DNA from: Syntrophomonadaceae bacterium
GTDB taxonomy: Bacteria > Bacillota > Dethiobacteria > DTU022
Length of the DNA stretch: 64,000 nucleotides
Assembly: GCA_003554615.1 (NCBI GenBank)
Contig: PWGX01000003.1
Span: forward strand, 2,894-66,893
Direction of reading: 5' to 3'
Shown: piece by piece, positions 1-64,000 of the stretch
Numbering within the stretch: the stretch's first letter is position 1
How the letters are laid out: each line of letters starts with the position of its first letter
Made by a program: the position numbers and the translations under genes
The notes under the pieces: model-generated
The model's input: the letters and a program-made list of their open reading frames with translations, nothing else
Databases searched by the model: none
What the model was told of the DNA's origin: nothing

Positions 1-136
1 CGGGAAACCCCAGGCATACCGGGCAAGTATTGACATTCGGCTCAGACGCAAATCGATTGGGGCAAGAGCAGAACAGCTTACATTCGGTGAGCAGTTCCAC
101 ATGGACTTCCAGGCCGATCACAACCTCATACTTCAT
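1..136 (-). CDS. gatB: Asp/Glu-tRNA amidotransferase subunit B, N-terminal fragment (runs off the window start)
   Basis: Reverse strand from the ATG at 136 reads [45 protein letters not shown], the canonical GatB N-terminus. It is too short for the ORF track. It lies downstream of gatC-gatA. Confidence 0.8.
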
Positions 137-228
137 AACGACCTTCCTTTCCTCATAACTAAATCACCTCAATACCCTGGGACAGGGTTGGGACAGGGGG
201 CTGTTCTCCTGTCCTACGAACCCGGTAA

Positions 229-1662
229 TCATTGGGACAAGGGACTTTCACCCATGTCCCTGGGGCCGGAAGTGGATCCGACAGCGAGCAGGGTTTTTTC
301 GCTAAACGGAGGCCCGACCAGCTGCATCCCGATGGGAAGCTGATCAATCTGCCCGGCGGGAGCACACAGTGAAGGCATTCCGGATAGGCTTACCGGCGCG
401 CAGAAAAGATCGTCCGACCACTGATCAAGATAACTGCTTTCCCCTTTTAATGGCCGGGGAAGATTTTTAGCGACAGGAAGCATTAACAGGTCGCACTCGT
501 TGAAAGCAGCTTCAAAATGTTGGCGGACCAGTTTCCATATTTTCAAAGCCTGGCGGTAATAACGATCATAATTACCTTTGCTAAGCAAAAATGTGCCAAA
601 GATACTTCGCCGCCGCGCTTCTTTCCCTAATATTTCAGAGCGTGATTGCCGGTACATCTCTTCCAGGCTGTCCGTCTCCCGGCCTTTGCCAAAGCGAATT
701 CCATCAAAGCGGGCATGGTTCGAGGAAGCTTCCGTCAGGGCAAGGACGTAATAGGCCTGCAGGCCTTCACGCAATAAGCCCAGGTCAATCTCTTTTATCC
801 TGTAACCACGACTGCTAAGTTGATCCCTGACCTGTTCAAATATTTCCCGCAGGTCCGGCTCCAGGTGATCAAAGGCTGTAACAGGGTAACCAATAGTCAT
901 GTCTTCAGAACCGGGAGTTTTTATTATTTCTGATATCCCTTCCCGGCAAACAGCGGTAGCGGCATCACGTTGGTCAAACCCGGAAACCAAATCTAAAATC
1001 CCGGAAATATTTTCGCTGGAGAAAGCGGTTACCCCCACCCGGGCAAAGGAACTGCAGTGGGCATTAAGGCCGTAGCGCGAAATCCGCCCGGTTGTGGGTC
1101 GCAGTCCTACCACCCCGCAGTGCGAGGCCCCCTGTCGCAGGGCTCCGCCGCTGTCGCTTTCTACGGCGAGCATACAGATTCCCGTAGCGACCGCCGCCGC
1201 ACCGGCGCTTCCGGCCGTTCTTCCGGCCTGCCAGGGGTTAACCGTAGAGCCGGTTGGAGAAGAAAGGGTAGTTGAACCCTGACCCATATCATCCAGGTTG
1301 GTTTTGCCAATTACCACTGCCCCCGCATCCATTAGCCTTTCAACCACGGCCGCTGTTACCGGGGACATAAACTCATTGAAGGCAGCAGATCCCAGGCCGG
1401 TCGGCAGAACACCATAACATAGATCATCCTTAACCGCCACCGGTATTCCCGCCAGGGGCGGCTTCTCGCCGTTTTTAATCTTCCGGTCAACAGCTTTAGC
1501 CTGTTCAAGGGCATCGACCCCGGCAATGCTGGTAAATATATTAAGCCCTTCATTAAGCACGGAACAGTTCTTGATGGTCTTTTCAATCAACTGGTGCGCA
1601 GTAATTTCACCTTCTAAAACAGCCTCAACGGTCTGATGGACAGTCGTTTTTCTTAATTCCAA
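229..1662 (-). CDS. gatA: GatA-like amidase-signature protein (amidotransferase subunit A homolog) with a degenerate catalytic triad
   Basis: The 477-aa ORF resembles GatA along its full length (GIPVAVKDD, ARFDGIRFG, YYRQALKIW, LPIGMQLVGPPF) and sits between gatC and gatB. The GGSSGGS block reads GRTAGSAG, and the GGS(I/V)R nucleophile block reads SGGALR. Confidence 0.8.
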   Translation of the reverse strand: MELRKTTVHQTVEAVLEGEITAHQLIEKTIKNCSVLNEGLNIFTSIAGVDALEQAKAVDRKIKNGEKPPLAGIPVAVKDDLCYGVLPTGLGSAAFNEFMSPVTAAVVERLMDAGAVVIGKTNLDDMGQGSTTLSSPTGSTVNPWQAGRTAGSAGAAAVATGICMLAVESDSGGALRQGASHCGVVGLRPTTGRISRYGLNAHCSSFARVGVTAFSSENISGILDLVSGFDQRDAATAVCREGISEIIKTPGSEDMTIGYPVTAFDHLEPDLREIFEQVRDQLSSRGYRIKEIDLGLLREGLQAYYVLALTEASSNHARFDGIRFGKGRETDSLEEMYRQSRSEILGKEARRRSIFGTFLLSKGNYDRYYRQALKIWKLVRQHFEAAFNECDLLMLPVAKNLPRPLKGESSYLDQWSDDLFCAPVSLSGMPSLCAPAGQIDQLPIGMQLVGPPFSEKTLLAVGSTSGPRDMGESPLSQ

Positions 1663-1692
1663 TCTTAACCTCCCCTTCTGCGGCCTGATAGG

Positions 1693-1977
1693 TTACTCCA
1701 TGACTTTCGGAACCAGGTAAAAACCGCCGGCAAAGTTTGGAGCAGCTTCCTGCAGTTCGGCCAGGTCGCTTTGCCTGGGATAGTCCCCCTTGAGCACGTT
1801 GACCGCGTCATGGCCGAACAATAGCTGCCCTGTTTCAGCGGTGTCAACTTCAAGCAGCGGATCGAGCCAGGCCAGGAATTCTTCCAGTTCCAGGTACAGT
1901 TGTTCCTGTTCCGTAGAGGAAACCCCGATTTTTATGGCCTTGATTGCTTTTTCAAGTCCATCAGTAACATTATCCAT
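1693..1977 (-). CDS. gatC: Asp/Glu-tRNA amidotransferase subunit C
   Basis: 94 aa. It has a GatC-like pattern (EQEQLYLELEEFLAWLDPLLEVDT...NVLKGDYP...APNFAGGFYLVPKVME) and lies directly upstream of gatA. Confidence 0.8.
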   Translation of the reverse strand: MDNVTDGLEKAIKAIKIGVSSTEQEQLYLELEEFLAWLDPLLEVDTAETGQLLFGHDAVNVLKGDYPRQSDLAELQEAAPNFAGGFYLVPKVME

Positions 1978-2093
1978 TCCTGATCACCTTCTTTACCCTG
2001 TTTGTAATACAAATAATACTCAAAACAGCTCAGGTATGTTATTCTTTTTAAGGGGGCATATACCTTCCCTTTTATACTAGATCGGATCCAATA

Positions 2094-2921
2094 TTAAACT
2101 GTTGGGGGTATCTCCTGGACAAAAAAGTAGACCAGGATGGCAATGATAAAGCAGTAAGCGGCAAAATAGATCAGACGGCCTTTTTTTAGAAAATCGATCA
2201 GCCACACAATGCCGATCCAGGAGAAAACAAATGAAGCCAGGAAAGAAACAATCAAGGGAGCGGTCCCAACAGCAGCCCAGATCTCCAGGGATACTTCACC
2301 GATGGCCAGGACTGTGGAACCCAGGATGGCCGGTATGACCAGGAGAAAGGAATAACGGACCGCCGTATCCCGGTCCAGCCCTGCCCAGAGGGCCACGATT
2401 ACAGTTGACCCGGAACGGGAAATACCGGGCAGGACGGCTACGGTCTGGGCCAGCCCCACCAGCACTGCATCCAGGTAAGTCATGTTTTCTTCCCTGCGGC
2501 TGCCGTATTCTTTGAACCGCTCAATCAAGATTAAGGCCGTCCCGGTAACAACCAGGGCCACCGCGATAAAAGCCGGGGTCTTCATAACATCCACAACCTG
2601 GAATTTTAAGATCACGCCCAGCGCCCCGGTTATGAAGGTGGCAATAATAATATAAATCCCGAACATGAAATGGACCCTATTTTCAGCAGTTTTTTCGCTG
2701 AAATACCTAAAAAAACCGGTCACCACAGCCCACAGTTCACGGCGAAAATAGAGCATAACTGCAAAAACCGATGCGATATGAAGGTATATTTCAAAGGCCA
2801 GGCCGGGAAAATTATAACCAAGCAGCAGTTCAACAATTATTATATGAGCTGTACTGGAAATAGGCAAAAACTCAGAAATACCCTGGACAATGCCAAAAAT
2901 TAAAGCCTCAACTAGATGCAT
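2094..2921 (-). CDS. uppP: undecaprenyl-diphosphate phosphatase
   Basis: 275-aa polytopic membrane protein. The N-terminal motif GIVQGISEFLPISSTAH and the PGISRSGST motif are typical of UppP/BacA. Confidence 0.85.
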   Translation of the reverse strand: MHLVEALIFGIVQGISEFLPISSTAHIIIVELLLGYNFPGLAFEIYLHIASVFAVMLYFRRELWAVVTGFFRYFSEKTAENRVHFMFGIYIIIATFITGALGVILKFQVVDVMKTPAFIAVALVVTGTALILIERFKEYGSRREENMTYLDAVLVGLAQTVAVLPGISRSGSTVIVALWAGLDRDTAVRYSFLLVIPAILGSTVLAIGEVSLEIWAAVGTAPLIVSFLASFVFSWIGIVWLIDFLKKGRLIYFAAYCFIIAILVYFFVQEIPPTV

Positions 2922-3058
2922 TGACTATTTATCCCTGCTTTCCGGCAAAGAATAGGGAAACAGGCCGGATTTTACAAAGAGGTAACGCCCGGATAGGTCA
3001 TTCACCGAACTGGCAAGCTTCCCTGTTTAATATTTGAGCAGTACTTACAAATACTTTA

Positions 3059-3592
3059 TTAACCAAAAGCTTTTTCCATACACTGCTGATGGATTTCGAT
3101 TGCCTGGCCGCCGCGCAGGACAAAACGGATATGTTTTACCTCCCGCAGTTCAGTGATAACCTCTTTGATGGTCCGGAAGGCAATTTCGGCAGCATCTTCC
3201 ATCGGGTAACCAAAAGCGCCTGTTGACAGGGAAGGAAAGGCTATTGAGTCAATCTTTTTCTCATCGGCCAGCCACAGAGCATTTCGGTAACAATCTGCCA
3301 GGAATTTCTCCTCCGGTTTATCTTTACCATAAACTGGACCAAGGCAGTGGATAACATACTGGTTGGGTAAATTATGCCCTCCGGTTATAACCGCTTCCCC
3401 GGGCTTAATCGGCGCCAGGGGCCGGCACTCCTCTTCAAGTCCCGGGCCGGCTGCCCGGTGCAAGGCGCCTGCTACTCCGCCGCCGGGTTTCAACTGGGCA
3501 TTGGCGGCATTAACCACTGCCGTCATATCGTCCTGTCCCGCAATATCGCCGCTCGCACACTCAATGGTAACTCCGGAAAAATACTTTTTCAC
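3059..3592 (-). CDS. macro domain protein (O-acetyl-ADP-ribose deacetylase-like)
   Basis: 177 aa. Motifs VVNAANAQLKPGGGVAGALHRAAG and IAFPSLSTGAFGYP are diagnostic of macro (Appr-1-p processing) domains. Confidence 0.8.
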   Translation of the reverse strand: MKKYFSGVTIECASGDIAGQDDMTAVVNAANAQLKPGGGVAGALHRAAGPGLEEECRPLAPIKPGEAVITGGHNLPNQYVIHCLGPVYGKDKPEEKFLADCYRNALWLADEKKIDSIAFPSLSTGAFGYPMEDAAEIAFRTIKEVITELREVKHIRFVLRGGQAIEIHQQCMEKAFG

Positions 3593-3671
3593 AATCGTAT
3601 ACCTCCCTTTTCCCTAAAGGTATGTTCCGGTTTAAGGGTTAAACCACCGGGCGATCTTGACTATATTATGA

Positions 3672-3704
3672 CAAAAAGGCCGAATATTATCAAATATTCG
3701 GCCT
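3672..3704 (-). terminator. rho-independent terminator after the ArsC-like gene
   Basis: Perfect 12-bp stem AGGCCGAATATT / AATATTCGGCCT (3677-3688 and 3693-3704) with a 4-nt loop. On the minus strand it is followed by a T-run. Confidence 0.7.
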
Positions 3705-3771
3705 AAAAAATATTGATAAACCATTACCTCCCCCAGGGGCGGGTAATACCTGTTATTTCATTAATAATCTT

Positions 3772-4125
3772 TTATCCAGCCTCAACCAGGCCGCTGTATT
3801 CCTCCGGATTGAAACCGGCAACTAACTTTTTATCATCGGTTAAAAGGGGCCTGCGCATGATCTTGGGATTATTTTTGATCAGTTCGGCCGCCTCTTGATC
3901 GGTTATGCTGTCCAGGTCCAGCTTCAATTCTTTAAACCCCTTACTGCCCGGATTGAGCAGGCCCTTTATGCTAGTTCCGCCCCTGGAGGCCAACAGGCTT
4001 AATTCTTCTTTCTCCAGGGGCTGTTTAAGTATATCACGGTACTCGAATTCAACATTATTTTCGGAAAGCCACGCCTTCGCTTTACGGCAGGTAGTTCAGG
4101 TTGGAAAGCAGTAGAATTTTAACAT
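3772..4125 (-). CDS. ArsC/Spx-family (glutaredoxin-fold) protein with in-frame UGA = putative selenocysteine
   Basis: From the ATG at 4125 the reading is MLKFYCFPT-TGA-TTCRKAKAWLSENNVEFEYRDILKQPLEKEELSLLASRGG. This is in frame with the listed ORF 3772..3993. The UGA (4096-4098) sits where the family has the first Cys of the CxxC(R/K)KA motif. Confidence 0.75.
4065..4098 (-). promoter_or_regulatory. UGA recoding site plus candidate SECIS hairpin (ArsC-like gene)
   Basis: UGA is at 4096-4098. A hairpin AAAGC[GAAGGCGUG]GCUUU lies at 4083..4065, starting 13 nt after the UGA. The stem is short, so support is only moderate. Confidence 0.4.
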
Positions 4126-4145
4126 ACCCAATGCCTCCTCTGTAT

Positions 4146-4742
4146 TTAATCACCGATCTTCCAGGTTTCCCAAACCTTGCCCACCAGTTCCGGGCCCGGC
4201 TTGAGGGTTTTTTTGCCCGGCTGCCATCCAGCCGGAGTCGGCTCTCCGGTCTCTCGGACATGCTGGAAAGCCTGGACCTGGCGGACCAGTTCTGAAAAGT
4301 TCCGCCCCACCGGGGGAGTGAGCACTTCCATGGCCTGGATCTTGCCGTCGGGATCGATTAAAAAGCGGCCTCTAACATTAACCCCGCCTTCTTCATCGTA
4401 AACTCCATATAAACTGCCTATCTTTCCCCCGGTATCAGAAAGCATCGGGAACGGGATGCCACCTTCAACCATTTTTGACAGTTCCACTTCCTGCCAGATC
4501 TTGTGGGTAAATTTGCTGTCCACGCTGCATGACAGGACTTCCACACCGAGATCCTGCAGTTCCTTATACCTGGCGGCAACTGACGCCAATTCGGTCGGTC
4601 AGACGAAGGTGAAATCTCCGGGATAGAAGCAGAGCACCACCCATTGATCCTTGTAATCTGAAAGCTTGATATCCTTGAAACCGCCGCCTACAAAAGCACT
4701 GGCTTCAAAGTCGGGGGCCACCTGGCCAACTCTTACACTCAT
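4146..4742 (-). CDS. 2-Cys peroxiredoxin (AhpC/Prx family) with selenocysteine at the peroxidatic position
   Basis: From the ATG at 4742 (GGAGG 8 nt upstream) the reading is [64 protein letters not shown]. This is in frame with the listed ORF 4146..4589. The UGA (4599-4601) replaces the Cys of the universal FTFVCPTE motif. Confidence 0.85.
4570..4601 (-). promoter_or_regulatory. UGA recoding site plus candidate SECIS hairpin (peroxiredoxin)
   Basis: UGA is at 4599-4601. A hairpin UUGGCG[UCAGUUGC]CGCCAG lies at 4589..4570, starting about 10 nt after the UGA. Confidence 0.45.
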
Positions 4743-4849
4743 GTTTATACCTCCCATTTATTATTAGTGTTATTATATTCTATTTATTAATAATGACTCC
4801 TGCTTTTATTAAGAATATTTATCTATAATTTTTAGGGTGGCCAGACAGG

Positions 4850-5306
4850 TTAATTGACCAAAAAGTTCGGCTCCCGGGTTAGAGTCCCGGAAGCCGATTG
4901 TATTGATGGGAGGGGGAAGGTTGATTTTCTTATATTATAACCTGCCAATAATTTGATCCTGCTTGCTGGAGGGATCCTGGCTTCCATTATGGAGCGGGTG
5001 ATTATGGTTTCATCCTTAAAAACGGCATCGACTAATGCATCAATTTCGTCCCCTTCATCTCCCGGTTCTTCGGGAGTTCCTTCGAAGCCGGTTTCTTTCA
5101 CTACCCGTATAATAGTCCCGGGAAACAACCTCAGGATTATAATCCACGTAAGCCTTAACGGAGGCAAAATTTACCGAGGCCTTTTCCACACCATGTTTGT
5201 CCTGCAGGGCCTTTTCCAGGCTCCGTGAACAACTTGCACAGCTCATACCGTCAATCAAAAGGGTTAGTTTTTCATTAACGCATTCCCCGCCTCCTAAAAA
5301 AGGCAA
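4850..5306 (-). pseudogene. heavy-metal-associated (HMA, CopZ-like) domain gene with an apparent 1-nt frameshift
   Basis: Frame A (5055..5306) gives KLTLLIDGMSCASCSRSLEKALQDKHGVEKASVNFASVKAYVDYNPEVV, then nonsense. The expected end of the domain, PGTIIRVVKETGFEG, continues in the other frame (ORF 4850..5167). The switch lies near 5117-5130 (GTTGTTTCCCGGG on the coding strand). Confidence 0.6.
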
Positions 5307-5312
5307 ATTTTT

Positions 5313-5756
5313 TTATTCCCCTGCTTCATCTTCTTTAGATTGATAAATCAGGTTCTGCTTCTCTGCCAGTTCAGCCAGCGTGATACTGCTCAGCTCATTG
5401 TAAATGGCATCTTTTAAGCCCACCCATACACTTCGGGTAACACATAGATTAATCCTTTCGCAGACATCGGGATCGTCCACACAGTCGACCGGGGAAAGTG
5501 AACCTTCAACTGTTTGAATAACCTCATACATGTTGATCGCTTCCGGCGGTTTAGCCAGGACATACCCACCCTGGCTGCCTTTGTGGGTTTTTACATACCC
5601 ACTGATGCGCAGGGGGAACATAACCTGTTCCAGGTACTTCAAAGAAATATCCTGCCTGGAGGCAATATCTTTTAATTTAACCGGTTCCTGGCCGTATTTT
5701 AAGGCCAGTTCAACCAGTGCTCGGGCAGCATAGCGGGCTTTTGTTGAAAGCTGCAT
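5313..5756 (-). CDS. Rrf2-family transcriptional regulator (IscR/CymR-like, three Cys)
   Basis: MQLSTKARYAARALVELA...DISLKYLEQVMFPLRISGYV is the Rrf2 wHTH. A C-x6-C-x5-C cluster follows (CVDDPDVCERINLC). The ATG at 5756 has GGAGG 9 nt upstream. The ORF-track start at 5789 is probably too long. Confidence 0.8.
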   Translation of the reverse strand: MQLSTKARYAARALVELALKYGQEPVKLKDIASRQDISLKYLEQVMFPLRISGYVKTHKGSQGGYVLAKPPEAINMYEVIQTVEGSLSPVDCVDDPDVCERINLCVTRSVWVGLKDAIYNELSSITLAELAEKQNLIYQSKEDEAGE

Positions 5757-5827
5757 CTTATTAATCCTCCTTTTGGACGCCCTGTCCAAAAAATAGAAAC
5801 GGCCCCGGTTTCGACTGCTCAGCCACC

Positions 5828-6763
5828 TTACTCATTAAAAAGAACCGTTGACATGTACCGCTCGGCAAGATCGGGCAGGACAGTCAAAACCAGTTTGCCC
5901 TTATTTTCAGGACGCCCGGCTACCTCCAGGGCTGCGGCGCAGGCTGCTCCTGATGAGATCCCGACAAAAAGCCCTTCTTCCTGGAGCAGCCGCCTGGCCG
6001 TTTCCAGGGCCTGCTGGTCAGAAACCTTGATCACTTCATCCAACAAATCCAGGCGTAAAACCTCCGGGACAAACCCGGCCCCAATACCCTGGATTTTATG
6101 AGGAGCCGGTTCTCCCCCGGAAAGAACGGGAGAGTTTTCCGGTTCGACCGCGATTGCTTTCAAAGAGGGGTTTCTTTCTTTCAACACTTCTGCAACCCCG
6201 GTAATGGTCCCCCCGGTTCCAACTCCAAAAACCAGGATATCAACCTTTCCCTCAGTATCGGACCATATCTCTTCAGCGGTAGTCCGGCGGTGCACTTCCG
6301 GGTTGGCTTCATTTGTAAACTGCTGAGGGATGAAATAATGGCTGTTTTCTTGTGCCAGTTCTTCCGCCTTACTTACCGCGCCATTCATTCCTTTCTCTCC
6401 GGGGGTGAGGATCAGTTCCGCCCCCAGCCCTTTTAACAGGTTTCTTCTTTCTATGCTCATCGTATCAGGCATGGTCAGGGTGCACCTGTAACCTTTAGCG
6501 GCACAGACTATAGCCAGCCCGATGCCTGTATTACCGCTTGTCGGCTCCAGGATAATCGTATCCGGTCCAATCAGGCCCTCTTTCTCAGCTGCTTCAATCA
6601 TACTCAGGGCAATCCTGTCCTTAACGCTCCCCCCGGGATTGTAGGATTCGAGTTTGGCCACAACATCAGCCTGGCAACCTTCGGCAACCCTGTTCAAATA
6701 AACTAACGGGGTATTGCCAATCAGCTCTGTTACATTTTTGGCAATTTTCAAGTTCGCCACCAT
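5828..6763 (-). CDS. cysK: cysteine synthase A (O-acetylserine sulfhydrylase)
   Basis: 311 aa. It is typical of the PLP fold-II CysK family (IGNTPLV...[14 protein letters not shown]...[10 protein letters not shown]...GTGGTITG). Confidence 0.9.
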
Positions 6764-6807
6764 GCCTTTCCCTAAATTTCTACTATTTATATAGATTATC
6801 TTTTAAT

Positions 6808-6836
6808 AGTCTATGCAATTTTACCTCAAATGTCAA
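6808..6836 (-). promoter_or_regulatory. sigma-A type promoter for cysK
   Basis: The minus strand reads TTGACA-N17-TAGACT (-35 at 6836..6831, -10 at 6813..6808), about 45 nt upstream of the cysK ATG. Confidence 0.5.
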
Positions 6837-7044
6837 CATCCGGGGGCTGTTTTGTTCAAATAATCCCGTTTTTAACTGGACAAAGCAGGTAAATGTAAAA
6901 AAACCGGCCCAGACATGGCTGATTAGGCATGAAAACCCCCTTCTTAAAGTGATAATATAAATAGTTTTGGTTTAGAGATACAGAGGGGTATAATGAAGTT
7001 AAAAACCGGCAAATACTTTCGACTTTTAGAGAAAAAACTGCCGC

Positions 7045-7783
7045 TTATTTTTCTACTTCAGGAGCTTTTTCTTCATCGGCACCGTACCAGAGCACCCGCT
7101 GCGGGAAGGGGATCTGAATGCCGGCCGCTTCAATGGCGGTCTTTATTATCCACAGCAGCTCCCGTTTAACAGTGTACCATTCCGAAGTCGGGTTCCAGAC
7201 CCGGGCTACGATATCAACACTGTTGTCTCCAAGCTCATCTACAAAAACATGTGCCTCAGGACTAACCAGGGTCAGGGGATGTTCATCGATTATTGCCCGG
7301 ATTATTCGAACCGCTTTATCGGCGTCGTCCGAATAACGAATCCCGATCACAAAATCCACCCTCCGGACCTGGTTGCTGGAATAGTTGATGATACTGGAAG
7401 TGAAAACAGTTTCGCTCGGAATCCTGACATAAAGCCCGTCGAGGGTTCTGATCGAGGTGGAAATAATATGAATATCTTCGACAAAGCCCCGGTGGTCGGC
7501 TATCTCAATCTGATCCCCAATCTTTACCGGCCGTTCTCCCATCAAGAAAAGCCCGGAAATCAAGTTGCCTATAATGCTCTGGCTGGCAAAACCAACGGCC
7601 AGGGCAACAATCCCCCCCGGCCACCATTAGGCCGGAAGGTTCAAGTCCCACAGTGGGCATAAACCAGAGCGCAGCAATGACTATAATCCCATAAGAAGCC
7701 AGTTTGGCTATGATTTCCAAATGTTCCTTGCTCATTTTTTCTTTAAGTGACCTTCTCAGCAAGGACCATTTTCTCAAAGCCAT
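7045..7783 (-). pseudogene. MscS-family mechanosensitive channel, frameshifted in a homopolymer and apparently N-terminally truncated
   Basis: The C-terminal ORF 7045..7563 is a typical MscS beta-domain (GERPVKIGDQIEI...G.VEDI...T.IRT.DG). The pore helix (LMVAGG|IVALAVGFASQSIIGNLISGLFLM) is recovered only if one G is removed from the 7-G run (plus-strand C7 at 7612-7618). TM1 and TM2 are not found upstream. Confidence 0.65.
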
Positions 7784-7973
7784 CACTGCCGTTTTCCCTC
7801 CGGTAGCACATTCCCCCCTCACACTTTTCCATAGCCAGGGAGATACCTTCAAAATGCAAACTGACAGGTATTTTATGAGGGGCCCAGGGAAACCCACTTC
7901 CGTTCAGGCCAGGCTGATAAGACCAGGAAATCGGGGTAGCTGTTTCCGTAGTTGTACTTTGTTTTTTATCCAT
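7743..7973 (-). CDS. hypothetical small Cys-containing protein (about 76 aa)
   Basis: The ORF has AAGGAAG 6 nt upstream of the second ATG. I recognise no family. It overlaps the degraded 5' end of the MscS remnant, so it could be spurious. Confidence 0.25.
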   Translation of the reverse strand: MDKKQSTTTETATPISWSYQPGLNGSGFPWAPHKIPVSLHFEGISLAMEKCEGGMCYRRENGSDGFEKMVLAEKVT

Positions 7974-8023
7974 AACCATCTTCCTTTGTCAGTCCTGCCA
8001 GGATGTTTATAACAGGCCCCTTA

Positions 8024-8497
8024 TCAATCTTCATAACCGTTTAAAGTTTCGCACAGGTATGAAGTTATTTTATCCCGGAGCCATAATGGTTCAAGAACCT
8101 TTATGTCGGGCCCCCAGCTGACAATCCAGGGCACCATCTCATTGGCACCGGTAAGAAGGAAAGTTGCTTCAATTTCACCGCTGCCCAGCTCAGTTATAGT
8201 TTGTGAATCGTGAAACTTTATGGCCCGGAAACGTTCGGCTGTGCCGCAGCAGACCCAGATACGGACTGTTTCCAGCCTGGATCCCCCCTCCTGGGTCCAG
8301 GTGGCCCAGGCCTGGCTGTACGATTTTTTAAGCGAATAGCTGGGAGGCATTTTATAGCTTGAATCTTCAATAACCTGCAGGTCGCGGATATGGACCACGT
8401 GAAAGATTCGGTTGGCTTTACTGCTCAGGCAGTACCCGGTCAGGTAGTAATTGTTAAAGCGGTTCAAAAGCCCGTAGGGCTCTATTACCCTAATCAA
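8024..8497 (-). CDS. WYL-domain protein lacking the usual N-terminal HTH (possible gene remnant)
   Basis: IEPYGLLNRFNNYYLTGYC...NRIFHVVHIRDLQV is a WYL domain, followed by a C-terminal extension domain. The ORF begins at a TTG right at the WYL domain, and there is no wHTH upstream. Confidence 0.5.
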   Translation of the reverse strand: MIRVIEPYGLLNRFNNYYLTGYCLSSKANRIFHVVHIRDLQVIEDSSYKMPPSYSLKKSYSQAWATWTQEGGSRLETVRIWVCCGTAERFRAIKFHDSQTITELGSGEIEATFLLTGANEMVPWIVSWGPDIKVLEPLWLRDKITSYLCETLNGYED

Positions 8498-8591
8498 TTA
8501 TATCCTGCAAAATAAAAATATGCTATGCTTGGGTAAATGCAGTCGTTTTCTTAGTATCCTGCACTATACTGATTTTAAAAGAGGAGAACCG

Positions 8592-9353
8592 GTGAAACCC
8601 GATATTTGCAATTTTTTCCCCATCCCCGATCTGTTCAAAACCGAGCATCTGCTCTGCATCCAACCCCATCCCGATGATCTTGAAATCGGAGCCGGCGCCA
8701 CGGTCGCCCGGTTGTACCGGGCCGGGGTCAATATAACCTGGCTCACAGTAACTAACGGCTCGGCCGGGACTTATGATCCATCTGTAAACTGCACTGATCT
8801 AGCCCGGACCAGGCGGTATGAAACCGAAAAAGCAGCGGCTATCCTGGGAGCAAATGATCTGCTCTGGCTTAATTTCCCCGATGGAGGCAATCTGCCTTAC
8901 GAAAAAGCCAGATCCAGTATTGCCGGGGCGATTAGAAAAACCAAACCAACTGCAGTACTGGTCTGTGATCCCTGGCTCCCATATGAAGCCCATTCAGATC
9001 ATATCCGCACCGGCCTGGCTGCAGCTGAAGCAGCTTTTCTCTCCGCCATACCCTATTTTTGCCCTGAAAACCTGGAAGAAGGGTTAACCACTCACAAAGT
9101 AGAAACGGTGGCTTTTTATTATACTGCTTACCCCAATACCCTCATTGACGCCTCCGCCTGCTGGGATAGCAAACTGGCCGCAATTGATTGTCACGTGAGC
9201 CAGTTCCCGCCCGAAAAGGGAAAACTGCTAAAAAGGTACCTGACCGAGAAAGCCAGGGAACAGGCTGAAAGTTACAATTTTGAGCTGGCCGAAGCCTTGA
9301 AAGTGCTTTCCCCCAACCATCTCCATATTTTTGAACCAGCCTGGCAGTGCTGA
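8592..9353 (+). CDS. PIG-L/LmbE-family deacetylase
   Basis: The motif LCIQPHPDDLEIGAGATV matches (A)HPDD(E/L)xxG, and a later HSDH motif is present. The GTG at 8592 has GAGGAG 5 nt upstream. The ORF-track start at 8520 is probably too long. Confidence 0.75.
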   Translation: MKPDICNFFPIPDLFKTEHLLCIQPHPDDLEIGAGATVARLYRAGVNITWLTVTNGSAGTYDPSVNCTDLARTRRYETEKAAAILGANDLLWLNFPDGGNLPYEKARSSIAGAIRKTKPTAVLVCDPWLPYEAHSDHIRTGLAAAEAAFLSAIPYFCPENLEEGLTTHKVETVAFYYTAYPNTLIDASACWDSKLAAIDCHVSQFPPEKGKLLKRYLTEKAREQAESYNFELAEALKVLSPNHLHIFEPAWQC

Positions 9354-9553
9354 CTTACACCGGCTTGTCAAACAAGTAGTTATCCTTTTTTAACTGCCAG
9401 AACCTGCTTTTAACCATTTTAGAAGATGGAAAGCATGTTTAATTGCACCCGCCTCCAACCCTGTGGCTACCAGTGCCCTTGCCTTGCAGAAAACCTGTCT
9501 TCTTAAAAATCAAGCTAACAATTGATGAATGAATATTTATTTCTTTAAAATTC

Positions 9554-9582
9554 ATTACAATAACGAATTATTATGTTATAAT
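9554..9582 (+). promoter_or_regulatory. extended -10 promoter
   Basis: ATTACA-N17-TATAAT, with TG one base upstream of the -10 (TGTTATAAT at 9574-9582). It lies inside the 5' part of listed ORF 9529..9945, which argues that the ATG at 9529 is not used. Confidence 0.5.
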
Positions 9583-9606
9583 GATGTTCAAAGCAAAAAT
9601 GAAGGA

Positions 9607-9945
9607 GTGATAACCATTAAGATTGAACTTGAAAAAAGCCAGGTTGTGTTGTCTCCTGAAAATGATGAAGAGAAATCCAAGCTTACCGCTCTCTGGAAAA
9701 TTCTTGTAGATTGTGTTGGCGACAGCAGGAAGCTGGTGCCTGTAGGAGAGTATGTGCCCCAGAAAAAGGACCAGGGAGCTTCATTCCACATTGAAGGCCT
9801 CGACCCCCAGGATAACTCCTTTGCAGAGGTTAGGGCGGAGGAAGATGTGCAGGTTTACTGCAGGACCTGCAACAAACTGCTGGGTTTGAAAGCCGGCGAG
9901 GTCATCCCCATTTGCTGTGGTAAAATGATGAGCATTATCGACTAG
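9607..9945 (+). CDS. hypothetical small protein with a C-terminal CxxC...CC zinc-ribbon-like motif
   Basis: The stop at 9945 is followed by a terminator. The C-terminus reads CRTCNKLLGLKAGEVIPICCGK. The start is uncertain. GTG 9607 overlaps the GAAGGAG SD, whereas ATT 9616 is 8 nt downstream of it. Confidence 0.45.
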   Translation: MITIKIELEKSQVVLSPENDEEKSKLTALWKILVDCVGDSRKLVPVGEYVPQKKDQGASFHIEGLDPQDNSFAEVRAEEDVQVYCRTCNKLLGLKAGEVIPICCGKMMSIID

Positions 9946-9972
9946 GAGCATTACCATAAACAGGGAAGAAAT

Positions 9973-10012
9973 AGTGGTGGCCCGCTAATTCGGTAAGGAC
10001 CACCACTTTTTT
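9973..10012 (+). terminator. rho-independent terminator
   Basis: Stem AGTGGTGG / CCACCACT (9973-9980 and 10000-10007), followed by TTTTTT. Confidence 0.7.
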
Positions 10013-10279
10013 ATGCACCCTCTGGGGAAATTGCTCATCTTCTTGGAGCAATGCCATAAAACAGGATATAACTACCCCATCACCCTGTTAATTGACCGAC
10101 CCAGAATCTTCACTATTTTTTCCGCATCATGCTTTTGACGTGTCGATTTCCTGTTTTTTTTTAAAAGCTGATCATATAACCAGCCTTTCGTAATTATAGT
10201 CACATTAACTGCATCAGGCCAGATCAAGCTGCTCGATCCATAATTCCACACTAGTTTCTATTTTACCTTCAAACAGCAC

Positions 10280-10309
10280 TTGACATCCTTTCAAATATGA
10301 CTAGATAAT
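10280..10309 (+). promoter_or_regulatory. sigma-A type promoter for the lipoprotein gene
   Basis: TTGACA (10280-10285) is followed after 16-18 nt by TAGATAAT. Confidence 0.5.
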
Positions 10310-10350
10310 AGAAGCAGTGCAGCAAGGGCTGTTTATTCGAGTATTAATTT

Positions 10351-11325
10351 ATGATGAAAAGGATGTTACCCATGATCGATAAATTTTCACCCAGGTACTT
10401 TTTAATGGTCCTATTAACTTTATTTTTGCTGCTCCCGGCGGCAGGTTGCACCTCTGAAGAAGAGGTCTATGAAATGGAAACGGACGAAGAATTCCAGCAG
10501 GCCGTAGAAAATGCCGTGGAACGTTTTTTGCGGAACGATAACCCCGAAACTATCCTCGATGATCTTTACGAAACCTTTGCCGAGCGCTATTCGGAAGAAG
10601 AAATAGAAGAATATGTTATGGAAAAGGTAAACGAAGAAACGGAACAGGTGAATACAAAACTGGAAGAACTGGAGCAGCGTGTAACCGAAGCCGAAACCAG
10701 GGCTAATGAGTTAAAAGAAAAACTTGAAAACCAGGCCGACGAAAAAACCCTGGAAGATATCAACGAACACTTAAAACCACTATATAACTGGATTGAAAAA
10801 CTGGATACTAAAATTGAAGAAGCCTCCGATCCCGGCCGAATCGTCGAACTAATGGAAGAAAAAATTAACACTTACAACGAACTTTCTTCGATTATTGAAG
10901 ACAAATTGGACTCTGATCGGCTTGAACTAAACCACAACCTGGAAGCTAGGGATCTGCTTAATTATTATCACGATATCGAAAACCTCCTTGAAAAGGAAAA
11001 GGACATCGTGTCGGCTTATGAAAGAGTAAGCGGAGATAATTTTATCAGTGAACAGGTCCTGCACGATGAATTAAGAAAAACCGTTATCCCAAAAACTGAA
11101 ACTCTGCTTGACGATTTAAAAGGGATAACCACCGAAAGCGAAGACGTGGAAAACCTCCATGACACTTTTATGCAAACCTGGGAACTGAAACTGGAAGGCT
11201 ATGAAAAACTGGCCGAAGCCATAAAAAATAACAAGGTTAACCTGAAAGCCGATGCAGAGGAACTAATTGAAGAAGGAGAACGATACAGGGAGCAGTTCCT
11301 GAACAAATTGGAAGAACTGGTTTAA
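10351..11325 (+). CDS. acidic coiled-coil lipoprotein, unknown function
   Basis: Signal peptide with the lipobox LLLPAAG-C. The mature part is very rich in E, K and L with heptad-like periodicity. I recognise no family. Confidence 0.6.
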   Translation: MMKRMLPMIDKFSPRYFLMVLLTLFLLLPAAGCTSEEEVYEMETDEEFQQAVENAVERFLRNDNPETILDDLYETFAERYSEEEIEEYVMEKVNEETEQVNTKLEELEQRVTEAETRANELKEKLENQADEKTLEDINEHLKPLYNWIEKLDTKIEEASDPGRIVELMEEKINTYNELSSIIEDKLDSDRLELNHNLEARDLLNYYHDIENLLEKEKDIVSAYERVSGDNFISEQVLHDELRKTVIPKTETLLDDLKGITTESEDVENLHDTFMQTWELKLEGYEKLAEAIKNNKVNLKADAEELIEEGERYREQFLNKLEELV

Positions 11326-11410
11326 TAAAACCACACTTCTGCAAAGAAATAACTAGAAGGAATAAAACCCTTCGATAAAGAAACATGAATTAACCACTTC
11401 TAAAGAAAGG

Positions 11411-11893
11411 ATGTTTAAAATGGGCTTTGCTCTCTCCAAAATGCAGTTGAAAAGTTCAGCTTTTGAATCACGTGGAAAAATCCCCCGGAAACACACCGGG
11501 GAAGGGGAAGATGTTTCTCCCGCTTTGGAATGGACCAATGTTCCTGAAGGCACAGCTTCATTTGCAGTAATCTGCCACGATCCCGATGCGCCATTGGTTT
11601 CTCCCGGCACCTACGGGTTTGTCCACTGGGTCCTTTATAACATCCCCGGTTCAGTTACCAACCTTCCGGAAGACACACAGGATTATACTACCGGGATTAA
11701 CGATGCCCAAAAGCAGGGTTACATGGGTCCTATGCCTCCCGAGGGGCATGGTGTCCACCATTACTTCTTCTGGGTCCTGGCCCTGGATAAGGAGTTAAAC
11801 CTGGAACCGGGTCTGACCATGTGGCAGCTTTTAGAAAAAATCGAACCCCATGTTATCGGAATGAACCGCCTTGTAGGCAGCTATGAGAGGTAG
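11411..11893 (+). CDS. YbhB/YbcL-family phosphatidylethanolamine-binding (PEBP/Raf-kinase-inhibitor-like) protein
   Basis: IPRKHTGEGEDVSPALEW..VPEGTASFAVICHDPDAP....GHGVHHYFFWVLALD matches the bacterial PEBP signature. The true start may be an internal ATG (11420 or 11441). Confidence 0.75.
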   Translation: MFKMGFALSKMQLKSSAFESRGKIPRKHTGEGEDVSPALEWTNVPEGTASFAVICHDPDAPLVSPGTYGFVHWVLYNIPGSVTNLPEDTQDYTTGINDAQKQGYMGPMPPEGHGVHHYFFWVLALDKELNLEPGLTMWQLLEKIEPHVIGMNRLVGSYER

Positions 11894-12051
11894 CAACTTT
11901 AGATTTTAATCACTAATTCTTAGCCCGTGATCGTAATTAATCGTGCTGCATTTAACCCGATTATCCAATATTCATCTGCCAGTTATACCTCAACCTTAAC
12001 CGGGTAAAAAACTGCATAAAACAATAAAACATTTTTCCTGCACATTTAAAA

Positions 12052-12083
12052 GGGCTGCCTCATCGCCACCTTTGGGGCAGCCC
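12052..12083 (+). terminator. possible terminator hairpin
   Basis: Stem GGGCTGCC / GGCAGCCC with a 16-nt loop, followed by CGTTTCTTTC. The T-tract is weak. Confidence 0.35.
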
Positions 12084-12105
12084 CGTTTCTTTCATAAGTG
12101 AGGCT

Positions 12106-12190
12106 CCGGGTTGTCATTCTAAAGGGTTAATCCTTATTTTACTCTTTTTTCACCTTGCTTCCATGCTTATTAGCGATTTCAATTTAAAAA
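12106..12190 (+). repeat. conserved intergenic element, copy upstream of bamB
   Basis: It shares GTTA(A/G)(T/C)CC..ATTT(T/C)A..TTTT(C/A)ACCTTG-N-TTCCATGCTT...AG(C/G)GATTT with 35201-35290 and 49172-49250, all in the same orientation. Confidence 0.7.
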
Positions 12191-12472
12191 CTGTTCTTGT
12201 AAAGTAAGGTTAAATAGAGAAAATAAGGGGTTATATTATACAATCACCAATATTGACCGCATTTCGCAATTCGTCCGGCCACAGCATTTTTTGTTGCATA
12301 ATTGATTGTTTCAGTGTTCACGGCAAATAAAACAGGCCGGGCAAAACCTTTTATAACCGGGCCAGGCAAAATAACCCGGAAGAACAGTATTTTGACAGCG
12401 CCCGGGCATTAATGCATTGCTCTGTTTTCAAAAAGCACGTTTAGAGCAAAAAATAGCTAAGAGGTGTAAAAA

Positions 12473-14464
12473 ATGAGATATGCTGAAACAGGGTACAACC
12501 TGGAAATTGACCTCTCCAGCGGAAACATTGAAAAAGTGCAAACCGATCCGGCCCTGACAGAACTGCACCTGGGCGGGCTGGGAACCAACGCCAGAATTTT
12601 GTGGGACAGGGTCCCTCCTGAAACAGATCCCCTTGCCCCGGAAAATCTGCTTATCTTTGGCACCGGCCTGCTGGCCGGCACGCCCGCTCCCGGCGCCAAC
12701 CGGACTATTGTCACCACATACTCACCTCAAACCCTGTTAATGGCCTATTCCATGATGGGAGGTTTTTTTGCTCCCGAGCTTAAATACGCCGGTTACGATA
12801 AGGTTATTTTCAGCGGCCGCTCGCCGGAGCTTGTTTATATCTGGATCAATAACGACAAGGTGGAAATAAAAGATGCTTCCCACCTGCAGGGTAAAGGTGT
12901 CGTTGAAACCGAAGAACTGATCAAGCAGGAACTGGAGGACCAGGATGCCCAGGTGGCTTCTATAGGCCTGGCCGGAGAAAACAATGTCTATTATGCTTCC
13001 GTAGAGCATGCCCGCTCCAGCGCCAGCCGGGCGGGAATCGGGGCTGTTATGGGCTCTAAAAACCTAAAAGCGGTGGCCGTTCGCGGCACGAAAGATCTTA
13101 ACATCGCCCGGCCGGAGAAATTTATCGAACTTTGCAATGAGGTCCTGGACTACATCCAGTGGCGGGCTGACAACCCGGTTCAACATGTCCCCCCCATCCT
13201 GGCCGGACTGGGGTCGCCACAGGAAATGGCCATTCACGACGAAGCATGGCACACCACCGCTTTCTCGTGGGGGAATGCCCGCTACCGGAGAAAAGAATTC
13301 TGGACCGAAGAAGTGGAAGATGAATGGTTCAGGGTCCAGGACGGCGCCGTGCAGAGGTTGATCAGCTGTTACAACTGCCCCATGAAGTGTGGGGCCATTA
13401 TTGCCTATCCCACCCTGGAACTTTCAAAGTATATGATGAAGTGTTATTCGAAGCTTACCTACGTGATGGGCGCCATGGCTGATAACCTTGAGTTTGGCTT
13501 CAGGATTGCCGGGCTGGCCCAGGGCTACGGGGTAGACTCCTACACCGCACCGCAGGTAATGGCCTTTGCCATTGAACTATATGAAAACGGCATTTTAACC
13601 GACGAAGACTTACCGGATTTCCCCGCTGATAACGAAGGCCGGTTTTTCTACCTCCTGGAAAAAATTGTCCGAAGGGAAGGAATCGGCGATGTTTTAGCCA
13701 ACGGTGTTTACTGGGCCGCCCGCCAGATCGGCGGAGGAGCGGAAGCTTATGACAGCAATACCATTAAAAAACATGAACAGATCCCTATTAAATTGGGTAT
13801 GCTAAACCCGGTTTTCTTCTTGATGCATTCCACGGGAGAAAAAATCAACATTACCCAGATCGAAGGACAGCTTCCCCAGGCTCCTTTCCCCGAAAAGGAA
13901 GACAGGGAAGAATTTGTCAAAGACTGGTTCCAGGCCCCCAGCGAAAACATCAAGGACTTTTTTGTCAAGTGGGAACCGCGGGGAGAGTACGCTTTCCCTT
14001 ATTTCCCCGACTTCCAAACCGCCTGCGAACTGGTGGAATGGCAGGAAACGATGCACTACATTGACGACACTACCGGTATATGTGCGGGCCTGTCATCTTT
14101 TCCGATCAAACCTCCTTACCACATCCATAACTTGCCCACCCTGATCTCTGCCGGGACCGGGCTGGATATCGACAAAGACGAACTGTGGAATAAAATCATT
14201 AAAAGAAACCGGTGCCTGCTCAGGGCCATTAACACCAGGAGGGGCCTGAGACGAAAAGATGACAGGCCGCCGGAAGACCACTGGAAGAAACGGTTCCCCG
14301 AACATGAAGCCAAACTGCTCGATGAATACTACAAATTTAAAGGCTGGAACAGTGAAGGGATCCCGACCAGGGAAACCTTGAGATCCCTGGATCTCGACCA
14401 TGTCGGGGAAGATTTAGAAAAGCGAGGGATATATGATGATGGGCAAAAAGACGAAGACAGTTAA
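12473..14464 (+). CDS. bamB: class II benzoyl-CoA reductase, tungsten/AOR-family catalytic subunit
   Basis: 663-aa AOR-family protein (N-terminal LGGLGTNARILWD...PENLLIFGTGLLAGT, GSKNLKAVAVRG). It is the first gene of a bamBCDEFGHI-ordered cluster. Confidence 0.85.
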   Translation: MRYAETGYNLEIDLSSGNIEKVQTDPALTELHLGGLGTNARILWDRVPPETDPLAPENLLIFGTGLLAGTPAPGANRTIVTTYSPQTLLMAYSMMGGFFAPELKYAGYDKVIFSGRSPELVYIWINNDKVEIKDASHLQGKGVVETEELIKQELEDQDAQVASIGLAGENNVYYASVEHARSSASRAGIGAVMGSKNLKAVAVRGTKDLNIARPEKFIELCNEVLDYIQWRADNPVQHVPPILAGLGSPQEMAIHDEAWHTTAFSWGNARYRRKEFWTEEVEDEWFRVQDGAVQRLISCYNCPMKCGAIIAYPTLELSKYMMKCYSKLTYVMGAMADNLEFGFRIAGLAQGYGVDSYTAPQVMAFAIELYENGILTDEDLPDFPADNEGRFFYLLEKIVRREGIGDVLANGVYWAARQIGGGAEAYDSNTIKKHEQIPIKLGMLNPVFFLMHSTGEKINITQIEGQLPQAPFPEKEDREEFVKDWFQAPSENIKDFFVKWEPRGEYAFPYFPDFQTACELVEWQETMHYIDDTTGICAGLSSFPIKPPYHIHNLPTLISAGTGLDIDKDELWNKIIKRNRCLLRAINTRRGLRRKDDRPPEDHWKKRFPEHEAKLLDEYYKFKGWNSEGIPTRETLRSLDLDHVGEDLEKRGIYDDGQKDEDS

Positions 14465-14999
14465 AGTGATCAATATCGACCTTGAAAAATGCAACGGCTG
14501 CCGGGCCTGTGAGATGATCTGCTCCGCCTTTCATGCCTCTGAGAAATACAGCTCGAATAACCCGGCCAGGTCCCGGATCAGGATGATCCGCCGGCCGCTG
14601 GAAGATATTTACCTGCCGATATATGCAGGTGAATACACTGCAGCTGAATGCATGGGCAGGGACAAATATGTTATTGACGGCAAGGAATATGACGAGTGCG
14701 ACTTTTGCCGGGCCTCCTGTCCTTCAAGAGAGGCCTTCAAGGAGCCTGATTCCGGCCTGCCCTTGAAATGCGATATGTGTGAAGACGATCCGCCTCAGGA
14801 AGAACCCCTTTGCGTGAAATGGTGTCTTTCCGATGCCCTAACTTATGAAATAAGGGAAGAAGAAGTTGAAGATGAAGAGGAGGAAGAACAGAAAGACCTG
14901 ACCCAGAAAGAAATGGAGCGAAGCATAAAGGCTTTAGCCGATAGATACGGTTTGGACAAAGTGGCCAACAGCATGGCCCGACTGTTAAAGAAAGAGTAA
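14433..14999 (+). CDS. bamC: BamC, poly-[4Fe-4S] ferredoxin subunit
   Basis: 188 aa with CNGCRACEMIC and further Cys clusters. It overlaps the bamB 3' end by 32 nt. Confidence 0.8.
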   Translation: MMMGKKTKTVKVINIDLEKCNGCRACEMICSAFHASEKYSSNNPARSRIRMIRRPLEDIYLPIYAGEYTAAECMGRDKYVIDGKEYDECDFCRASCPSREAFKEPDSGLPLKCDMCEDDPPQEEPLCVKWCLSDALTYEIREEEVEDEEEEEQKDLTQKEMERSIKALADRYGLDKVANSMARLLKKE

Positions 15000-15032
15000 A
15001 GAAACCACGGCGAAAGAAGGGATCATTTTATC

Positions 15033-16184
15033 GTGGATACTGAAACCCCGATCAAGGAAGTTATTGAGGAAATAAGAGAATTTGGCGGTGAAGCCGTTAA
15101 ATATTGTTACCAGTGCGGCAAGTGCGATACTGTCTGCCCCTGGAACAAAGTTATAGATTTTAGCATCCGCAGGCTGATCAGGGAAGCGGCATTCGGAATC
15201 CCTGAAATTGAACTGGAAGAAGTCTGGCGCTGCACCACCTGCGGAAAGTGCCCCCAGGAATGCCCCAGGGATGTTAAGCAGATTGACGACGTTGTAGCCA
15301 TGCGCAGAATTGCCACCGAGTACGGCGTTTCTTCCACCCTTCTAAAACCGGTCCGGTCAGCCAGCGCCAGCCTAACCGCCGAAGGCAACCCTTTTGTCCA
15401 GGACCGCTCCAAACGGGCCGACTGGGCGGAAGGTTACAATGTCAAATCTTTTAACGAGGAAATGGAAATCCTTTACTTTCCCTGCTGCTATGTCAGCTAC
15501 GACCAGCGGCTGATGGAAATTGCCCGGGCTACTGCCGGGATCCTCAACAAGGCCGGGGTGGAATTTGGCATACTGGGCACTGAAGAAAACTGCTGCGGGG
15601 AAAGCATTCGTAAAACAGGCAATGAAGAGGTATTTAAAACCCTGGCCCGGGAAAACATCAAAACCTTTATCGATCACGGGGTAAAACGGATCCTGGTTTC
15701 TTCACCCCACTGCTACCATACTTTTAAAAATGAATACCCCGAGTTTAAAGCTAATTTCGATGTAATTCACATCTCGGAATATATAAACGAGCTTATTAAC
15801 GAAGGCCGCTTGAAAACCAACGGAGACTACTCTAAAAAAGTAGCCTACCACGACCCGTGTTACCTGGGACGGCACAATGGTATTTATGATCCTCCCCGGG
15901 ATATCCTTAAATCGATCCCCGGCCTGGAATTTCATGAACTCCCTGAGTCACATGAAAAGAGCCTTTGCTGCGGCATGGGCGGGGGCAGGATCTGGATTGA
16001 CACCAAGATGTCGGAACGCTTTTCCAACCTCAGGCTGGAGCAGGCGATCGAAACTGGAGCCGAGGTGCTGGCCACTTCCTGCCCTTACTGCGTTGATGCC
16101 CTGGAGGAAAGCAGGTCGGGCCTGAATTATGAAGAAACAATTTTGGTTAAAGATATTACGGAAATCCTGAACGAGTTAATTTGA
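15033..16184 (+). CDS. bamD: BamD, HdrD/GlpC-like Fe-S oxidoreductase with CCG domains
   Basis: 383 aa with 2x CxxCxxCxxxCP ([24 protein letters not shown]) and two CCG-type motifs ([14 protein letters not shown]). Confidence 0.8.
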
Positions 16185-19100
16185 AACCTGGCGAGGTGAA
16201 AAAATTGGATCATCCGACCGATCTAAACGGAGAACAGCTGATCAAAAATCTTGCCGGCGGTAATCTCGGAGATGTGATGGTAGTTGGCGGAGGTGTCAGC
16301 GGCATCCAGGCTTCCCTGGATCTGGCCGCCGTGGGCTTCAAGGTGTACCTGGTCGACAGGGCTCCCGCCATCGGGGGCCATATGGCCCAGCTGGACAAGA
16401 CCTTTCCGACCAATGACTGCTCGATGTGAATACTCTCACCGAAACTGGTCGAGGTCGACCGGCACACCAACATCAAAGTCATCCCCTATGCTGAAGTTGA
16501 CAGTGTGGAAGGCGAAACTGGCAATTTCAAGGTGAAACTGAGGAAAAAGCCCCGTTACGTCCGGGAAGACAAGTGCACGGGCTGCAATACATGCACGGAA
16601 TACTGCCCGGTCCAGTACCCTGATGAGTTCAACCAGGACATATCAAACAATAAAGCCATCCATATTTATTATTCACAGGCTATCCCGCTGATCACCTATA
16701 TTGACGAGAACTGCCTGTACTTAAAAGAAGAAAAATGCCGCATCTGCGAAGCGGTATGTCAAAATGAAGCCATAGACTTTAATCAAACCGAAGAAATAAT
16801 GGAAATTAGCGTCGGAGCGGTAATCTTAGCTCCCGGTTACGAGGAATTTGATCCTAAAATAAGAGCGGACTTCGGGGCCGGGAGATACGACAACGTGATC
16901 ACCAGCATGGATTACGAGCGCCTGACCGATTCCACCGGGCCTTACGAGGGACAGATCCTCCGCCCTTCCGATCTGAAGCCTCCCCAAAAGGTAGCCTGGA
17001 TCCAGTGCGTCGGTTCTAGACAGGTCAACCCCCCGGGAGCCAATAGCTACTGTTCCTCGGTATGCTGTACCTATACCCAAAAACAGGTTATTTTAACCAA
17101 GGAGCACGACCCGGAAACAGAATGCACCGTTTTCCACAACGATATCCGCTCCTTCGGCAAAGATTTCGAAAGGTTTTTCCAGAGGGCGGAAGAACTGCCC
17201 GATGTCAGGTTTATCCGCAGTTATGTCTCGGTAACGGGAAAAGACCCGGAAACCGAAAATGTGATTATCAAGTATACCAACCCCGAAGAAGGTGTTAAAG
17301 AAGAGGAGTTCGACCTGGTGATATTGTCCGTAGGCCTCAATCCGCCTCCGGATGTGGAAGGTCTGGCCAAAAAATTTGGGCTGGAATTGAACGATCATGG
17401 CTTCTGCAAAACCAACCCGGTCAACCCCATGGAAACATCACGCCCCGGGTTCTATGTCAGCGGCGCCTTCCAGGGCCCGCTCGAAATACCTGAAACAGTA
17501 GTTACTGCCAGCGGGGCCGGCTCCCAGTGCGGGGAACTGCTCAGTTACCGCAAGGGCGACCTGTCTGTGGAAAGGGTTTATCCGCCCGAAAAAGATGTTT
17601 CCCTGGAAGAACCGCGGATCGGGGTTTTTGTCTGCCACTGCGGGGCCAATATCGGCAGGGTGGTCAATGTGCCATCAACCGTTGATTACGCTTTAACCTT
17701 GCCCAACGTGGTTTATGCCCAGGAACAGCTTTTTTCCTGCGCCACTAATTCTGCCGAAGAAATTACAGAAATGATTAAGGAAAAAGACTTAAACCGGGTT
17801 ATAGTGGCCGCCTGTTCTCCGCGAACCCTGGAAATGCTCTTCCGGGACACCCTCAGGGAAGCGGGCCTGAACCAGTACTACTACGAAATGGCCAACATCC
17901 GGGAACACTGTTCCTGGGTCCACCCCAGGCAAAAAGATGAGGCCAATCAAAAAGCAAAAGATATAATCAGGATGGCTGTAGCAAGAACCCACCACCTGGA
18001 ACCGTTAATGGAAATCAAGCTGCCGGTCGATAAAAAAGCGCTGGTGGTAGGCGGCGGAGTTGCCGGAATGAGCTGTGCCCTTTCCATTGCCGAGCAAGGC
18101 CATCAAGTTTACCTGGTGGAAAGAGAAACTGAACTTGGTGGTACAGCCAGGCAAGTTTACGAAACCCTGGAAGGGCTAAATGTCCAGGCATTCCTAAGCG
18201 ATCTGATCAAAAAAGTTTACCGCCACCCCTTGATTCATGTTTACACCGGGGCCGAAATTACCGGGACTGCCGGTTATATCGGCAATTTTACGACCAAAAT
18301 CCAGTCTACCCGCGGAAACACCGAAGTTAAACACGGGGCCACAGTCATTGCCACGGGAGCCGATGTTTATACTCCCACCGAATACCTGTACGGCGAAGAC
18401 GACCGGGTCATGACCCACCTGGAACTGGAAGAAAAAATTGCTACTGAAGACGAAATGATTGCCGGTGCAGAAACCATAGTCATGATCCAGTGCGTGGGCT
18501 GCCGGAATGAAGATCGCAATTACTGCAGCCGGATCTGCTGTAACGAATCAGTTAAAAATGCCCTGCAATTAAAAGAAAAGAACCCCGAACGGGACGTCTA
18601 TATCCTTTTCAGGGATATGAGAACCTATGGTTACAACGAAGACTATTACCGGGAAGCCGCCGGCAAAGGGGTCGTGTTTATCCGCTATGAACCAGAACAG
18701 GAACCGCAGCTTGAACCAGCCGAAGAAGAGGGGCGGCCGGTTATAAAAGTAACCCTGCCCGATTACGTCCTGCAAAAAAACATCGAACTGGATGCAGACG
18801 TTATAGCCCTTGCCGCCGCAGTTATTCCTTCAGCCGGAACCAGGGAAGTGGAAAATTTATTCAAGGTCGGCCTTAACCCAGACGGCTTTTTTAAAGAAGC
18901 TCACGTCAAGTTGAGGCCGTTGGAATTCTCGGCTGAAGGGGTGTATTTATGCGGCATTGCCCACTATCCGAAAATGATTTCTGAAACCATCAGCCAGGCT
19001 TACGGAGCTGCAGGCCGGGTCCTGGCCCTGCTTTCCAACGATATTATTACCGCCTCCGGGGCCATCTGCGAAGTGGACAAAAACAAGTGCGTTACCTGCG

Positions 19101-19333
19101 GAGCCTGTATTGACGCCTGCGCCTACGGGGCCATTGAATTCGAGGAAACTGATGAAGCAGGCTTAAAGGCAGCCGTAAACCCGGTCCTGTGCAAGGGAGA
19201 CGGCCTATGCAACGCCGTATGCCCCACCGGGGCGATCCAGTTAAAACACTTTACCGACGAGGAACTGCTCAGTCAGATCGATGCAGTTGTCCCCGAGGAA
19301 GAGGTTGCAGAAACAAAAGAAACCGCGGTATAA
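16181..19333 (+). CDS. bamE: BamE, HdrA-like FAD/Fe-S subunit (fused, duplicated HdrA) with in-frame UGA = selenocysteine
   Basis: Listed ORFs 16181..16429 and 16505..19333 are in the same frame and are separated only by TGA 16427-16429. The reading is [26 protein letters not shown], and the HdrA consensus there is FPTxDCSMCIL. The TTG start overlaps the bamD stop (TTGA), so the exact start is uncertain. Confidence 0.85.
16427..16462 (+). promoter_or_regulatory. UGA recoding site plus SECIS-like hairpin in bamE
   Basis: A hairpin CUGGUCG[AGGU]CGACCGG lies at 16445-16462, 16 nt after the UGA. Its apical loop contains GGU, as in classical bacterial SECIS elements. Confidence 0.6.
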
Positions 19334-19388
19334 AGGACGTTAACAGGCCTGAATACGGGCAAAATACTGAACCGGGAGGTGACAGCGG

Positions 19389-20156
19389 ATGAGTGATAAA
19401 CATACATTCAAACCGAAAGTGGTCGGCTTCGTATGCCAGTGGTGAGGATATGGAGCTGCGGACTTGGCTGGAGTTTCCAGGCTACAATACACAACTGAAA
19501 TCAGGCTCATTCGGGTCATGTGCAGCGGACGGGTCGATCTGGCCCATCTGTTCAGAGCTTTTTCAAACGGAATGGACGGGGTTTTGATCGGCGGGTGCCG
19601 GCTGAAAGAATGCAACTACATTACCCACGGAAATTACCATGTCCTGAACCTGGTCCTTTTGAGCAGGAGAATTATGAAATACATCGGCCTGAACCCCGAC
19701 CGGTTAAGGATTGAGTTTATGTCATCAGGAGAGGGGAACCTTTTTGCAAAAGTTGTCGATGATTTTGTCGCCACGGTCAGGGAAGCGGGTCCGCTCGGCA
19801 TCAGCGAAGGACTTAACCCCGAAACCCTGCGCCTAAATTTAAAAGCTGTTTACAAGCTCATTCCTTATTTCAGGCTGGTGGAAAGCGAAAGGTTGAGGGG
19901 CCATTTTGAAACCCGGGAGCAGTTTGAAGCATTCTATGCCGGCGAAGAATTTGAACGGCTTTTTAAAGAGTTGATCGCCGACAAGTTGGCCATCAGCCAG
20001 ATCATAGCCTTGCTGCAGAAAAAACCGCTTTCGACCGGGGAAATATCGGAAGTGCTTGGTCTGTCGCCCTCCGACATATCCAAACACCTGAACAATTCCG
20101 CCAGGCAGGGGCTGGTCAGATATGAGGAAGAGGAAAAACGCTTTGCCCTGGCTTAA
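19389..20156 (+). CDS. bamF: BamF, MvhD-like subunit with in-frame UGA = selenocysteine and a C-terminal wHTH-like extension
   Basis: The ATG at 19389 has GGGAGGTG 7 nt upstream. The reading is MSDKHTFKPKVVGFVCQW-U-GYGAADLAGVSRLQY, in frame with listed ORF 19464..20156. MvhD-type proteins have C(N/Q)WC here. TGA is at 19443-19445. Confidence 0.85.
19443..19482 (+). promoter_or_regulatory. UGA recoding site plus candidate SECIS hairpin in bamF
   Basis: A hairpin CUGGA[GUU]UCCAG lies at 19468-19480, extendable with flanking G/C. It starts about 22 nt after the UGA. Confidence 0.45.
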
Positions 20157-20209
20157 AACAAAAAAGCAAAACCCTGCCCGGGATAAAGGAGGATACCGGT
20201 AAAACAGCC

Positions 20210-20662
20210 ATGGATATCGAAAAAGTTGATCAAATTATAGACAAACACAACAGTGAGGCCAGCTCGCTGATCCAGGTTCTGCTGGAAATCCAAAGCGAAA
20301 ACCGCTGGCTGCCCCGGCAGATCCTGGAAAGAATCAGCGAAAAACTGGAAGTGCCTTTGAGCCGAATCCAGCATATAGCCACATTTTACAAGGCTTTCAG
20401 CCTGATTCCCAAGGGGCGCCACGAAGTACACATCTGTATGGGCACCGCCTGCCATGTCCGGGGTGCGCAAAATGTCCTTACTGCGGTTGAAGACTACACC
20501 GGCATTAAGCCCGGCGAAACAGACCTTGATTTGAAATTTAGCCTGGAAACAGTAAACTGCCTCGGCTGCTGCGCTCTCGGACCGGTAATGGAAGTCGACG
20601 GGCAGATCCACGGTAAAATATCGCCGGCAGAAACTGCAGACGCCTTAAAAAAATATGAGTGA
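20210..20662 (+). CDS. bamG: BamG, NuoE-like [2Fe-2S] subunit
   Basis: 150 aa with a thioredoxin-like 2Fe-2S ferredoxin pattern (HICMGTACHVRG...CLGCCALGPV). Confidence 0.8.
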   Translation: MDIEKVDQIIDKHNSEASSLIQVLLEIQSENRWLPRQILERISEKLEVPLSRIQHIATFYKAFSLIPKGRHEVHICMGTACHVRGAQNVLTAVEDYTGIKPGETDLDLKFSLETVNCLGCCALGPVMEVDGQIHGKISPAETADALKKYE

Positions 20663-20671
20663 GGTAAGATT

Positions 20672-22600
20672 ATGCCAAAGCTGAATTCATCTGCCGAACT
20701 GGAAAAACTGAGAGATGAAATTTTATCAAACAGGGATTCCGACCAGCGGATCATAACCCTTTGTTCCGGCACAGCCTGCCATGCCACCGGCAGCCGGTCG
20801 GTTGCTGCAGCCATCGAGGAAGAGCTGGAAAAACAGGGCCTAAAAGATCAGGTCATAGTCCGCAAAACCGGCTGTCACGGTTTTTGTGAAAGGGGCCCGA
20901 TCATTGTCCTCTATCCCGAAGGCATCTGCTATCTCCAGATCGAGCCGGAGAACATCCCTGAAATAGTTTCTCAAACCATCAAGGAAAACAAGATCCTGGA
21001 ACACTTGCTTTATATTGATCCCTCCAGTGATGAAAAAATAACCAGGGAAGATGAGATCCCCTTTTATAAAAATCAGCAGAGGCTTTTATTCGGCGCCAAC
21101 CTCCAAATTGATCCCAAGAGTATCGAAGATTACCTGGCTTTAGGCGGTTATAAAGCCCTGGCCAGAGCCCTGCTGAAGATGGATCCCGGGCAGGCCCTGG
21201 AAGAAGTAAAAAAGGCCAACTTAAGGGGTCGGGGCGGAGGCGGCTTTCCGGCGGGCATTAAATGGGAAGGATCCCGCAGTGCGCCGGAGGATACAAAATA
21301 CGTCATTGTCAACGCCGATGAAGGCGACCCCGGAGCCTACATGGACCGAAGCCTGCTCGAAGGAAACCCCCACTCGGTCCTGGAAGGCCTTGCTATCGGG
21401 GCTTACACGATCGGGGCCAGGGAAGGGTTTATCTACGTCCGGCAGGAATACCCCCTGGCGGTGGACAATATCAATACGGCGATCAAGCAGGCAGAAGAAT
21501 ACGGTTTTCTCGGAGAAAACATCCTCGGCTCGGACTTTAGCTTTACGGTAAAAGTCCACCAGGGAGCGGGAGCTTTCGTCTGCGGTGAATCAACCGCTTT
21601 GATGACGGCACTTGAAGGAAGGGCCGGTGAACCGAGGCCCAAATACATCCGCTCCAATATCAAGGGCCTTTGGGATAAACCCACCGTCCTCAACAACGTC
21701 GAAACCTGGGCCAATGTCCCCCTGATAATCAACAACGGCGCCGAGTGGTTTGAAAAGTACGGGACTGAAACCAGCAAGGGAACCAAGATTTTCTCCCTGG
21801 TGGGCAAAATTAACAATACCGGGTTAGTGGAAGTCCCCATGGGCATGACTTTAAGGGACATCATCTTCAAGGTCGGCGGCGGGATCCGGGGCGGTAAAAA
21901 ATTCAAAGCAGTACAGACCGGCGGTCCTTCCGGGGGATGCCTGCCCGAACACCTGCTCGACCTGCAGGTTGGCTTTGACGAGTTAACAAAAGCCGGTTCG
22001 ATGATGGGCTCCGGCGGGATGATCGCCATGGATGAAGATACCTGCATGGTCGACGTGGCCAGGTACTTCCTTGATTTTTTAACCGATGAATCCTGTGGGA
22101 AATGCGTGCCCTGCCGGGAAGGGGTTAAACAAATGCTTAAAATCCTGACCAACATTACCGAAGGCCGGGGCCAGGAAGGCGACCTGGAACTGCTGGAAGA
22201 GCTGGGCCAGGTGGCCAAAGAAGTCTCACTTTGCGCCCTGGGGCAGACCGCACCCAACCCCTTCCTCAGCACTTTACAGTATTTCCGCGATGAATACGAA
22301 GCCCATATCAGCGGGAAAAGGTGCCCGGCCCTGTACTGCAAGGACCTGATCGCCTATTATATCGATCCGGAAGAATGCCAGGCCTGCCAGGCTTGCCTGA
22401 AAAAATGCCCCTCCGATGCCATCATCGGAGGCAAAAAAACCATTCACGTTATCGACCAGGGAAAATGCACCAAGTGCAACACCTGCTATGATGTCTGTCC
22501 TTCCCGTTTCAGCGCGGTGAAAAAGATTTCCGGGGAACCCGTTCCGCCAGCTATTCCCGAAGAAGAAAGAACCATTACCAGGGGGAGTAAAGAAAAATGA
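20672..22600 (+). CDS. bamH: BamH, NuoF-like FMN/NAD(P)-binding Fe-S subunit
   Basis: 642 aa. It carries GRGGGGFPAGIKW, the ESCGKCVPCREG N3-cluster motif, and C-terminal 2x[4Fe-4S] motifs. Confidence 0.85.
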   Translation: MPKLNSSAELEKLRDEILSNRDSDQRIITLCSGTACHATGSRSVAAAIEEELEKQGLKDQVIVRKTGCHGFCERGPIIVLYPEGICYLQIEPENIPEIVSQTIKENKILEHLLYIDPSSDEKITREDEIPFYKNQQRLLFGANLQIDPKSIEDYLALGGYKALARALLKMDPGQALEEVKKANLRGRGGGGFPAGIKWEGSRSAPEDTKYVIVNADEGDPGAYMDRSLLEGNPHSVLEGLAIGAYTIGAREGFIYVRQEYPLAVDNINTAIKQAEEYGFLGENILGSDFSFTVKVHQGAGAFVCGESTALMTALEGRAGEPRPKYIRSNIKGLWDKPTVLNNVETWANVPLIINNGAEWFEKYGTETSKGTKIFSLVGKINNTGLVEVPMGMTLRDIIFKVGGGIRGGKKFKAVQTGGPSGGCLPEHLLDLQVGFDELTKAGSMMGSGGMIAMDEDTCMVDVARYFLDFLTDESCGKCVPCREGVKQMLKILTNITEGRGQEGDLELLEELGQVAKEVSLCALGQTAPNPFLSTLQYFRDEYEAHISGKRCPALYCKDLIAYYIDPEECQACQACLKKCPSDAIIGGKKTIHVIDQGKCTKCNTCYDVCPSRFSAVKKISGEPVPPAIPEEERTITRGSKEK

Positions 22601-23208
22601 GCAAAGTCCTGTTGAAAATCGACGGCAAAGAAGTCGAAGCAGAAGAAGGAATGACTGTCCTGGAAACGGCGCAGGACGAGGGGATCGGGATCCCCACCCT
22701 GTGTCACCATAAAAAACTAGAGCCATATGGGGCATGCCGGATTTGCACGGTTGAAGCGGAAAAAAACGGCCGCTCGAAACTTGTCGTTTCCTGCGTCTAT
22801 CCTGTGGAGAAAGACCTGGAGGTAACTACCAGGTCGGAAAAGATTGACCGGGTCCGCAGGACGATCCTGGAACTGCTCCTGTCCCATGCCCCCGACTCCG
22901 ACCAGCTTCGAAAACTGGCCGAAGAATACGGGGCCAATAAAGACCGCTTCGAAAAAGAGCCTTCGTTCTGCATTCACTGCGGCCTGTGCGTGCGCTACTG
23001 CGCCGAAGTAAAGGGCAAGTTTGCAGTTGGTTTTATCAACAGGGGATCAAGGCGGGAAATAAATTTTATCCCGGAGCTGGCCGCAACCGAATGCTGGAAC
23101 TGCAAAGAATGTTTCCCGCTTTGTCCGACTTCAGCCCTCCAGGCCGCCTATATGTTCACTGAAGCCCAGATTTCTGAAACTCCTGTTTTTGAAGCCGATT
23201 CGAAGTAA
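22597..23208 (+). CDS. bamI: BamI, NuoG-N-terminal-like [2Fe-2S]/[4Fe-4S] subunit
   Basis: 203 aa. It has a 2Fe-2S ferredoxin fold (IPTLCHH...CRICTVE) followed by Cys clusters. Its start overlaps the bamH stop. Confidence 0.8.
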   Translation: MSKVLLKIDGKEVEAEEGMTVLETAQDEGIGIPTLCHHKKLEPYGACRICTVEAEKNGRSKLVVSCVYPVEKDLEVTTRSEKIDRVRRTILELLLSHAPDSDQLRKLAEEYGANKDRFEKEPSFCIHCGLCVRYCAEVKGKFAVGFINRGSRREINFIPELAATECWNCKECFPLCPTSALQAAYMFTEAQISETPVFEADSK

Positions 23209-23222
23209 AGTTATAGGTGAGG

Positions 23223-25181
23223 CTATTTTTCCTGGAAAGCAAGCTCGATCATATAGACCCCGGAAGAAAATTTCTTCTCCACAATATGACCGGTTTTTTC
23301 CAGCAGGTGCAGGATATGCTTATTGTCCGGCAATATTTCTGCTGTAAAACCGGTCAACCCCTGTTTTTGAGCAATATTGGCCAAATAAGACAAAAGCTCG
23401 GAACCAAGGCCCCGGCCCTGGTAATCATCCCTGATCACCAGCGCTACCTGGGCGGTCAGGCTTCCCTCGAGCACCACGTACTGCCCCACCCCGATTACTA
23501 CTTCAGCTCCTTCATGCTCAATTGTAGCCAGGATCACCATCTCCCGGGTGTAATCGACAACCAGGAACAGATCCTGAAGCATCTCGCGGGGCATATCTTC
23601 ACGCCGGGACAAAAAGCGGTTATACCTGGTTTCTTCCGATAAGTTGTAAAAGAAATCCTTCAGGATGGGTTCATCGCTAATTTTCACCGGGCGCATGAAA
23701 AATTCAAGGCCCGCTTTAGTCGTTCTTCGCGTTTCCAGGTCGGCGGGATACTTGCCTTTTTCCCCGGGCATATAAGCCTGATCTTTGTATATTAAAGCAG
23801 CCTCTTTAGCTTCCTCGATCAACCAGGGTTGGAAAGAAGGATGAGCAATGGATATTAAAGCCATAGCCCTCTCCCTGACATTCTTGCCGTGCAGGTAAGC
23901 GATGCCGTATTCTGTGACCACGTAGTGGATATCCCCCCGAGTCAGGGTCACCCCGGCCCCTTCTTTAAGGAAGGGGACGATCCTGGAAACAGCGCCGTCC
24001 TGGGTTGTCGAGGGCAAAGCCAGGATGCTCCTGCCCCTTTTTGCCAGCACCGCTCCGCGCATGAAATCGGCCTGTCCCCCTATTCCGCTGAAAAAATACC
24101 TGCCCAGCGATTCGGCGGTGGCCTGCCCGGTTAAATCTATTTCCAGGGCTGTATTTATGGCTACCATATTTTTATTCATGGCAATATTGATCGGGTCGTT
24201 GGTATAGTCTATAGCCCTGAATTCTATGGCCGGGTTGTCATCCAGGTAATGGTATGTGTCCCTGGTCCCAATACAAAAAGAAGCGACGGTTTTGTCCCGG
24301 TCGACAGTTTTCCTGGAATTGTTGACTACTCCCCTTTTCATCAGGTCAACGATTCCGTCACCCAGCAGCTCCGAATGAATGCCGAGATCCTTTTTGTTTC
24401 TAAGGTTGGAAAGGATTGCATTCGGCATCACCCCGTAACCGACCTGGATAGTATCTCCGTCATCAATGATCCTGGCCACGTATTCACCAATTCTATCGAC
24501 CGCTTCCGGGGGCGCTTCGGGAGCTTCGTGTTCCAAAAGCGGCTCTTCATGAGGGACTACATAATCAACATCTTTAATATGAATAAACGTGTCCCCGTGA
24601 ATCCGGGGCATTTCTGAATTTACCTGGACAATTACCAGGGAGGCATTTTCTACGGCGGTTTTTGTAATGTCAATGCTGATCCCCATGCTCATGAACCCGT
24701 GGTTATCCGGTGGAGATACCTGGACCAATGCAACATCGACTGGCACCAACCGGCGTTTAAACAGGTCCGGAATATCGGAAGCAAAAATGGGCGTGTAATC
24801 GGCAAGTCCTTTATTAACTGCTTCCCTGGCATTTTCAGCAATAAAGAAAGTGTTGTGGCGAAAATTTTTCCTGAATTTCCGGTCCGTATACGGAACAACT
24901 CCAAGGGTCCAAACATGCAGGATCTCGGCATCAAAAAAAGCCTTGGGATTTGATTCGACAAACTTGATCATGGCCTGGACCAGATACTGAGGTTCACCGC
25001 AGGCTGTACCGATAAATATCCTGTCCCCGGCATGGATGTTGCTAAATATTTCATCCTCATGCACAAACTTCTCCGGGTAGTTTTGCTTTGCTTCTTCCAG
25101 GAAGCTTATTCTTTGCCCGTCATCCTCCCTTTTTAGATCTTCCTTAGCCATCTCCCGGTTGTCCTGTTCCCTTGCATCCAT
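23223..25181 (-). CDS. acetyl-CoA hydrolase/transferase-family protein fused to a C-terminal GNAT acetyltransferase domain
   Basis: 652 aa. The N-terminal ~460 aa resemble the 4-hydroxybutyrate CoA-transferase/Ach1 family (GTACGEPQ, GIGGQADF). The C-terminal ~160 aa contain the GNAT motif (VIRDDYQGRGLGSELL). It is convergent with bamI, with stops 14 nt apart. Confidence 0.7.
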   Translation of the reverse strand: MDAREQDNREMAKEDLKREDDGQRISFLEEAKQNYPEKFVHEDEIFSNIHAGDRIFIGTACGEPQYLVQAMIKFVESNPKAFFDAEILHVWTLGVVPYTDRKFRKNFRHNTFFIAENAREAVNKGLADYTPIFASDIPDLFKRRLVPVDVALVQVSPPDNHGFMSMGISIDITKTAVENASLVIVQVNSEMPRIHGDTFIHIKDVDYVVPHEEPLLEHEAPEAPPEAVDRIGEYVARIIDDGDTIQVGYGVMPNAILSNLRNKKDLGIHSELLGDGIVDLMKRGVVNNSRKTVDRDKTVASFCIGTRDTYHYLDDNPAIEFRAIDYTNDPINIAMNKNMVAINTALEIDLTGQATAESLGRYFFSGIGGQADFMRGAVLAKRGRSILALPSTTQDGAVSRIVPFLKEGAGVTLTRGDIHYVVTEYGIAYLHGKNVRERAMALISIAHPSFQPWLIEEAKEAALIYKDQAYMPGEKGKYPADLETRRTTKAGLEFFMRPVKISDEPILKDFFYNLSEETRYNRFLSRREDMPREMLQDLFLVVDYTREMVILATIEHEGAEVVIGVGQYVVLEGSLTAQVALVIRDDYQGRGLGSELLSYLANIAQKQGLTGFTAEILPDNKHILHLLEKTGHIVEKKFSSGVYMIELAFQEK

Positions 25182-25377
25182 CCACCATCACTCCTTGCCC
25201 TGCAGTAGGCCCGTTTCAAAGCTCGTTTTATAACCTGCCAACCCGGCCTTTGCTTACTGTTATTGTAACACAACGCCCACCGGACGAACCAAAATATAAT
25301 GGCGGGACTTTCAAACCAGTTGTACATAAAGTATACTGAGTTTAAATTAATGGCCAGGTGAGGAGGAATTAACAACC

Positions 25378-25779
25378 GTGAATTACCACGAGATAGACCG
25401 CTCACAGGAACTACGTGAACGATACAAAGATGATTTATTTCCCTGGAAACTTGGGATCGAATTAGAGGATGTGCGGGCCGGATACGCCCGTGTAAGCATG
25501 GTAGTTGCACCGGATATGCATAATTTTAACAGTGTAACACACGGCGGGGCCCTTTTTACCCTGGCCGATACAGCTTTTGGCCTTGCTTCAAATACAAGGG
25601 GAACAGCCCTGGCCATGCACATAAGCATTAACTACATTAAAGGTACAGTCAGCGGTGACCGCTTGACCGCCATTGCTGAGGAAGAACACCTGACTCGCTC
25701 CACCGGTATTTACAGCATGACTGTATACAGAGGCGAAGACACGGTGGCCCTGTTAAGAGGAACCGTGTTTCGAAAATAA
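25378..25779 (+). CDS. paaI: PaaI-family hotdog-fold acyl-CoA thioesterase
   Basis: 133 aa with the motif N..G.VHGGALFTLADTAFG. GTG start with GAGGAGG upstream. Confidence 0.75.
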   Translation: MNYHEIDRSQELRERYKDDLFPWKLGIELEDVRAGYARVSMVVAPDMHNFNSVTHGGALFTLADTAFGLASNTRGTALAMHISINYIKGTVSGDRLTAIAEEEHLTRSTGIYSMTVYRGEDTVALLRGTVFRK

Positions 25780-25915
25780 AGCCGAATTATAAAACCAGAT
25801 TTCAGTTTCAAAAAGGCTATCCTGACGATGAAATCAGCCAGGGAACCGGCCAGCCGTCAAATCGTTCCAGGAGCGCTTAATGATTATCGCTCACAGAAAG
25901 GAGAGAAATGCAATC

Positions 25916-26443
25916 ATGATCATGGAACTCAGCGGAAAAAAACCACAAATAGCACCAGGAGCTTTTATCGCTCCGACCGCTGCAATTATCGGCGATGTTG
26001 TAATTGAAGAAGGGGCCAGTATCTGGTTCGGAGCCGTCTTGAGAGGGGACTTCGGGAAAATATTCGTCGGCAAGGGAACCAGCATCCAGGACAATGTGGT
26101 TATCCATACCATGGCCGAAGGAGAGACCGTTATCGGTGACAAAGTTACCATTGCTCATGGTTCGGTCCTGCATAACTGTACCGTGCGCAGCGGAGCTATT
26201 ATAGGCTTGAATGCCGTCCTCCTGGATTTCTGCGTAGTCGGCGAACAGGCAATGGTGGCTGCCGGCAGTGTAGTACCCGACAACATGGAAATCCCTCCCA
26301 GACACCTGGCCGCCGGAACTCCCGCTAAAGTAAAAAAGAAAATTGAGGGGACCTCGCTGATGTGGGTGGAATCAAGCGCCGGGTATTACCAGGAAATGGC
26401 TAATAATTACCTGGAACAGGGCATCGGCCGGGTAAACGGCTGA
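25916..26443 (+). CDS. gamma-carbonic-anhydrase/PaaY-like hexapeptide-repeat protein
   Basis: It has left-handed beta-helix repeats (IAPTAAIIGDVVIEEGASIWFGAVLRGD...IQDNVVIH). The start was chosen at the ATG after AAGGAGAG. Confidence 0.75.
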   Translation: MIMELSGKKPQIAPGAFIAPTAAIIGDVVIEEGASIWFGAVLRGDFGKIFVGKGTSIQDNVVIHTMAEGETVIGDKVTIAHGSVLHNCTVRSGAIIGLNAVLLDFCVVGEQAMVAAGSVVPDNMEIPPRHLAAGTPAKVKKKIEGTSLMWVESSAGYYQEMANNYLEQGIGRVNG

Positions 26444-26764
26444 TTGCAGCTGAAAAGGCCTTTTTACTCAACTTATTGCCTGCAACACCGGTTTTACAAT
26501 ACTCGAATAAGGTGGCCACGAATCCAGCCTGCCGCTATTGGCAAGGGCAATCCCGGGCCGACAATTAAAGATATCCTTGTTTATATTCAAAATTTACTGT
26601 ATACTATGAATGGAAGCGTTAAACGCCTTAATAATAGGTTAGACGGAGATATTACCGAATATCAAGGCGATCAGCTGCCACCTGAAGACCTTTAGTTTCA
26701 AACGGGTGCTAAAAGCTATTAAACAATTCTTCATAACCTATTAATGAAAGGGTGTGGACCAGAG

Positions 26765-27187
26765 ATGGATAAGATTTTACTGGCTACAGATGGATCCAAG
26801 CATTCCCAAAACACGATTGAGCAGGCTCAAAAGCTTGCCAAAAAGTTTAACGCTGAAGTGACCATTCTTTATGTCATCGAAGTAAATCCACAGCAGGGCT
26901 ATGACTTCTTTGCTTCTTACCAAAAGAAAGAGCAGGAGCTGATCCATGCCGGCGAAAAAGTTTTGCAAAAAACAGCTGAAGCTTTTAAAGGAGAAGGAAT
27001 CGAGATCAATACCAGGCTGGAAAAAGGAAATCCTGCCGATATTATCTGTGAGATAGCAGAAAAAGAAAACTATGAGCTTGTGATCTTAGGCGGCAGGGGC
27101 CTGGGCAAAATCAGCGGAGTCCTGCTGGGAAGCGTCAGCAATGCCGTAGCCAACTGCCTGAAGAATAATCTAATGATCGTTAAATAA
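26765..27187 (+). CDS. universal stress protein (UspA family)
   Basis: MDKILLATDGS...LVILGGRGLGKISGVLLGSVSNAV is the USP ATP-binding signature. Confidence 0.8.
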   Translation: MDKILLATDGSKHSQNTIEQAQKLAKKFNAEVTILYVIEVNPQQGYDFFASYQKKEQELIHAGEKVLQKTAEAFKGEGIEINTRLEKGNPADIICEIAEKENYELVILGGRGLGKISGVLLGSVSNAVANCLKNNLMIVK

Positions 27188-27350
27188 CCGGCAAAAATTC
27201 TTCTTGCGCCCACAGACCGGCCAGATCAGGTTCAGGTTCGATTATCGTTACCGTTCTAAGCAAAAATTGCCGGCAATAGGTGCAGGGAAAATCATACCGG
27301 GTTAAGCAAACCATCTAAAAAGCTAAAAATCAGAGAATCTCTGCAAAAAT

Positions 27351-27395
27351 AAAACACGGACGCACCCTGAAACAGGGCTGCAACTCCGTGTTTTT
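27351..27395. terminator. bidirectional terminator between uspA-like (+) and thiolase (-)
   Basis: Stem AAAACACGGA / TCCGTGTTTT enclosing an inner CCCTG/CAGGG hairpin. T-runs are present on both strands. Confidence 0.7.
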
Positions 27396-27430
27396 CAATG
27401 CCCATTTCTCAGCTCTTATATCAATCAACT

Positions 27431-28627
27431 CTACACGCTAACTTTTACGACCATGGCCGCACCGGTATCTCCCGCTGCACAACCGGTAAACAAACCGTAA
27501 CCCCCACCGGATAAAACCAACTCTTCAATCAGTTCAATAATGCACCGCCCGGCAGTCGGGCCCTGGGGATGGCCGAATATAATCGGGCTCCCATAGTTAT
27601 TAAAACCCATTACATCCAGACTAAATTCATTGGCCATGTAAATATCATTAGCGGCAAATGGATTATGTGTTTTGATCACTTTGATATCTTTAATAGTCAG
27701 GCCCGCCTGATCCAGGGCCATTTTAGCGGAAGGAACCGGAGAAATCGCCATATGGGCCTTTGGGGCCCGGCTAAAACCGTAGGAAACAATCCCAATCTCG
27801 ATCCCTGGATCTGCACTCATCTCACGGGCTTCTTCCCTGCCGGTTACTATCACCCCGCAGTTGCCGTCGGCCGGGTGCGTTTGTGAGCCGAAGGTATGGA
27901 TCCCGTCCGGTAGCAGTGGTTTAAGCCTGGTGAGGCCCTCTTCCGTGGTCCGGGTAATGCCTTCATCAGCATCAAGCAGCCCTTTCTCCTTTCGGCTGAT
28001 CGTGTATTCTACAGGAAACATATAGCGTTTCTGAAATTCGCGTTTGTTTTTTAAAGCATCCTGGTACTGTTCATACCGTTTAAGAGCCACTGCATCACAT
28101 TGCTCCCTGGTAATATTGCCGGCCATCCGGACCACATTTTCCGCAGTCTGGATCATGGAAGTACCGCCCCAGGGATCTTTTCCAAAGTGATCCATAACCC
28201 AGTCTTCTGATATAACCTGCCCGCCCGGGCCAAAGGGGTTAGGCCAGACCGTGTGTGGCCCGTTGGAGGTGCGATCGACCATCAGGCAAAATACCGTCTT
28301 GTGCAAACCGGTTTCTACACCCATCGCGGCCATGTTTATACAGGTGGTTGACGTGGAGCAGGCCTGGGAAATATGGACAGCCGGGATTCGTTCCGCCCCC
28401 ATCATTCCAGCCGCCCAGGGTGAAGAATAGAAAGTATAAGGCTGGCCGATTGTTTTACCAAATACCAGGTAATCAAAAATGCCGGGATCGATTTCTTTGT
28501 CCGCAAACCATCTTTTAGCTGTAGACGCACCCAGGACAATAGCGTTTTCATTAGCCAGATTTCCCTGCCACCGCGAAAACGGGGTGCTGTAATAACCTCG
28601 ATAAGGAATAAAAGCTTTTGAATACAT
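27431..28627 (-). CDS. thiolase-family acyl-CoA acetyltransferase
   Basis: 398 aa. The active-site contexts are ISQACSTS (Cys), GHPQGPTAGR (His) and GCAAGDTG (Cys). Confidence 0.8.
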   Translation of the reverse strand: MYSKAFIPYRGYYSTPFSRWQGNLANENAIVLGASTAKRWFADKEIDPGIFDYLVFGKTIGQPYTFYSSPWAAGMMGAERIPAVHISQACSTSTTCINMAAMGVETGLHKTVFCLMVDRTSNGPHTVWPNPFGPGGQVISEDWVMDHFGKDPWGGTSMIQTAENVVRMAGNITREQCDAVALKRYEQYQDALKNKREFQKRYMFPVEYTISRKEKGLLDADEGITRTTEEGLTRLKPLLPDGIHTFGSQTHPADGNCGVIVTGREEAREMSADPGIEIGIVSYGFSRAPKAHMAISPVPSAKMALDQAGLTIKDIKVIKTHNPFAANDIYMANEFSLDVMGFNNYGSPIIFGHPQGPTAGRCIIELIEELVLSGGGYGLFTGCAAGDTGAAMVVKVSV

Positions 28628-29323
28628 TTTTTGCCTCCTCTTGGCTAATTAATTTTATTTACCCTTTTTATTTACCCTATTGTTAACATTTAGTCTATTC
28701 ACATATTTTTTTTCGCCATCCCCGCTCCTATTCCTGCTTTAATAAGAAAATATATTCCCTTTGGTTCATTTAGTCGAAACATTTTCCCGTTATTTTCATT
28801 CTTACCTAATCGCTTATGAGGCTTAAACTTCACCATCCGATGAATGTAAACGGTAATATGTATTTTAACGGGAGATCATTTAATGAAATCCAATTCGTAT
28901 TAATATTTGCTCCTACAGTGCCAAACTACACCGGTTAAAAAGTTGCGCATTATTTAACAATATGATATATAATCGTATATAGTTATTTGAATAAAATTTT
29001 ATTATTGATTATTAAAATAATTTGTGGTAGACTTGACTGTGTTATTATCAGAAATATTAGTGTATTGTGAGTTGCTTTGCTTGACAGGGTCAGGAACCTC
29101 ATATATTCTACCTGCTCTTAGAACCGTAACTAAAGCATCATTTATATTTAATAATTATTGGCAGGTTGTAGAGATCAATCCTTAAAAGGGACATTTATCC
29201 TGAATCCATTAATTTTTTAAAAGAAGGTGGTTTTATAGAAAAATTATTAGTTAATATTGGCTGAAGGTTTTAAAAGTGATCGTAAACCAGTCTTACAATA
29301 CCAGAAGGAGGGTCAAGTAAGTA

Positions 29324-30460
29324 ATGAAAACCAAGCTTTTTTTGCTCATGCTAATTTTAGCCCTGGTGCTAGTGCCCGTTCTAAGCGGTTGCGAACCAGA
29401 AGAAGTACCGGTTGATGAACCTGAAGAACCGGTCGATGAACCTGAAGAACCGGTCGACGAACCTGAAGAAGAAGGTCAGAGTTTTACTCTTGAATTCGCC
29501 ACTTTCTGGCCCGAAGGCGATTTCCAGGTAGCAGATGGCCATAAAAGCTGGGCCCAGGAAATCAAAGATCAGGTAGAAGCGGAAACTCCTCACACGATCG
29601 ATTTTAACTGGCATTACGCCCAGGCGCTTCTTGAAATGCCCGAGATTTACGGGGGGGTTGCCGACGGGGTTGCCGATATTGGAACAACCTGCCCCGCTTA
29701 TACACCAGGAGTCTTTCCCCTTACCGATGTTTTCGAACAACCCGGTTTTAATAACGATAACGCCCTGGTTGCTTCTGTGACCATGCACGAAGCCTGGAAG
29801 CAGTACGAACCGCTGCAGGAAGAGTACGCCGACGTCAAGATCATGCATTTCTGGGCCACCGGTCCCGGCGACTTTATGACCAACACCAGGGTCGAGACCA
29901 TGGAAGACCTGGACGGCCTGGATATCCGGGCCGTCGGAGGGACAATACCCTGGGTAAGGGCCCTGGGGGCAAACCCGGTCTCATTTGGCATGGGAGCATC
30001 ATATGAAAACATAGAGACCGGTGTTGTTGACGGGCTGCTGGCACCAACCGACACGCTCAAAGGCTTCCGCCTGGCAGAGGTAACAGAATATATTACCAAG
30101 AGTCCGCCAAGCTATAACATTATATTCATGAAAGTGATGAACTGGGATACCTGGGATGCATTACCCGAGTCAGTGCAGCATATTATTGATGAAGTCAACG
30201 AACAATATGTTTATGAATACGGTGAGCTGAGAACAGATCATACCGTTGAAGGCCAAAGGTTCGGTGTCGAAGAGCACGGCATGGAAGTAATCGAACTCGA
30301 TGAAGACGAATGGCAGCGCTGGGTGGATCTAATCGACCCGCTCATGGAAGAATGGGTTGAAGAAGCAGAAGCAGCCGGCCTGCCCGGTCAGGAAGTTATG
30401 GATCTTGCCCTCGAACTTGATGCCAGGCACTCAGAAGATTACGGCGACTACGGCAACTAA
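29324..30460 (+). CDS. TRAP transporter substrate-binding lipoprotein (DctP type)
   Basis: Lipobox VLSG-C, followed by an acidic repeat linker and then a DctP-like fold. It is followed by the dctQ- and dctM-type genes. Confidence 0.75.
   Translation: MKTKLFLLMLILALVLVPVLSGCEPEEVPVDEPEEPVDEPEEPVDEPEEEGQSFTLEFATFWPEGDFQVADGHKSWAQEIKDQVEAETPHTIDFNWHYAQALLEMPEIYGGVADGVADIGTTCPAYTPGVFPLTDVFEQPGFNNDNALVASVTMHEAWKQYEPLQEEYADVKIMHFWATGPGDFMTNTRVETMEDLDGLDIRAVGGTIPWVRALGANPVSFGMGASYENIETGVVDGLLAPTDTLKGFRLAEVTEYITKSPPSYNIIFMKVMNWDTWDALPESVQHIIDEVNEQYVYEYGELRTDHTVEGQRFGVEEHGMEVIELDEDEWQRWVDLIDPLMEEWVEEAEAAGLPGQEVMDLALELDARHSEDYGDYGN
29402..29464 (+). repeat. in-frame 21-nt tandem repeat x3, encoding (E/V)PVDEPE units
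   Basis: The units are GAAGTACCGGTTGATGAACCT, GAAGAACCGGTCGATGAACCT and GAAGAACCGGTCGACGAACCT. They lie directly after the lipobox Cys. Confidence 0.9.
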
Positions 30461-30558
30461 ACAAGAATTAACAAGCTGTTAACAGCCTTGCGCTGCAGCT
30501 GCCTGTAGAACTGAAAGAGAGGGCTTTCACTCTGTTCAGAGGATAAAACTCTGGAGAG

Positions 30559-31122
30559 GTGAATGCCCTCTCTAAACGAATCAGTAAATATAAAAAAGCC
30601 GACGACAGGGGGCAGTTATACTTGCTAAAAATGTTTGAACGATTCGTGCAAATACTGACCTGGCGGACCGCACAGATAGCTCAAATAGCAATGATCATTG
30701 TAATGGCAATTACCGTAACCAACGTTATTATCCGTATTCCTTGGAGGCCGATCGGCGGGGCCGTCGAACTGGTGGAAATGTCAGGCGCAGTCCTGCTCGG
30801 CCTGGGGGTAGCTTACACGGCATTGATGAAAGGCCACATCATGGTCGGAATCCTGGTGGAACGTTTTTCACCGCGGGTGCAGGGCTTCATTGAACTGGTT
30901 GTAAGCATTATCTCACTTTTCTTCTCTTACTTCCTGGCCAGAGAAATATTATTCTTCGCCTATGACAGGATGATGGCCGGGTATGAAACCGGTCATTTAA
31001 AGATACCTATTGCTCCTTCTATATACCTGGTTGCTTTTGGCTTGATCATGCTGGCCCTGGTACTGCTGCTGGATATGATCAAAGCTGCAATAATTGTTGC
31101 TAAGGGGAGTGAAAATCAATGA
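30559..31122 (+). CDS. TRAP transporter small permease (DctQ type)
   Basis: About 187 aa with four predicted TM helices, positioned between the SBP and the large permease. The start is uncertain. Confidence 0.7.
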   Translation: MNALSKRISKYKKADDRGQLYLLKMFERFVQILTWRTAQIAQIAMIIVMAITVTNVIIRIPWRPIGGAVELVEMSGAVLLGLGVAYTALMKGHIMVGILVERFSPRVQGFIELVVSIISLFFSYFLAREILFFAYDRMMAGYETGHLKIPIAPSIYLVAFGLIMLALVLLLDMIKAAIIVAKGSENQ

Positions 31123-32423
31123 GCCCAATCCAAATCGGAATTGTTTCAATCTTGTTTGTGTTCGTCTTTCTGTTTGCCAGGATGCCCGTTGCTTACGTAA
31201 TGCTGGTGGTGGGAATGACCGGGTTTGCCATTGTTAGAAATCCTGACGCCATGTTTTCACTTTCCAGCCAAACCATCTACAATACTTTCGCTTCCTATTC
31301 CCTGCTGGTTGTTCCCATGTTCGTCTGGATGGGCTATATTGCTTTTTACTCCGGGTTAAGTTCAAGAATTTACGATGCCACCTACAAGGTCATGGGCAAC
31401 TTAAAAGCAGGCCTGCTATTGGCCACCATTGCCGCCTGCACCGCTTTCGGAGCCATCTGCGGATCGACAACAGCCACTGCGGCAACCATGAGTGCCGTGG
31501 CTCTCCCGGAAATGAAAAAATATAATTACGACCGCTCCATCTCCACGGCCACAATCGCAGCAGCCGCTATCCTGGGCGTAATGATCCCGCCCAGCGTAAT
31601 TTTTATCCTGTATGGAGTTTCTGCCGGCGAATCTATCCGCCGGCTCTTTTTGGCCGGGATATTCCCCGGATTTCTTTTAATGGCCCTTTTTATGGCAGCA
31701 GCCTACCTGCAAACAATGCGTAACCCTGCCCTGGCACCGGCGGGAGAAAGTGTCCCCTGGGCAGATAAGCTAAAAGCAGTAGTTAGCGGAGGGGTAGAAG
31801 TCATTATTATCTTCATCGCCGTGATGGGGGGGCTTTTTGGCGGAGTTTTTACCCCCACCGAAGCCGGGGCGGTGGGGGTTTTTTCCACCCTGGTCGTGGC
31901 CCTGATCAGGCGTCAGCTGAGCTGGGAAGGCTTTAAAAATTCACTAACGGACTCTGTCCGTATTTCGGCAATGATCATGTTCCTTGTTGCCGCAGCGGCT
32001 ATCTACGGCCGTTTCCTGGGCATAACAGGGTTACCAAGGGGGCTTGCTACCTGGGCGGTTGAACTGCCCCTTCCCCCCGTGGCCATCATATTTGTGATCC
32101 TGCTCATTTACCTGATCTTAGGGTTTTTCATTGATGCCCTGGCCCTGATCCTCCTCACGGTGCCCATTTTTTACCCGGTGGCGGTTGAGCTCGGCTTTGA
32201 TCCGATCTGGTTCGGGGTAATCATCGTTCTGGCCCTGGGTATGGGCGTTATTACACCGCCAGTTGGAGCTAATGTTTATGTCGTAGCCGGGGTGGACAGG
32301 GAAACCCCGGTCATGGAAATTTTCCGGGGGGTAGGGTGGTACCTGGTGGCAATTATTCTATGTGCCACTCTTTTAACTGCCTTCCCCCAGATTGCCCTGT
32401 ATCTGCCTGGTTTAATCAATTGA
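31119..32423 (+). CDS. TRAP transporter large permease (DctM type)
   Basis: 434-aa polytopic membrane protein with typical DctM blocks (GSTTATAATM, PPSVIFILYG, GVITPPVGANVYV). Its start overlaps the dctQ stop. Confidence 0.85.
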   Translation: MSPIQIGIVSILFVFVFLFARMPVAYVMLVVGMTGFAIVRNPDAMFSLSSQTIYNTFASYSLLVVPMFVWMGYIAFYSGLSSRIYDATYKVMGNLKAGLLLATIAACTAFGAICGSTTATAATMSAVALPEMKKYNYDRSISTATIAAAAILGVMIPPSVIFILYGVSAGESIRRLFLAGIFPGFLLMALFMAAAYLQTMRNPALAPAGESVPWADKLKAVVSGGVEVIIIFIAVMGGLFGGVFTPTEAGAVGVFSTLVVALIRRQLSWEGFKNSLTDSVRISAMIMFLVAAAAIYGRFLGITGLPRGLATWAVELPLPPVAIIFVILLIYLILGFFIDALALILLTVPIFYPVAVELGFDPIWFGVIIVLALGMGVITPPVGANVYVVAGVDRETPVMEIFRGVGWYLVAIILCATLLTAFPQIALYLPGLIN

Positions 32424-32476
32424 TAAACTGAAAATCAGAGCCATAAACCTTTGTATAAATTACCTGCCTTATGCTT

Positions 32477-32520
32477 AAAGGAGCAAGCCGGAAGATTGTT
32501 TTATCCGGCTTGCTCCTTTT
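32477..32520. terminator. bidirectional terminator between dctM (+) and the response regulator (-)
   Basis: Perfect 15-bp stem AAAGGAGCAAGCCGG / CCGGCTTGCTCCTTT with A/T runs on both sides. Confidence 0.8.
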
Positions 32521-32538
32521 ATACGATAATCCTATACT

Positions 32539-33273
32539 CTAGTTGTTGCCTGTATTGTCGTCGTTGAAATCACTTGGAACCGGTTTTTCTATAATAAACA
32601 GGCTGTCTTCGCTGTTCCTGCTCAATTTTACAGCCATTGATATAGCCTGGGTCCGGTTTTTGACCTGGAGTTTACGGTAAATATTGCGCAGGTGGGTTTT
32701 TACTGTATCAACCGCCAGGTTTGTTGCGGAGGAAATTTCTTTGTTGGTCAAACCCCGCACCAGGTGCCTTAAAATTTCCTGCTCCCGGGGAGTTAATTCG
32801 ACTGGCTCTTCTTCTTTTTTTAGCGGCTTTATTTCTGTATGCTTTTTACTCAGGCGGGTGTAATCACTAACAATTTGCCTGAAGACAGACTGATCAATAA
32901 TGGTTTCTCCGCCGTGCACCCTTTTAATGGTGTCAATCAAGTTCTGCCGGCTCACATGCTTAAGAATATAACCGGAAGCGCCGGCCTGCAAGGCCAGGCG
33001 GATCGATTCTGTATCTTCAAAGACAGTTAAAAAGATAATCTTAATACCCGGTTTTTGAGCCAGGATCTCCCTGGCCGACTCAATTCCGTTCACACCCTCC
33101 ATTTTTATATCCATCAGGATAACATCCGGATCGAGCGAATGGGCTTTTTCCAGGGCCTCTTTGCTGTCTTCGCAGCTTCCGGCCACAATAATCTCTTCAC
33201 TGTTGTCAAGCATGTTGGTTAAACCTTCTCTGACCATGGGATGGTCATCGACAATGAGTATGCTTATGGTCAA
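32539..33273 (-). CDS. NarL/LuxR-family response regulator (REC + HTH)
   Basis: ILIVDDHPMVREG...DVILMDIKM is the REC domain. LTPREQEILRHLVRGLTNKEIS is the LuxR-type HTH. It overlaps the kinase gene by 4 nt. Confidence 0.85.
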   Translation of the reverse strand: MTISILIVDDHPMVREGLTNMLDNSEEIIVAGSCEDSKEALEKAHSLDPDVILMDIKMEGVNGIESAREILAQKPGIKIIFLTVFEDTESIRLALQAGASGYILKHVSRQNLIDTIKRVHGGETIIDQSVFRQIVSDYTRLSKKHTEIKPLKKEEEPVELTPREQEILRHLVRGLTNKEISSATNLAVDTVKTHLRNIYRKLQVKNRTQAISMAVKLSRNSEDSLFIIEKPVPSDFNDDNTGNN

Positions 33274-34985
33274 TTTTCTTGCTCCTCTCCGGATGATGTT
33301 TTAGAGGGAATACTGACTTTAATTTTCGTGCCTTTGCCAGGTTGGGAATCAATTTTGCAATCTCCCTCCAGCAGCAGAGCCCGTTCCTGGATCCCGGCCA
33401 AGCCCAAACGATGCATGGGCTGGCTTTGATTATAGTTATTTTTAGTGATGCCAAATCCGTTGTCCTCGACAATCAGGCCCACATTTTCATCTTCAATATT
33501 AAGGCTGACCCTGACATTGGTAGCTCCAGCATGCTTGACTACGTTTGTCAGGGCTTCCTGCAGGATCCTGAACAAGGCCACCTCAGTTTTTGAATCCAAC
33601 CTCTGTTTTTCACCGGAGATTTCCAGTTCAATGGGCAGATCGTATTTCTCAATTATGCTGTTTACATGAGCCTCAACAGCCGGAATCAGGCCGTAATTAT
33701 CCAAAATAATGGGACGTAGATCATATAAGATCCGCCTGATCTCCTGGATCTGTTCATTTAGAACCCCCGTCAATTCCATTATCTCGCTATGCCAATTTTC
33801 CGGTTCCATCCCTTCAGATGAAGAAAGGCGCTGGAGGCGATACCAGATTGCGATCAGGGACTGGATTATTCCATCATGCAGGTCGGCGGCAATTATTTTA
33901 CGTTCATCCTCCTGGGCGGTAATCAACTTGTTGACCAGCTGGTGCAAAAGCTGTTCCTTTTGCCCGAGCATATCGATCAACCTGGCGTTTTCTATGGCAA
34001 CGGCAGTAGCCCGGGCAATGGCAAAAATAATTTCTACTTCTTCGCTGTCAAAGCCTTCCGCCTCCGGGGGGCGGTCAACCTGCATAATGCCAATGGTTTT
34101 ACCCTTACTCATAATAGGGGCCAGCACGACCCATCCATAATTAAAATCTTCCACAATTTCCCTTGTCATCATTTTTTCACTGTTCCGGGGTGTTACCACC
34201 ACCGGCTCTTTGGCATTGATTGCTTTTTTTATGGCCGGAAATGCCTTCCTACCTTTGAGAGCCTTAAATTTCCTTTTTAAAACCGGGTCGTAACTGCCCA
34301 CCGCCACAGTGGGGATAAGAGTCTGATCCTCATCTTGGAGGAGGTAAATACAGCTCTTGGATGAAAATAGATCGGCAGTTAGCTGGGCCACAACATGAAG
34401 AACCTGCCTGATATCCAGGGTAGAACTGATCGTATTAACCATTTCCAGCCACACGGAAAGTTTCCTAAGGTGACGGTCTTTCTGCCTCTGGAAAAGGGAT
34501 TCCTGGATAATATCGGCCATATGCCTCCCCAGGGAAGCAGCCTTGGCCAGCATGTATTCCCCAGTTTGGTAGTCGGTATTAAATATGCCGATTTCCATCA
34601 TTCCCACCGGGTCCCCGGCTTTTAAAAATACCGGCAAATTAGTGGATATAACCGGCGAAAGAAGATCGAGCAGCTTTTTATTGCGCCTGTTTTCGGGGTC
34701 GGAAAGATAGTTGTTTAACTGGACACAGCGTTCCGGGTGGACGGCAACGCCGCTTCCATGATTTTTCTTTTCCTTGGAGGCATGCCAGCAAACAGGCACT
34801 TTTCCATCACGAAGAAGCATTAATGTAGCCCGGCAAAAATCAAAATTATCTACTGAAGCCTGCAAGGTACCCTGCAGGGAGGAATCCACCTGCTCAATCG
34901 AATCGAAATTAGGACTGACACGGCAGATGAGGATTAACTCCGGTTTATCCTTATACTCTCCTGCATGCCTGTTTTCACCTGTCAA
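33270..34985 (-). CDS. cytoplasmic sensor histidine kinase with GAF domains (HisKA_3/NarX type)
   Basis: 571 aa with no TM helices. It has GAF-like regions, then the H-box AADLHDGIIQSL and HATPase_c (VEDNGFGI, GLAGIQERA). Confidence 0.8.
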   Translation of the reverse strand: MTGENRHAGEYKDKPELILICRVSPNFDSIEQVDSSLQGTLQASVDNFDFCRATLMLLRDGKVPVCWHASKEKKNHGSGVAVHPERCVQLNNYLSDPENRRNKKLLDLLSPVISTNLPVFLKAGDPVGMMEIGIFNTDYQTGEYMLAKAASLGRHMADIIQESLFQRQKDRHLRKLSVWLEMVNTISSTLDIRQVLHVVAQLTADLFSSKSCIYLLQDEDQTLIPTVAVGSYDPVLKRKFKALKGRKAFPAIKKAINAKEPVVVTPRNSEKMMTREIVEDFNYGWVVLAPIMSKGKTIGIMQVDRPPEAEGFDSEEVEIIFAIARATAVAIENARLIDMLGQKEQLLHQLVNKLITAQEDERKIIAADLHDGIIQSLIAIWYRLQRLSSSEGMEPENWHSEIMELTGVLNEQIQEIRRILYDLRPIILDNYGLIPAVEAHVNSIIEKYDLPIELEISGEKQRLDSKTEVALFRILQEALTNVVKHAGATNVRVSLNIEDENVGLIVEDNGFGITKNNYNQSQPMHRLGLAGIQERALLLEGDCKIDSQPGKGTKIKVSIPSKTSSGEEQEN

Positions 34986-35200
34986 GTGTACACCGCCTTT
35001 AATAGGGACCGGTTGTATAAATAATAAAGTTCATACCATACATACATTCATTATATGCCAGTATAAAACCTGCCATTTCGCTCTAATCTTTAGAATTAAC
35101 CTGCTCCTTTCACTGCCTGCCGGAAATCTGCGAAGGAAACTTTAAAAATTTCATTAAACTGTTTTTTTAATTTTATCTTTTCCTTTTTATGCAGTCAACA

Positions 35201-35290
35201 CAGGGCTTCACTTAGGGGTTCATCCTTAGGGGTTAGCCCCGATTTCATACTTTTTAACCTTGTTTCCATGCTTTTTAGGGATTTTTTTAG
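35201..35290 (+). repeat. conserved intergenic element, copy upstream of the SDR-thiolase-dehydratase-ior operon
   Basis: It has the same core as 12106-12190 and 49172-49250. This copy carries an internal duplication of CTTAGGGGTT. Confidence 0.7.
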
Positions 35291-35428
35291 TACTTGTTTT
35301 TATTTAAACTTAAATAAAGTGCCAATAGTATAAACAAATTTACTGCAACCTTTTCATTCAGTGGCAAAGCAGGAATATTTTAAATCAAAAACTGTACAGC
35401 CGATTATCAGCAGGAGGTGTTTAATTAC

Positions 35429-36175
35429 GTGCGCTTAAAGGGCAACGTGGCAATCGTAACCGGTGCCAGCAAAGGCATTGGCGAAGCGGTTTCTTTGGCC
35501 CTGGCCGGAGAAGGTGCTGACCTGGTCCTGGCCAGCCGAAGCATAAAAGAAGAAGATCCGGTGGTCCATAAAATAAGAAAAATGGGCCGCCGGGTCCTGG
35601 TCAGGCAGGTTGATGTTGGAAACAGCGGCCAGGTTTTTGACATGGTCAGGAACACGATGGATGAATACGGGCATATTGATGTGCTTTTCAATAATGCCGG
35701 TATTTTTAAACCGGCTATGCTCTGGAAGATGTCCCTGGATCAGTGGGACGAAGTTTTAAGAATCAACCTCAGTGGAACTTTTTACTGTCTTCAGGCCGTT
35801 GCAAAGCCGATGATCGAACAAAAAAAAGGTTCAATCATCAACGTAACTTCTTCAGCCGGCCTGATAGGAACCATCGGGCAGGTCAATTACACGGCGGCCA
35901 AGGGAGGGGTTCATGCCCTGACCAAATCAGCCGCCAAAGAACTGGCCCGCCACAATATCCGGGTTAATACAATCGCCCCGCTGGCAGAAACCGACATGAC
36001 CCAGGTTATCGCCTCCGATCCAAAGTTTAAAGAAAAGTATCTGGAACGGATCCCCCTGGGTCGCTTCGGAAAACCGGAAGAAATCGGACCGGCAGTTGTA
36101 TTCCTGGCTTCGGATGACTCGAGCTATATTACCGGCCAAACTCTGTGCATTGACGGTGGAATGATTATGCTTTAA
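35429..36175 (+). CDS. short-chain dehydrogenase/reductase (FabG/3-hydroxyacyl-CoA dehydrogenase-like)
   Basis: It carries TGASKGIG, NNAG and Y-x3-K (YTAAKGG). The GTG at 35429 lies 11 nt after AGGAGG. The ORF-track start at 35417 overlaps the SD. Confidence 0.8.
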   Translation: MRLKGNVAIVTGASKGIGEAVSLALAGEGADLVLASRSIKEEDPVVHKIRKMGRRVLVRQVDVGNSGQVFDMVRNTMDEYGHIDVLFNNAGIFKPAMLWKMSLDQWDEVLRINLSGTFYCLQAVAKPMIEQKKGSIINVTSSAGLIGTIGQVNYTAAKGGVHALTKSAAKELARHNIRVNTIAPLAETDMTQVIASDPKFKEKYLERIPLGRFGKPEEIGPAVVFLASDDSSYITGQTLCIDGGMIML

Positions 36176-36265
36176 CAGCCGGGATACATTATGAAATGAA
36201 GCGGCTGCTAAAGCTGTTGTGGTATTGTTTGATCGTGAGGAATGACTAGCCAAGGAGGAATACCC

Positions 36266-37420
36266 ATGCCTAAAGATGTGGCCATTATCGGCGTAGGACA
36301 AAGCAATTTTGTCAGGGGCTATGAAGGATCGATCAGGGAACTTTCTTTTGAAGCTTACAGGGAGGCGATGCAGGATGCCGGCATCACATCTGAAAATATC
36401 GATGCCTCGATCATCTGTTCCGCTCCTGAATATGACAAACAGCGCAGCCCTTCTGGCCTGATCGCAGAATATTTGGGGTTGAACCCCCAGCCTACTTTTG
36501 CCGTTGAAAGTGTATGTTCATCAAGCACTACCGGACTCAAAACCGCTTACGGCCTGATTAAAAGCGGCCTGCACCAGGCAGTGGCAATAGTCGGATTCCA
36601 AAAAATGTCGGAAATATCCTCCGCCGATTCCCAGGAAAGGATGGGACGTGGTGCGGATATAATGTGGGAATCTCCATTTGGAACCACTATGCCTGCTTAT
36701 TACGCCATGCACGCCAGGACTCATTTTGACACCTACGGCACCACTGAAGAAGACCTGGCCCTGATCAGGATCAAGTCGGCCAGGTACGGGCAGCTTAACG
36801 AAAAAGCAGTTTACAGGAAAGACCTGACTATGGAAAAAATCATGGAAAGTAATTATGTCTCCAGCCCCCTGAAACGATTTGACTGCTGTGCCAACGCCGA
36901 CGGTTCCTCCTGTATCATAATGGCCTCTGCCGAAAAAGCAAGAGAACTGTCAGTTCAACCCGTCTGGATCCTGGGCCTGGGTTCTGCCACCGCTTCCTAC
37001 AGCATTACCGGCAGGAAGGCCTATGAAGGCCTGGAAAGCGCCCGCGGAGCTGCCCGCCAGGCCTACGAAATGGCTTCAGTTAAGCCGGATGATATCGATG
37101 TGGCTGAAGTGCACGATTGTTTTACCATCGCTGAACTAATGGCTTACGAAAACCTGGGATTTGCCAGTCCCGGCCGAGGGGTGGATTTGATTCGCAACAA
37201 AGAAACATACCTGAAAGGAAAAATTCCGGTAAATGTGGACGGAGGCCTTTTATCGAAAGGCCATCCGATCGGCGCTACCGGTGGTTCCCAGGTCAGGACT
37301 ATTGTCCAGCAACTGCGGGGAGAATCAGGAGAAATACAGGTTCCCGGGGCAAAAATCGGCCTGGTCCATAATATCGGTGGGGTAGGCATCTATGCTAATG
37401 TAATTATCATGGGATCATAA
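36266..37420 (+). CDS. SCP-x/nsLTP-type thiolase (the type that normally pairs with a DUF35 OB-fold protein)
   Basis: MPKDVAIIGVGQSNF..., active-site Cys context ESVCSSS, and C-terminal NVDGGLLSKGHPIGATG...GGVG. The ATG follows CAAGGAGG. Confidence 0.75.
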   Translation: MPKDVAIIGVGQSNFVRGYEGSIRELSFEAYREAMQDAGITSENIDASIICSAPEYDKQRSPSGLIAEYLGLNPQPTFAVESVCSSSTTGLKTAYGLIKSGLHQAVAIVGFQKMSEISSADSQERMGRGADIMWESPFGTTMPAYYAMHARTHFDTYGTTEEDLALIRIKSARYGQLNEKAVYRKDLTMEKIMESNYVSSPLKRFDCCANADGSSCIIMASAEKARELSVQPVWILGLGSATASYSITGRKAYEGLESARGAARQAYEMASVKPDDIDVAEVHDCFTIAELMAYENLGFASPGRGVDLIRNKETYLKGKIPVNVDGGLLSKGHPIGATGGSQVRTIVQQLRGESGEIQVPGAKIGLVHNIGGVGIYANVIIMGS

Positions 37421-37440
37421 CTTGAAGGAGATATGTCCAG

Positions 37441-38301
37441 GTGAAAGCACCAATTATTGATTTTCACATCCATCCAGTCGTTTACGATCAGTTTTACGTC
37501 GAAACTGCCCTGAACTGGATCAAGGAGATGCACGCCGATAAAAACTGGGACCGATTTTACCGGGATTTATCCGACCCGGATTATTTTTACAGCTACCTGC
37601 AGAATCATGGTATTGACTACGGAGTGGTGATGGCGGAAATATCGCCGATGGTAACCGGCATTTGCACCAACGAATACGTACAACGGTTCTGCCGGGATAA
37701 AGAAGGGCTGATCCCCTTTGCCAGCATCAATCCCAGCCTGACCGTCAATACCGGCCGAGAATTAGAACGCCTGGTTAAAGAAGGCTTCAGGGGGGTAAAG
37801 CTTTATCCTACTTACCAGCACTGTTACCCCAATGATCGCAAGTTATACCCGCTCTACAGGCAGGCCGAAGAGATGCAGGTTCCGGTTATGGTTCATACCG
37901 GCACTTCGATTTTTAAAGGATCCAAACTGAAATACGGCGATCCACTTTACCTTGACGAAGTGGCGGTAGACTTCCCCGAGTTAACAATAATCCTGGTCCA
38001 CAGTGGAAGGGGATTCTGGTATGAACGGGCTTTTGTCCTGGCCAGGCTTCACGAAAATGTATATATGGAAATAGCCGGGTTGCCGCCCCGTAAACTGCTT
38101 GATTATTTCCCGGAGATGGAGAGGGTTGCTGACAAAGTCCTGTTTGGAACGGACTGGCCCGGCATTAAAAACCCGGGTGCCAACATTAAAACCATTCAAA
38201 ATCTGCCCTTAAGTGAAAGCAGCATCCAGAAAATCCTGGGCGGCAATGCAGCCAGGTTGTTGGGTCTTCCGGTGAAAAAGCCGAAACAAAGAAACAACTG
38301 A
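37441..38301 (+). CDS. amidohydrolase_2-family metal-dependent hydrolase/decarboxylase-like protein
   Basis: IIDFHIHP at the N-terminus, plus VHTG, LVHSG and GTDWP blocks, are typical of the PF04909-type TIM-barrel. Confidence 0.7.
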   Translation: MKAPIIDFHIHPVVYDQFYVETALNWIKEMHADKNWDRFYRDLSDPDYFYSYLQNHGIDYGVVMAEISPMVTGICTNEYVQRFCRDKEGLIPFASINPSLTVNTGRELERLVKEGFRGVKLYPTYQHCYPNDRKLYPLYRQAEEMQVPVMVHTGTSIFKGSKLKYGDPLYLDEVAVDFPELTIILVHSGRGFWYERAFVLARLHENVYMEIAGLPPRKLLDYFPEMERVADKVLFGTDWPGIKNPGANIKTIQNLPLSESSIQKILGGNAARLLGLPVKKPKQRNN

Positions 38302-38393
38302 AATTAAATATAAGGAAAAGAAGGAAAAGAAGGAAAGTTTTTTTCTATGTTGAATCAAGAATATTGTAACTATATTGTGGAGGTGCCGTTAAA

Positions 38394-39416
38394 ATGACAA
38401 AGTTCAATCCCCTAAATATCCTGGTTGCCCTGCAGCCCGGACTGGGCAACCCTGAAGAGTATAAGGAAATCATAGAAAAAAAGTTCCCTAAAAAAACAGC
38501 AAAAAGGGAAATCCGGGTCAGGCTGATCCAGGACGGGTCTGCCGAATCAATTCCAGATGAATACCTGGACACTCATATTGTCGGGTCGGGAGTAATTGTA
38601 GAAAGAGTTCCTGAAATGAAAGATCTGCAGTGGATAATGTCTCTCAGCGCCGGAATTGATCACTGGGCCATGTGGGGCAAGGTCCCTCCCCATGTCCCCC
38701 TGACCTGCCTTCCCGGCGGTTCGGGTATTCCGGTCTCCGAATTTGTGCTCGGCCTGATGCTAAACCTGGCCAAAAAATATAACCAGCTCTGGGATCAGCA
38801 AAAGGAAAAGAAATTTATTCGGGTCCGGGGGGAAGAACTTTACGGAAAAACGATTGGTATCGTCGGCCTGGGCGGTATCGGCCGGCAGATTGCCAAGCGG
38901 GCCAAGGGGTTCGATATGCGCGTAATCGGCACCGACATTATGAAGATGGACATCCCTAATGTCGATCAATTGTATTTAAACGACCAGGTAGACGAAGTCA
39001 TCCGGCAGGCTGATTATCTTGTCCTGTCCTGCCCGCTCACCGATCAAACAGAGGGGATCATGAATGAAAGGACCTTCAAACTGATGAAAGACTCAGCATA
39101 CCTGATCAACTGCGCCCGAGGAGCTTTAATTGTCAAAGAAGATTTAATCAGGGCTTTAAATAAAGGCTGGATTGCCGGTGCTGCCAATGACACCCACTGG
39201 ATTAAAAAGCCCCTTCCTTCTTACCTGCCCCCGGAAGACGAACTGTGGGATTGCAACAATATATTGATCACCCCTCACATTTCAAGCTGGACCGATCAAT
39301 ATGCACCCAGGTTTGGGGGGGCCTTTGTCGATAATATTGAGCGTTACTTAAACGGGGAGCCGCTTCAGAACGTAGTGCCCGGATTTGAAGGGGATCCGCA
39401 GTGGCTGAAACAATAA
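38394..39416 (+). CDS. D-isomer-specific 2-hydroxyacid dehydrogenase, NAD-binding
   Basis: GKTIGIVGLGGIGRQIAKRAKGFDMRVIG is the Rossmann motif. INCARGALI and ITPHISSWT are the catalytic R/E/H blocks. Confidence 0.8.
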   Translation: MTKFNPLNILVALQPGLGNPEEYKEIIEKKFPKKTAKREIRVRLIQDGSAESIPDEYLDTHIVGSGVIVERVPEMKDLQWIMSLSAGIDHWAMWGKVPPHVPLTCLPGGSGIPVSEFVLGLMLNLAKKYNQLWDQQKEKKFIRVRGEELYGKTIGIVGLGGIGRQIAKRAKGFDMRVIGTDIMKMDIPNVDQLYLNDQVDEVIRQADYLVLSCPLTDQTEGIMNERTFKLMKDSAYLINCARGALIVKEDLIRALNKGWIAGAANDTHWIKKPLPSYLPPEDELWDCNNILITPHISSWTDQYAPRFGGAFVDNIERYLNGEPLQNVVPGFEGDPQWLKQ

Positions 39417-39457
39417 AACTTTACTGCTTCATCCTGCTATAAAGGAGAGATCCGTCA

Positions 39458-40600
39458 ATTAAAACTGAATTAATCGCGCCATTTGAAAATGCCCTTAAAA
39501 ACCGGACCGAAGAAGCAAAACAGTGGAAAAATGAAAACGGAGGACAAGTGATCGGCTTTCTTTTAACCGACGTCCCCGAAGAACTAATCCATGCCGCCGG
39601 TTTTTTCCCGTATGGAATCATCGGCGGGAGTCGGAACCTGGAAGAAGCCAACACCCACCTCCAGGCCTGGGCCTGCTCTTATTCCAGGAGCGCACTGGCC
39701 CGCGCCCTGGAAGGGGAGCTGGATTTCCTGGACGGGCTGATCATACCTCAAACCTGCGACACGATGCGAATGCTTCTTGACCTGTGGGAACACGTCCGAC
39801 CTCTGCCGTACATGGATAACTTTCGCCTGCCCAGACAGGTAAACCGGCCCAGCGCCGGGAGATATCTCCTCGGGGAACTGGAAAGGATCAAAAAAGGGTT
39901 GGAAGACTTCAGCGGCGCTGCTCTAGACAATGAAATAATTACCGAGAGCATAAAATTATACAACCATAACCGGCAGCTGCTGCGCAGGATAGACGCTCTG
40001 CATGCCAGGTATCCTAATCAGCTCAGTTCCCGCCAGCTTTATACCCTGATTAATGGTTCCATGATCATGCCCAGGAACAAAGTTAACCGGTTACTGCAGG
40101 CCGTTGTTGGAGAGCTGGAACAGAATCTCGGCCCTCAAGAAAATGGCGGGCTGGTGCGGCTTTTGATGTCGGGCACTTTGCTGGAGCCGTTTGAAGTCCT
40201 CGATTATATTGAAGAATTCGGAGGCACAGTAGTTGCAGACGACTTCCAGAATGGCTACCGCTATATCGAAGCGGATGTGGATACTGATAAAGAGCCGTTG
40301 GAAGCGCTGGCGGAACGGCAGTTAAGGCGAATACCTTCGGCCGCATTCGACCTGGAATATAACCCCAGGAGATTTTTTCTAACCGATCTGGCCAGAAAAA
40401 AAGAAGCCGGGGGAGCATTATTCCTCCATCTCACCTTTTGTGAACCGGAAAACTTTGACTGTTATGACAACCTGAAAGCCATGCAGGAGCAGGGCTTTCC
40501 AGCCATGCGCATTGAAACCCAATTCGGAGGAGCAGGCCTGGGCCAAATCCGGACCAGGATCAACGCTTTCATGGAAATGGTTGGAGGTGTAAGCAAGTGA
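39458..40600 (+). CDS. 2-hydroxyacyl-CoA dehydratase family subunit (HgdB/FldC/BcrB-like)
   Basis: It contains the family N-terminal block (...AKQWKNENGGQVIGFLLTDVPEELIHAAGFFP). That block extends upstream of the listed GTG (39548), and no ATG, GTG or TTG lies in frame after the stop at 39440-39442. ATT at 39458 lies 10 nt after GGAG. Confidence 0.7.
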   Translation: MKTELIAPFENALKNRTEEAKQWKNENGGQVIGFLLTDVPEELIHAAGFFPYGIIGGSRNLEEANTHLQAWACSYSRSALARALEGELDFLDGLIIPQTCDTMRMLLDLWEHVRPLPYMDNFRLPRQVNRPSAGRYLLGELERIKKGLEDFSGAALDNEIITESIKLYNHNRQLLRRIDALHARYPNQLSSRQLYTLINGSMIMPRNKVNRLLQAVVGELEQNLGPQENGGLVRLLMSGTLLEPFEVLDYIEEFGGTVVADDFQNGYRYIEADVDTDKEPLEALAERQLRRIPSAAFDLEYNPRRFFLTDLARKKEAGGALFLHLTFCEPENFDCYDNLKAMQEQGFPAMRIETQFGGAGLGQIRTRINAFMEMVGGVSK

Positions 40601-41793
40601 CCGAAAAAAATGTATTCAAAACCGCCGGACTGATGAAAGAGATGATGAAGAAGTACAACGAAGCCGGCCGGAAAGCAAAAGACGATGGAAGATTGGTGGC
40701 CTGGGTTACTGCCGTATTTCCGGTAGAACTTATTTACGCCGCCGGCCTTTTCCCCTACTACCCGGAAAATTTCGGCGCCGTAGCCGCAGCCAGGAAAGTG
40801 GCCCACGAGCTGTCAGCTGCTGCAGAAGAGAAGGGGTACGCCCGTGATTTGTGCGGTTATGCCCGCTGCGGAATAGGAGATGCCTACTCGGAAGAACATC
40901 CGGTGGGCAAAATTCTTGAACCCGACCTGCTTTTTTGCTGCAACACCCAGTGCGGGAGCTTGTCAAAATGGTTTGAAGTAGCAGGAAGGTACTATCAATC
41001 CCCCTATTTTCTGCTTGATTCTCCCAGGGTGGGCCTGGAAACAGATCAGCTTTGTATAGAATACTTTGTTGAACAGCTGCATGAAATGATTGAATTCATT
41101 GAAAAACAGACCGGCCAACCTTTTGACTATGATCGCTTGAGAGAAGTGTTAAACCTTTCCAACGAAGCCTGCCAGCTTTGGAACGAGGTGCTTGATTCAG
41201 CCGCCTTGAAACCCGCTCCCTTTGGGTTCTTCGATGCCTGCTTCCACATGGCCCCCATTGTCACCCTGAGGGGAACCCGGGACGCAGTAAATTATTACCA
41301 GGCTCTTAAAAAGGAAATAGACGAACGAATCGAGAATGGAATAACGGCCATACCGGAAGAGCGGCACAAGATTTATTTTGACCATATCCCCTGTTGGCCA
41401 AAATTGCGCTGGTTTTCAGATCTTTTTGCTTCACGGGGAGCGCTGGTTGTAGCTTCACAGTATACCCATTCCTGGGCTTACTCCTTCGACCTTGAACGCC
41501 CTCTGGAAAGCCTGGCTGAAAACTATACCCATGAATTCGTAAACCGCTGCTTTGAATACCGGGTCCAGCGAAAAATCAGCTTTATGGAAAAATACAATGT
41601 TGACGGGTTTGTCCTTTTTTCCAACCGCAGCTGTAAACCCAATGCTTTTGGCCTTTACGCCAAAAGTAAATTGATCAGGGAAAAAACCGGGCTTCCCGGA
41701 GTTGTGTTTGAAGCGGATATGGCAGATCTGCGCTTGTTTTCCGAAGACCAGGTTTTAGCAAAGCTGGAACCATTCTTCGAACAATTAAATTGA
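40597..41793 (+). CDS. 2-hydroxyacyl-CoA dehydratase family subunit (HgdA/FldB/BcrC-like)
   Basis: 398 aa. It reads GRLVAWVTAVFPVELIYAAGLFPYYPENF and has conserved Cys residues. The GTG overlaps the preceding stop (GTGA). Confidence 0.75.
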   Translation: MTEKNVFKTAGLMKEMMKKYNEAGRKAKDDGRLVAWVTAVFPVELIYAAGLFPYYPENFGAVAAARKVAHELSAAAEEKGYARDLCGYARCGIGDAYSEEHPVGKILEPDLLFCCNTQCGSLSKWFEVAGRYYQSPYFLLDSPRVGLETDQLCIEYFVEQLHEMIEFIEKQTGQPFDYDRLREVLNLSNEACQLWNEVLDSAALKPAPFGFFDACFHMAPIVTLRGTRDAVNYYQALKKEIDERIENGITAIPEERHKIYFDHIPCWPKLRWFSDLFASRGALVVASQYTHSWAYSFDLERPLESLAENYTHEFVNRCFEYRVQRKISFMEKYNVDGFVLFSNRSCKPNAFGLYAKSKLIREKTGLPGVVFEADMADLRLFSEDQVLAKLEPFFEQLN

Positions 41794-41819
41794 ATTTAGA
41801 CTAACAAGGAGGGTTAGCA

Positions 41820-43565
41820 TTGAAAAAATTAATGACCGGAAATGAGGCTTTCGCTTACGGATCCTACCTGCACGGGGTGCGGTTCGCAGCCGCCTACCCC
41901 GGAACTCCAAGCTCGGAAATACTGAGCAATTATGCCAGGTACCCGGGAATTTTCGCTGAATGGTCTCCCAATGAAAAAGTGGCCCTTGATGCAGCCATCG
42001 GAGCAGCTTATGCCGGCACCAGGGCTATGAGTTCCATGAAGCATGTCGGTATGAATGTGGCGGCGGACTCCCTGTTCTATGCCGTTTACACCGGCTTAAA
42101 AGCAGGCCTAGTTATTATCTGCGCAGATGATCCCAATATGCACAGCTCCCAGAATGAGCAGGATAACCGCAATTACGCCAAGTTCGCCAAGTGCCCCATG
42201 CTTGAGCCATCGGACAGTGAGGAAGCCAAGCAGTTCGTGGGCACAGCTCTTGACATGAGTGAGCAGTTTGACACCCCGGTTATAGTCCGCAGCGTGACTC
42301 GACTGTCTCATTCATCCACACCGGTGGAAGTTACCGATCAAGAACCGCCGCCGCCGGAGGAACCGCCGGTTTATGAAAGGGATGCCCAGAAATTTGTTAT
42401 GGTCCCCGCCAATGCCAGGCGCCGCCATCCGGTGGTCGAAGAACGGTTAAAACAGCTGGCCGAGTTTGCCGAATCCACTCCAATCAACTACATTGAGTCA
42501 GGCGACAGCAAACTGGGCATTGTCAGCGCCGGGGTATGCTATCACTATGCCAGGGAAGTATTTCCCGATGCCACTTTCCTTAAACTGGGTATGGTTTATC
42601 CCCTGCCCGAAAAACTGATTCATAAATTTGCGGAACAGGTGGATAAAATCATCGTCGTAGAAGAACTCGATCCTTTCCTGGAAGAACGGTTGAAGCTGAT
42701 GGGCATTGAAGTGCAGGGCAAGGATATCTTCCCCATGATCGGCGAATTCAGCCCTTCCCTGATACGCAGCAGTGCCGTCCAAGCCGGCCTGATCGAAGCA
42801 CCAGAAGCCCTACCCGAAATAAAAAGCAATCTGGAGCGCCCCATCAGGCCGCCGATGCTATGTCCCGGATGCGGACACCGGGCTCTTTTCCACGTCCTCA
42901 GGGAAAACGGTGTCCTGGTTACCGGCGACATCGGCTGTTATACCCTGGCCTTTGCCCCCCCTCTTAACGCCATGCACACCACCGGCTGCATGGGAGCCAG
43001 CATCGGCGTAGCGCACGGTATCAATAAGGCCGGCGTAAAAGATGATGTAGCTGCCGTCCTGGGAGACTCTACATTCCTGCATTCCGGGATCCACCCCGTA
43101 ATCGATGTTCTCTACAACCAGGGCTCCACCACCACGATCATCTCGGACAACAATGCCACGGCCATGACCGGTTTCCAGGAACACCCGGGAACCGGTAAAA
43201 CAGTCCAGGATAGGGAAACCAAGGTGGTGGACCCGGAAAAACTGGTCCGCGGTATCGGGTATGAAAAAGTAGACATTTGCGATCCTTACGACATCGACAA
43301 AATGGAAAAAATCCTGCAGGACCACCTCAAAAGCGAAGAGCCGTCAGTCATTATCGCCAGGCACCCCTGCGTGCTGAGCACCAGGGAAAAACATACTCCG
43401 CCCGAGGTGGATCCTGAAATCTGCATCAACTGCGGCGTCTGCCTGGATATCGGGTGCTCACCCCTGGTTCAAGAGGAAGACCATGTCCGGATCGATACCC
43501 TGTTATGCAACGGCTGCGGCCTTTGTGTAAAAGTATGTCCCCAGGAGGCCATAATCGAAAAGTAA
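41820..43565 (+). CDS. iorA: indolepyruvate (arylpyruvate):ferredoxin oxidoreductase alpha subunit
   Basis: 581 aa. It has LMTGNEAFAYGSYLHGVRFAAAYPGTPSSEI, the TPP-binding GDIGCYTL...GDSTFLHSG, and C-terminal 2x[4Fe-4S]. Confidence 0.85.
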   Translation: MKKLMTGNEAFAYGSYLHGVRFAAAYPGTPSSEILSNYARYPGIFAEWSPNEKVALDAAIGAAYAGTRAMSSMKHVGMNVAADSLFYAVYTGLKAGLVIICADDPNMHSSQNEQDNRNYAKFAKCPMLEPSDSEEAKQFVGTALDMSEQFDTPVIVRSVTRLSHSSTPVEVTDQEPPPPEEPPVYERDAQKFVMVPANARRRHPVVEERLKQLAEFAESTPINYIESGDSKLGIVSAGVCYHYAREVFPDATFLKLGMVYPLPEKLIHKFAEQVDKIIVVEELDPFLEERLKLMGIEVQGKDIFPMIGEFSPSLIRSSAVQAGLIEAPEALPEIKSNLERPIRPPMLCPGCGHRALFHVLRENGVLVTGDIGCYTLAFAPPLNAMHTTGCMGASIGVAHGINKAGVKDDVAAVLGDSTFLHSGIHPVIDVLYNQGSTTTIISDNNATAMTGFQEHPGTGKTVQDRETKVVDPEKLVRGIGYEKVDICDPYDIDKMEKILQDHLKSEEPSVIIARHPCVLSTREKHTPPEVDPEICINCGVCLDIGCSPLVQEEDHVRIDTLLCNGCGLCVKVCPQEAIIEK

Positions 43566-43607
43566 ATTGAAGCAGCCTAAATTAATATTAGAGGGAGGCA
43601 CGAAAAC

Positions 43608-44192
43608 ATGAAAAACATAGACTTTCTAATGGCAGGGGTCGGTGGTCAGGGCACCATCCTGGCCAGCAACATCCTGGCCGAGGTAGGGCTGCAGCTTGGG
43701 TATGATGTAAAAAAAGCCGAAGTGCACGGGATGGCCCAGAGGGGCGGCCAGGTAGACAGCCATATTCGCTGGGGAGACAAAGTTTATTCTCCCCTGGTCG
43801 AGGAAAACAACGCCGATTACCTGATTGGTTTTGAAATGCTGGAAGCAGCCCGCTTTCCTCATTTCTTAAAAGAGAATTCTTTGGCCCTGGTAAACGATTA
43901 CCGGATCAACCCACCCCTGGTTAACCTGGGCAAAGCTGCTTATCCATCAAAAAAAGAGATTGAAGCCCTGATCCTGGAAAGGGCCGGTAAAGTCCTCTGG
44001 ATAGAAGGAACTGGAATTGCCAAGAATTTAGGCAACCCGGCCATGGTGGGTGTAGTTATGCTCGGCGCCCTTTCCACCCTGATCGGCGGGGATAAGGAAG
44101 CATGGCTCGATGTAGTCGGGCGGATGGTGCCGCAAAAATTTGTGGAACTTAATAAAGAAGCCTTCAATGCGGGATGTGAAGTAACCGCTTAA
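43608..44192 (+). CDS. iorB: indolepyruvate:ferredoxin oxidoreductase beta subunit
   Basis: 194 aa. GVGGQGTILASNILAE...HGMAQRGG is typical of IorB/gamma-type subunits. Confidence 0.85.
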   Translation: MKNIDFLMAGVGGQGTILASNILAEVGLQLGYDVKKAEVHGMAQRGGQVDSHIRWGDKVYSPLVEENNADYLIGFEMLEAARFPHFLKENSLALVNDYRINPPLVNLGKAAYPSKKEIEALILERAGKVLWIEGTGIAKNLGNPAMVGVVMLGALSTLIGGDKEAWLDVVGRMVPQKFVELNKEAFNAGCEVTA

Positions 44193-44320
44193 AGCGAGCC
44201 AGCGCAACAGTTCTGTTTAGGTTAAATGATTGGAGTTTTCAGTTGGCGGGTTTCACGGCTATAAGAGCCATATCCGGCAGCCCGCTAACTGAGCTAGTTA
44301 AAACAAAAGGAGGGAATAAG

Positions 44321-45886
44321 GTGAATTTTGCTTCTTACGGTATTATTAATGCCCACAAATATCCGGAGAAGGATTTCCTAATTGAGTGTAGCCCATCTAA
44401 AAATCAGCGCCGGGTGCTTACCTGGGAAGAATTCAATGATCAGGCCAACCGTGTTGCCAACTATTTGAAAAACCAGTTGGGAATAAAAAAAGACGATTAC
44501 ATTTTGCACCTGCAGATGAACAGCCTTGAATGGATGGTAACCTACCACGCCATTCTCAGGACAGGGGCAGTAGCGGTCCCCCTCAACTTCCGTTTCGCCA
44601 GTTCGGATATCAAGTACGCAGCCGAGGCAAGCAATCCCAAAGCCTTTATCTTAAGCGACGGGTTCCTGGAAAAAGTAGAACCGATCCGGGATGAAATGAA
44701 CACAATTGACTCGTATATCTGTATCGGCGATAACGTCACTGATGGTATGATCCCCTATGCCGAAATCCTGGAACACCCTGAAAACGATGATCTCCTGGTC
44801 AATGTCGACGAAAATGATGCCGCTGAACTAATGTTTACTTCAGGGACTACCGGACCGCCCAAGCCGGTCTGCCAGGCCCACAAAACTTTATACGAAATCG
44901 GGCTCGGGAATGCCCTAACTTATTCGGAAGGACATGAAACAGTATACCTGGCCGCACACCCTCTATATCACAGCGGCAGCCTGTTCCTGTCATTCCCATC
45001 GTACCTGGCCGGCGGCAAGATTGTCCTGCTCCTTGAACTCAGCGATCCCAGATATTTGATTGAAACTATCGCCAATGAAAAGATCAACAATGGCTGGGTT
45101 ACGGTTCCCACCATGTCCGACTCAATCAATGCTATCAAAAAAGGGCAGATTGATATTAACGATTTTGACCTCTCCCATGTAACCGGGAATATTGTCATCG
45201 GCGCCCAACCGGTTCCTTCAGCGCTGTTCAAAGATATGAAAAAACTGCTGCCCTTTAAAACCGGAAACATTTACGGGATCACCGAAGGCGGCGGAGGCGG
45301 CACCTTTAACCTGTATAATGAAGATGTCCTCGACCGCCCGGGATCCATCGGCAAACCTACTTTCAACGTATCTGCCCGCGTGGTCGACGATCACGGTAAC
45401 GATGTTTCGGTGGGAGAAGTCGGTGAGCTGCTGTTAAAAGGCCCACGCAACATGAAAGAATATTTCAAGAACCCGGAAATGACCGCCCGGACCATTAAAG
45501 ATGGTTGGCTGTACACCGGCGATTTGGTCCGGCAGGACGAAGACGGTTATGTTTACATTGCCGACCGGAAAAAAGACTTGATCATCAGGGGCGGTGAAAA
45601 CATCTTCCCGGTAGAAATCGAAGATATTTTACGCCGCAATCCAAAAGTCGCCGACGTAGCAGTGATCGGCTACCCGCACGAACGCTACGTTGAAATAGCA
45701 ATGGCTGTAATCCAGCTTTATCCGGAAGAATCAATGAATGAACAGGAAGTAATCGATTTCTGTAAAGAAGAAGGCCTGGCCCGGTACAAGTGGCCGGAAA
45801 AAATTGTTTTCGACCAGGTCATACGCAATGTTACCGGAAAAATAGACAAGCCCCGCCTGAGAGAAAAATATATCGACGAAAAGTAA
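44321..45886 (+). CDS. AMP-dependent acyl/aryl-CoA ligase
   Basis: ANL superfamily motifs are present (FTSGTTGPPKP, YGITEGGG, GDLVRQDEDGYVYIADRKKD). The GTG at 44321 follows AAAGGAGGG. Confidence 0.8.
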   Translation: MNFASYGIINAHKYPEKDFLIECSPSKNQRRVLTWEEFNDQANRVANYLKNQLGIKKDDYILHLQMNSLEWMVTYHAILRTGAVAVPLNFRFASSDIKYAAEASNPKAFILSDGFLEKVEPIRDEMNTIDSYICIGDNVTDGMIPYAEILEHPENDDLLVNVDENDAAELMFTSGTTGPPKPVCQAHKTLYEIGLGNALTYSEGHETVYLAAHPLYHSGSLFLSFPSYLAGGKIVLLLELSDPRYLIETIANEKINNGWVTVPTMSDSINAIKKGQIDINDFDLSHVTGNIVIGAQPVPSALFKDMKKLLPFKTGNIYGITEGGGGGTFNLYNEDVLDRPGSIGKPTFNVSARVVDDHGNDVSVGEVGELLLKGPRNMKEYFKNPEMTARTIKDGWLYTGDLVRQDEDGYVYIADRKKDLIIRGGENIFPVEIEDILRRNPKVADVAVIGYPHERYVEIAMAVIQLYPEESMNEQEVIDFCKEEGLARYKWPEKIVFDQVIRNVTGKIDKPRLREKYIDEK

Positions 45887-45917
45887 ACCTTATTAAATCC
45901 AAAACCAAGGGGACAGC

Positions 45918-45955
45918 AAATCGGGGCTGCATTAAATGCACCCCCGATTTTTTTA
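45918..45955 (+). terminator. rho-independent terminator (between convergent CoA-ligase genes)
   Basis: Stem AAATCGGGGCTGCAT / ATGCACCCCCGATTT with one mismatch, followed by TTTTTTT. Confidence 0.8.
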
Positions 45956-45988
45956 ATATATCAATGTCCACCTGATACCCTAATACCC

Positions 45989-47575
45989 TTAACTGCCGGT
46001 GTTCCAGCTTCCATATTTTTCACGCAGGACCCGGTGCAGGATTTTTCCAGTAGCTGTAACCGGCATCTCATTTTCTTCAATAAAATCTATTGATTTAGGC
46101 CTTTTGTAACCGGCAATCTTATCCCGGCAGTAATCAATAATTTCCCTGGCAAGCTCTTCGCCCGGATCATAGCCCTCATGAGGAACAATAACCGCCTTCA
46201 CCGCTTCACCCCACTTATCGTCGGGAACTCCAATCACAGCAATATTTTTAACAGCCGGGTGGCCGCCGACCACATTCTCCACCTCGGAAGGGTAAACATT
46301 TTCGCCCCCGGTGATGATCATATTCTGCTTTCGGTCCACCAGGTAATAATAGCCTTCTTCATCCCGGCGCGCCATGTCCCCCGCAGAACACCACTCCCCA
46401 TGAAAAGCCGTTTCAGTTTTCTCTTCGTCCTTCCAGTATTCTTTGAAAACAATAGGCGAACGGCTGAAAAGCTCACCGACCTCTCCGTCAGGCACTTCCT
46501 CCCTGGTGATATCAAGCAATTTAATCCGGTCGGTACCGAATATTTCTCTGCCGATAGATCCAAGCTTGGTAAACTGTTCTTCCGGACGAAGGTAAGTGAC
46601 CAGCCCGGCTTCGGTAGAGCCGTAAGCCTCCCATAGCTCCGCCGACTTGAAATAATCCATGATTGCCAGCTTCAGATCTTTCCTGGCCGGGGCGGATGAT
46701 ATCAACAGCTGCCTCATGCTGCTGACATCGTAATTCTGCTTAACTTCATCCGGCAAGCTGAGGATGGTTATGTAATGCGTTGGCACGAGTGAAGTATAAG
46801 TAATCTTATACTCGGACACTGTTTTTAAGAAATCTTCCGGATCGAAAGTGGTAACATTGTAAACCATGACCGGAGCGGCAAGCAGAGTATAGGCGAAAGA
46901 ATAGTAGATTGAATTGACATGACACATCGGCATAACCAGCAGTATTTTATCTTGCGATCTGACTCCCATGTTAACATTGCTCAGAACATACTGGGCCATA
47001 TAACTTTCATGAGTTCTGACCGCACCCTTTGGTTTGCCGGTTGTCCCCGAAGTGTACATGATCGTCCAGATATCGGCCGCATCGACCATAACTGCCGGCT
47101 CACCGGGCTGACTGTGTTCAATAAACTCTTCGTAGTCAACAAAGCCTTCCGGTTTTTCACCATCACCGATACAAATAAAATTATCTTTGGGGACAGTTTT
47201 TAATTTACTGCTGATGCTGTTAACTCCTTCCACAAATGGAGTTTCGACAATAAAAGCTTTGCATTCGGCATGATTAACAATATACTCATATTCCCGCGGC
47301 GTCAGCCGGAACATAATCGGAACGGCGATCTGGCCTCCTTTGGCACAGGCTGCGTACATTTCCATCCATTCAGCCCGGTTATAGGCCAGTATTGCCACCC
47401 TGTCTCCGTAGCCTACCCCTTTTTCATGGAGTCCATTGGCTATGCGGCAGGCCCTGTCATTCCATTCCCTGAAAGTAAAGCTCTTGTTTTTATCCTGACA
47501 GCCTAAATGATCAGGATAATTAAAAGCATTGCTTTTAAGGAGAGTACCGACGTGCATCCATTTACTCACAGTCAT
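45989..47575 (-). CDS. AMP-dependent acyl/aryl-CoA ligase
   Basis: 528 aa with ANL motifs (YTSGTTGKPKG, YGSTEAG, GDMARRDEEGYYYLVDRKQN). The substrate cannot be read from the sequence. Confidence 0.8.
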   Translation of the reverse strand: MTVSKWMHVGTLLKSNAFNYPDHLGCQDKNKSFTFREWNDRACRIANGLHEKGVGYGDRVAILAYNRAEWMEMYAACAKGGQIAVPIMFRLTPREYEYIVNHAECKAFIVETPFVEGVNSISSKLKTVPKDNFICIGDGEKPEGFVDYEEFIEHSQPGEPAVMVDAADIWTIMYTSGTTGKPKGAVRTHESYMAQYVLSNVNMGVRSQDKILLVMPMCHVNSIYYSFAYTLLAAPVMVYNVTTFDPEDFLKTVSEYKITYTSLVPTHYITILSLPDEVKQNYDVSSMRQLLISSAPARKDLKLAIMDYFKSAELWEAYGSTEAGLVTYLRPEEQFTKLGSIGREIFGTDRIKLLDITREEVPDGEVGELFSRSPIVFKEYWKDEEKTETAFHGEWCSAGDMARRDEEGYYYLVDRKQNMIITGGENVYPSEVENVVGGHPAVKNIAVIGVPDDKWGEAVKAVIVPHEGYDPGEELAREIIDYCRDKIAGYKRPKSIDFIEENEMPVTATGKILHRVLREKYGSWNTGS

Positions 47576-47872
47576 TAAATTCCCACTCCTAATTAAAATT
47601 TTAAATCGATAAATACAGCAAAATGTATGAAAAATCTCTATCGTATATTAATATTTTCTATTCTTCATTATTAAACTTATCCCTTCCCTGTAGGCCCCTA
47701 AAGGCGGTGGTAACCCATTTATCACACTCTAATCAAAAAAATACCTCTTTTAGGTGATAGAAATATGCGCCCAAATTTAATAACATTAAATTTATAAGAA
47801 GAATTTTTTATCTTCCCTTGATATTGTATTTTCAAAAAACAGGCCGTGCTACCCTGAGGAGGAATTGACTTG

Positions 47873-49168
47873 ATGACTTTTTTTGATGAAAAATGGGAAA
47901 CCATGTCCCGGGATGAAATGCAGGAAGTCCAGTTTGAAAAGTTTAAAAAACAGGCCCACCAGGTGTATAAAAATCCCTTTATAAAAAGCCGGTTTGATGA
48001 AAAAGGTCTTCAGCCCGGAGATATTAAAAGCTGGAACGACATTAAAGAGGTCCCATTCATGTCTAAAAACGACTTGAGGGACAACTACCCCACCGGGCTG
48101 ATATCCGGCAACTGGGAAGATGTGGTTCGGGTCCATATGACTTCAGGAACTACCGGTGTGCCTACACCCATGCCTTACAGTCAAAACGACCTCGACATCT
48201 GGACCGCCTGTATGGCCCGCAATTTTACCGCCGGAGGGCTAAAAAAAAGCGATATCATTCAGCAGTCTCACGGCTACGGCCTGTTTACAGGGGGATTTGG
48301 TTTTCATTACGGCCTGGAAACCGTCGGGGCAAAAATTATCCCTACCGGGGCCGGCGGCACAGAAAGACAGCTTCGCTTGATGAAGGAATGGGGAACTACC
48401 GTTTTTACCGGCACCCCCTCTTATGCTGTTTATATTGCGGAATTTGCCGCTGAAAAAGGAATCGACCCGGTAAAAGACCTAAAACTGCGCCTCGGCTTTC
48501 ACGGCGGTGAACCCTGTTCGGATGAATTAAGAGAAAGAATTAATGAACGCCTCGGCTATAAAGCACACGGTGGCGGGATGAGGCGCTGTTACGGGCTTAC
48601 AGAAATGGGCGGGCCAATTGCCATGGATTGCGAGCATGAATGTGGAATTCATATCTGGGGCGATCATTATCTGGTTGAAATCCTGGATCCTGAAACCATG
48701 GAACCGGCTAAAAAAGGAGAACCGGGTGAACTGGTGATCAGCAACCTCAGCTTCGAAGTAATGCCGTTACTACGCTATCGCACCGGGGATCATGTTATAG
48801 CCAGTTTTGAGGAATGCGCATGCAGCCGGACCCATCCCCGCATTACCACTTTCCTGGGCCGGCTCGACGACATGATCCTGGTCGGGGGCACCAATATCTT
48901 CCCCTGCCAGGTGGAATACATTCTGCTAAATCACGCTGAGCTGAGCGAAAACTGGCAGATCGTGGTAGGAGAGAAAAAAGGCCTCCATACCATGAAAATT
49001 GAAATCGAACCGGCCACCTGGACGGATGTTGATGAACATTTTATCGAAGCACTTGAAAAAGAACTTCATCAGCATCTGGCCAAGAAATGTGAAATCGAAA
49101 TAAAACCGATCGGCAGCCTGCCTCGTTTTGAAGGAAAAGCTGTCCGGGTTATAGATCATAGGATTTAA
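47873..49168 (+). CDS. paaK: phenylacetate-CoA ligase family (PaaK/F390 synthetase-like)
   Basis: About 431 aa. The N-terminus (W..MSRDEMQEVQFEKFKKQ...VPFMSKNDLRDNYP) and the motif MTSGTTGVPT are typical of PaaK. Confidence 0.8.
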   Translation: MTFFDEKWETMSRDEMQEVQFEKFKKQAHQVYKNPFIKSRFDEKGLQPGDIKSWNDIKEVPFMSKNDLRDNYPTGLISGNWEDVVRVHMTSGTTGVPTPMPYSQNDLDIWTACMARNFTAGGLKKSDIIQQSHGYGLFTGGFGFHYGLETVGAKIIPTGAGGTERQLRLMKEWGTTVFTGTPSYAVYIAEFAAEKGIDPVKDLKLRLGFHGGEPCSDELRERINERLGYKAHGGGMRRCYGLTEMGGPIAMDCEHECGIHIWGDHYLVEILDPETMEPAKKGEPGELVISNLSFEVMPLLRYRTGDHVIASFEECACSRTHPRITTFLGRLDDMILVGGTNIFPCQVEYILLNHAELSENWQIVVGEKKGLHTMKIEIEPATWTDVDEHFIEALEKELHQHLAKKCEIEIKPIGSLPRFEGKAVRVIDHRI

Positions 49169-49171
49169 TTT

Positions 49172-49250
49172 CAGGGTCTTCAACCGAAGGTGTTAGCCCT
49201 GATTTCACCCTATTTTAACCTTGATTCCATGCTTTTAAGGGATTTTTTTA
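49172..49250 (+). repeat. conserved intergenic element, copy upstream of the DUF35-oah-dch-had operon
   Basis: It starts 4 nt after the paaK stop and has the same core and orientation as the copies at 12106 and 35201. Confidence 0.7.
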
Positions 49251-49474
49251 ACAATTATCTTTCATTAAGCTTAAGGGGAAGGCTAAAAAGGGAAAACACA
49301 AGAGCAGCCGCTGTATTTCAATCTAAACAAACACAATTTCAGTATTTATTATCGATCCACCCGGCCAGTGATGAGCAGGCGGAAACTATACCACAATATA
49401 TATCGGTCCCAGCGCCAAGTCAATAATTTAAGCACGGCAAAGCGGGCAGTTAGTTGCCGGAGGAGGTAAGCAAA

Positions 49475-49888
49475 ATGGGCTTTGAACGTTTTGGAAGGTT
49501 GAGTTTTACATCGCAGACAAAAACAAACGATTTTATCGATTACCTGGAAAAAGGAGATCTTTATGCCACCCGGTGCGAACCGTGTGGTGTCACCTTCTTC
49601 CCACCGCGGGCAGATTGCTGCTCCTGCCTGGAAAATGATCTGGAGTGGGTCAAAATTAACCCGAAGGGCAAATTGATCAGTTTCACCAGGTCATACTTTG
49701 CTCCAACCGGATTTGAAGAAGACGTCCCTTACGTCCTGGCCGTAGCGGAATTTAACGGGACTAAGGTATTTGGCCGGGTCAGGAAAGGATTTACCGAAAA
49801 AGATTTATCGGCCGGGATGGAGATAACAGTAAAACCTATTACTTACCAGGACGGGCAAATCAGTTATGAGTTTGAACCGGTAGCTTAG
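49475..49888 (+). CDS. DUF35 Zn-ribbon/OB-fold protein (BbsA-like thiolase partner)
   Basis: The rubredoxin-like CEPCGVTFFPPRADCCSC is followed by an OB fold. The ATG follows GGAGGAGG. Confidence 0.75.
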   Translation: MGFERFGRLSFTSQTKTNDFIDYLEKGDLYATRCEPCGVTFFPPRADCCSCLENDLEWVKINPKGKLISFTRSYFAPTGFEEDVPYVLAVAEFNGTKVFGRVRKGFTEKDLSAGMEITVKPITYQDGQISYEFEPVA

Positions 49889-50038
49889 GTAACCGGCCTT
49901 TTTGCTGATCTGAAAAATTTTATTTAAAAGGGCATGCCGTCAGTTAGGGGGTGAACAAACAGACTGGCTATTATAACCCGGCACCAAAACCGGGACAAAT
50001 CCAAAGGGAATTAATAATATTTTAGAAGGAGGATTAGC

Positions 50039-51169
50039 ATGGATCTTAACAAGTGGCCTCGCCAGGGAGGCATAGTCGATCACCAGCTTTATGGCGACGA
50101 TTATTTTGGGACGGAGCCTCCCTGTGTCATGTACGAAAAGAAACCGGTTCTGGATTCAGAAGGCAAAGAAGTCGATGGCCTGTATACAGCCTGGGTAACT
50201 TTAAACAATCCCAAACAGCTCAACTCCTATACCACCAACATGGTTAAAGGAGTAATTGCAGGAATGCACAAAGCTTCTATGGACCGTTCCGTGGTGGCCG
50301 TAATCTTTACCGGAGCTGAAGACAGGGCTTTCTGCACCGGCGGCAATACCAAGGAGTACGCCGAATACTACAGCGGCAACCCCAGCGAATACGGCGCCTA
50401 CATGGACCTTTTTAACGGAATGGTCGATTCCATCTTAATGTGTAAAAAACCGGTCATCTGCCGCGTAAACGGAATGCGGGTAGCCGGGGGGCAGGAAATA
50501 GGAATGGCCTGCGATATTACCATTTCTTCCGACCTGGCCATGTTCGGACAGGCCGGCCCCAGGCACGGTTCCGCCCCGGTAGGCGGCTCCACTGACTTTC
50601 TGCCCGTGTACCTGACCATGGAACAGGCCATGTGGAGCTGTATATCCTGTGAGCTGTGGAGTTCCTACAAGATGCTGTACTTAGGTTTAATCTCCAAGGT
50701 AGCCCCGGTCCTTAAAGTAAACGGCGAATTCGTTCGCAACCCCCTGGTTATCACCGACAAATATGTTGAAAACGGAGAAATTGTATACGGGGAACCGGCC
50801 AAACGCGAACAAAAAGACAAGGGCAAAGAAATGCTAAAGTCCGGTGAAACAGACTTCACCCTGCTGGACCAGGAAATTAATAAAGTAGTCTGGACGCTGA
50901 GCAACCTCTTCCCCAACTGCCTGATGATGTCCATTGACGGAATCCGGCAGAAGAAGAAGTTCTTCTGGGATCAGGCCAAGCTTCCCAGCCGCCACTGGCT
51001 GGCTGCCAACATGCAGACTGAAGCATACCTCGGCTTCAATGCCTTCAACACCAAGAAGCTCACCGGTCAGGATACGATCGATTTTATCAAGTACCGTCAG
51101 CTGCTTGCAGAAGCCCATCCTTTCGACCAGGATCTGGTCGATGCGGTAATGGGGGAAAAGCAGGAATAA
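50039..51169 (+). CDS. bamA: 6-oxocyclohex-1-ene-1-carbonyl-CoA hydrolase (ring-opening crotonase)
   Basis: 376-aa long-form crotonase. It contains QLNSYTT and GGQEIGMACD blocks, which I recall as the conserved regions of BamA/Oah. It is adjacent to the dch- and had-like genes. Confidence 0.75.
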   Translation: MDLNKWPRQGGIVDHQLYGDDYFGTEPPCVMYEKKPVLDSEGKEVDGLYTAWVTLNNPKQLNSYTTNMVKGVIAGMHKASMDRSVVAVIFTGAEDRAFCTGGNTKEYAEYYSGNPSEYGAYMDLFNGMVDSILMCKKPVICRVNGMRVAGGQEIGMACDITISSDLAMFGQAGPRHGSAPVGGSTDFLPVYLTMEQAMWSCISCELWSSYKMLYLGLISKVAPVLKVNGEFVRNPLVITDKYVENGEIVYGEPAKREQKDKGKEMLKSGETDFTLLDQEINKVVWTLSNLFPNCLMMSIDGIRQKKKFFWDQAKLPSRHWLAANMQTEAYLGFNAFNTKKLTGQDTIDFIKYRQLLAEAHPFDQDLVDAVMGEKQE

Positions 51170-51314
51170 AAGCCTGCTCAGTTTAAATTAACTGATTACT
51201 GTAAACTAAAAGGTGTTCCCGGAGACAGCGACATTACCATACAACTGCAGCCATGCCCGGGAACACCGCTCCTCCTTGCTCAAGCCTGCGGGAGGCAAAA
51301 AGAGGTGAATTATT

Positions 51315-52079
51315 TTGGCTTATAACTATCTCAATACCACAAGCGAAGACGGAGTTGCCACCATAACTCTTAACCATCCTCCACTTAATGTGTTGAATAT
51401 AGAAATGATGGAGGAATTAATCCAGGCCTTGCATTGGGCCGGTGAACAACCCAACCCCGTCGTAGCAATCACAGGCGAAGGAAAAGCTTTTTCCGCCGGT
51501 GTGGATATAGCCGATCACACCCCGGAAAAAGTCGATTCTATGATCGATGTTTTTGACCGCCTTTTCTTTGCCATGTCTGAAATTAACCAGCCGATCGCCG
51601 CCCTGGTTAACGGAGCGGCACTGGGGGGAGGGTACGAAATTGTTTTATTCTGCGACCTGGTAGTGGCTTCAGAAAAAGCCAAGCTGGGTCAACCGGAAAT
51701 ACAGGTGGGTGTTTTCCCACCGATCGCCTGTTATATACTGCCCAGGCTTGTATCGTGGCCGCTGGCCATGGAAATTCTGTTGAGCGGTGATACATTCGAG
51801 GCAGCAAGAGGAGAGCAAATGGGCCTGGTGAACAAAATAATCTCCGCTGAAAACTTCCAGGTCGAAGCCAAGGACTTTCTTAAACGCTTTACCAAGTTGA
51901 GCCCGGCAGTGCTGGCCCTGACCAAAAAAGCCGCCCTGGCCGGACTGGGTGAAGATTTAAAGGAAGGGCTTAAAGTCATAGACCGGATCTACCTCGACGA
52001 AGTCATGAAAACAGAAGATGCCGTTGAAGGGCTGCAGGCATTCATGGATAAACGCAAACCGGTCTGGAAAGGAAAATAA
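51315..52079 (+). CDS. dch: enoyl-CoA hydratase (candidate cyclohexa-1,5-diene-1-carbonyl-CoA hydratase)
   Basis: 254-aa crotonase (GEGKAFSAGVDI, NGAALGGGYEI). The specific function is assigned from context only. Confidence 0.6.
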   Translation: MAYNYLNTTSEDGVATITLNHPPLNVLNIEMMEELIQALHWAGEQPNPVVAITGEGKAFSAGVDIADHTPEKVDSMIDVFDRLFFAMSEINQPIAALVNGAALGGGYEIVLFCDLVVASEKAKLGQPEIQVGVFPPIACYILPRLVSWPLAMEILLSGDTFEAARGEQMGLVNKIISAENFQVEAKDFLKRFTKLSPAVLALTKKAALAGLGEDLKEGLKVIDRIYLDEVMKTEDAVEGLQAFMDKRKPVWKGK

Positions 52080-52103
52080 TTATGCCAAAGGAGGTTTTAC
52101 CTC

Positions 52104-53171
52104 ATGAGCGTACCGGCAAAAATTGAAACCTGGCAGATGAAAGAACCCGGAACCCTGGAAAAAACCACCATTGATGTGCCGGAACTGCAACCCGGGGAAG
52201 TCCTGGTGGAAATTGCCGGGTGCGGAGTTTGCCATACTGATGTCGGTTATTTTTATGACGGGGTCCCCACTGTCAACGATCCTCCGCTGACCCTGGGTCA
52301 TGAAATCAGCGGAAAAGTCGTTGCCGGTGATGAACACTTAATCGGAAAAGAAGTAATTATCCCGGCGGTTATGCCCTGCAACAAGTGCGATATCTGTGCT
52401 GCAGGCAGGAACAATCGCTGCCTGAAGCAAAAAATGCCCGGCAACAGTATGGGTATCTACGGAGGCTTTTCCAGCCACATCCCGGTCCCATCAGAAGATT
52501 TGTGTGTGGTTGAAGACCGCAAAGGAATGCCCATGGAATACCTTTCGGTTGTAGCCGATGCGATCACATCGCCTTACCAGGCTGCAAAAAGAGCCGATAT
52601 TCAACCAGGAGACAGGGTGGTCATTATCGGGGCCACAGGGGGAATCGGTGTTTACATGACCCAGATTGCCGCCGCCCTGGGAGCTGAAACCGTAATAGCC
52701 ATTGCCAGGAGCAAGGAAAAACTTGAACGCTCCTTAGACTATGGAGCCACCCATACCATCAGCACCCTGGACCAGGGAGTAAAGGATATCAAGAATTCCT
52801 ACAAGGGCTACTGCAAGGAAAACGGCCTGCCCGGGCACGGATGGAAAATATTCGAGTGTTCCGGTTCCAAAATAGGCCAGGAAATCGGCCTCGAATTGCT
52901 TTCTTTTGTCGGAAAGCTCATAGTTGTCGGTTTTGGAATGCACAAGGTAGAATATATGCTTTCCCGGCTGATGGCTTTCGATGCGGAAATTATTGGAACC
53001 TGGGGCTGCCTGCCCCGCTATTACAAGGAAGTTTTGCAGATGATCCTCGATAATAAGATCAAGATTGAACCATTTGTAGAAGTGCGGCCTATGAGCCAGA
53101 TTGAAAAATCGTTTGAAGAATCACATGCCGGAAAGCTGATGAAAAGGGTCATTTTACAGCCTGATTTCTAA
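52104..53171 (+). CDS. had: Zn-dependent alcohol dehydrogenase (candidate 6-hydroxycyclohex-1-ene-1-carbonyl-CoA dehydrogenase)
   Basis: 355-aa MDR family protein (GCGVCHTD, GHEISG, GATGGIG). The specific function is assigned from context only. Confidence 0.6.
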   Translation: MSVPAKIETWQMKEPGTLEKTTIDVPELQPGEVLVEIAGCGVCHTDVGYFYDGVPTVNDPPLTLGHEISGKVVAGDEHLIGKEVIIPAVMPCNKCDICAAGRNNRCLKQKMPGNSMGIYGGFSSHIPVPSEDLCVVEDRKGMPMEYLSVVADAITSPYQAAKRADIQPGDRVVIIGATGGIGVYMTQIAAALGAETVIAIARSKEKLERSLDYGATHTISTLDQGVKDIKNSYKGYCKENGLPGHGWKIFECSGSKIGQEIGLELLSFVGKLIVVGFGMHKVEYMLSRLMAFDAEIIGTWGCLPRYYKEVLQMILDNKIKIEPFVEVRPMSQIEKSFEESHAGKLMKRVILQPDF

Positions 53172-53247
53172 AAAGGTGTTTTTGAACAGGGTGCAAACGA
53201 ACCCGGCCCGGCACCCAACAGGGAGCTTATAAATTCCTGCAGAAAAG

Positions 53248-53293
53248 ATCCCCCTCCCTGTCTGAAGGTAAGGGCCGGGAGGGGATTCTTCTT
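53248..53293 (+). terminator. rho-independent terminator after had
   Basis: Stem GATCCCC(C)TCCC / GGGAGGGGATC with one bulged C and a 17-nt loop, followed by a TTCTTCTT tract. Confidence 0.6.
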
Positions 53294-53356
53294 ACCGCTT
53301 ATACCAACCGAAGAGGTTTAAGCCGGAAGAAGAAAGTTACGGGGAGGCAGATCGAA

Positions 53357-54733
53357 TTGGAATATCTAATAGTTGGTAACAGCGCAGCCGCGGTGGGGGC
53401 AATCGAGTCAATCCGCCGGATTGACCAAAAAGGCAACCTGGCCGTGGTCAGCAATGAGCAAGAACACGTTTATTCCCGGCCATTAATAGCGCATTACCTG
53501 GCCGGAGATGTAACCGAAGACCGCATGCCTTACCGCCCGGAAGATTTTTATCAAAAGCACAGGGTAAAAACCTATCTTGGCAGAACAGTCACAGAAGTGG
53601 ACTCCCTGGCCGAACAGGTCTGCCTGGAAGACGGATCCACCCTAAAATATGACCGTTTGCTTCTCACAACCGGATCGAAGGTCAATGTTCCACCCATTCC
53701 CGGTTGTGAGGAATTCGAGGGAGTCGGTATTTTCCAGACTTACCAGGATGCCAGGCAAATAATGGACCGCTTAAAAAAAGGCAACCGGGCCGTAGTAATC
53801 GGCGCCGGTTTGATCGGCCTGCGTGCAGCTTACGGGCTCGAAGAAGCCGGTGCGGAAGTAACCCTGGTCGAACTGCTGCCCCGGATTGCCAGCAGGGTCC
53901 TCGATCAGAAAGGCTCTGAACTGGTCCGCAAAGGCTTGGAAGAAGGAGGCGTCAATGTTATAACCGGCTGCTCTGTCCGGGAAATTAACGGCAACAGCTC
54001 AGACGGAGTTACCGGGATTACTCTTGATAACGGAGAAAAAATTGACTGCAGCATCGTAATCATCGCCACAGGAGTGGCCCCCAACACCGCCCTGGCCGAA
54101 AACACCCTGATAGAAGTTAATATGGGCATCGTCGTCAATCCATTTTTCCAGACCTCTTTCTCCAATATATTTGCCGCCGGTGATGTGGCCGAAACCCACG
54201 ACATCCCCAGGCAAAGCGGGATGGTCAATGCCAACTGGCCCAATGCCTACGAACAGGGCCGCTATGCGGGAATGTGCATGGCCGGTGAAATGCAGCGTTA
54301 CCCCGGCTCGGTGGGTATGAATTCAGTTTCTTTTTATAACATGCCGGTTATTTCCATGGGCTTGTTCGATCCTGAATCTGAAGGCATAGAAGGGACGGAA
54401 GTTAAAGTAAGAATCAGCGAAAAGAACAATATTTATCAAAAGCTGGTTTTTAAAGACAACCGTCTCAAAGGGGCGATCCTGATTGGCGACATCAGCTATG
54501 CAGGCGCAATCAACAACTTGATCAGGGAGCAAAGCCTGGTGGGCATCATTAAGGATTCGATCCTGGAAGAAAAATACCAGCTGTACGATTACCTGCGTAA
54601 GAAAAGGGAAGCTGATATGGAAGGAACCACCATTGAGTGGCCGGAAACTCACTCTTCAACCAGGCGCTATGAAAAGAGTTTTAACGAAGAAAGCTGGACT
54701 GAAAGAGAGCTGGATAACAGGGCCTGGCGTTAA
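53357..54733 (+). CDS. FAD-dependent pyridine nucleotide-disulfide oxidoreductase family protein (AorC-like)
   Basis: It has two dinucleotide folds (IVGNSAAAVGA, VVIGAGLIGLRAAYGL) and AAGDVA. The TTG start lies 9 nt after GGGGAGG. Confidence 0.75.
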   Translation: MEYLIVGNSAAAVGAIESIRRIDQKGNLAVVSNEQEHVYSRPLIAHYLAGDVTEDRMPYRPEDFYQKHRVKTYLGRTVTEVDSLAEQVCLEDGSTLKYDRLLLTTGSKVNVPPIPGCEEFEGVGIFQTYQDARQIMDRLKKGNRAVVIGAGLIGLRAAYGLEEAGAEVTLVELLPRIASRVLDQKGSELVRKGLEEGGVNVITGCSVREINGNSSDGVTGITLDNGEKIDCSIVIIATGVAPNTALAENTLIEVNMGIVVNPFFQTSFSNIFAAGDVAETHDIPRQSGMVNANWPNAYEQGRYAGMCMAGEMQRYPGSVGMNSVSFYNMPVISMGLFDPESEGIEGTEVKVRISEKNNIYQKLVFKDNRLKGAILIGDISYAGAINNLIREQSLVGIIKDSILEEKYQLYDYLRKKREADMEGTTIEWPETHSSTRRYEKSFNEESWTERELDNRAWR

Positions 54734-54752
54734 CTGACGGCTTTTTAGAGAG

Positions 54753-56621
54753 GTGATTAATGTGGAAGAAACAAGACCGCTATGCGTCAATGCAATCGTA
54801 AACCTTACCGATCGCACTGTCGATTTTGTGGAAACTCCGGAAGAAATAATCAGGAATTTCGTCGGCGGTCGCGGATTGAATATGTACTACCTTTACAAGT
54901 ATTTAAAACCCCAGGCCGACCCGCTATCACCCGATAACGTCCTTATCCTGGGTACCGGGATATTAACCGGCACCCTGGCCCCCAATACCGGGCGGCACAG
55001 CGTTACCTGCAAATCTCCCGAATCGGGGATCATAGGCGATTCCAATATCGGAGGATTCCTGGGCCCTGAAATGCGGTTTGCCGGAATTGACCGGTTGATC
55101 ATCCTCGGCAAAGCAGACAAGCCGGTCTACCTCTACCTGGAAGACGGTAAAGTGGAAATTCGCGAGGCTTCGGACTACTGGGGCCTCCTCTGCAGCCAAA
55201 CGGAGGCCAAGTTCCATTACGACCTGGGCTCCGATGTAGAAGTACAGTCCATCGGCCCGGCCGGGGAAAACCTGGTCCGCTTTGCCTGCACCCGCTACGG
55301 CGTAAAAAATGCCGCCGGGCGCTGCGGCACCGGGGCGGTCTGGGGCTCCAAAAACTTGAAAGCCGTGGTGGCCAGGGGCAACCGCGGACTGCCGGTAGCC
55401 GATCCCCAGGGCATGATCAACAAATATATCGAGCTGAGGGATTATCTCAAAGAATCCAAGGTAATCAACGTCCTGGGCCGGGTAGGGACTCCCCTGCTCT
55501 ATGACGTCAGCAATTACCTGGGCGCCATTCGGACCCACAACAGCCAGCAAACCGTTTTTTTCGATACCCTCAATGCTGAAGAAGTCCATAAGCATGTAGA
55601 AAAAATGATTGGCTGTTACGGCTGCGTGGTTCACTGCCGCCACCGCAATACTTTAGGCGGTGAAGGCCCCGAATATACCACTGAAGTGCTTCTTGGAGCA
55701 AACATTGGGGTTGCCGATACCGCCAAAATGATCGATTTAAACAACCTTGTTAACGACCTCGGCCTTGATGTTTCCTCCACCGGAACATATATCGCCTGGG
55801 CAATCGAACTGTTTGAGAAAGGATACCTGAACGAAGAAACAGCGGGCCGGATCCTTCGTTTTGGCGATTACAACCTGGCCAGGGACTTGATCTACGATAT
55901 CGCCTACCGGAAAGGCCTGGGAGATACCCTGGCCGAAGGGAGCAGGCTGGTCCAAAAATTTGGCCCGGAAACGGCAGATTTCCTGATTGCCATTAAAGGC
56001 CTCCCCCAGTCCGATCCGCATGATGTACGCTACCTGAAGGGTTTTGCCCTCGGCATCGCCACCTCTTCCCGCGGTGCAGACCACCTCCGGAGCAGGCCGA
56101 CCCTGGAAATCCTGGATCTGCCAGTCTCATTTACCACCCAGCTTTACGGTGAACCGGTCGACCCCAACCCGACTTCATATGAATCGAAAAGCACGGTGGT
56201 TAATTTCAGCGAAACCATCTATGCCGTTGTCGACTGCATGGGCATCTGCAAGTTTGTCTGCCATGGATTTAACAGCCCTCGCAACCTGAACTACGATCAC
56301 TTCAGCGAACTGACCAGGCTGGCTACCGGCCTGGAGTTCAGCAAAGATCAATTGAAACAGGTGGGACGCAGGGTTCTCGACCAGGAAAGGCTGCTCAACT
56401 ACCAGGAAAAAGGTATCACCAGGAAAGACGACACCCTGCCGGCCCGTTACTTTGATGAACCCATGCCCAGCGCCCGGGCTAAGGGCAGCCATATTGACCG
56501 GGAAGGTTTTAACAAGATGCTCGATGAATACTATGAACTGGCCGGATGGGATAAAGACGGCATGCTTCCCAGGGAAAGGATCGAAGAACTAAACCGGCTC
56601 AGGGATCTGACTGAAAAATAG
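54753..56621 (+). CDS. tungsten-type aldehyde:ferredoxin oxidoreductase family protein (AorB-like)
   Basis: It has the AOR N- and C-terminal domains (GGRGLNMYYLYK, PDNVLILGTGILTGT, GSKNLKAVVARG, DxxGxC-type CMGICKF). An alternative start is GTG 54762. Confidence 0.85.
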   Translation: MINVEETRPLCVNAIVNLTDRTVDFVETPEEIIRNFVGGRGLNMYYLYKYLKPQADPLSPDNVLILGTGILTGTLAPNTGRHSVTCKSPESGIIGDSNIGGFLGPEMRFAGIDRLIILGKADKPVYLYLEDGKVEIREASDYWGLLCSQTEAKFHYDLGSDVEVQSIGPAGENLVRFACTRYGVKNAAGRCGTGAVWGSKNLKAVVARGNRGLPVADPQGMINKYIELRDYLKESKVINVLGRVGTPLLYDVSNYLGAIRTHNSQQTVFFDTLNAEEVHKHVEKMIGCYGCVVHCRHRNTLGGEGPEYTTEVLLGANIGVADTAKMIDLNNLVNDLGLDVSSTGTYIAWAIELFEKGYLNEETAGRILRFGDYNLARDLIYDIAYRKGLGDTLAEGSRLVQKFGPETADFLIAIKGLPQSDPHDVRYLKGFALGIATSSRGADHLRSRPTLEILDLPVSFTTQLYGEPVDPNPTSYESKSTVVNFSETIYAVVDCMGICKFVCHGFNSPRNLNYDHFSELTRLATGLEFSKDQLKQVGRRVLDQERLLNYQEKGITRKDDTLPARYFDEPMPSARAKGSHIDREGFNKMLDEYYELAGWDKDGMLPRERIEELNRLRDLTEK

Positions 56622-56634
56622 GGGGATTGATAAT

Positions 56635-57102
56635 ATGGCCGTGAGACAAAAACAAATTTACTGCCGCCCCACGCTGTGCATCGGATGCCGAATTTGCGCC
56701 AATGCCTGTGCCCTAACCCACGAAGGAGAAGCGAACCCTCGCCTGGGCAGGATCGGCATCCGGCAAAACCTTTTTGAGCGCTACGAGTACCAGGAGTTGT
56801 GCCGTCACTGCGACGAGCCTCCCTGCCTCGATGCCTGCATGGTTGGCTGTATTGAAAAGGACGAGAAAACAGGAATTGTCACCAACGATGACCGCTGTGT
56901 AGGCTGCTGGATGTGTGTGATGGTCTGCCCTTACGGCAGCATGAAAAGAAACCTGGTCAAACAGATGGCCGTCAAATGCGACCAGTGCAAAGATCTTGAT
57001 GGGCCGGTGTGCGTAGAAGCCTGCCCCACCGGGGCCCTGGTATATGAAGACAGGGAAGACGAGCCTGAAAAACCCTTCTTTACCGGCCCTTCTGTAACCT
57101 GA
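56635..57102 (+). CDS. poly-[4Fe-4S] ferredoxin subunit (AorA-like)
   Basis: 155 aa with four Cys clusters (CIGCRICANAC, CRHCDEPPC, CVGCWMCVMVCP, CDQC...CVEACP). Confidence 0.8.
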   Translation: MAVRQKQIYCRPTLCIGCRICANACALTHEGEANPRLGRIGIRQNLFERYEYQELCRHCDEPPCLDACMVGCIEKDEKTGIVTNDDRCVGCWMCVMVCPYGSMKRNLVKQMAVKCDQCKDLDGPVCVEACPTGALVYEDREDEPEKPFFTGPSVT

Positions 57103-57126
57103 TTACACCAGACAGGGGTATGGACA

Positions 57127-57405
57127 GTGAGCATAAAAATCGAATTTAAATCGGCGTTGAAAGATGTCACCGGCACCTCAAAAGCCGCCCTGGACAAATC
57201 TTTCAACACCTTCGAAAAAGCGCTAAACGAACTGATCAGGCAGTACCCCGGCTTGAAAGACGAGATGTTCTATTCTGACGGGACTATCGATTTTGCCTAC
57301 CAGATCTTTCACAACGGAAGGCGCCTTTCATGGCCGGAAGACAAAGAAGTTAAACTTAAAGACGGCGATGAGCTGGTATTTTTAATTTTCATGGCCGGCG
57401 GCTAA
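57127..57405 (+). CDS. MoaD/ThiS-family ubiquitin-like sulfur-carrier protein
   Basis: 92 aa ending in ...FMAGG (C-terminal Gly-Gly). It lies directly downstream of the AOR genes. Confidence 0.7.
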   Translation: MSIKIEFKSALKDVTGTSKAALDKSFNTFEKALNELIRQYPGLKDEMFYSDGTIDFAYQIFHNGRRLSWPEDKEVKLKDGDELVFLIFMAGG

Positions 57406-57518
57406 AAACAGTTTACATCTTAACTAAGGCTTAGCACGGGCAAACCCGGCAAAAACTGCATATCTAATAATTCAAAAACAGAACCCCGGCAGTAAAAATC
57501 TTTTGGGAAAAGGTGATC

Positions 57519-58796
57519 ATGGTGATTAACCAACTGTTTTCCGGGAAAAACAGATCGGGTGTTCATTACGGCTACGTTATCATCAGCATCGGGACAATAA
57601 TTGTAGTCGGTTCGCTTGGTTTTGCCCGGTTTGGCTATACGATGATCCTCCCGGTTATGCAGCGCAACCTGGAATTAAGCTCCACCGAGATGGGGCTTCT
57701 GGCAACCGGGAACCTGACCGGATACCTGGTCTTTTCATTCCTGGGAGGGATCCTGGCCAGCAGGTACGGCCCGAAAGTGGTCATCACCTGCTCCCTGTTC
57801 ATGGTCGCCCTGGCCATGATCGGGACCGGCTTCACCCAGGGTTTTGCCCTGGCCTTTTTCATGCGCCTGATTACCGGTTTGGGCAGCGGGGGCAGCAATG
57901 TCCCCATGATGGGGCTGGCCTCTTCCTGGTTTTCTCCCCGCAAAAGGGGCATGGCCACCGGCCTGATGTCCGGCGGCAGCGGAATTGGCCTGGTCCTGGT
58001 CGGAATAGTGCTGCCCAGGATTTTCGGCTACTACGGTGATTTCGGCTGGCGGGTGGGCTGGTACCTGCTCGGCGGCCTGGTGTTCTTAATTGCCATTTTA
58101 GGATATAAATTTTTGGTTAACCGGCCCGGTCTGCTCGGCCTGCCCCTGGTCGGGGGAGAAAAAGAACCCGAAGGCGGCGGTAAAGCATCAACCCTGCAGT
58201 GGTCCCTCGTTTTTCGGTCCAGGACAATCTGGCACCTGGCCGTAATTTATTTTCTTTTTGGCTTTTCATACATCATCTATTCTACTTTCTTTGCCTCTTT
58301 CTTAGTCGATGAAAGGGGCATGCTGGAGACAACCGCCGGCAGTTTATGGGCGCTGATCGGCGTGCTCAGTATTTTCAGCGGCCTTTTATGGGGCATGTTT
58401 TCAGATCATTTCGGCCGCAGGGCCGGTTTTGCAGCCATATTTACCCTCCAGTTTGTTTCCTTCCTTATCTTCTCACAGACTTATGATTTTACCGGCTACC
58501 TGATTTCTTCTGTCCTCTTTGGGCTGACCGCCTGGAGTATCCCCGGGGTCATGGCCGCCAGCGCCGGCGATCACCTCGGGAGCAGGCTTGCCCCGGCAGG
58601 CCTGGGTCTGGTCACTCTCATTTTTGGCATTGGGCAGGCGCTGGGGCCGGCCATTGCCGGGTACCTGGCCGACCTGACCGCATCTTTTTCCCTCGCTTTC
58701 CTGCTGGCTGCCTGTGGCGCCCTGCTTGGAGCGGTTGTGTCCTTGTTTTTAAAACTGCAGCAGGAATCCGGCCCAGCCAACTTGATGAAAATGTAA
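57519..58796 (+). CDS. MFS transporter
   Basis: About 12 predicted TM helices and an MFS loop motif (GILASRYGPK). The start could also be GTG 57513. Confidence 0.75.
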   Translation: MVINQLFSGKNRSGVHYGYVIISIGTIIVVGSLGFARFGYTMILPVMQRNLELSSTEMGLLATGNLTGYLVFSFLGGILASRYGPKVVITCSLFMVALAMIGTGFTQGFALAFFMRLITGLGSGGSNVPMMGLASSWFSPRKRGMATGLMSGGSGIGLVLVGIVLPRIFGYYGDFGWRVGWYLLGGLVFLIAILGYKFLVNRPGLLGLPLVGGEKEPEGGGKASTLQWSLVFRSRTIWHLAVIYFLFGFSYIIYSTFFASFLVDERGMLETTAGSLWALIGVLSIFSGLLWGMFSDHFGRRAGFAAIFTLQFVSFLIFSQTYDFTGYLISSVLFGLTAWSIPGVMAASAGDHLGSRLAPAGLGLVTLIFGIGQALGPAIAGYLADLTASFSLAFLLAACGALLGAVVSLFLKLQQESGPANLMKM

Positions 58797-58858
58797 TTCC
58801 ATAGTAAGATTACCAATACAAAGCCAGGGCAGAACCACAGGAGGCAGGATAAGCAGCC

Positions 58859-60193
58859 ATGCTCAAAACATTTCAGGCCATCATCCGAGCTGTGGAAAAA
58901 ATGGCCCAGTTTTTACTGGTCGACATATGGCGCATCTCTTCAAATAGGCTCACCCCCGGGAAGAGTTTTCTGCTCAACCAGCTACGTATCATGGTCATCG
59001 CTTTTAGGGGCGTCAAAGAAGACAAGATCCTTTTGAGGGCCCCGGCCCTCACATTTTACTCCCTGTTCAGCATTGTTCCGGTAGCGGCCCTGGCTTTTGG
59101 TATTGCCCAGGGATTCGGGATGGAAAGGTACCTGGAAATGCAGCTCCAGGCCACCCTGGGAGGAAGAGAAGAAGTTTATTACTGGCTGATGGAGCTTACT
59201 GAAATGCTGCTTGATGAAATTCATGGTGGCACCCTGGCCGCTTTCGGCCTGGTCACCCTTATATACACCATCACCATGCTTTTGAACAACATCGAAAAAT
59301 CCTTTAATGAAATATGGCAGGTCAGCCGGGGAAGGCCCCTATCCCGGAAACTTAGCGACTACTTTGCCATGATATTTGTTCTGCCCATTTTCTTTATTAT
59401 GGCCAGTGTGGTTACCGTCTACCTTAACACCCGGGTGGAAGAAGTCAACGGAGCTATTATTGATCTCCCGCTCATGATTATCGCATACCTGTTCCCTTAC
59501 TTGATTATTTGGATCCTTTTTACCCTTCTCTTTATGGTCATGCCCAATACCAGGGTTCGCTTCAAGTCGGCTCTGATTGCCGGAATCATTTCGGGAACCG
59601 TTTTTCAGCTGGCCCAGTGGGGCTACATAGCCTTTCAAATCGGCGCCGCCAGGTTCGGGGCTATGTACGGTTCATTTGCCGCCCTGCCCCTGCTGATGAT
59701 CTGGATGCAAATAAGCTGGATTATCGTCCTCTTTGGAGCCGAGCTGTCTTACGCCAACCACAACGTCGGAAGTTACGAATTTGAATTTGAAACCAGGAAT
59801 ATCAGCCCTTTCAATAAAAAAATACTTTCACTTTATGTCCTGCAGTTTTTAATCACCAATTTTATGCATGGAGCCGGCCCGTCCACCCCGGACCGGGTTT
59901 CCCACAGCCTGCATATACCAAACAGCCTGGTGCGAAGCATCCTCAATGATTTGGCAGAAGCGGGCTTGATTAACCCGGTCAGGACAGAGTTTGATAAGGA
60001 AAGTTCATACCAGCCGGCCCTGGACATAAATCAAATCAGTATTAAAACAGCATTGGAACACCTGGAACATAAAGGAACAGACACCCTGATCGCCAAGCCA
60101 ACCTCAGCTCTTGAAACTCTTAAAACCACCCTTGACCACTTTGGCGCCTTAATTGAGGAATCTGATCACAATAAACTGCTTAAAGATTTATAA
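58859..60193 (+). CDS. YihY/BrkB-family membrane protein with a C-terminal soluble domain
   Basis: LRAPALTFYSLFSIVPVAALAF...YGSFAALPLLMIWMQISWIIVLFGAELSYA is the YihY core. Confidence 0.75.
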   Translation: MLKTFQAIIRAVEKMAQFLLVDIWRISSNRLTPGKSFLLNQLRIMVIAFRGVKEDKILLRAPALTFYSLFSIVPVAALAFGIAQGFGMERYLEMQLQATLGGREEVYYWLMELTEMLLDEIHGGTLAAFGLVTLIYTITMLLNNIEKSFNEIWQVSRGRPLSRKLSDYFAMIFVLPIFFIMASVVTVYLNTRVEEVNGAIIDLPLMIIAYLFPYLIIWILFTLLFMVMPNTRVRFKSALIAGIISGTVFQLAQWGYIAFQIGAARFGAMYGSFAALPLLMIWMQISWIIVLFGAELSYANHNVGSYEFEFETRNISPFNKKILSLYVLQFLITNFMHGAGPSTPDRVSHSLHIPNSLVRSILNDLAEAGLINPVRTEFDKESSYQPALDINQISIKTALEHLEHKGTDTLIAKPTSALETLKTTLDHFGALIEESDHNKLLKDL

Positions 60194-60296
60194 AGCCGGA
60201 CCTGTTTTTTCGATTAAAGCATTCACCTGGAATTATAAAACTGTTATTATATAATAAGTAGGAAAAGATAGTTTTGTCCAGTAAAGTGGGGGATAA

Positions 60297-60506
60297 ATGA
60301 GTATGTCAATGAAACAGTTGCGCATATTTTGGACAGTTCTTTTCGCTTTTATGATCCTGGCTGCATTCATCGTGCCTTTCACGCCACTTCTAGGCGATTT
60401 TGCCAGCTTTTACGGCGCTTTTTTATTCTGGAATGTTTTCGCCATAATCGTGATTATATGCCTGGGCCTGATCACTGCAAAGTGGAGGGATTTTGATGAA
60501 CGCTAG
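60297..60506 (+). CDS. small two-TM membrane protein (DUF3311-like accessory of sodium:solute symporters)
   Basis: 69 aa with two hydrophobic helices. It overlaps the start of the symporter gene, which is a typical arrangement. Confidence 0.55.
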   Translation: MSMSMKQLRIFWTVLFAFMILAAFIVPFTPLLGDFASFYGAFLFWNVFAIIVIICLGLITAKWRDFDER

Positions 60507-61974
60507 CACTATTTACCTGGCCCTGTTTTTATACTTTTTTGTGGGTTCTATTATCGCCCGCTATGCCCGCAAAAAAATGGGCAAAGGGGTTAACGATTTT
60601 TTCCTGGCCGGAAGGACCCTTGGCGGAATTGTTGCGGCCCTCACCTACAGCGCCACCACCTACAGCGCTTTTATGCTGATCGGTTTGGCCGGTTTCACTT
60701 ATATTGGCGGGGTCGGGGCCCTTGGGTTCGAGTTAATTTACCTATCCGGCCTGGTCCTGGTCGCTTTCTTCGGTCCCCGGTTCTGGCTGGCCGGAAAACG
60801 ATACAATTACCTTACCCCCACCGAGCTGCTAGGTGATCGCTACCAGAGCAAAGCGGTGGCCGCCGTCGCTGCCGTTGCAGCTGTAATATTTCTCATTCCT
60901 TACAGTGCAGTGCAGCTGATCGGTATTGGTGCACTGGTTGAGGGCATTTCCGGCGGTGCCGTGCCTTTTATGGCCGGGGTCTTTATAGCAGCAGTAATTG
61001 CCGTTTACTGGACCTGGACGGGCGGCCTGCGGGCAGTCGCCTGGACCGATTCACTGCAGGGGGCTGTGATGCTGATCGTAGCCACTGTATCGGTTTTCTT
61101 TATTGTTTACCGCGGCTTTGGCGGCTTTAACCAGATGTTTGCCCAGCTTGAAGCCCAGTATCCGGCCTGGTTAACCGTTCCGGGCCCGGGGTTCTTTAAT
61201 ATTCACGCTTTTATAGGGCTGACCCTGCCCTGGTTCTTTTTCTCTTTATCAAACCCCCAGGTAAGCCAGCGCCTGTTTATGCCCAGATCCCTTAACCAGA
61301 TGCGGATCATGGTCATGGGTTTCCTGGTCTTTGGTTTTATCTATACCCTGGTGTCCATATTCTGGGGCTTTTCTGCCCGGCTGCTCCTGCCCGATTTAGA
61401 AGTAGCCGACGCCGCCACCCCGGCCCTGCTCGGATTAGACCTGGTTCCCCAGGTGGTTGCCCTCCTGGTTATGCTTGGAATTAGTGCAGCGGCCGTTTCC
61501 ACGGTCAACTCAATTATTTTAACCCTGTCTTCAATGATTACCCGTGATGTGTTTAAAAACCTGGGCGGCAAAGCTGATGAGCACCGCGAACTGTTGATAG
61601 GTAGGATTTTCGTGCCGCTATTTACCGCGGTTATCCTGTTTTTCGCCACTTTACGCCTTGATTTGATTGCCACCCTGTCGGTGGCCTCTTCATCAGGTCT
61701 CCTGGTGATGGTCCCGGCCTTGATTGGCGCTTTTTTCTGGAAAAAGGGCACTGCTGCTGCCGTCCTGGCCAGCGTCCTGGTAGGCGGAACTATGGCCACA
61801 GTTTTTCTATATACGGGAGTATACCCGCTCGGGCTGTGGCCCGGCGTCTGGAGCGGAATTGTTTCAACTGTACTTTTTATCGGGGTCAGCTTGTTTACCA
61901 GGGCTCCTGAGCATAAAGCCGAAGAGTTTATTGGCTATATTCAGCAAGAGTTAAATGACAAAAAAATTATCTAA
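60493..61974 (+). CDS. sodium:solute symporter (SSS family)
   Basis: 493-aa polytopic protein with FFLAGRTLGG near the N-terminus and a GGLRAVAWTDSLQG block. Confidence 0.8.
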   Translation: MMNASTIYLALFLYFFVGSIIARYARKKMGKGVNDFFLAGRTLGGIVAALTYSATTYSAFMLIGLAGFTYIGGVGALGFELIYLSGLVLVAFFGPRFWLAGKRYNYLTPTELLGDRYQSKAVAAVAAVAAVIFLIPYSAVQLIGIGALVEGISGGAVPFMAGVFIAAVIAVYWTWTGGLRAVAWTDSLQGAVMLIVATVSVFFIVYRGFGGFNQMFAQLEAQYPAWLTVPGPGFFNIHAFIGLTLPWFFFSLSNPQVSQRLFMPRSLNQMRIMVMGFLVFGFIYTLVSIFWGFSARLLLPDLEVADAATPALLGLDLVPQVVALLVMLGISAAAVSTVNSIILTLSSMITRDVFKNLGGKADEHRELLIGRIFVPLFTAVILFFATLRLDLIATLSVASSSGLLVMVPALIGAFFWKKGTAAAVLASVLVGGTMATVFLYTGVYPLGLWPGVWSGIVSTVLFIGVSLFTRAPEHKAEEFIGYIQQELNDKKII

Positions 61975-62003
61975 GGCCGGCTAAACAATACAGGAGATTA
62001 TTA

Positions 62004-62870
62004 CTATACCTGTCGCCGGGAAACTTGATTCCCATAGAGAGAGTGCCTGAGGTTTTTGACCTTTCCCTGGTCAAGATTAAAAGTAACGTAGCTGAGATCA
62101 TGTTCTACCTGCCCGGCCTGGATGCACCACGTTTTGCCAATCTTTGCAGCCCATATCCCTCCGTTATAAGTCGGCGCTTCATGGATGTGGCCGTGAATGG
62201 AAAGCAGGGGTTGTCTTTCTAACAAAAACTGGTATACCGCCGGGTTCCCAACCCGGTTCCCGGTAGCACAAAGATCCAGCTCCATGCCGCTTGGCGGATC
62301 GTGGATCAGCCAGATGGACTGCTCGAGATTGTTGACCTGACCGGCCATATTCTCCAGCGATTCTTTAACTGAAAGTTTGCCCTTTAGGTACTCCCCCAGG
62401 TCCGGTATGATTTCTATATCATTATCACTGTTGATTACTGCCGGTGGCCCGAGCTGAATAGGATCAATATAAACTTCTCCCGGGCTGTCCGGGGCTACCC
62501 AGTACTTATAAGCAAAGGGATAATCCCGGATCCAGGGGCACCCGCAAAACTCGTACCCTTTTACTTTACGGGCCCGGTCAGGGATGTAGTGCCAGAGCCC
62601 CCCCCGATCCCCCTTCTCCATTTCCGGGATCATCAGCTGGTTATCATCATTGCCGAGAATCAGGATAAGCTCCGCCCTCATTGCCCGTATGGCAGAGGCA
62701 TAATCCTTGAGGCAGTGCACAAATAGCACCTGGGCCAGGATTCCTTCGTACTTGGGCAGCAAATCTCCCGCTATCAGAACCAGGTCCGGTTTTTCTTTTT
62801 CTACTGCCTTAACAAGCATCTCCCAGTGACGCTCTGATTGATGGACATCGGCCATGGCCAGCACTTTCAC
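62004..62870 (-). CDS. calcineurin-like metallophosphoesterase
   Basis: It carries MADVH, IAGDL, GNDD and HGHIH blocks. Confidence 0.75.
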   Translation of the reverse strand: MKVLAMADVHQSERHWEMLVKAVEKEKPDLVLIAGDLLPKYEGILAQVLFVHCLKDYASAIRAMRAELILILGNDDNQLMIPEMEKGDRGGLWHYIPDRARKVKGYEFCGCPWIRDYPFAYKYWVAPDSPGEVYIDPIQLGPPAVINSDNDIEIIPDLGEYLKGKLSVKESLENMAGQVNNLEQSIWLIHDPPSGMELDLCATGNRVGNPAVYQFLLERQPLLSIHGHIHEAPTYNGGIWAAKIGKTWCIQAGQVEHDLSYVTFNLDQGKVKNLRHSLYGNQVSRRQV

Positions 62871-63007
62871 TGTTAACAGTACCTCCTGTTATGCAGGTAT
62901 AAAGTACGTATAAGGTATTTTTACAGGAAAAACAGGTTCAGATCAAGCAACCCTCCAGTGTGATAAAGGCAGCTACCGGGCTGAATTAAAGGGATGCCAG
63001 CCATAAA

Positions 63008-63058
63008 GACGGGGATGAACAACGCTTCACACAGCGATCGGTATTCATCCCCGTTTTT
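63008..63058. terminator. terminator-like hairpin downstream of the AIM24-like gene
   Basis: Stem ACGGGGATGAA / TTCATCCCCGT (11 bp). The plus strand has TTTTT after it, and the minus strand has TCTTTAT after it. Confidence 0.5.
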
Positions 63059-63133
63059 CCTGAAAGCTTTTGGAGCAAATTTACCCTGCCTGGTTCTTTG
63101 TTGAAACCTGCCGCCCTTAAAACCAGGGTTCAA

Positions 63134-64000
63134 CTAACTGCCCCGGCTGCTGGGCAGGTACTGGAACAATTCTGCAGTCATGCTTTGAATGGGCATCGTC
63201 TGAAGCCAGATTTTACCGGGGCCGGTCAGGGTGGTAAGAAACATCCCTTCTCCACCGAGAAACATGTTCTTGATGCCTTTGACTCTTTCGATGTTAAAAT
63301 TGACGCTTTCTTCAAAAGCGCCAACCGAACCGGTTTCCACACTGATTTTTTCCCCGGGAGCCAGCTGTTTTTCAATACATTCCCCGTCGATCTCTATGAA
63401 GGCGGTTCCCCGGCCTGACAGTTTCTGCATGATAAACCCTTCCCCGCCGAAGAAACCCGCCCCGATGCGGCGCTGGAAGAAAACATTGTATTCGACCGTT
63501 TCAAAAGCACATAGGAAAGCCCTCCGCTGGCATATAATCGGGCCGGAAGAAACATCCACAGGAATGATGTTGCCCGGGTAAGTATGGCCAAAAGCCACTA
63601 CCGCCCCGTCAGCCAGACCGGTAAAATACTGGACAAACATCGACTCTCCTGACACCTGCCGTTTAAGAGCACCGAAAACTCCGCCTTTCATTTCCGTGTC
63701 CATTTTGATATTCTGATCCATCCACTGCATGGCTCCGCTCTGGGCATACAGGCGCTCTTCTCTTTTTAGTTTAATTTCAACCATGGGCATAACTGATCCC
63801 AGGATGATATAATTCAACCCTGAAGCGGCCTGGGCATGGCTGCTTCCCTGCTGATTATTAACATTGCCTTTTGCCAAAGCCGGCAGCTGATCCGCCCTGA
63901 TCCAGTCCCCTGTAGACTGGCTCCATAGCAAGTCATCACCCCTGATTTTCCCGCCGCTGTAATTGGAGGCGATCTGATCCCAGCTGAAAGGGCCGTATTT
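63134..64000 (-). CDS. AIM24/DUF124 (TIGR00266-like) protein with an N-terminal GYF_2-like domain; 5' end lies outside the window
   Basis: The core reads LYAQSGAMQWMD...GESMFVQYF...GEGFIMQKLSGRGTAFIEIDG...WLQTMP. The frame stays open upstream of the listed TTG (KYGPFSWDQIASNYSGGKIRGDDLLWSQSTGDWIRADQ) to the window edge. Confidence 0.7.
   Translation of the reverse strand, partial: KYGPFSWDQIASNYSGGKIRGDDLLWSQSTGDWIRADQLPALAKGNVNNQQGSSHAQAASGLNYIILGSVMPMVEIKLKREERLYAQSGAMQWMDQNIKMDTEMKGGVFGALKRQVSGESMFVQYFTGLADGAVVAFGHTYPGNIIPVDVSSGPIICQRRAFLCAFETVEYNVFFQRRIGAGFFGGEGFIMQKLSGRGTAFIEIDGECIEKQLAPGEKISVETGSVGAFEESVNFNIERVKGIKNMFLGGEGMFLTTLTGPGKIWLQTMPIQSMTAELFQYLPSSRGS

Follow-up and report, generated by a model that had tools for sequence, protein, structure and literature searches.

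Several regulators of the benzoyl-CoA pathway are known, namely BamVW from Geobacter, which is a sigma-54-dependent two-component system, BzdR/PN from Azoarcus, and BadR, BadM and AadR from Rhodopseudomonas. The families represented are the sigma-54 EBP, BzdR/XRE-shikimate-kinase-like, MarR, Rrf2 and Fnr families. To our knowledge, the regulation of anaerobic aromatic-ring reduction is uncharacterised in Gram-positive strict anaerobes. The system proposed here would share with BamVW, BzdR and BadR/BadM/AadR the pathway-specific control of benzoyl-CoA reductase and ring-cleavage operons, and its regulator genes likewise lie beside the catabolic genes. It differs from them in protein family, operator sequence and promoter type (no sigma-54 motif is present here), and it is confined to Firmicutes-type anaerobes.

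Among the closest described systems are those whose regulator has a GerE-type helix-turn-helix (HTH) domain. Dimers of such proteins (LuxR/TraR, DevR (DosR), NreC, RcsB, VraR/LiaR) bind dyads of 12-20 bp, many of which read GGG...CCC or AAG...CTT. With its centre at -42.5, the lux box takes the place of a -35 element, and the consensus heptamer of NarL is TACYYMT. In Escherichia coli, the sites from which NarL activates transcription are centred at -44.5 and -77.5 in ogt and at -43.5 in yeaR, and activation involves contact with the alpha-CTD of RNA polymerase, which at yeaR is placed on the opposite DNA face from NarL (PMC7419079; PMC10853779).

The DNA described here is a stretch of 64 kb, called the window below, which contains three direct repeats of a conserved element, all on the plus strand (Table 1). 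Together, the features of these repeats suggest that each copy is an activator-dependent sigma-A promoter module, one per benzoyl-CoA operon, which is probably bound by the adjacent pair of a GAF-domain kinase and a NarL-type response regulator (RR). The conserved element proper comprises 75-100 nt, and the module includes in addition a -10 hexamer. An exact block, ACCTTGNTTCCATGCTT, is present in all three copies; a search for it with up to 3 mismatches gave 4 matches in the window against a shuffle mean of 0.71, a number that was reached in 0 of 100 shuffles. Identity among the three copies is about 65-75%. Copy 1 heads a class II benzoyl-CoA reductase cluster in which the gene for a BamB-like AFOR (12473-14464) comes first and is followed, up to about position 23208, by Fe-S, HdrD-like, HdrA-like, MvhD-like, NuoF-like and NuoG-like genes. 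The operon behind copy 2 encodes an SDR, a thiolase-like protein, an amidohydrolase, a 2-hydroxyacid dehydrogenase, two HGD-D subunits, IorAB and a CoA ligase, and is divergent from the genes for a sensor histidine kinase (HK) and the RR. Copy 3 begins 3 nt past the stop codon of a PaaK-like ligase gene. In the window the elements are located 100-320 nt 5' of the start codons. These results bear out what the preliminary description had claimed about the number of copies and about their placement, each in sense orientation on the coding strand 5' of an aromatic-catabolic operon. Its coordinates needed adjustment: the string it quoted for copy 1 starts at 12126 and not at 12133, and the end it gave was about 15 nt short, as the functional unit reaches the conserved TAnnnT hexamer.

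Table 1. Features of the three modules and of the neighbouring regulator genes in the window. Numbers relative to transcription starts refer to predicted starts.
Feature	Position	Strand	Remarks
Terminator-like hairpin + T-run	12073-12095	+	Just 5' of copy 1; marks the end of the previous transcription unit
Copy 1, module	12105-12205	+	5' of bamBCDEF(G)HI (12473-23208); conserved element proper 12105-12179
Copy 1, box 1 GGGTTGTCA	12108-12116	+	
Copy 1, dyad AAGGGTTAATCCTT	12122-12135	+	Centre about -83.5
Copy 1, TTTTACTC + T-run	12137-12150	+	
Copy 1, invariant core	12152-12168	+	-60 to -44
Copy 1, candidate 7-2-7 site CATGCTT-AT-TAGCGAT	12162-12177	+	Centre -42.5
Copy 1, ATTAGCGATTT	12169-12179	+	
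Copy 1, -10 hexamer TAAAGT	12200-12205	+	Predicted start about 12212, from hexamer position
NarL/FixJ-type RR	32539-33273	-	Receiver and GerE HTH (Pfam); candidate activator
Soluble sensor HK	33270-34985	-	GAF - HisKA_3 - HATPase_c (Pfam); presumed partner of the RR
Near-consensus sigma-70-type promoter TTGACT-17-TAAAAT	35170-35198	-	Aimed at the HK/RR genes; abuts box 1 of copy 2
Copy 2, module	35210-35310	+	5' of SDR-thiolase-amidohydrolase-dehydrogenase-HGD-D-IorAB-ligase operon (35417-45886); conserved element proper 35210-35284
Copy 2, box 1	35213-35223	+	
Copy 2, dyad GGGGTTAGCCCC	35229-35240	+	Centre about -82.5
Copy 2, core	35257-35273	+	
Copy 2, TTTAGGGATTT	35274-35284	+	
Copy 2, -10 hexamer TAAACT	35305-35310	+	Predicted start about 35317
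Copy 3, module	49171-49271	+	5' of DUF35-oah-dch-had (49454-53171); conserved element proper 49171-49245
Copy 3, dyad AAGGTGTTAGCCCT	49187-49200	+	
Copy 3, core	49218-49234	+	
Copy 3, TTAAGGGATTT	49235-49245	+	
Copy 3, -10 hexamer TAAGCT	49266-49271	+	Predicted start about 49278

The 3' boundary of the module is set by a TAnnnT hexamer that occurs 30-31 nt 3' of the core in 39 of 39 distinct copies from the window and elsewhere, the distance of 30 nt being found in one sub-lineage. The T, A and T of this hexamer are invariant both in an alignment of 32 sequences and in all 39 distinct copies, and these positions were outside every search pattern used. The hexamers of the window are weak, with 3-4 of 6 matches to the -10 consensus, and those of distant Firmicutes are closer to it (5-6 of 6). 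Nine copies that were retrieved by way of their protein neighbours (see below) carry the hexamer exactly 31 nt after the core, as TATAAT (two copies), TATTAT, TATAGT (two copies), TACAAT, TAAAAT (two copies) and TAAATT. In Desulfoscipio gibsoniae (L150, CP003273 1992815-2013486, at about 9640 on the minus strand), TATTAT is found 31 nt after AACCTGGCTTTCATGCTT. No -35 hexamer accompanies TAnnnT: with spacers of 16-18 nt allowed, the closest approach to TTGACA is on average 2.6 of 6 in the 39 distinct copies. With numbering from a predicted start, placed 7 nt past the hexamer on the basis of its position, a conserved AAGCGAT occupies -41 to -35, and the spacer from -32 to -13 is unconserved. 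The presence of a -10 and the absence of a -35 is the signature of an activator-dependent sigma-A promoter, which we predict here from sequence. In three related loci (L095, L100, L137) the core lies only 127 nt 5' of the bamB start codon, so that there is room for this promoter and a short leader only. The promoter reading gains further support from the terminator-like hairpin that closes the previous transcription unit just 5' of copy 1. The HK/RR genes, in contrast, have a promoter with a -35. Inspection by eye shows comparable TTGACA-16/18-TA(T/A)AA(A/T) motifs at the same position in L150 and L154.

Other promoter types and sites were considered for the element. A promoter scanner found no conserved canonical sigma-70 promoter inside it; the matches were TTGTCA-18-TATTTT, in copy 1 alone, and others which are unrelated and downstream. 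For the sigma-54 motif (TGGCAC-N5-TTGCW), 246 matches were counted when up to 3 mismatches were allowed, fewer than the 278 expected, and with up to 2 mismatches none lay in the three element regions; the core contains no GG. The preliminary description had recognised neither a sigma-54 nor a sigma-A promoter. The former judgement stands, whereas the latter gives way to what looks like a sigma-A promoter without a -35. Comparison by eye with consensus sequences revealed no fit to the promoters of sigma-B, -D, -E, -F, -G, -H or -K, nor to CcpA cre, Rex, Crp/Fnr or IHF sites. A leader peptide starting at the ATG of the core and short open reading frames on the reverse strand were rejected as well, since, as judged by eye, they have no Shine-Dalgarno sequence and differ from copy to copy in reading frame and stop position.

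Upstream of the hexamer, several blocks are conserved. The invariant core (-60 to -44) is a non-palindromic sequence of 17 nt. Part of its invariance in the soda-lake clade stems from the search itself, for which the core served as query, and in distant lineages its 5' half varies (ACCTGG, ACCTCG, ACCTAG, ACCAAA, and a deletion of 1 nt). In the protein-retrieved set, which is free of this bias, the best-conserved stretch consists of the 3' half of the core and the next 9 nt, (C)CAT(G/C)CTT-T(T/C)-(A/T)AGCGAT. The form CATGCTT-TT-AAGCGAT can be read as two heptamers with a 2-bp gap, centred at -42.5 and with complementary arms GCTT/AAGC, the symmetry in strict 7-2-7 register being 4 of 7 only. 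Further upstream there are a TTCACyC block with a T-run at -73 to -61, a dyad AAGGGTT|AACCCTT near -83, in which 3-7 of 7 positions match and which is a perfect 14-mer in L123 and L134, and another AGGGGTT-like box near -100. The AGGGGTT-like boxes which had been reported 5' and 3' of the core are indeed present, and their mutual equivalence is a matter of resemblance only. The core is unlike any known NarL-family site, and neither AAGGGTT|AACCCTT nor CATGCTT-TT-AAGCGAT matches a published consensus known to us. Read by eye, AACCCTT / TCACCCT / AACCTTG / TTCCATG may form an array of half-sites with a period of about 11 bp, in copies that share ancestry.

Copies outside the window were found by two sequence searches. 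When one genome per species was scanned with the 17-mer, chance matches predominated to such an extent that the result cannot serve for counting copies per genome; among the matches listed, 111 of 120 loci were unrelated and 9 were true homologues, the latter in Bacillota MAGs and MAGs labelled Syntrophomonadaceae, most of which come from soda-lake sediments. A complete scan of a metagenome collection with a 23-base pattern gave 29 loci. The resulting 38 external copies (the 9 from the listed 17-mer matches plus 29) are from related soda-lake genomes and metagenomes of Syntrophomonadaceae type. Where the contig was long enough for the context to be judged, which excludes a few, they are located 5' of orthologues of bamB, of the SDR gene (with the kinase gene divergent) or of DUF35-oah, always in sense orientation, so that the expected confinement to regions upstream of aromatic operons was found as three orthologous contexts. 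The upstream neighbour is variable, bamB being preceded by a PEBP-family gene or by one for an enoyl-CoA hydratase, and DUF35 by differing ligase genes. Between orthologues the element is 85-87% identical, as compared to 39-53% for the non-coding flanks; about one fifth of the element positions are fixed by the search pattern, and without them identity is still about 83%. A hidden Markov model built from 32 distinct copies detected no extra copy in the window or in related loci. The number of elements tracks the number of operons: D. gibsoniae has one element, 5' of its single dch-had-oah locus, for one fused operon, L154 has two for two, and the window three for three.

The RR encoded beside copy 2 has VraR, NarL and DevR as its nearest solved structures. 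The HK has no transmembrane segment (hydropathy maximum 1.44) and contains a GAF domain, and therefore probably senses an intracellular signal. For a retrieval that does not depend on the motif, RR homologues with 55-70% identity were collected and their contigs fetched, which gave 10 loci. In 8 of these 10 a diverged element is present in the intergenic region adjoining the RR homologue (L150 of D. gibsoniae, L152, L154 with two copies, L156, L157, L159, L160 and L161). The operon beside the RR and the element consists of SDR-thiolase-oah-dch-had genes in L150, L154, L159 and L160, and encodes a class I benzoyl-CoA reductase in L156, L157 and L161. L152 has the RR, the HK and the element together without aromatic genes, with only a decayed methyltransferase gene in the place of the operon. 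The HK is kept beside the RR in L152, L154, L157 and L159-L161, and in the soda-lake clade the RR is found beside the element in every SDR-type locus. That the element travels with the regulator is the main argument that the RR reads it. The recognition helix is invariant across the 7 homologues compared, and changes in the helix are thus uninformative for linking the RR to its site. The interpretation in the preliminary description is supported in part. Of the two readings it offered, an array of operators with a promoter for a shared regulator such as the NarL-type RR is the one we favour, because of the fixed spacing of the -10-like hexamer, the absence of a -35, the occurrence of one element per operon and the adjacency of the RR in 8 of 10 loci.

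The other of these readings was a leader or attenuator RNA, and a cis-acting leader, be it a riboswitch, an attenuator or a leader that binds protein, with its promoter still further 5', has to be weighed against a DNA element. Like riboswitch and T-box leaders, the element is strongly conserved in sequence and located in sense orientation, without exception, 5' of several related operons, its distance to the start codons in the window would allow long leaders, and a short inverted repeat has a T-rich tract on its 3' side. Unlike such leaders, it has no conserved secondary structure, covariation, expression platform or Rfam family. RNAalifold predicted 0 consensus base pairs for 32 distinct copies, and single-sequence folds of the three window copies on both strands gave z-scores of -0.74 to +0.95 relative to dinucleotide shuffles. 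The hairpin that had been described as covarying shows pairing in 75.6% of cells over 32 distinct copies against 75.0% in column shuffles, and its covariation score was equalled or passed by 81 of 500 shuffles; the inverted repeat is an imperfect DNA dyad which is kept as sequence and not a covarying stem. Rfam gave 0 matches at gathering score over the whole window, and those at E ≤ 1 were at chance level and outside the element. No terminator-like site was found within the element by the scan, nothing upstream of it is conserved that could serve as promoter, and the predicted transcription start is downstream. A leader RNA is thus a highly improbable explanation. A dispersed repeat of generic type, such as a REP, a MITE or some other mobile remnant, lying near these operons by chance would fit the finding of three copies with about 65-75% identity within 64 kb. 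The positions of the 38 external and 9 protein-retrieved copies speak against it, since these are, apart from a few on contigs too short to judge, orthologous sites 5' of the operon or beside the regulator, with a single orientation relative to the downstream genes throughout; the random orientation and context by which such a repeat was to be recognised are not seen among the 38 external copies. Repeat, alignment and HMM analyses, moreover, gave neither terminal inverted repeats nor additional copies. The recurrence at the same three orthologous positions excludes a REP or MITE for practical purposes, and we give this explanation next to no weight.

If the element is a promoter, it could also be of another type or be read by another protein. 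An alternative ECF-like sigma promoter would have (A/C)ACCTT as -35 and G(G/C)GATT, 16 nt downstream, as -10, with transcription starting about 25 nt upstream of TAnnnT; AACCTT-N16-GGGATT indeed has ECF-like spacing and an 'AAC' in its upstream element. Conservation, however, is highest in what would then be the spacer (TTCCATGCTT), and the sequence taken as -35 is variable among the distant copies (ACCAAA, ACCTAG, ACCTGG or a deletion of 1 nt) and has CAC instead of AAC in the bamB class. In addition, this reading offers no explanation for the invariant TAnnnT, whose consensus-like variants keep a constant distance of 31 nt. Sigma-factor architecture was detected in 0 of 40 window proteins scanned, and the protein-fetched loci are without an alternative sigma factor, the sole sigma-70-family gene being a full-length one of primary type beside a primase gene (L152/L153). 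We therefore consider an ECF-like promoter very unlikely. The same promoter module might instead be read by a regulator encoded elsewhere, by two proteins of which one binds the dyad and the other the core, or by a repressor or anti-activator. The core is asymmetric, unlike the known NarL-family dyads, and the BamF-like protein bears an extra winged-helix domain. Moreover, the RR of L158 has the identical recognition helix, yet the upstream half of the element survives there in remnants only and the core is missing, and L162 has an RR homologue of 57% identity in an unrelated context without an element; the latter is probably a paralogue. Against another reader stand the adjacency of the RR in 8 of 10 protein-retrieved lineages and throughout the SDR-type loci of the soda-lake clade, and the retention of RR, HK and element in L152, where aromatic genes are absent. 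As regards a repressor, conserved DNA 5' of a promoter without -35, together with the unconserved spacer between -32 and -13, is the geometry of activation and not of repression. On balance we regard a different reader as unlikely, though it deserves consideration.

The preferred reading, activation by the RR, can be put as follows. The module would be a sigma-A-type promoter with TAnnnT as -10 and without a -35, in which about 95 bp of conserved upstream DNA serve as docking site for an activator, most likely the NarL/FixJ-type RR encoded beside copy 2. The soluble GAF-domain kinase would phosphorylate this RR on an intracellular signal of aromatic-acid catabolism, and dimers of the phosphorylated RR may then occupy sites at about -42.5 and about -83 and bring in RNA polymerase, by which the three operons of the window (four or more in relatives) would be induced together. 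A composite surface of regulator and alpha-CTD, as at yeaR, would explain such a long constrained stretch.

A wider proposal, which is tentative and which we think more doubtful than probable, is that the module and the pair of soluble GAF kinase and NarL-type RR form an undescribed regulon that extends from Peptococcaceae to soda-lake Syntrophomonadaceae and Dethiobacteria and controls operons for both class II (Bam) and class I (Bcr/Bzd-type) reductases. The kinase might in that case sense an aromatic intermediate, for example benzoyl-CoA, via its GAF domain, and the core at -60 to -44 might be a non-standard composite site, either for regulator and alpha-CTD on opposite DNA faces or for a second factor. 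Literature searches found neither the motif nor a comparable regulon, and the D. gibsoniae genome paper does not mention the regulator. The element is of a conventional kind, and seems to be undescribed for these Gram-positive anaerobes. For the field of anaerobic aromatic degradation its relevance is moderate: the module offers a testable regulon marker, consisting of a DNA motif and a regulator pair, as well as a predicted promoter architecture, and with Desulfoscipio (Desulfotomaculum) gibsoniae there is a cultivable organism that carries the element. It could also help to annotate which clusters with bamB paralogues in MAGs belong to the benzoyl-CoA pathway proper.

Among the systems with GerE-type regulators, the AAGGGTT|AACCCTT dyad resembles the GerE-type dyads, with no exact match to the consensus of LuxR/TraR, DevR, NreC, RcsB or VraR/LiaR, and the likeness of the kinase to DosS/DosT, in the combination of GAF and HisKA_3, is at the domain level only. 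The differences from NarL concern the heptamers, since CATGCTT and ATCGCTT are unrelated to its consensus, the kinase, which is a soluble GAF protein and not the membrane nitrate sensor NarX, and the length of the conserved region, which at about 95 bp is far greater than in NarL promoters. The candidate regulon also differs, being one of aromatic catabolism in Gram-positive strict anaerobes. Similar to NarL promoters, on the other hand, the module has candidate sites at about -42.5 and -83, a -10 without a -35 and a putative pair of heptamers separated by 2 bp (7-2-7), and its candidate activator is a response regulator of the NarL/FixJ family.

The predicted leaders that separate the element, a predicted promoter/activator-site module, from the first genes of the window operons are long (about 100-260 nt) and weakly conserved, whereas bamB in three loci from related genomes or metagenomes (L095, L100 and L137) has a predicted leader of just 30-65 nt or so. 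Leader length therefore varies via insertion/deletion 3' of the promoter. In nine related loci, including Desulfoscipio gibsoniae (L150), a gene for a SAM-methyltransferase of about 240 amino acids comes first, before the SDR gene; it is split into two fragments in L152, and is absent from the window, L068 and L131.

Coordinates of the features discussed (L-handles, loci from related genomes or metagenomes)
Feature	Locus	Position	Strand	Remark
In-frame TGA	window	16427-16429	+	inside HdrA/BamE-like reading frame, about 16200-19333
BamF-like gene	window	19464-20156	+	MvhD/FlpD domain and C-terminal winged-helix DNA-binding domain
Three tandem 21-nt repeats (GAAGAACCGGTCGATGAACCT)	window	29402-29470	+	near 5' end of DctP-type TRAP solute-binding protein gene
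Predicted 5' leaders	window	12206-12472; 35311-35416; 49272-49475		
SAM-methyltransferase gene	L009, L124, L129, L136, L141, L144, L148			
SAM-methyltransferase gene	L150	8786-9535		
SAM-methyltransferase gene	L152	6625-7360		
RR/SDR intergenic locus	L158	9440-10010	minus	
Class I-type benzoyl-CoA reductase region	L156/L157	about 3750-8000		
Class I-type benzoyl-CoA reductase region	L161	1767-5992		

Within the bamB cluster, the open frame of the HdrA/BamE-like ORF (listed start 16505) extends upstream past an in-frame TGA. Because this TGA most likely encodes selenocysteine, the gene would be longer than the listed ORF; the counterpart in L154, a locus fetched via a regulator homologue, is divided likewise, with products of 74 and 896 amino acids. 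The winged-helix domain of the BamF-like protein is of the HTH_5/MarR_2 type (residues 179-224), and its fusion to MvhD/FlpD is unusual within a benzoyl-CoA reductase operon; the L154 counterpart carries Fe-S domains instead. The repeats in the TRAP gene code for an acidic Glu/Pro-rich repeat.

The response regulator homologue of L158 (63% identity, identical recognition helix) adjoins an SDR operon. The 17-nt core is absent from the intergenic region beside it, where the element is reduced to GTTTAATCC...TCACCC remnants and a different palindrome, TTGTTGTCAAATTGTTTTTTGACAACGG, is present. In three lineages (L156, L157 and L161) the operon beside a diverged element and the homologous kinase and regulator genes encodes a class I-type benzoyl-CoA reductase (ATP-dependent, BcrAD/HGD-D) in place of the Bam genes.

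Follow-up and report, generated by a model that had tools for sequence, protein, structure and literature searches.

Genomic context of the cassette

The stretch of DNA analysed in this study, referred to as the window (64 kb), is a benzoyl-CoA degradation island of an uncultured Bacillota, and the named records closest to it are soda-lake 'Syntrophomonadaceae' and Dethiobacteria MAGs. Within the window, the region 35201-35290 lies between the gene for a GAF sensor kinase, carried on the minus strand (33270-34985), and an SDR gene that probably starts at 35429, in agreement with the divergent position between the kinase gene and the SDR operon given in a preliminary description of this DNA. 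The conserved unit exceeds the bounds noted there. It runs from about position 35199 to a -10 hexamer at 35305-35310 and constitutes a control region of about 120 bp with both boxes and a promoter, which is referred to as the cassette. This is copy 2 of three, and the other two copies and the regulatory genes next to copy 2 are as follows.

12106-12205, plus strand: copy 1 of the cassette, upstream of a bamB-like benzoyl-CoA reductase operon (core at 12159-12168; -10 hexamer TAAAGT at 12200-12205)
49172-49271, plus strand: copy 3 of the cassette, upstream of DUF35-oah-dch-had (core at 49225-49234; -10 hexamer TAAGCT at 49266-49271)
33270-34985, minus strand: sensor kinase with GAF, HisKA_3 and HATPase domains (Pfam; 571 aa), the proposed signal input
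32539-33273, minus strand: NarL/LuxR-family response regulator with REC and GerE HTH domains (Pfam), the proposed activator; its gene overlaps the kinase gene by 4 nt

The earlier claim that the elements at 12106 and 49172 are the same as the one studied here is upheld, as the three copies can be aligned over about 100 nt with a mean column identity of 76%, and the sequence TTCCATGCTT is found exactly at 12159, 35264 and 49225. An nhmmer search of the 983-kb, 56-contig assembly recovered only these three cassettes (E values of 1e-24 to 1e-26), the next match having an E value above 1. All three share their orientation with the aromatic-catabolic operons that they precede: copy 1 heads the gene for a BamB-like tungsten aldehyde:ferredoxin oxidoreductase together with BamC- and BamD-like genes; copy 2 heads the SDR/thiolase operon; and copy 3 heads a DUF35 gene, Oah (TIGR03200, above cut-off), a dienoyl-CoA hydratase-like gene and Had (TIGR03201, above cut-off). 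Besides the NarL-family regulator, no gene for another DNA-binding protein, regulator or sigma factor was found in the island.

Directly 5' of copy 1 (12035-12095) there is a G+C-rich hairpin, GGGCTGCC...GGGGCAGCCCC, followed by TTTCTTTC, which probably terminates transcription of the PEBP-family gene at 11411-11893; an equivalent hairpin is also present in relatives. A universal stress protein gene and a DctPQM-type TRAP transporter (26744-27187; 29324-32423) adjoin the regulator gene inside the aromatic island, and no cassette is found at the universal stress protein gene or at the transporter genes. Universal stress protein genes also cluster with DevR/OsdR systems (PMC5069765).

Boxes, spacer and core

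The part of copy 2 that lies upstream of the -10 hexamer can be divided into the following features.

35211-35224, plus strand: box A, a putative upstream regulator box, CTTAGGGGTTCATC, the first 10 nt of which are the same as in box B
35225-35240, plus strand: box B, the near-palindrome CTTAGGGGTTAGCCCC (family consensus AAGGGTTAACCCTT)
35241-35255, plus strand: T-rich spacer GATTTCATACTTTTT between box B and the core; its T columns are nearly invariant in a 41-copy alignment
35256-35285, plus strand: invariant core AACCTTGTTTCCATGCTTTTTAGGGATTTT, with columns that are invariant or at least 90% conserved
35264-35273, plus strand: TTCCATGCTT, inside the invariant core
35275-35283, plus strand: third box TTAGGGATT, inside the core and overlapping the -35 position

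It had been noted previously that CTTAGGGGTT occurs twice in this copy. This is correct, except that the second occurrence lies at 35225-35234, one base off from the 35226-35235 given earlier; the first is at 35211-35220. These are the sole two occurrences in the 64 kb (0.19 expected), and none of 100 shuffled sequences reached two. The related pattern TTAGGGRTT is found three times in the window (positions 35212, 35226 and 35275), always on the plus strand and within 72 bp.

The likeness between boxes A and B is a property of the whole family. Over 64 copies, the two boxes agree on average at 6.7 of 13 positions at an offset of 14 nt, compared with 2.0 to 3.7 of 13 at other offsets from 8 to 25, apart from offset 13, where a value of 4.8 arises through register shifts. 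The box B consensus from 82 distinct copies, AAGGGTTAACCCTT, is a perfect 14-bp palindrome. As the period of 14 nt equals the length of this palindrome, two palindrome-length sites abut. An operator for a NarL/LuxR-family protein would have paired or palindromic half-sites of about 7 bp, and this is the arrangement seen here, with a palindromic box B and a further box 14 nt upstream.

In copy 2 itself, boxes A and B are identical at 9 of 13 positions. In the nearest relative (genome G009, contig C44, around 25120-25160), 12 of 13 positions agree, with two tandem occurrences of TTAGGGGTTAGCCC, a likeness which suggests that box A was overwritten by a copy of box B in an ancestor shared by the source genome and G009. 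A near-perfect box A is confined to these two genomes, the other members of the genus carrying a box A of the GGTGTTCATCC type. The internal duplication proposed previously does not hold, as copy 2 aligns to its orthologues without gaps and has gained no length. From these alignments, what looked like a duplication is better described as a lineage-specific sharpening of a box A common to all cassettes than as an added repeat.

The third box fares differently. The three direct TTAGGG(G/A)TT repeats of the preliminary description are genuine in the sequence of this lineage but not in the family as a whole, where the third box reads AAG[G/C/T]GAT and matrix scans placed it no higher than permuted controls. 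When a box B half-site matrix was used, the highest-scoring sequences other than box B itself were this third box and, at the 5' end of the core, TAACCTT in reverse, with scores of 2.7 and 3.5 bits that fall within the range of permuted matrices. The sequence TTCCATGCTT is unlike boxes A and B, and we could name no counterpart for it. As the half-sites flanking it (TAACCTT in reverse and AGGGATT) are no better than permuted controls, a second factor may bind the core.

The T-rich spacer might have a role in DNA bending. The invariant ATG within TTCCATGCTT opens a 21-codon frame in copy 2 (35268-35333), and the corresponding frames have 14 codons in copy 1 and 65 codons in copy 3. The frame often stops right after the -10 hexamer.

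Predicted promoter architecture

Two promoters facing away from each other can be placed in the region, together with the leader of the SDR operon.

35305-35310, plus strand: -10 hexamer TAAACT of the SDR-operon promoter, located by a tally of TAnnnT positions
35317-35428, plus strand: probable 5' untranslated leader of the SDR operon, with AGGAGG at 35412-35417 and a probable GTG start at 35429
35170-35198, minus strand: predicted divergent sigma-A promoter of the kinase/regulator operon (-35 hexamer TTGACT, 35198-35193; 17-nt spacer; -10 hexamer TAAAAT, 35175-35170)

Of 65 distinct copies, 63 have the motif TAnnnT at +38 and two have it at +37, counted from the C of CATGC, while the frequency of the motif at each remaining offset between +18 and +63 is at most 0.17. 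Fifteen different hexamers occupy this place, such as TAAGCT, TAAAGT, TAAAAT, TAAACT, TACAAT and TATGAT. The 22 nt between the core and the -10 hexamer have wholly diverged in sequence in distant copies with the spacing retained. In metagenomes, the same placement is kept in 37 of the 42 distinct matches that reach far enough; among the five misses, two match the pattern by chance and in two the hexamer is shifted to +37. A TAnnnT motif fixed in this way is what the signature of a sigma-A -10 element would look like, and we read it as such. A TTGACA-like -35 hexamer is absent from the stretch 16 to 18 nt upstream of the -10 element, which is T-rich instead (TTTTTT, TTTTAT, etc.), and the -35 position of copy 2 (35282-35287) reads TTTTTT. 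With no usable -35 hexamer, RNA polymerase most likely requires an activator at this promoter.

Transcription of the SDR operon would start at about 35317. The resulting leader of about 110 nt shows no conservation beyond the genus, and alignments of SDR orthologues begin at residue 5 of the open reading frame called from 35417. Copies 1 and 3 are directly preceded by a terminator hairpin or by the stop codon of the preceding gene, copy 3 following the stop codon of a paaK-like gene, which leaves no space for a promoter further upstream. Cassette and start codon are between 87 and about 440 nt apart. A further block, TTAAATAAAGTGCCAATAGTATAAACAAATT at 35311-35345, is common to the kinase-adjacent copies within the genus, not beyond it. 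With a TATAAA inside it, the block might serve as a second promoter or be a conserved beginning of the leader.

The divergent promoter of the kinase/regulator operon agrees with the consensus at 10 of 12 positions in a consensus scan, and its -35 hexamer sits 12 nt from box A. A minus-strand TTGACn-N16-18-TAnnnT pattern at -57 to -70 from CATGC is present in 22 of 28 copies that are kinase-adjacent or unclassified, and in no copy upstream of bamB or DUF35/oah. The typical form is TTGACn-17-TA(T/A)AAT, and its distance from the cassette is almost constant.

Distribution of the cassette and its linkage to the kinase/regulator pair

A BLAST search with copy 2 detected the element in 12 of 14 genomes of the genus when E values up to 1 were allowed (nine of them at E <1e-5), and clear matches were found in three further genera of the family. 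The copies keep a syntenic spacing. Of the 149 genomes of the class, 30, from two families, contain the core pattern TYCATGCTTNYNAGNGAT, with one to three copies each, whereas none of the 149 matched the reversed control pattern. Profile searches of BamB loci taken from public genomes added three MAGs with the cassette, one from Peptococcaceae, one labelled Armatimonadota and one other from Bacillota; no cassette was found by these searches in Deltaproteobacteria or Dehalococcoidia. A longer core pattern gave 46 matches in a metagenome collection, of which 44 are true cassettes, many of them from soda-lake sediments. In every classified copy, from genomes and metagenome contigs alike, the co-oriented downstream gene is bamB, the SDR gene or DUF35/oah, and the copies at SDR genes have the kinase gene upstream on the opposite strand. 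The cassette is kept from Dethiobacteria-like MAGs to Peptococcaceae despite diverged flanks.

The kinase encoded beside copy 2 has no hydrophobic or membrane segment that we could find, pointing to a soluble protein, and its kinase core is DesK/VraS/DosT-like. Residues 1-184 have no Pfam match, and the GAF domain has no specific sequence match to the haem-binding GAF domains of DevS/DosT. A structural model (pLDDT 64, i.e. moderate) predicts an alpha/beta sensor-like N-terminal domain of about 180 residues before the Pfam GAF domain, and generic HisKA_3 and phytochrome-type kinases were all that a fold search with the kinase returned. Among solved structures, the regulator is closest to VraR, NarL and DevR.

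A search of the class with the kinase gave a bimodal result. Full-length orthologues (58-100% identity, E <1e-200) were obtained from 31 of the 149 genomes, a number that takes in two fragmentary matches near 1e-130, and all other matches are to the kinase core only, at about 1e-40. Most of these 31 genomes (27) also belong to the 30 that bear the exact core pattern, and the majority of the others have a variant cassette beside the kinase gene. Where the exact pattern was missing beside the kinase gene, seven genomes have a variant cassette directly upstream of that gene, one of them weakly; G089 has the kinase and no cassette in the upstream stretch examined, and G151 has no cassette beside the kinase. 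Genome G004 shows the opposite case, having the cassette and no detected kinase, on a contig that ends at the cassette. In the three outgroup genomes with a cassette, orthologues of the kinase (43-57% identity) and of the regulator (56-62% identity) are present in all three, the regulator following the kinase, and in the Peptococcaceae MAG the gene order is as in the window (SDR gene, cassette, kinase, regulator). Two Bacillota/Dethiobacteria MAGs (G152 and G153) whose BamB proteins are 82-83% identical to that of the window have neither a kinase orthologue nor a cassette; their bam genes must be controlled in some other way.

The regulator and its presumed sites are therefore both linked and co-distributed, as would be expected for a NarL/LuxR-family protein and its operator. 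This correlation is the best argument we have that the kinase/regulator pair and the cassette belong together, but as cassette, kinase and catabolic genes are carried on one island, the co-occurrence is partly due to linkage and shared ancestry, which inflates it.

Proposed mechanism and alternatives

The architecture of the cassette, the position of its -10 hexamer, the lack of RNA structure, its restriction to three kinds of operon, and its linkage to and joint occurrence with the kinase/regulator pair are what the comparisons show. On this basis, we propose that the cassette is an activator-dependent sigma-A promoter of a benzoyl-CoA regulon, with the neighbouring NarL-family regulator as its likely activator, a reading to which we assign a probability of roughly 0.7. 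The region 35199-35317 would be a compact two-way control region, the plus strand of which would provide one of three paralogous promoter cassettes for the benzoyl-CoA degradation regulon. In each cassette, the order would be two abutting 14-bp boxes (A and the palindromic B), a T-rich spacer, an invariant core of about 30 bp and, 22 nt later, the -10 hexamer. An activator bound over the core and boxes A and B would recruit RNA polymerase to the cassette. The best candidate for this activator would be the phosphorylated form of the NarL-family response regulator encoded 2 kb away, and the soluble GAF kinase may sense an intracellular signal, either an aryl-CoA or a redox cue. We infer from the comparisons which protein binds where, that it activates rather than represses, what the signal is and exactly where transcription starts. 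As the kinase operon has a near-consensus promoter on the minus strand with its -35 hexamer only 12 nt from box A, the regulator, when bound here, might also control its own production. The setting of copy 2 is divergent and probably autoregulatory.

The alternative that survives best, though we consider it unlikely, is that some protein other than the neighbouring response regulator, such as an unlinked transcription factor or an alternative sigma factor, recognises the invariant core of the promoter, with the two-component system acting only through boxes A and B or being uninvolved. The core, TTCCATGCTT and its flanks, is the most conserved 30 bp of the cassette and yet does not resemble the palindromic box B, and its location at -61 to -33 is one that sigma region 4 or a class II activator would occupy. 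However, the cluster contains no further regulator or sigma gene, the fixed TAnnnT suits the housekeeping sigma factor, and the cassette tracks the kinase/regulator pair even among bamB-positive genomes. Neither ECF-like nor sigma-54-like spacings fit. Sigma-54, ECF-type and sigma-B-type readings of the core were each considered and rejected by eye, the spacings being wrong.

It is still less probable that the boxes are repression operators that keep the three operons off until an inducer is present. Regulators of benzoyl-CoA pathways, such as BzdR and BadR, include repressors, and a protein on the core, which overlaps the -35 position, could block polymerase. However, repressed promoters normally retain a good -35 hexamer, while most copies of the cassette have TTTTTT or a similar sequence in its place; the divergent kinase promoter, by contrast, is near-consensus.

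A cis-regulatory RNA, such as a riboswitch-like leader, an attenuator or a leader peptide beginning at the invariant ATG, is very improbable. Several properties would suit an RNA: the copies are about 100 nt long and strand-specific, they always lie 5' of genes, copy 3 comes directly after the paaK-like stop codon, and the ATG is invariant. However, RNAalifold gave no consensus base pair for 41 distinct copies. The sole visible hairpin, GGGG-TTAG-CCCC, is 84% paired compared with 82% in column shuffles, so that there is no covariation, and 17 of the 41 sequences cannot form one of its four pairs. Single-sequence fold energies are ordinary on both strands (z-scores of -1.8 to +0.4), Rfam gave no match at its gathering and E-value thresholds, and the cassettes lie at varying distances from the start codon. 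A leader peptide was rejected, as the open reading frame that opens at the invariant ATG varies from 5 to 112 codons, has no Shine-Dalgarno sequence and shows no conservation beyond that of the DNA core; we judge this frame to be an accident of conserved DNA. The preliminary view that the pattern is more typical of protein-binding DNA than of an RNA fold is therefore borne out by the missing consensus structure, the lack of covariation in the hairpin and the fixed -10 hexamer, and, as far as sequences can tell, the cassette is an element of control at the level of DNA, not RNA.

Finally, the idea that the cassette is a dispersed repeat or a mobile-element remnant (REP- or MITE-like) with no regulatory role, prompted by its first having been spotted as a repeated intergenic sequence, can practically be dismissed, as there are at most three copies per genome among 149 class genomes, always in the same three gene contexts and orientation and conserved to Peptococcaceae with diverged flanks, and as no copies in unrelated contexts, terminal inverted repeats or target-site duplications were seen.

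Significance of the cassette

The cassette is real, conserved and strand-specific. The kind of element, a promoter under two-component control, is ordinary; its regulon and its candidate regulator are undescribed in the literature that we searched, in which we found no description of the cassette. Likewise, that literature describes nothing on how the tungsten-dependent benzoyl-CoA reductase pathway is switched on in Gram-positive strict anaerobes. The cassette delimits a regulon from sequence alone, comprising the bamB, aryl-acid/beta-oxidation and oah-dch-had operons, and it points to a candidate sensor and a candidate regulator, which are open to in vitro tests with synthetic DNA. A specific signature of 18-26 nt for spotting such degraders in metagenomes is a further result.

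A bolder reading, which we hold only tentatively and think somewhat doubtful, is that the cassette and the GAF kinase/NarL-type pair form an undescribed master switch for the class II (Bam) pathway in Gram-positive anaerobes, with a kinase that senses aryl-CoA or redox state directly and a composite binding site. The composite site would consist of two abutting palindromes together with split half-sites two helical turns apart around TTCCATGCTT.

Comparison with known systems

Among the regulators of benzoyl-CoA pathways, BamVW and BgeR provide dedicated control of the bam genes in Geobacter. Together with BzdR, they differ from the system proposed here in being a sigma-54 activator or an XRE-type repressor, in their DNA sites and in belonging to Proteobacteria. 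BzdR controls the PN promoter of Azoarcus (PMC6678401). BadR, too, is a proteobacterial regulator of another type. In our literature search, no control system like BamVW or BzdR was described for Gram-positive clusters with class II benzoyl-CoA reductases.

The promoters controlled by E. coli NarL are similar in having a NarL-family regulator and paired sites. The NarL heptamer is TACYYMT (complement AKRRGTA), used in 7-2-7 sites, and AGGGGTT fits this complement at six of its seven positions. The cassette differs in its 7-0-7 arrangement, in its abutting boxes with a 14-bp period and in its extra promoter-proximal core.

A closer geometry is offered by the NreBC system of Staphylococcus. We take the NreC site to be TAGGG-N4-CCCTA, which would have the same arm and spacer geometry as box B. 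The sequences of the boxes differ from box B, no shared cassette of 100 bp is known from that system, and NreB senses through a PAS domain with an Fe-S cluster, whereas the kinase of the window has a GAF domain. At the nar and nir promoters, NreC is a NarL-family activator of Bacillota, and the GC-rich palindrome to which it binds is found ahead of several operons that belong to a single pathway (PMC8139620).

In its parts and logic, the system closest to the one in the window is that of DevS/DosT-DevR (DosR) in Mycobacterium tuberculosis and of OsdK-OsdR in Streptomyces coelicolor. They have in common a soluble GAF-HisKA_3 kinase of about 570 aa and a NarL-family regulator, and we assume that the layout and size of the kinase (N-terminal domain, GAF, 571 aa) are the same overall as in DevS/DosT. 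Multiple sites upstream of several operons, together with autoregulation, are also DevR/OsdR-like. OsdR binds G-rich palindromes with outer AGGG...CCCT arms and the consensus AGGGCCGATCGGCCCT (PMC5069765). We compared box B with the Dos box (AGGGCCGATCGGCCCT / TTSGGGACTWWAGTCCCSAA, a palindrome of 16-20 bp) and rejected the match, as only the AGGG and CCCT arms are common to both. These arms are separated by 4 nt in box B (AAGGGTTAACCCTT) and by 8 nt in the Dos box, and with this shorter centre, box B is not a Dos box. The core sequence TTCCATGCTT, moreover, has no counterpart in the DevR/OsdR systems. The cassette may therefore be regarded as functionally Dos-box-like while standing outside that family, with a regulon devoted to aromatic catabolism where that of DevR is devoted to dormancy.

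Follow-up and report, generated by a model that had tools for sequence, protein, structure and literature searches.

A conserved gene module of strict anaerobes proposed to channel phenylalanine-derived acids to benzoyl-CoA

A gene module comprising a 2-hydroxyacid dehydrogenase, a two-subunit dehydratase, IorAB, acyl-CoA ligases and beta-oxidation enzymes is widely conserved in strictly anaerobic bacteria. In the window (the whole 64-kb stretch of DNA analysed) it is set within a benzoyl-CoA island. The module most likely converts phenylalanine-derived acids (phenylpyruvate, phenyllactate) into benzoyl-CoA by radical dehydration and subsequent beta-oxidation, and phenylacetate is probably also a substrate. 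The broader reading, in which the operon with its adjacent genes acts as a peripheral funnel from phenyl-substituted C3/C2 acids to benzoyl-CoA and acetyl-CoA in a strict anaerobe, probably a soda-lake representative of the Bacillota, is held with a little more confidence than doubt. If true, the module could explain phenylacetate degradation by such strict anaerobes.

Gene content and genomic setting

The operon (35417-45886) consists of nine plus-strand genes with short gaps or an overlap (Table 1), in agreement with the initial annotation of nine co-directional, close-packed genes. Families were assigned with Pfam and NCBIfam profiles, with the NCBIfam equivalog cutoffs as pass mark. The two HGD-D genes overlap by 4 nt. 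For the beta-like subunit the GTG start at 39548 was replaced by ATT 39458, giving 380 aa (orthologues 378-385 aa). The upstream in-frame extension is kept in orthologues, and the ribosome-binding site AAGGAGAG precedes the ATT codon in the window and in loci L008 and L011; ATT 39458 is probably the true start on this sequence comparison. Lig547 probably begins at GTG 44321, which is preceded by the ribosome-binding site AAAGGAGGG and yields 521 aa (orthologues 521-524 aa).

Bam genes lie upstream of the operon and Oah, enoyl-CoA hydratase and Had genes downstream. The Bam reductase previously noted in the window corresponds to a BamB-I-like set with AFOR, Fe-S, CCG/HdrD-like, HdrA-like, FlpD, NuoE/F-like and 2Fe-2S domains. 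The downstream trio is assigned, by family match, to the lower benzoyl-CoA pathway.

Table 1. Features of the operon and its surroundings in the window
Feature	Position	Strand	Match
BamB-I-like class II benzoyl-CoA reductase gene set	12473-23208	+	Pfam domains in Bam order
Hexapeptide-repeat protein (gamma-carbonic-anhydrase/PaaY-like)	25880-26443	+	Hexapep
TRAP transporter DctP	29324-30460	+	Pfam DctP
TRAP transporter DctQ	30559-31122	+	Pfam DctQ
TRAP transporter DctM	31119-32423	+	Pfam DctM
LuxR-type response regulator	32539-33273	-	Pfam; divergent from operon
GAF-HisKA_3 sensor kinase	33270-34985	-	Pfam; divergent from operon
SDR (FabG-like)	35417-36175	+	adh_short_C2 1.7e-65
SCPx-type thiolase	36242-37420	+	Thiolase_C_1 1.7e-42; NCBIfam PRK06064 418.5 bits (cutoff 420)
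Amidohydro_2 protein	37441-38301	+	Pfam 2e-38
D-isomer-specific 2-hydroxyacid dehydrogenase	38394-39416	+	2-Hacid_dh_C 8e-54
Dehydratase beta-like subunit	39458-40600 (first called 39548)	+	HGD-D 2.5e-77
Dehydratase alpha-like subunit	40597-41793	+	HGD-D 7.8e-77
IorA	41820-43565	+	TIGR03336 669 bits (above cutoff 650.9)
IorB	43608-44192	+	Top match 224 bits (cutoff 237)
AMP-forming acyl-CoA ligase Lig547	44321-45886 (first called 44243)	+	AMP-binding 1.8e-68
AMP-forming ligase Lig528	45989-47575	- (convergent)	AMP-binding 5.5e-82
PaaK-like ligase	47870-49168	+	AMP-binding + AMP-binding_C_2
DUF35/ChsH2-type zinc-ribbon OB protein, 144 aa	49454-49888	+	CxxC...CxxC motifs
Oah	50039-51169	+	TIGR03200 560 bits (above cutoff 464)
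Enoyl-CoA hydratase	51315-52079	+	Generic; dienoyl-CoA hydratase 153 bits (cutoff 292)
Had	52104-53171	+	TIGR03201 483 bits (above cutoff 339)

Conservation of the module

The dehydrogenase, dehydratase pair, IorAB, ligases and a beta-oxidation set are clustered in 74 related genomic loci, nearly all from Bacillota. As the set recurs across many lineages, with at least six gene orders among them, the arrangement is not due to chance. Co-occurrence was counted in 76 related loci, which are phylogenetically non-independent, within 9 kb of DehA (DehA and DehB denote the two HGD-D subunits in this comparison). DehB was found in 73/76, IorA in 58/76, Lig528 in 49/76, the 2-hydroxyacid dehydrogenase in 48/76, the SCPx thiolase in 37/76, Lig547 in 36/76 and a PaaK-like ligase in 24/76. 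The Thermincola-type loci L051, L062 and L076 hold the whole predicted set in one row, which in L051 reads dehydrogenase-ligase-activator-DehB-DehA-IorA-IorB-PaaK-3HCDH-thiolase-crotonase. The beta-oxidation genes of every cluster are either of the SDR/SCPx-thiolase type or of the 3HCDH/ECH/thiolase type, the dehydrogenase being accordingly an SDR of this kind or a 3HCDH.

The dehydratase pair and its activator

Compared with aryl-CoA-reductase families, the pair falls on the dehydratase side, and so withstands the refutation by a reductase placement that the initial annotation had named. The alpha-like subunit scores 263.7 bits against HadB in NCBIfam (BcrB 176.8, BzdO 139.3) and 6.5e-59 in a PDB search (MbdO/BzdO ~1e-36); its invariant C86, C119 and C346 align with the HadB cysteines. 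The beta-like subunit scores 184 bits against HadC (BcrC 164, BzdN 110) and 3.5e-46 in the PDB search (BzdN 8e-33), with three Cys motifs aligning with HadC. The same ranking of HadBC over the reductases was repeated in ten relatives of the pair. Neither subunit passes its equivalog cutoff (HadB 264 of 750 bits, HadC 184 of 700 bits); at this distance substrate specificity is not readable from sequence, and the alpha-like subunit is proposed as the catalytic subunit of a putative (R)-phenyllactyl-CoA dehydratase.

The lack of a dehydratase activator, noted in the initial annotation, holds for the 64-kb window (tblastn with four activator queries), and the closest relatives (84-95% identical) also lack an activator gene within 10 kb. 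The gap is filled by other relatives, as in 9 related loci an HgdC/HadI-type activator ATPase adjoins the pair (HadI/HgdC/MbdQ-like, 1e-57 to 1e-72).

Beta-oxidation enzymes and the hydration step

The SDR passes none of the NCBIfam equivalogs and is proposed to act as a 3-hydroxy-3-phenylpropionyl-CoA dehydrogenase. The SCPx thiolase reaches just 172.7 bits against the BbsB model (cutoff 750) and is proposed as a benzoylacetyl-CoA thiolase. Its probable partner is the DUF35-type protein, whose 12-kb distance had been listed as a gap. The gap is eased in many relatives (e.g. L004, L021, L027, L038-L039), where a homologue (49-59% identity) lies immediately 3' of the thiolase gene; that of L004 carries PF12172/PF01796.

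The operon itself holds no enoyl-CoA hydratase, as stated earlier, the sole crotonases of the window being Oah and the generic hydratase. A tblastn search with one 3HCDH query found no match in the window. Relatives fill this gap as well, with a 3-hydroxyacyl-CoA dehydrogenase and/or crotonase inside about 20 clusters. The Amidohydro_2 protein is a metal enzyme and a candidate hydratase or hydrolase. Its closest solved relative is 3IRS (function not known), and it matches ACMSD, LigJ hydratase and LigY hydrolase weakly. H9/H11 belong to a DFHIHP motif. Across 30 orthologues H152 and H187 do not vary, and D238 lies in a GTDW motif next to the invariant W239. The gene accompanies the SDR in 24/24 loci and is also seen near ECH-type clusters and in an unrelated context.

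Proposed route

The D-2-hydroxyacid dehydrogenase, whose closest solved relative is a Haloferax D-2-hydroxyacid dehydrogenase (3.9e-40), is proposed as an arylpyruvate reductase/aryllactate dehydrogenase and counterpart of FldH. It would reduce phenylpyruvate to (R)-phenyllactate. An AMP-forming ligase would then form phenyllactyl-CoA, in the proposed place of the clostridial CoA-transferase FldA. The [4Fe-4S] dehydratase, with an ATP-dependent activator encoded outside the window, would yield cinnamoyl-CoA. Hydration may be carried out by the Amidohydro_2 protein, the crotonase at 51315 or a gene product from elsewhere. Oxidation by the SDR and cleavage by the thiolase with its DUF35 partner would release benzoyl-CoA into the Bam/Oah/Had pathway encoded on both flanks.

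Phenylacetate would enter as phenylacetyl-CoA through the PaaK-like ligase and be reductively carboxylated to phenylpyruvate by IorAB with reduced ferredoxin; the subsequent, exergonic formation of phenyllactate would draw this step forward. One trunk would thus serve phenylalanine, phenylpyruvate, phenyllactate and phenylacetate alike. The substrates and division of labour among the ligases are likewise suggested assignments: Lig547 is a candidate aryllactate-CoA ligase, and Lig528, found immediately upstream of the activator and dehydratase in L051, L062 and L076, a candidate aryllactate- or arylpropenoate-CoA ligase. The PaaK-like ligase, with PaaK as its top NCBIfam models (394 and 350 bits, both under cutoff), is a candidate phenylacetate-CoA ligase.

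Direction of IorAB

The initial annotation had drawn two branches from an arylpyruvate. The branch through dehydration to benzoyl-CoA is retained on the comparative evidence given above for the pair, its activator, the 3HCDH/crotonase genes and DUF35. The two-branch picture itself fits worse, since phenylacetyl-CoA is left as a dead end. IorAB is proposed instead as an arylpyruvate:ferredoxin oxidoreductase that interconverts phenylacetyl-CoA + CO2 and phenylpyruvate. Enzymes of the 2-oxoacid:ferredoxin oxidoreductase type work in both directions, and rumen bacteria and methanogens make phenylalanine by carboxylating phenylacetate to phenylpyruvate. Since activation by PaaK-type ligases is in effect irreversible, phenylacetyl-CoA counts as an input. 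PaaK-like ligases, often adjoining IorB or DehA, recur in the clusters together with PaaY-like genes (13/76 loci) and alpha-oxidation genes do not, which suits reductive carboxylation, bringing phenylacetate into the trunk, better than a separate arylacetyl-CoA branch. The hexapeptide-repeat protein of the window scores 161 bits as gamma-CA and 146 as PaaY, both under cutoff. As no PadBCD-like gene recurs among the related loci, IorAB would be the sole module enzyme able to use phenylacetyl-CoA. Against the proposed route, D. gibsoniae has the core module yet also annotated PadBCD genes, and two AMP-forming activations plus reduced ferredoxin are energetically expensive for strict anaerobes.

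The gene combination had been thought undescribed, but Dörries et al. 2016 reported a Desulfococcus multivorans cluster induced by phenylacetate and phenylpyruvate, with IorAB, phenylpyruvate reductase, a ‘phenyllactate dehydratase’ and activator, two ligases, a TRAP transporter and beta-oxidation genes, flanked by bam and ring-cleavage genes (PMC5109826). D. multivorans lacks PadB and PadEFGHI, and phenyllactate supports its growth (PMC5109826). Proteomics found IorAB, both ligases, the TRAP system and the beta-oxidation enzymes on phenylacetate and phenylpyruvate (PMC5109826). The authors termed the path to benzoyl-CoA ‘unclear’, did not put forward a cinnamoyl-CoA route, and read IorAB, which reached higher levels on phenylpyruvate than on phenylacetate, as working oxidatively and as ‘gratuitous’ on phenylacetate (PMC5109826). 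Chemically, the beta-oxidation enzymes formed on phenylacetate are meaningful only with a C3 side chain. The D. multivorans dehydratase is absent from the 120 closest homologues, and that experiment is therefore connected by analogy, not orthology.

Uptake and regulation

In the close relatives L006 and L008-L019 the TRAP genes are likewise found upstream of the cluster. Among solved structures, 4pgn/4pgp/4nap rank second to third by similarity to DctP and are here taken to be Dde_0634. This protein is described as indoleacetate-binding (PMC9543091), and the TRAP system of D. multivorans is formed specifically on phenylacetate and phenylpyruvate (PMC5109826). DctPQM is a candidate aryl-acid uptake system. 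The two-component system is a candidate regulator of the operon; the sensor kinase adjoins the cluster in 20/76 loci and the response regulator in 13/76, including D. gibsoniae and Pelotomaculum.

Gene content of the operon

The operon is a real, strongly conserved feature and sits within a benzoyl-CoA island. All nine co-directional open reading frames (ORFs) of the initial annotation are present, with their family assignments confirmed in Pfam and NCBIfam. The module is best described as uniting the 2-hydroxyacyl-CoA dehydratase chemistry of clostridia with aryl β-oxidation and IorAB. The two HGD-D genes are paralogous, match PF06050 from end to end and adjoin with an overlap of 4 nt.

The starts of two genes were revised. 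When read from GTG 39548, the beta subunit aligns with HadC only from HadC residue 35 onwards. Its frame is open further upstream, and this upstream sequence is conserved among orthologues. There is no ATG, GTG or TTG at the conserved N-terminus (39443-39548); an ATT at 39458 is preceded by the ribosome-binding site AAGGAGAG. Both the ATT and AAGGAGAG recur in two relatives, L008 and L011, and L016 has a TTG at the same place. The ATT appears to be a non-canonical start codon that has been conserved. For the operon ligase, Lig547, the longest ORF opens at TTG 44243. A GTG at 44321 is preceded by a strong ribosome-binding site, AAAGGAGGG, and gives a protein of 521 aa which matches the orthologue length. 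This GTG is most likely the start, and the first 26 codons (44243-44320) are probably untranslated. Promoter and terminator counts equalled the shuffle expectation, so the scan is uninformative on the operon.

Features of the window and of related loci (positions without a locus handle are those of the window)
Feature	Position	Strand	Remark
BamB-I-like set	12473-23208	+	upstream of operon
BamF-position protein	19464-20156		MvhD/FlpD domain with helix-turn-helix
CoA-transferase/GNAT fusion	23223-25181	-	652 aa
SDR	35417-36175	+	family match
SCPx-type thiolase	36242-37420	+	family match
Amidohydrolase_2	37441-38301	+	family match
D-2-hydroxyacid dehydrogenase	38394-39416	+	family match
HGD-D beta subunit	39548-40600, start revised to ATT 39458	+	PF06050, ~1e-77
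HGD-D alpha subunit	40597-41793	+	PF06050, ~1e-77
IorA	41820-43565	+	passes equivalog TIGR03336
IorB	43608-44192	+	best matches are IorB models, below cutoff
AMP-forming ligase Lig547	44243-45886, start revised to GTG 44321	+	family match
Convergent second ligase Lig528	45989-47575	-
PaaK-like ligase	47870-49168
DUF35 protein	49454-49888
Putative AorABC-like set	53357-57102		three consecutive genes
Paired ATPases	L038 912-2595; L039 867-2549; L058 5254-6919		HadI/MbdQ-like
SAM-methyltransferase-like gene	L016 3826-4638		270 aa
Xanthine-dehydrogenase-family trio	L036 14693-18554; L043 402-4117; L050 501-4307; L068 1902-5659
Amidohydrolase_2 homologue	L085 (AP009389) 17865-18701		65% identical

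The flanks upstream of the operon also encode a PaaY/γ-carbonic-anhydrase-like hexapeptide protein, a thiolase, a TRAP transporter and a divergent GAF-histidine kinase/LuxR pair. Downstream lie the second FadD-like ligase (Lig528), the PaaK-like ligase, a DUF35 protein, Oah, a crotonase, Had and the AorABC-like tungsten aldehyde oxidoreductase set. Oah and Had both exceed the cutoffs of their NCBIfam equivalogs. The gaps that the initial annotation had pointed out are genuine: the window has two crotonases only, Oah (50039) and a hydratase of generic type (51315), neither of them in the operon; tblastn found no activator anywhere in the 64 kb; and the DUF35 partner of the thiolase is 12 kb distant from it. 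The same tblastn search of the whole 64 kb found no 3-hydroxyacyl-CoA dehydrogenase (3HCDH).

IorA scores 669.1 bits against the TIGR03336 cutoff of 650.9 and contains POR_N, TPP_enzyme_C and Fer4 domains. It is the alpha subunit of an indolepyruvate:ferredoxin oxidoreductase with a C-terminal 2x[4Fe-4S] domain. The top matches of IorB are all IorB models, the best at 224.1 bits (cutoff 237) and TIGR03334 at 160.7 (cutoff 205.8); its match to PadE is 28.7 bits only. The thiolase reaches 172.7 bits of the 750 set for the BbsB equivalog, and its apparent likeness to BbsAB is at the superfamily level only. Domains of the Pad molybdopterin oxidoreductase and of the five-subunit phenylglyoxylate oxidoreductase were absent from the scanned ORFs of at least 150 aa in the window, and no PadBCD or PadEFGHI homologues recur across the related loci.

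Placement of the dehydratase pair

The HGD-D pair falls outside the aryl-CoA reductase clade, a placement against which the initial annotation had proposed to check it, in both the NCBIfam and the solved-structure rankings. The alpha subunit scores 263.7 bits with HadB (cutoff 750), 176.8 with BcrB (486.6) and 139.3 with BzdO (448.6). The beta subunit scores 184.4 bits with HadC (cutoff 700), 164.2 with BcrC (421.2), 156 with the double-cubane model and 109.9 with BzdN (453.8). As no equivalog cutoff is passed, whether for HadB and HadC or for class I benzoyl-CoA reductase (BCR), the pair is assigned to a separate dehydratase-side clade whose substrate is unreadable from sequence. Against solved structures, the alpha subunit matches HadB at 6.5e-59, MbdO at 3e-36 and MbdO/BzdO at ~1e-36, and the beta subunit matches HadC at 3.5e-46 and BzdN at 8e-33. 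The same ranking of HadB over BCR subunits was obtained for ten relatives, down to 43% identity.

Residues C86, C119 and C346 of the alpha subunit do not vary across the family and line up with cysteines of HadB, and three Cys motifs of the beta subunit align with HadC. The cysteines for one [4Fe-4S] cluster per subunit thus appear to be conserved. No BCR ATPase subunits of the alpha or delta type lie beside the pair in the window (tblastn). A family-III CoA-transferase is absent from the operon and recurs in none of the loci; AMP-forming ligases are present instead. By these comparisons the pair appears closer to characterised dehydratases than to BCR subunits, and is predicted to dehydrate an (R)-2-hydroxyacyl-CoA to the enoyl-CoA.

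Conservation across related loci

Among the candidates scored, 179 proteins match the alpha subunit at E ≤ 1e-20, and scanning a single genome per species gave 74 loci. Nearly all come from Bacillota; the carriers are MAGs of soda-lake 'Syntrophomonadaceae'/Dethiobacteria (84-95% identity), Peptococcaceae, Desulfotomaculum, Desulfoscipio gibsoniae, Pelotomaculum terephthalicicum, Thermincola and Desulfosporosinus. In L008, from a soda-lake 'Syntrophomonadaceae' MAG, every gene is 94-99% identical and the gene order is unchanged, so that the same soda-lake lineage is very probably the origin of the window. Homologues at 43-44% identity (L082-L084) lie in unrelated contexts and were left out of the evidence, which places the start of the IorAB-linked clade at roughly 47-50% identity.

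The window proteins were mapped onto all loci and the remaining ORFs were clustered. Within 9 kb of the alpha subunit, in 76 phylogenetically non-independent loci, the beta subunit was found in 73, IorA in 58, Lig528 in 49, the 2-hydroxyacid dehydrogenase in 48, the SCPx thiolase in 37, Lig547 in 36, the PaaK-like ligase in 24 and the PaaY-like gene in 13. The module genes occur in at least six distinct orders, which argues for functional coupling over inherited synteny.

Most of the gaps of the operon are filled in relatives, though not in the window itself. An activator ATPase adjoins the pair in nine loci, including L051 at 8029-8808, and these loci are more distant members of the same clade; the ATPase is HadI/HgdC/MbdQ-like (1e-57 to 1e-72 in solved-structure searches). 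None was seen in the flanks of the closest relatives, and in this genome the activator could be encoded elsewhere. The Thermincola-type loci carry the full predicted set in a row (dehydrogenase-ligase-activator-beta-alpha-IorA-IorB-PaaK-3HCDH-thiolase-crotonase). A 3HCDH, a crotonase or both lie among or next to the genes for the dehydratase and IorAB in about 20 loci. In many of the related loci the DUF35 gene is directly 3′ of the thiolase.

Two paralogous HadI/MbdQ-like ATPase genes lie together beside a dehydratase-type cluster in L038, L039 and L058. Their products are of ~257 and 291 aa, the longer one with a conserved Trp-rich N-terminal extension, and may possibly form a heterodimeric activator. 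The arrangement looks BCR-like, yet the resemblance of both proteins is to HadI/MbdQ more than to the delta-type MbdP.

Proposed route and its significance

Phenylacetate and phenylpropionate build up in anaerobic digesters, which they inhibit, and in sediments and guts they are among the main products formed when protein decays. How strict anaerobes, such as sulfate reducers and syntrophs, turn phenylacetyl-CoA into benzoyl-CoA when they have no quinone-dependent molybdenum enzyme of the kind used by denitrifiers has been an open question since the proteogenomic studies of Desulfobacula (2013) and Desulfococcus (2016). The module offers a testable answer to this question of anaerobic phenylacetate degradation.

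In the proposed trunk, an arylpyruvate would be reduced to the D-2-hydroxy acid by the D-2-hydroxyacid dehydrogenase and converted to its CoA ester by a ligase. The radical dehydratase would form the enoyl-CoA (cinnamoyl-CoA), and hydration, oxidation and thiolysis would yield benzoyl-CoA and acetyl-CoA. Phenylacetate would be activated to phenylacetyl-CoA by a PaaK-type ligase, and its reductive carboxylation to phenylpyruvate by IorAB would lead into the same trunk. The side chain would be lengthened by one carbon to remove two. The initial annotation had drawn two branches from an arylpyruvate. The branch through aryllactate, dehydration and β-oxidation corresponds to this trunk and is largely borne out by the comparative evidence; the other, in which IorAB forms arylacetyl-CoA, is revised.

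The revision draws on the PaaK-type ligases, which act irreversibly and in many loci neighbour IorB or the dehydratase, and on the lack of recurring alpha-oxidation genes across them; both argue for IorAB as a carboxylase. We infer that IorAB would be the only enzyme of the module able to consume phenylacetyl-CoA, acting as a carboxylase, and place this somewhat below an even chance. The classical oxidative direction of the enzyme, its higher level on phenylpyruvate and the energetic cost count against it. The wider proposal, that strict anaerobes without PadBCD degrade phenylacetate via IorAB carboxylation, cinnamoyl-CoA and β-oxidation, possibly with amidohydrolase_2 and SDR supplying the hydration in place of a crotonase in window-type clusters, is tentative and clearly short of even. 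This linear pathway uses all the conserved parts, and would account for the induction by phenylacetate of the β-oxidation enzymes of D. multivorans, which are useless on a C2 chain, and for the formation of IorAB on phenylacetate in that species.

If the proposal is true, it would be a second solution to the oxidation of the alpha-methylene group, independent of oxygen and quinone, with a 2-oxoacid:ferredoxin oxidoreductase used catabolically in the carboxylating direction. It would also provide the first ketyl-radical dehydratase to feed respiratory or syntrophic ring degradation instead of fermentation, and marker genes for aryl-acid mineralisation in metagenomes.

Comparison with known systems

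The arrangement of a D-2-hydroxyacid dehydrogenase beside two paralogous HGD-D subunits is shared with FldH/FldA/FldBC/FldI of Clostridium sporogenes, HadBC/HadI and HgdAB/HgdC. The cluster cysteines are also shared, HadBC is the nearest solved relative, and a HadI/HgdC-like activator occurs in relatives of the operon. Unlike those systems, AMP-forming ligases replace the family-III CoA-transferase, the window is without an activator and the subunits are far under the HadB/HadC cutoffs. There is no enoyl-CoA reductase/ETF; a thiolase and a dehydrogenase are found instead, which suggests that the enoyl-CoA is oxidised and not reduced. The hosts are respiratory or syntrophic ring degraders, whereas those of the Fld, Had and Hgd systems are amino-acid fermenters.

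Indolepyruvate oxidoreductase reductively carboxylates arylacetyl-CoA for aromatic amino-acid synthesis in rumen bacteria and methanogens. The enzyme family and the proposed direction are the same here, but the reaction would be a catabolic entry step. The Pad pathway of denitrifiers (PadJ, PadBCD, PadEFGHI) shares the input, phenylacetate via a PaaK/PadJ-type ligase, and the output, benzoyl-CoA; it oxidises the alpha carbon, whereas the proposed route would add one carbon to the chain and then remove two. Hydration, dehydrogenation and thiolysis to benzoyl-CoA are shared with the β-oxidation of cinnamate and 3-phenylpropanoate in Aromatoleum aromaticum EbN1, Rhodopseudomonas palustris and D. 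multivorans (Dmul_24630-80). An SCPx-type thiolase with a DUF35 partner and an SDR dehydrogenase are shared with BbsAB/BbsCD of toluene degradation. Compared with these systems, the BbsB score is below its cutoff, the operon has no crotonase, and an acyl-CoA dehydrogenase is absent, dehydration being the proposed source of the double bond.

The combination of genes had been thought undescribed, but a comparable cluster in Desulfococcus multivorans was already reported by Dörries et al. 2016 (PMC5109826). This 'catabolic hotspot' lies between the bam and ring-cleavage genes and encodes Hbd5, an HADH/ECH fusion, a thiolase, sensor kinases, a regulator, the TRAP transporter DctPQM4, two ligases, a 'predicted R-phenyllactate dehydratase alpha' and 'activator', a 'putative phenylpyruvate reductase' and IorA3B3. 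With this module (Dmul_24730-24900) and that of Desulfobacula toluolica Tol2 (PMC5109826), the operon and its surroundings share IorAB, phenylpyruvate reductase, the phenyllactate-dehydratase-like protein, two FadD-like ligases, the TRAP transporter, a two-component system, β-oxidation genes and the position between bam and ring-cleavage genes. The phylum and the gene order differ. For D. multivorans, one HGD-D protein is listed together with an activator, the HADH/ECH fusion and Hbd, but neither an amidohydrolase_2 nor an SDR. The 120 nearest homologues do not include the D. multivorans dehydratase.

It has been reported that the transporter, one ligase and the β-oxidation enzymes are specifically formed on phenylacetate and phenylpyruvate, and that IorAB is formed on phenylpyruvate and, at a lower level termed gratuitous, on phenylacetate (PMC5109826). 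PadB and PadEFGHI are missing from D. multivorans, a species that grows on phenyllactate. Its β-oxidation enzymes were assigned to phenylglyoxylate formation by the authors, who termed the step to benzoyl-CoA unclear (PMC5109826); their scheme differs from the present one in having no cinnamoyl-CoA route. A hypothetical scheme from phenylpyruvate through phenyllactyl-CoA and cinnamoyl-CoA to benzoyl-CoA was drawn for the benzene degrader BzS1 (PMC13416013, 2026). Full-text searches on the gene combination and the route found nothing beyond these two papers, and no proposal of phenylacetate entering the phenyllactyl-CoA/cinnamoyl-CoA route.

Alternative explanations

The original two-branch scheme keeps phenylalanine-derived phenylpyruvate as the hub, with IorAB acting oxidatively to phenylacetyl-CoA and a parallel dehydratase/β-oxidation branch to benzoyl-CoA; the phenylacetyl-CoA would be excreted as phenylacetate or handled by Pad-type or other enzymes elsewhere. 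It agrees with the classical direction of the oxidoreductase, oxidative decarboxylation, with the IorAB peak of D. multivorans on phenylpyruvate and with the Pad genes annotated in D. gibsoniae, a carrier of the core module that grows on phenylacetate and whose genome paper credits this to Pad genes. It leaves the PaaK-like ligases that recur beside IorB and the alpha subunit without a role, and makes IorAB needless for benzoyl-CoA even though few partners of the pair are conserved as widely. D. multivorans and D. toluolica, moreover, grow on phenylacetate without PadB/PadEFGHI while forming IorAB and β-oxidation enzymes, and the scheme is considered unlikely. The least probable of the readings is a Stickland-type set as in C. 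sporogenes, in which phenylpyruvate would be disproportionated to phenylacetate, through IorAB and with a gain of ATP, and to 3-phenylpropionate, through the dehydratase. A dehydrogenase, a dehydratase and a 2-oxoacid oxidoreductase are indeed the core of that system, but the FldA-type CoA-transferase is absent, acyl-CoA dehydrogenase genes occur in 2 loci only and an EtfAB cluster recurs nowhere. AMP-forming ligases, thiolase and 3HCDH are found instead, and the module is set amid ring-reduction genes.

The same logic could also serve other substrates, either 4-hydroxyphenyl or indolyl acids from tyrosine or tryptophan, or branched-chain 2-oxo and 2-hydroxy acids as for HadBC, which is a leucine-pathway enzyme and, in favour of this reading, the nearest solved relative. 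The aromatic alternatives are kept alive by the window DctP, which resembles what we take, from the PDB entries of its solved relatives, to be an indoleacetate-binding protein, and by xanthine-dehydrogenase-family genes in related loci. However, IorA reaches the indolepyruvate (arylpyruvate) oxidoreductase equivalog and not VOR/KOR, PaaK-like and PaaY-like genes recur, the module is embedded among benzoyl-CoA pathway genes, and indolyl products could not feed the Bam pathway; such substrates are improbable. In 4-6 loci the cluster is flanked by the xanthine-dehydrogenase-family trio, made up of FAD, 2Fe-2S and molybdopterin subunits. The best NCBIfam match of the large subunit, 4-hydroxybenzoyl-CoA reductase alpha, is at 357 bits, far under the cutoff of 995, so the link serves as a lead only, a hint that some versions of the cluster handle 4-hydroxyphenyl acids. 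A slimmer chance is given to the pair being an ATP-driven low-potential reductase or another radical enzyme, BCR-like or double-cubane-like, for example in a path from phenylacetyl-CoA through mandelate to phenylglyoxylate in which the dehydrogenase would serve as mandelate dehydrogenase and IorAB would be a phenylglyoxylate oxidoreductase. The paired ATPase genes of L038, L039 and L058 recall the four subunits of BCR, HadC leads BcrC by no more than a small margin for the beta subunit, and phenylglyoxylate was the intermediate assumed by the D. multivorans authors. The clear preference of the alpha subunit and its ten relatives for HadB over BcrB/BzdO, none of them passing a BCR cutoff, points the other way, as do the far better match of both ATPase paralogues to HadI/MbdQ than to MbdP and the single ATPase gene, as for dehydratases, of most activator-bearing loci. 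The conserved β-oxidation genes would have no role, and to our knowledge alpha-hydroxylation is not a reaction of the HGD-D family.

Amidohydrolase_2 and accessory genes

The metal-ligand set of amidohydrolase_2 is intact. Its nearest solved relative is a protein of unknown function, and decarboxylases, the hydratase LigJ and the C-C hydrolase LigY are distant kin. It co-occurs with the SDR in 24/24 loci, and within 9 kb its presence and that of 3HCDH/crotonase are anticorrelated, a pattern that suggested a paired replacement of hydratase and dehydrogenase. The replacement of crotonase was downgraded, as a PaaK-SSF-Amidohydro_2 arrangement adjoins one crotonase-type cluster and a 65% identical homologue has a non-aromatic context in Pelotomaculum thermopropionicum (L085). 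A hydratase remains the leading guess. The L085 homologue lies between serS and an acyl-CoA dehydrogenase/EtfAB/FixCX cluster, with no dehydratase or IorAB genes in that genome region, and this context indicates that the family is broader than the proposed pathway.

A 270-aa SAM-methyltransferase-like gene, with a weak glycine/sarcosine N-methyltransferase match, separates the genes of the sensor kinase and the SDR in ten related clusters (L010, L011, L016, L018, L038 and L039 among them); it is missing from the window, where 34985-35417 is intergenic.

The genes of the putative AorABC-like set encode proteins of 458, 622 and 155 aa, respectively a pyridine-nucleotide-disulfide oxidoreductase, a tungsten-type aldehyde:ferredoxin oxidoreductase and a 4Fe-4S protein. 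Phenylacetaldehyde could be oxidised to phenylacetate by this set, which would then be part of the same phenylalanine-derived island. Between the Bam genes and the PaaY-like gene, an acetyl-CoA hydrolase/transferase is fused to a C-terminal GNAT acetyltransferase domain. Its best match, butyryl-CoA:acetate CoA-transferase, is below the cutoff, and the enzyme could save one ATP-dependent activation. The protein in the BamF position joins its MvhD/FlpD domain to a C-terminal helix-turn-helix of the ArsR/MarR type, an unusual fusion of electron transfer and DNA binding.

Follow-up and report, generated by a model that had tools for sequence, protein, structure and literature searches.

Pairs of a sensor kinase and a NarL/FixJ-type response regulator control aromatic catabolic promoters: TodS/TodT acts at PtodX, StyS/StyR at PstyA, and TdiS/TdiR is a further pair. 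These systems are proteobacterial, their hosts are aerobic or denitrifying, and their kinases are large and carry PAS domains. For the anaerobic degradation of benzoyl-CoA the known regulators include BadR/BadM, BzdR and, in Geobacter, BamVW together with sigma-54. They come from the MarR, Rrf2, XRE-shikimate-kinase-like and NtrC (with sigma-54) families. The position of NarL-type sites relative to the promoter has been described in E. coli. At ogt, NarL sites lie at -44.5 and -77.5 (PMC7419079), and yeaR carries a 7-2-7 NarL site at -43.5 (PMC10853779).

The DNA analysed here, which we call the window, is a stretch of 64,000 nucleotides from a Syntrophomonadaceae bacterium. A repeat search of the window finds three direct copies of an intergenic element on the forward strand, at 12105-12179, 35210-35284 and 49171-49245 (copies 1, 2 and 3). 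An HMM built from the three copies recovers them in an assembly-wide nhmmer search with E values of 1e-22 to 1e-25. The next match has an E value of 0.8. The source assembly comprises 0.98 Mb in 56 contigs and is rated 71% complete; its relatives measure 1.8-2.5 Mb. Three is a lower bound for the copy number in this assembly, and near-complete relatives likewise carry three.

Our starting point was copy 3. An initial annotation had placed its beginning 4 nt past the stop of paaK and named copy 2 as its closest match. Both statements hold. The paaK-like reading frame ends at 49168 and the element was taken to start at 49172; identity over the conserved ~97 nt is 79% with copy 2 and 70% with copy 1. 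The repeated element itself is real as well, but the limits given for it (49172-49250) are not those of the conserved sequence. Our alignment comprises 60 instances, drawn from two GTDB families and, beyond these, from more distant Bacillota MAGs. In this alignment the real unit of copy 3 is 49175-49271, with conservation running from 49175/49176 to the hexamer at 49266-49271. The unit is a conserved block of 75 bp, followed by an unconserved 20-nt spacer of fixed length and a TAnnnT hexamer. The block keeps a constant length until ~49249. Then conservation drops for ~10 nt and resumes as yTTT..T-TAAnnT.

We consider it very probable that 49175-49271 is a promoter/operator module that acts at the level of DNA. 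Such a ~100-bp element is an ordinary kind of regulatory DNA and leaves the understanding of promoters unchanged. The features discussed below are collected in Table 1.

Table 1. Positions of the module copies, their parts and neighbouring features in the window.
Feature	Position	Strand	Description	Basis
Canonical intrinsic terminator of the PEBP-family gene	12050-12100	+	11-bp G+C-rich stem, -22.3 kcal/mol, T-rich tail; just upstream of copy 1, outside the module	
Copy 1 module	12109-12205	+	Upstream of bamB-like class II benzoyl-CoA reductase genes; hexamer TAAAGT at 12200-12205	
Candidate regulator pair	32539-34985	-	GAF-HisKA_3 histidine kinase (33270-34985) and NarL/VraR-type response regulator (32539-33273); divergent from copy 2	Pfam
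Predicted promoter of the kinase/regulator operon	35170-35198	-	Near-consensus sigma-A, TTGACT-17-TAAAAT	Read from sequence
Copy 2 module	35215-35310	+	Upstream of SDR/thiolase/aryl-acid operon; hexamer TAAACT at 35305-35310	
PaaK-like aryl-acid CoA ligase gene	47870-49168	+	Stop 7 nt before the conserved block	Pfam AMP-binding and AMP-binding_C_2
Copy-3 hairpin	49172-49201	+	CAGGG (49172-49176), 20 nt, CCCTG (49197-49201); -13.5 kcal/mol with inner pairs	
Putative conserved upstream activator region	49175-49249	+	About -103 to -29 from the inferred start	Per-column information content, 30 and 60 instances
Putative distal palindrome-like box	49189-49200	+	Consensus rGGTTAACCy, here imperfect GGTGTTAGCCCT; centre ~-83.5	PWM self-comparison
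Putative proximal 7-2-7-like inverted repeat	49228-49243	+	CATGCTT-TT-AAGGGAT; centre -42.5	Top inverted-repeat score, PWM self-comparison
Would-be -35 hexamer site	49243-49248	+	17-bp spacer; TTTTTT, no match to TTGACA	
Inferred -10 hexamer	49266-49271	+	TAAGCT; TAnnnT at this place in 60/60 instances	
Inferred transcription start	49277-49279	+	6-8 nt past the hexamer	Standard sigma-70/sigma-A geometry
5' UTR, ~197 nt (inferred start)	49278-49474	+	Poorly conserved between genomes; GGAGGAGG at 49459-49466	
Copy-3 operon: DUF35 (ATG 49475), oah, dch, had	49475-53171	+	Further genes downstream	Pfam

The module is shared with relatives. Searched with up to three mismatches, its 33-nt core is present in 14 out of 73 family genomes and, in the order as a whole, in 26 out of 115, with one to three copies each. 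The reversed control pattern has no hit in the same genome searches. The genomes that bear the element are uncultured 'Syntrophomonadaceae'/Bacillota MAGs, many of them with sample names that refer to soda-lake sediment. Throughout the two families and the more distant MAGs, every instance stands in sense orientation upstream of bamB (type 1), of an SDR operon (type 2) or of DUF35/oah/dch-had (type 3). The SDR operon is always divergent from a gene pair for a GAF-HisKA_3 kinase and a NarL-type regulator. Distant MAGs in which the regulator is only 55-69% identical keep the module adjoining the kinase gene.

A multi-copy intergenic sequence of ~100 bp can also belong to a REP- or MITE-like family, either dispersed repeats or small mobile elements, and have no regulatory role. 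For this element such an origin is extremely improbable. There are only three copies, they occupy orthologous positions in one orientation across two families, and they show neither terminal inverted repeats nor target duplications. Moreover, the type-specific variants of the module are inherited vertically.

In the window, copy 1 precedes a gene for a bamB-like tungsten aldehyde:ferredoxin oxidoreductase and the rest of the class II benzoyl-CoA reductase cluster. The BamF-like protein of this cluster (19464-20156, forward strand) joins an FlpD/VhuD-type domain (residues 1-110) to a C-terminal ArsR/SmtB-type HTH (residues 179-224). Such a fusion of a DNA-binding domain with an electron-transfer subunit is unusual, and the protein could be a second, redox-linked regulator. 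Copy 2 precedes an operon for an SDR, a thiolase, an amidohydrolase, a 2-hydroxyacyl-CoA dehydratase and IorAB. In the copy-3 operon, Oah matches TIGR03200 with 560 bits and Had matches TIGR03201 with 483 bits, both above the cut-offs. The PaaK-like ligase upstream reaches 350-394 bits with the NCBIfam PaaK models, below their cut-offs. The start of DUF35 is most likely the ATG at 49475, 8 nt past GGAGGAGG, rather than the TTG at 49454 chosen by the ORF finder. This ATG and the MGFERFGR that follows it are conserved in eight orthologues.

The hexamer at the end of the module suggests a class of promoter. Positions -12, -11 and -7 define the -10 element of sigma-70/sigma-A promoters. All 60 instances have T at -12, A at -11 and T at -7. 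The hexamer lies 20 nt from the core GATTT in 56 instances and 19 nt from it in the remaining 4. It reads TAAGCT, TAAAGT or TAAACT within the source genus, TAAAAT in the second family (f5) and TATAAT, TATACT or TATATT in distant relatives. A -35 hexamer (TTGACA) would be expected 16-18 bp upstream. At a 17-bp spacer none of the 53 counted instances has a hexamer like TTGACA, and 26 of them have TTTTTT. A missing -35 hexamer is typical of activator-dependent promoters.

The promoter predicted for the kinase/regulator operon (35170-35198) shows the form that an activator-independent promoter takes in this lineage. Its two near-consensus hexamers imply that the lineage uses ordinary sigma-A promoters, so the module would be a promoter without a -35 box. 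A GTCAA(C/T) block is kept upstream of type-2 copies. Copy 2 and the kinase/regulator promoter stand back-to-back, and the distal box of copy 2 lies ~70 bp upstream of the inferred start of that promoter. With this spacing, autoregulation of the kinase/regulator operon is conceivable.

Three other promoter assignments were rejected. Reading both strands of the core, we found no GG-N10-GC in the register of a sigma-54 promoter (GG at -24 and GC at -12, TGGCAC-N5-TTGC). In the same reading, neither strand has an ECF-type motif in register. Other sigma-70 placements, with the core TTGATT as a -35 box or TGC-TTTTAA as an extended -10 element, pair hexamers that are not conserved across the instances.

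Where the -35 box would be, the module carries the proximal box. Here, positions are counted with the first T of the hexamer as -12. The box has the consensus CATGCTT-TT-AAGCGAT, contains the palindrome GCTTTTAAGC, and is the most invariant stretch of all 60 instances. In copy 3 of the source genome it is only a loose palindrome (CATGCTT/AAGGGAT). In five genomes, matches to the box with at most one mismatch are confined to the three modules of each genome, and at two mismatches the hits are about as frequent as for the reversed control. Given the inferred -10 hexamer, the dyad overlaps the -35 region with its centre at -42.5, inside the range of about -41 to -45 expected for NarL/LuxR-type promoters. 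In the distal box, relatives carry a perfect palindrome, GGGGTTAACCCC or GGATTAATCC. A self-comparison of the information-weighted profile also gives direct TTAACCnTnnTTyCA repeats at a distance of 21-22 bp. Since the conserved sequence may be read as several overlapping repeats, the binding sites named here are putative in their exact position.

The initial annotation had also seen a hairpin in copy 3. It proposed that CAGGG-(20 nt)-CCCTG, followed by a T-rich tract, acts as a terminator or attenuator between paaK and the DUF35-oah-dch-had genes, and that the element is a terminator-plus-promoter/operator cassette. The inverted repeat is present at 49172-49201 exactly as described. The T-rich tract is another matter: the sequence after the stem is AUUUCACCCUAUUUU, with no U-run directly past the stem. 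Intrinsic terminators combine a stable G+C-rich stem, a short loop and an immediate U-run, and the copy-3 hairpin, which has the tail AUUUCACCC in place of a U-run, lacks this combination. A terminator scan of 49100-49500 finds no site, and the fold of 101 nt has a z-score of -0.83.

The hairpin is also poorly kept among relatives. Most of the 5' arm of the stem falls outside the conserved block. In the 60 instances, the stem together with an inner CTTC/GAAG stem has 48.1% standard pairs vs 48.5% in shuffled columns. The observed pairing is equalled or exceeded in 330 of 500 shuffles, and covariation is the same as in the shuffles. The strength of the hairpin does not depend on the upstream gene, with a mean of -7.8 kcal/mol after a co-directional gene vs -8.1 kcal/mol after the divergent kinase gene. 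In copy 1 the equivalent segment folds at only -4.5 kcal/mol.

A terminator or attenuator at this place is thus unsupported. Of the proposed cassette, the promoter/operator part stands and the terminator part does not; where termination is needed, at copy 1, a separate terminator of -22.3 kcal/mol lies outside the element. One can still imagine a dual element, with a hairpin that stops or attenuates transcription of paaK and a promoter/operator in its 3' part. In copy 3 the hairpin reaches -13.5 kcal/mol, its position immediately after the paaK stop would suit this role, and the scan detects no other terminator between paaK and DUF35. Set against the missing U-run, the shuffled-level pairing, the weak fold of copy 1 and the equal stability after co-directional and divergent genes, these points leave the dual element very unlikely. 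Because the stem is not conserved and the tests for terminators and structured RNAs are null, the hairpin would be a local accident, a by-product of two predicted binding boxes that are partly complementary by chance.

Alternatively, the element could act as an RNA: a cis-regulatory leader, a riboswitch-like element or a small RNA that starts upstream. Strong sequence conservation, long 5' UTRs downstream and a strand-specific orientation would all agree with such a role. However, structured cis-regulatory RNAs are recognised by a conserved structure with covariation or by a match to a curated model, and the element has neither. RNAalifold returns an empty consensus structure for both strands, and Rfam has no match at the gathering score or at E<=1. 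Furthermore, only ~15-25 bp separate type-2 elements from the -35 box of the divergent promoter, so that a forward promoter upstream of the element would find no conserved space, and a TATAAT-like hexamer follows the element at a fixed distance. The long 5' UTR of copy 3 holds no conserved feature either; eight aligned orthologous regions show only patchy similarity among close kin, and Rfam has no match to this UTR at E<=1.

The core does contain an ATG, in CCATGC (49229), which we considered as the start of a leader peptide and rejected. It has no Shine-Dalgarno sequence, and it is lost in three distant versions of the element (L070, L073 and L074). The lengths of the reading frames that follow are unrelated (14, 21 and ~66 codons in copies 1, 2 and 3). 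We hold an action as RNA to be highly improbable. The ~66-codon frame (49229-49430, forward strand) exists in copy 3 only, has no ribosome-binding site, is not conserved and is probably meaningless.

If the module is an operator, a protein has to read it. The kinase/regulator pair beside copy 2 is the only dedicated regulator found adjoining the module. Its response regulator consists of Response_reg and GerE domains, and the nearest solved structures are those of VraR and then NarL. The kinase has no transmembrane or other hydrophobic segment and should therefore sense a cytoplasmic ligand. The synteny of the pair is kept in every type-2 instance, so that a linked cognate GerE-type response regulator, as expected for promoters of the NarL/LuxR type, is found in all lineages. 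Close to copy 1 there is no other regulator; the conserved gene upstream of it encodes a PEBP-family protein.

Of the 14 family genomes with the element, 12 encode a regulator orthologue of at least 76% identity; none of the 59 that lack the element does so. In the first exception, G004, the type-2 copy lies at a contig end. The second exception is G010, a genome of the same genus that is 96% complete, in which kinase, regulator and type-2 copy are not detectable. Here the synteny of paaK-DUF35-oah-dch is kept (L142, G010:C111:6500-11000), and the 140-nt spacer between paaK and DUF35 has no trace of the module. The type-1 copy upstream of bamB is retained. This copy is a counter-example: either the pair may be unassembled in G010, or another factor may act on the module. 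Besides, element, regulator and pathway genes travel in one cluster. Hence their co-occurrence is not independent evidence that the regulator binds the element.

Both points bear on the most serious alternative, in which the module is a promoter/operator with a different reader: a repressor, the ArsR-type HTH on the BamF-like protein, or a global regulator. The type-1 copy of G010 appears to do without the pair, physical linkage confounds the co-occurrence, the bam operon encodes an FlpD protein with a C-terminal ArsR-type HTH, and a repressor that covers the -35 region is compatible with the sequence. Yet the kinase/regulator pair is the sole dedicated neighbour and is divergent from the type-2 copy in all lineages. 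Activation by a dimer of a GerE-type HTH protein would agree with both the absent -35 box and the dyad at -42.5. In G010 the type-2 and type-3 copies were lost together with the pair. We regard a different reader as rather unlikely. That the adjacent NarL/VraR-type response regulator is the activator of the module seems reasonably likely.

The role that the initial annotation gave to the element, a promoter/operator that co-regulates pathway modules, is borne out by the -10 hexamer at a fixed distance, the strict sense orientation at three operon types, the three-member regulon and the linked regulator. Taken as a whole, the following statement is likely to be correct: the module is an activator-dependent sigma-A promoter, lacks a -35 box and is read by the adjacent response regulator. 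We observe the repeat itself, how it is conserved and oriented, which genes surround it, and that it has no conserved RNA structure. From these we infer where transcription starts, that the module is activated and not repressed, which protein regulates it and what the signal is.

The mechanism we propose would begin with an intracellular aromatic acid or aryl-CoA thioester. In its presence the soluble GAF kinase would phosphorylate the response regulator. Dimers of the regulator would then bind the box at -42.5 and the distal box, about four helical turns upstream, and would bring RNA polymerase to a promoter whose sole core element is the -10 hexamer. At copy 3, TAAGCT (49266-49271) would serve as this -10 element, and transcription of DUF35-oah-dch-had would start near 49278. 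Copies 1, 2 and 3 would be induced together and form a small three-operon regulon for the degradation of benzoyl-CoA. Transcription of paaK probably continues into DUF35-oah-dch-had, to which copy 3, as an internal promoter, would add inducible expression.

For the anaerobic degradation of aromatic compounds in an uncultured lineage of soda-lake Firmicutes, the analysis thus defines a three-promoter regulon and names a candidate pair of sensor and regulator. In the literature we found no description of a regulator of the Bam-type pathway in such Firmicutes. On balance we lean towards the view that the module and the GAF-HisKA_3/NarL-type pair are the first described switch for a Bam-type reductase and its lower pathway in Gram-positive anaerobes. 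The GAF domain would sense an intracellular aryl-CoA or aromatic acid, and a single portable 100-bp cassette would serve three operons and have been kept through the history of the order. The motif offers a way to recognise pathway operons when MAGs are annotated, and the kinase might find use as a sensor of aromatic compounds.

How does this candidate switch compare with the described systems? With the NarL promoters of E. coli it shares a NarL-family regulator, a HisKA_3-type kinase and an inverted repeat with a 2-bp spacer at about -42.5, and a second module site follows 35-41 bp upstream. Unlike there, the half-site (CATGCTT/AAGCGAT) is unrelated to the NarL heptamer TACYYMT and the host is a Firmicute. 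The kinase is a soluble GAF protein rather than a periplasmic nitrate sensor, the regulon consists of three aromatic-catabolic operons, and both binding and the start site are predictions here. As in the Tod, Sty and Tdi systems, a dedicated kinase and a GerE-type regulator are encoded beside the pathway genes, and the promoters have multiple boxes and a poor -35 region. In contrast to those systems, the hosts here are strict anaerobes, the targets are the operons of the class II benzoyl-CoA reductase and of the lower pathway, and three promoters share a single module. Finally, the switch resembles BadR/BadM, BzdR and BamVW in that its control would be specific to the pathway and include both benzoyl-CoA reductase and ring-cleavage genes. 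It differs from them in the family of its regulator and in having no sigma-54 -24/-12 motif on either strand.
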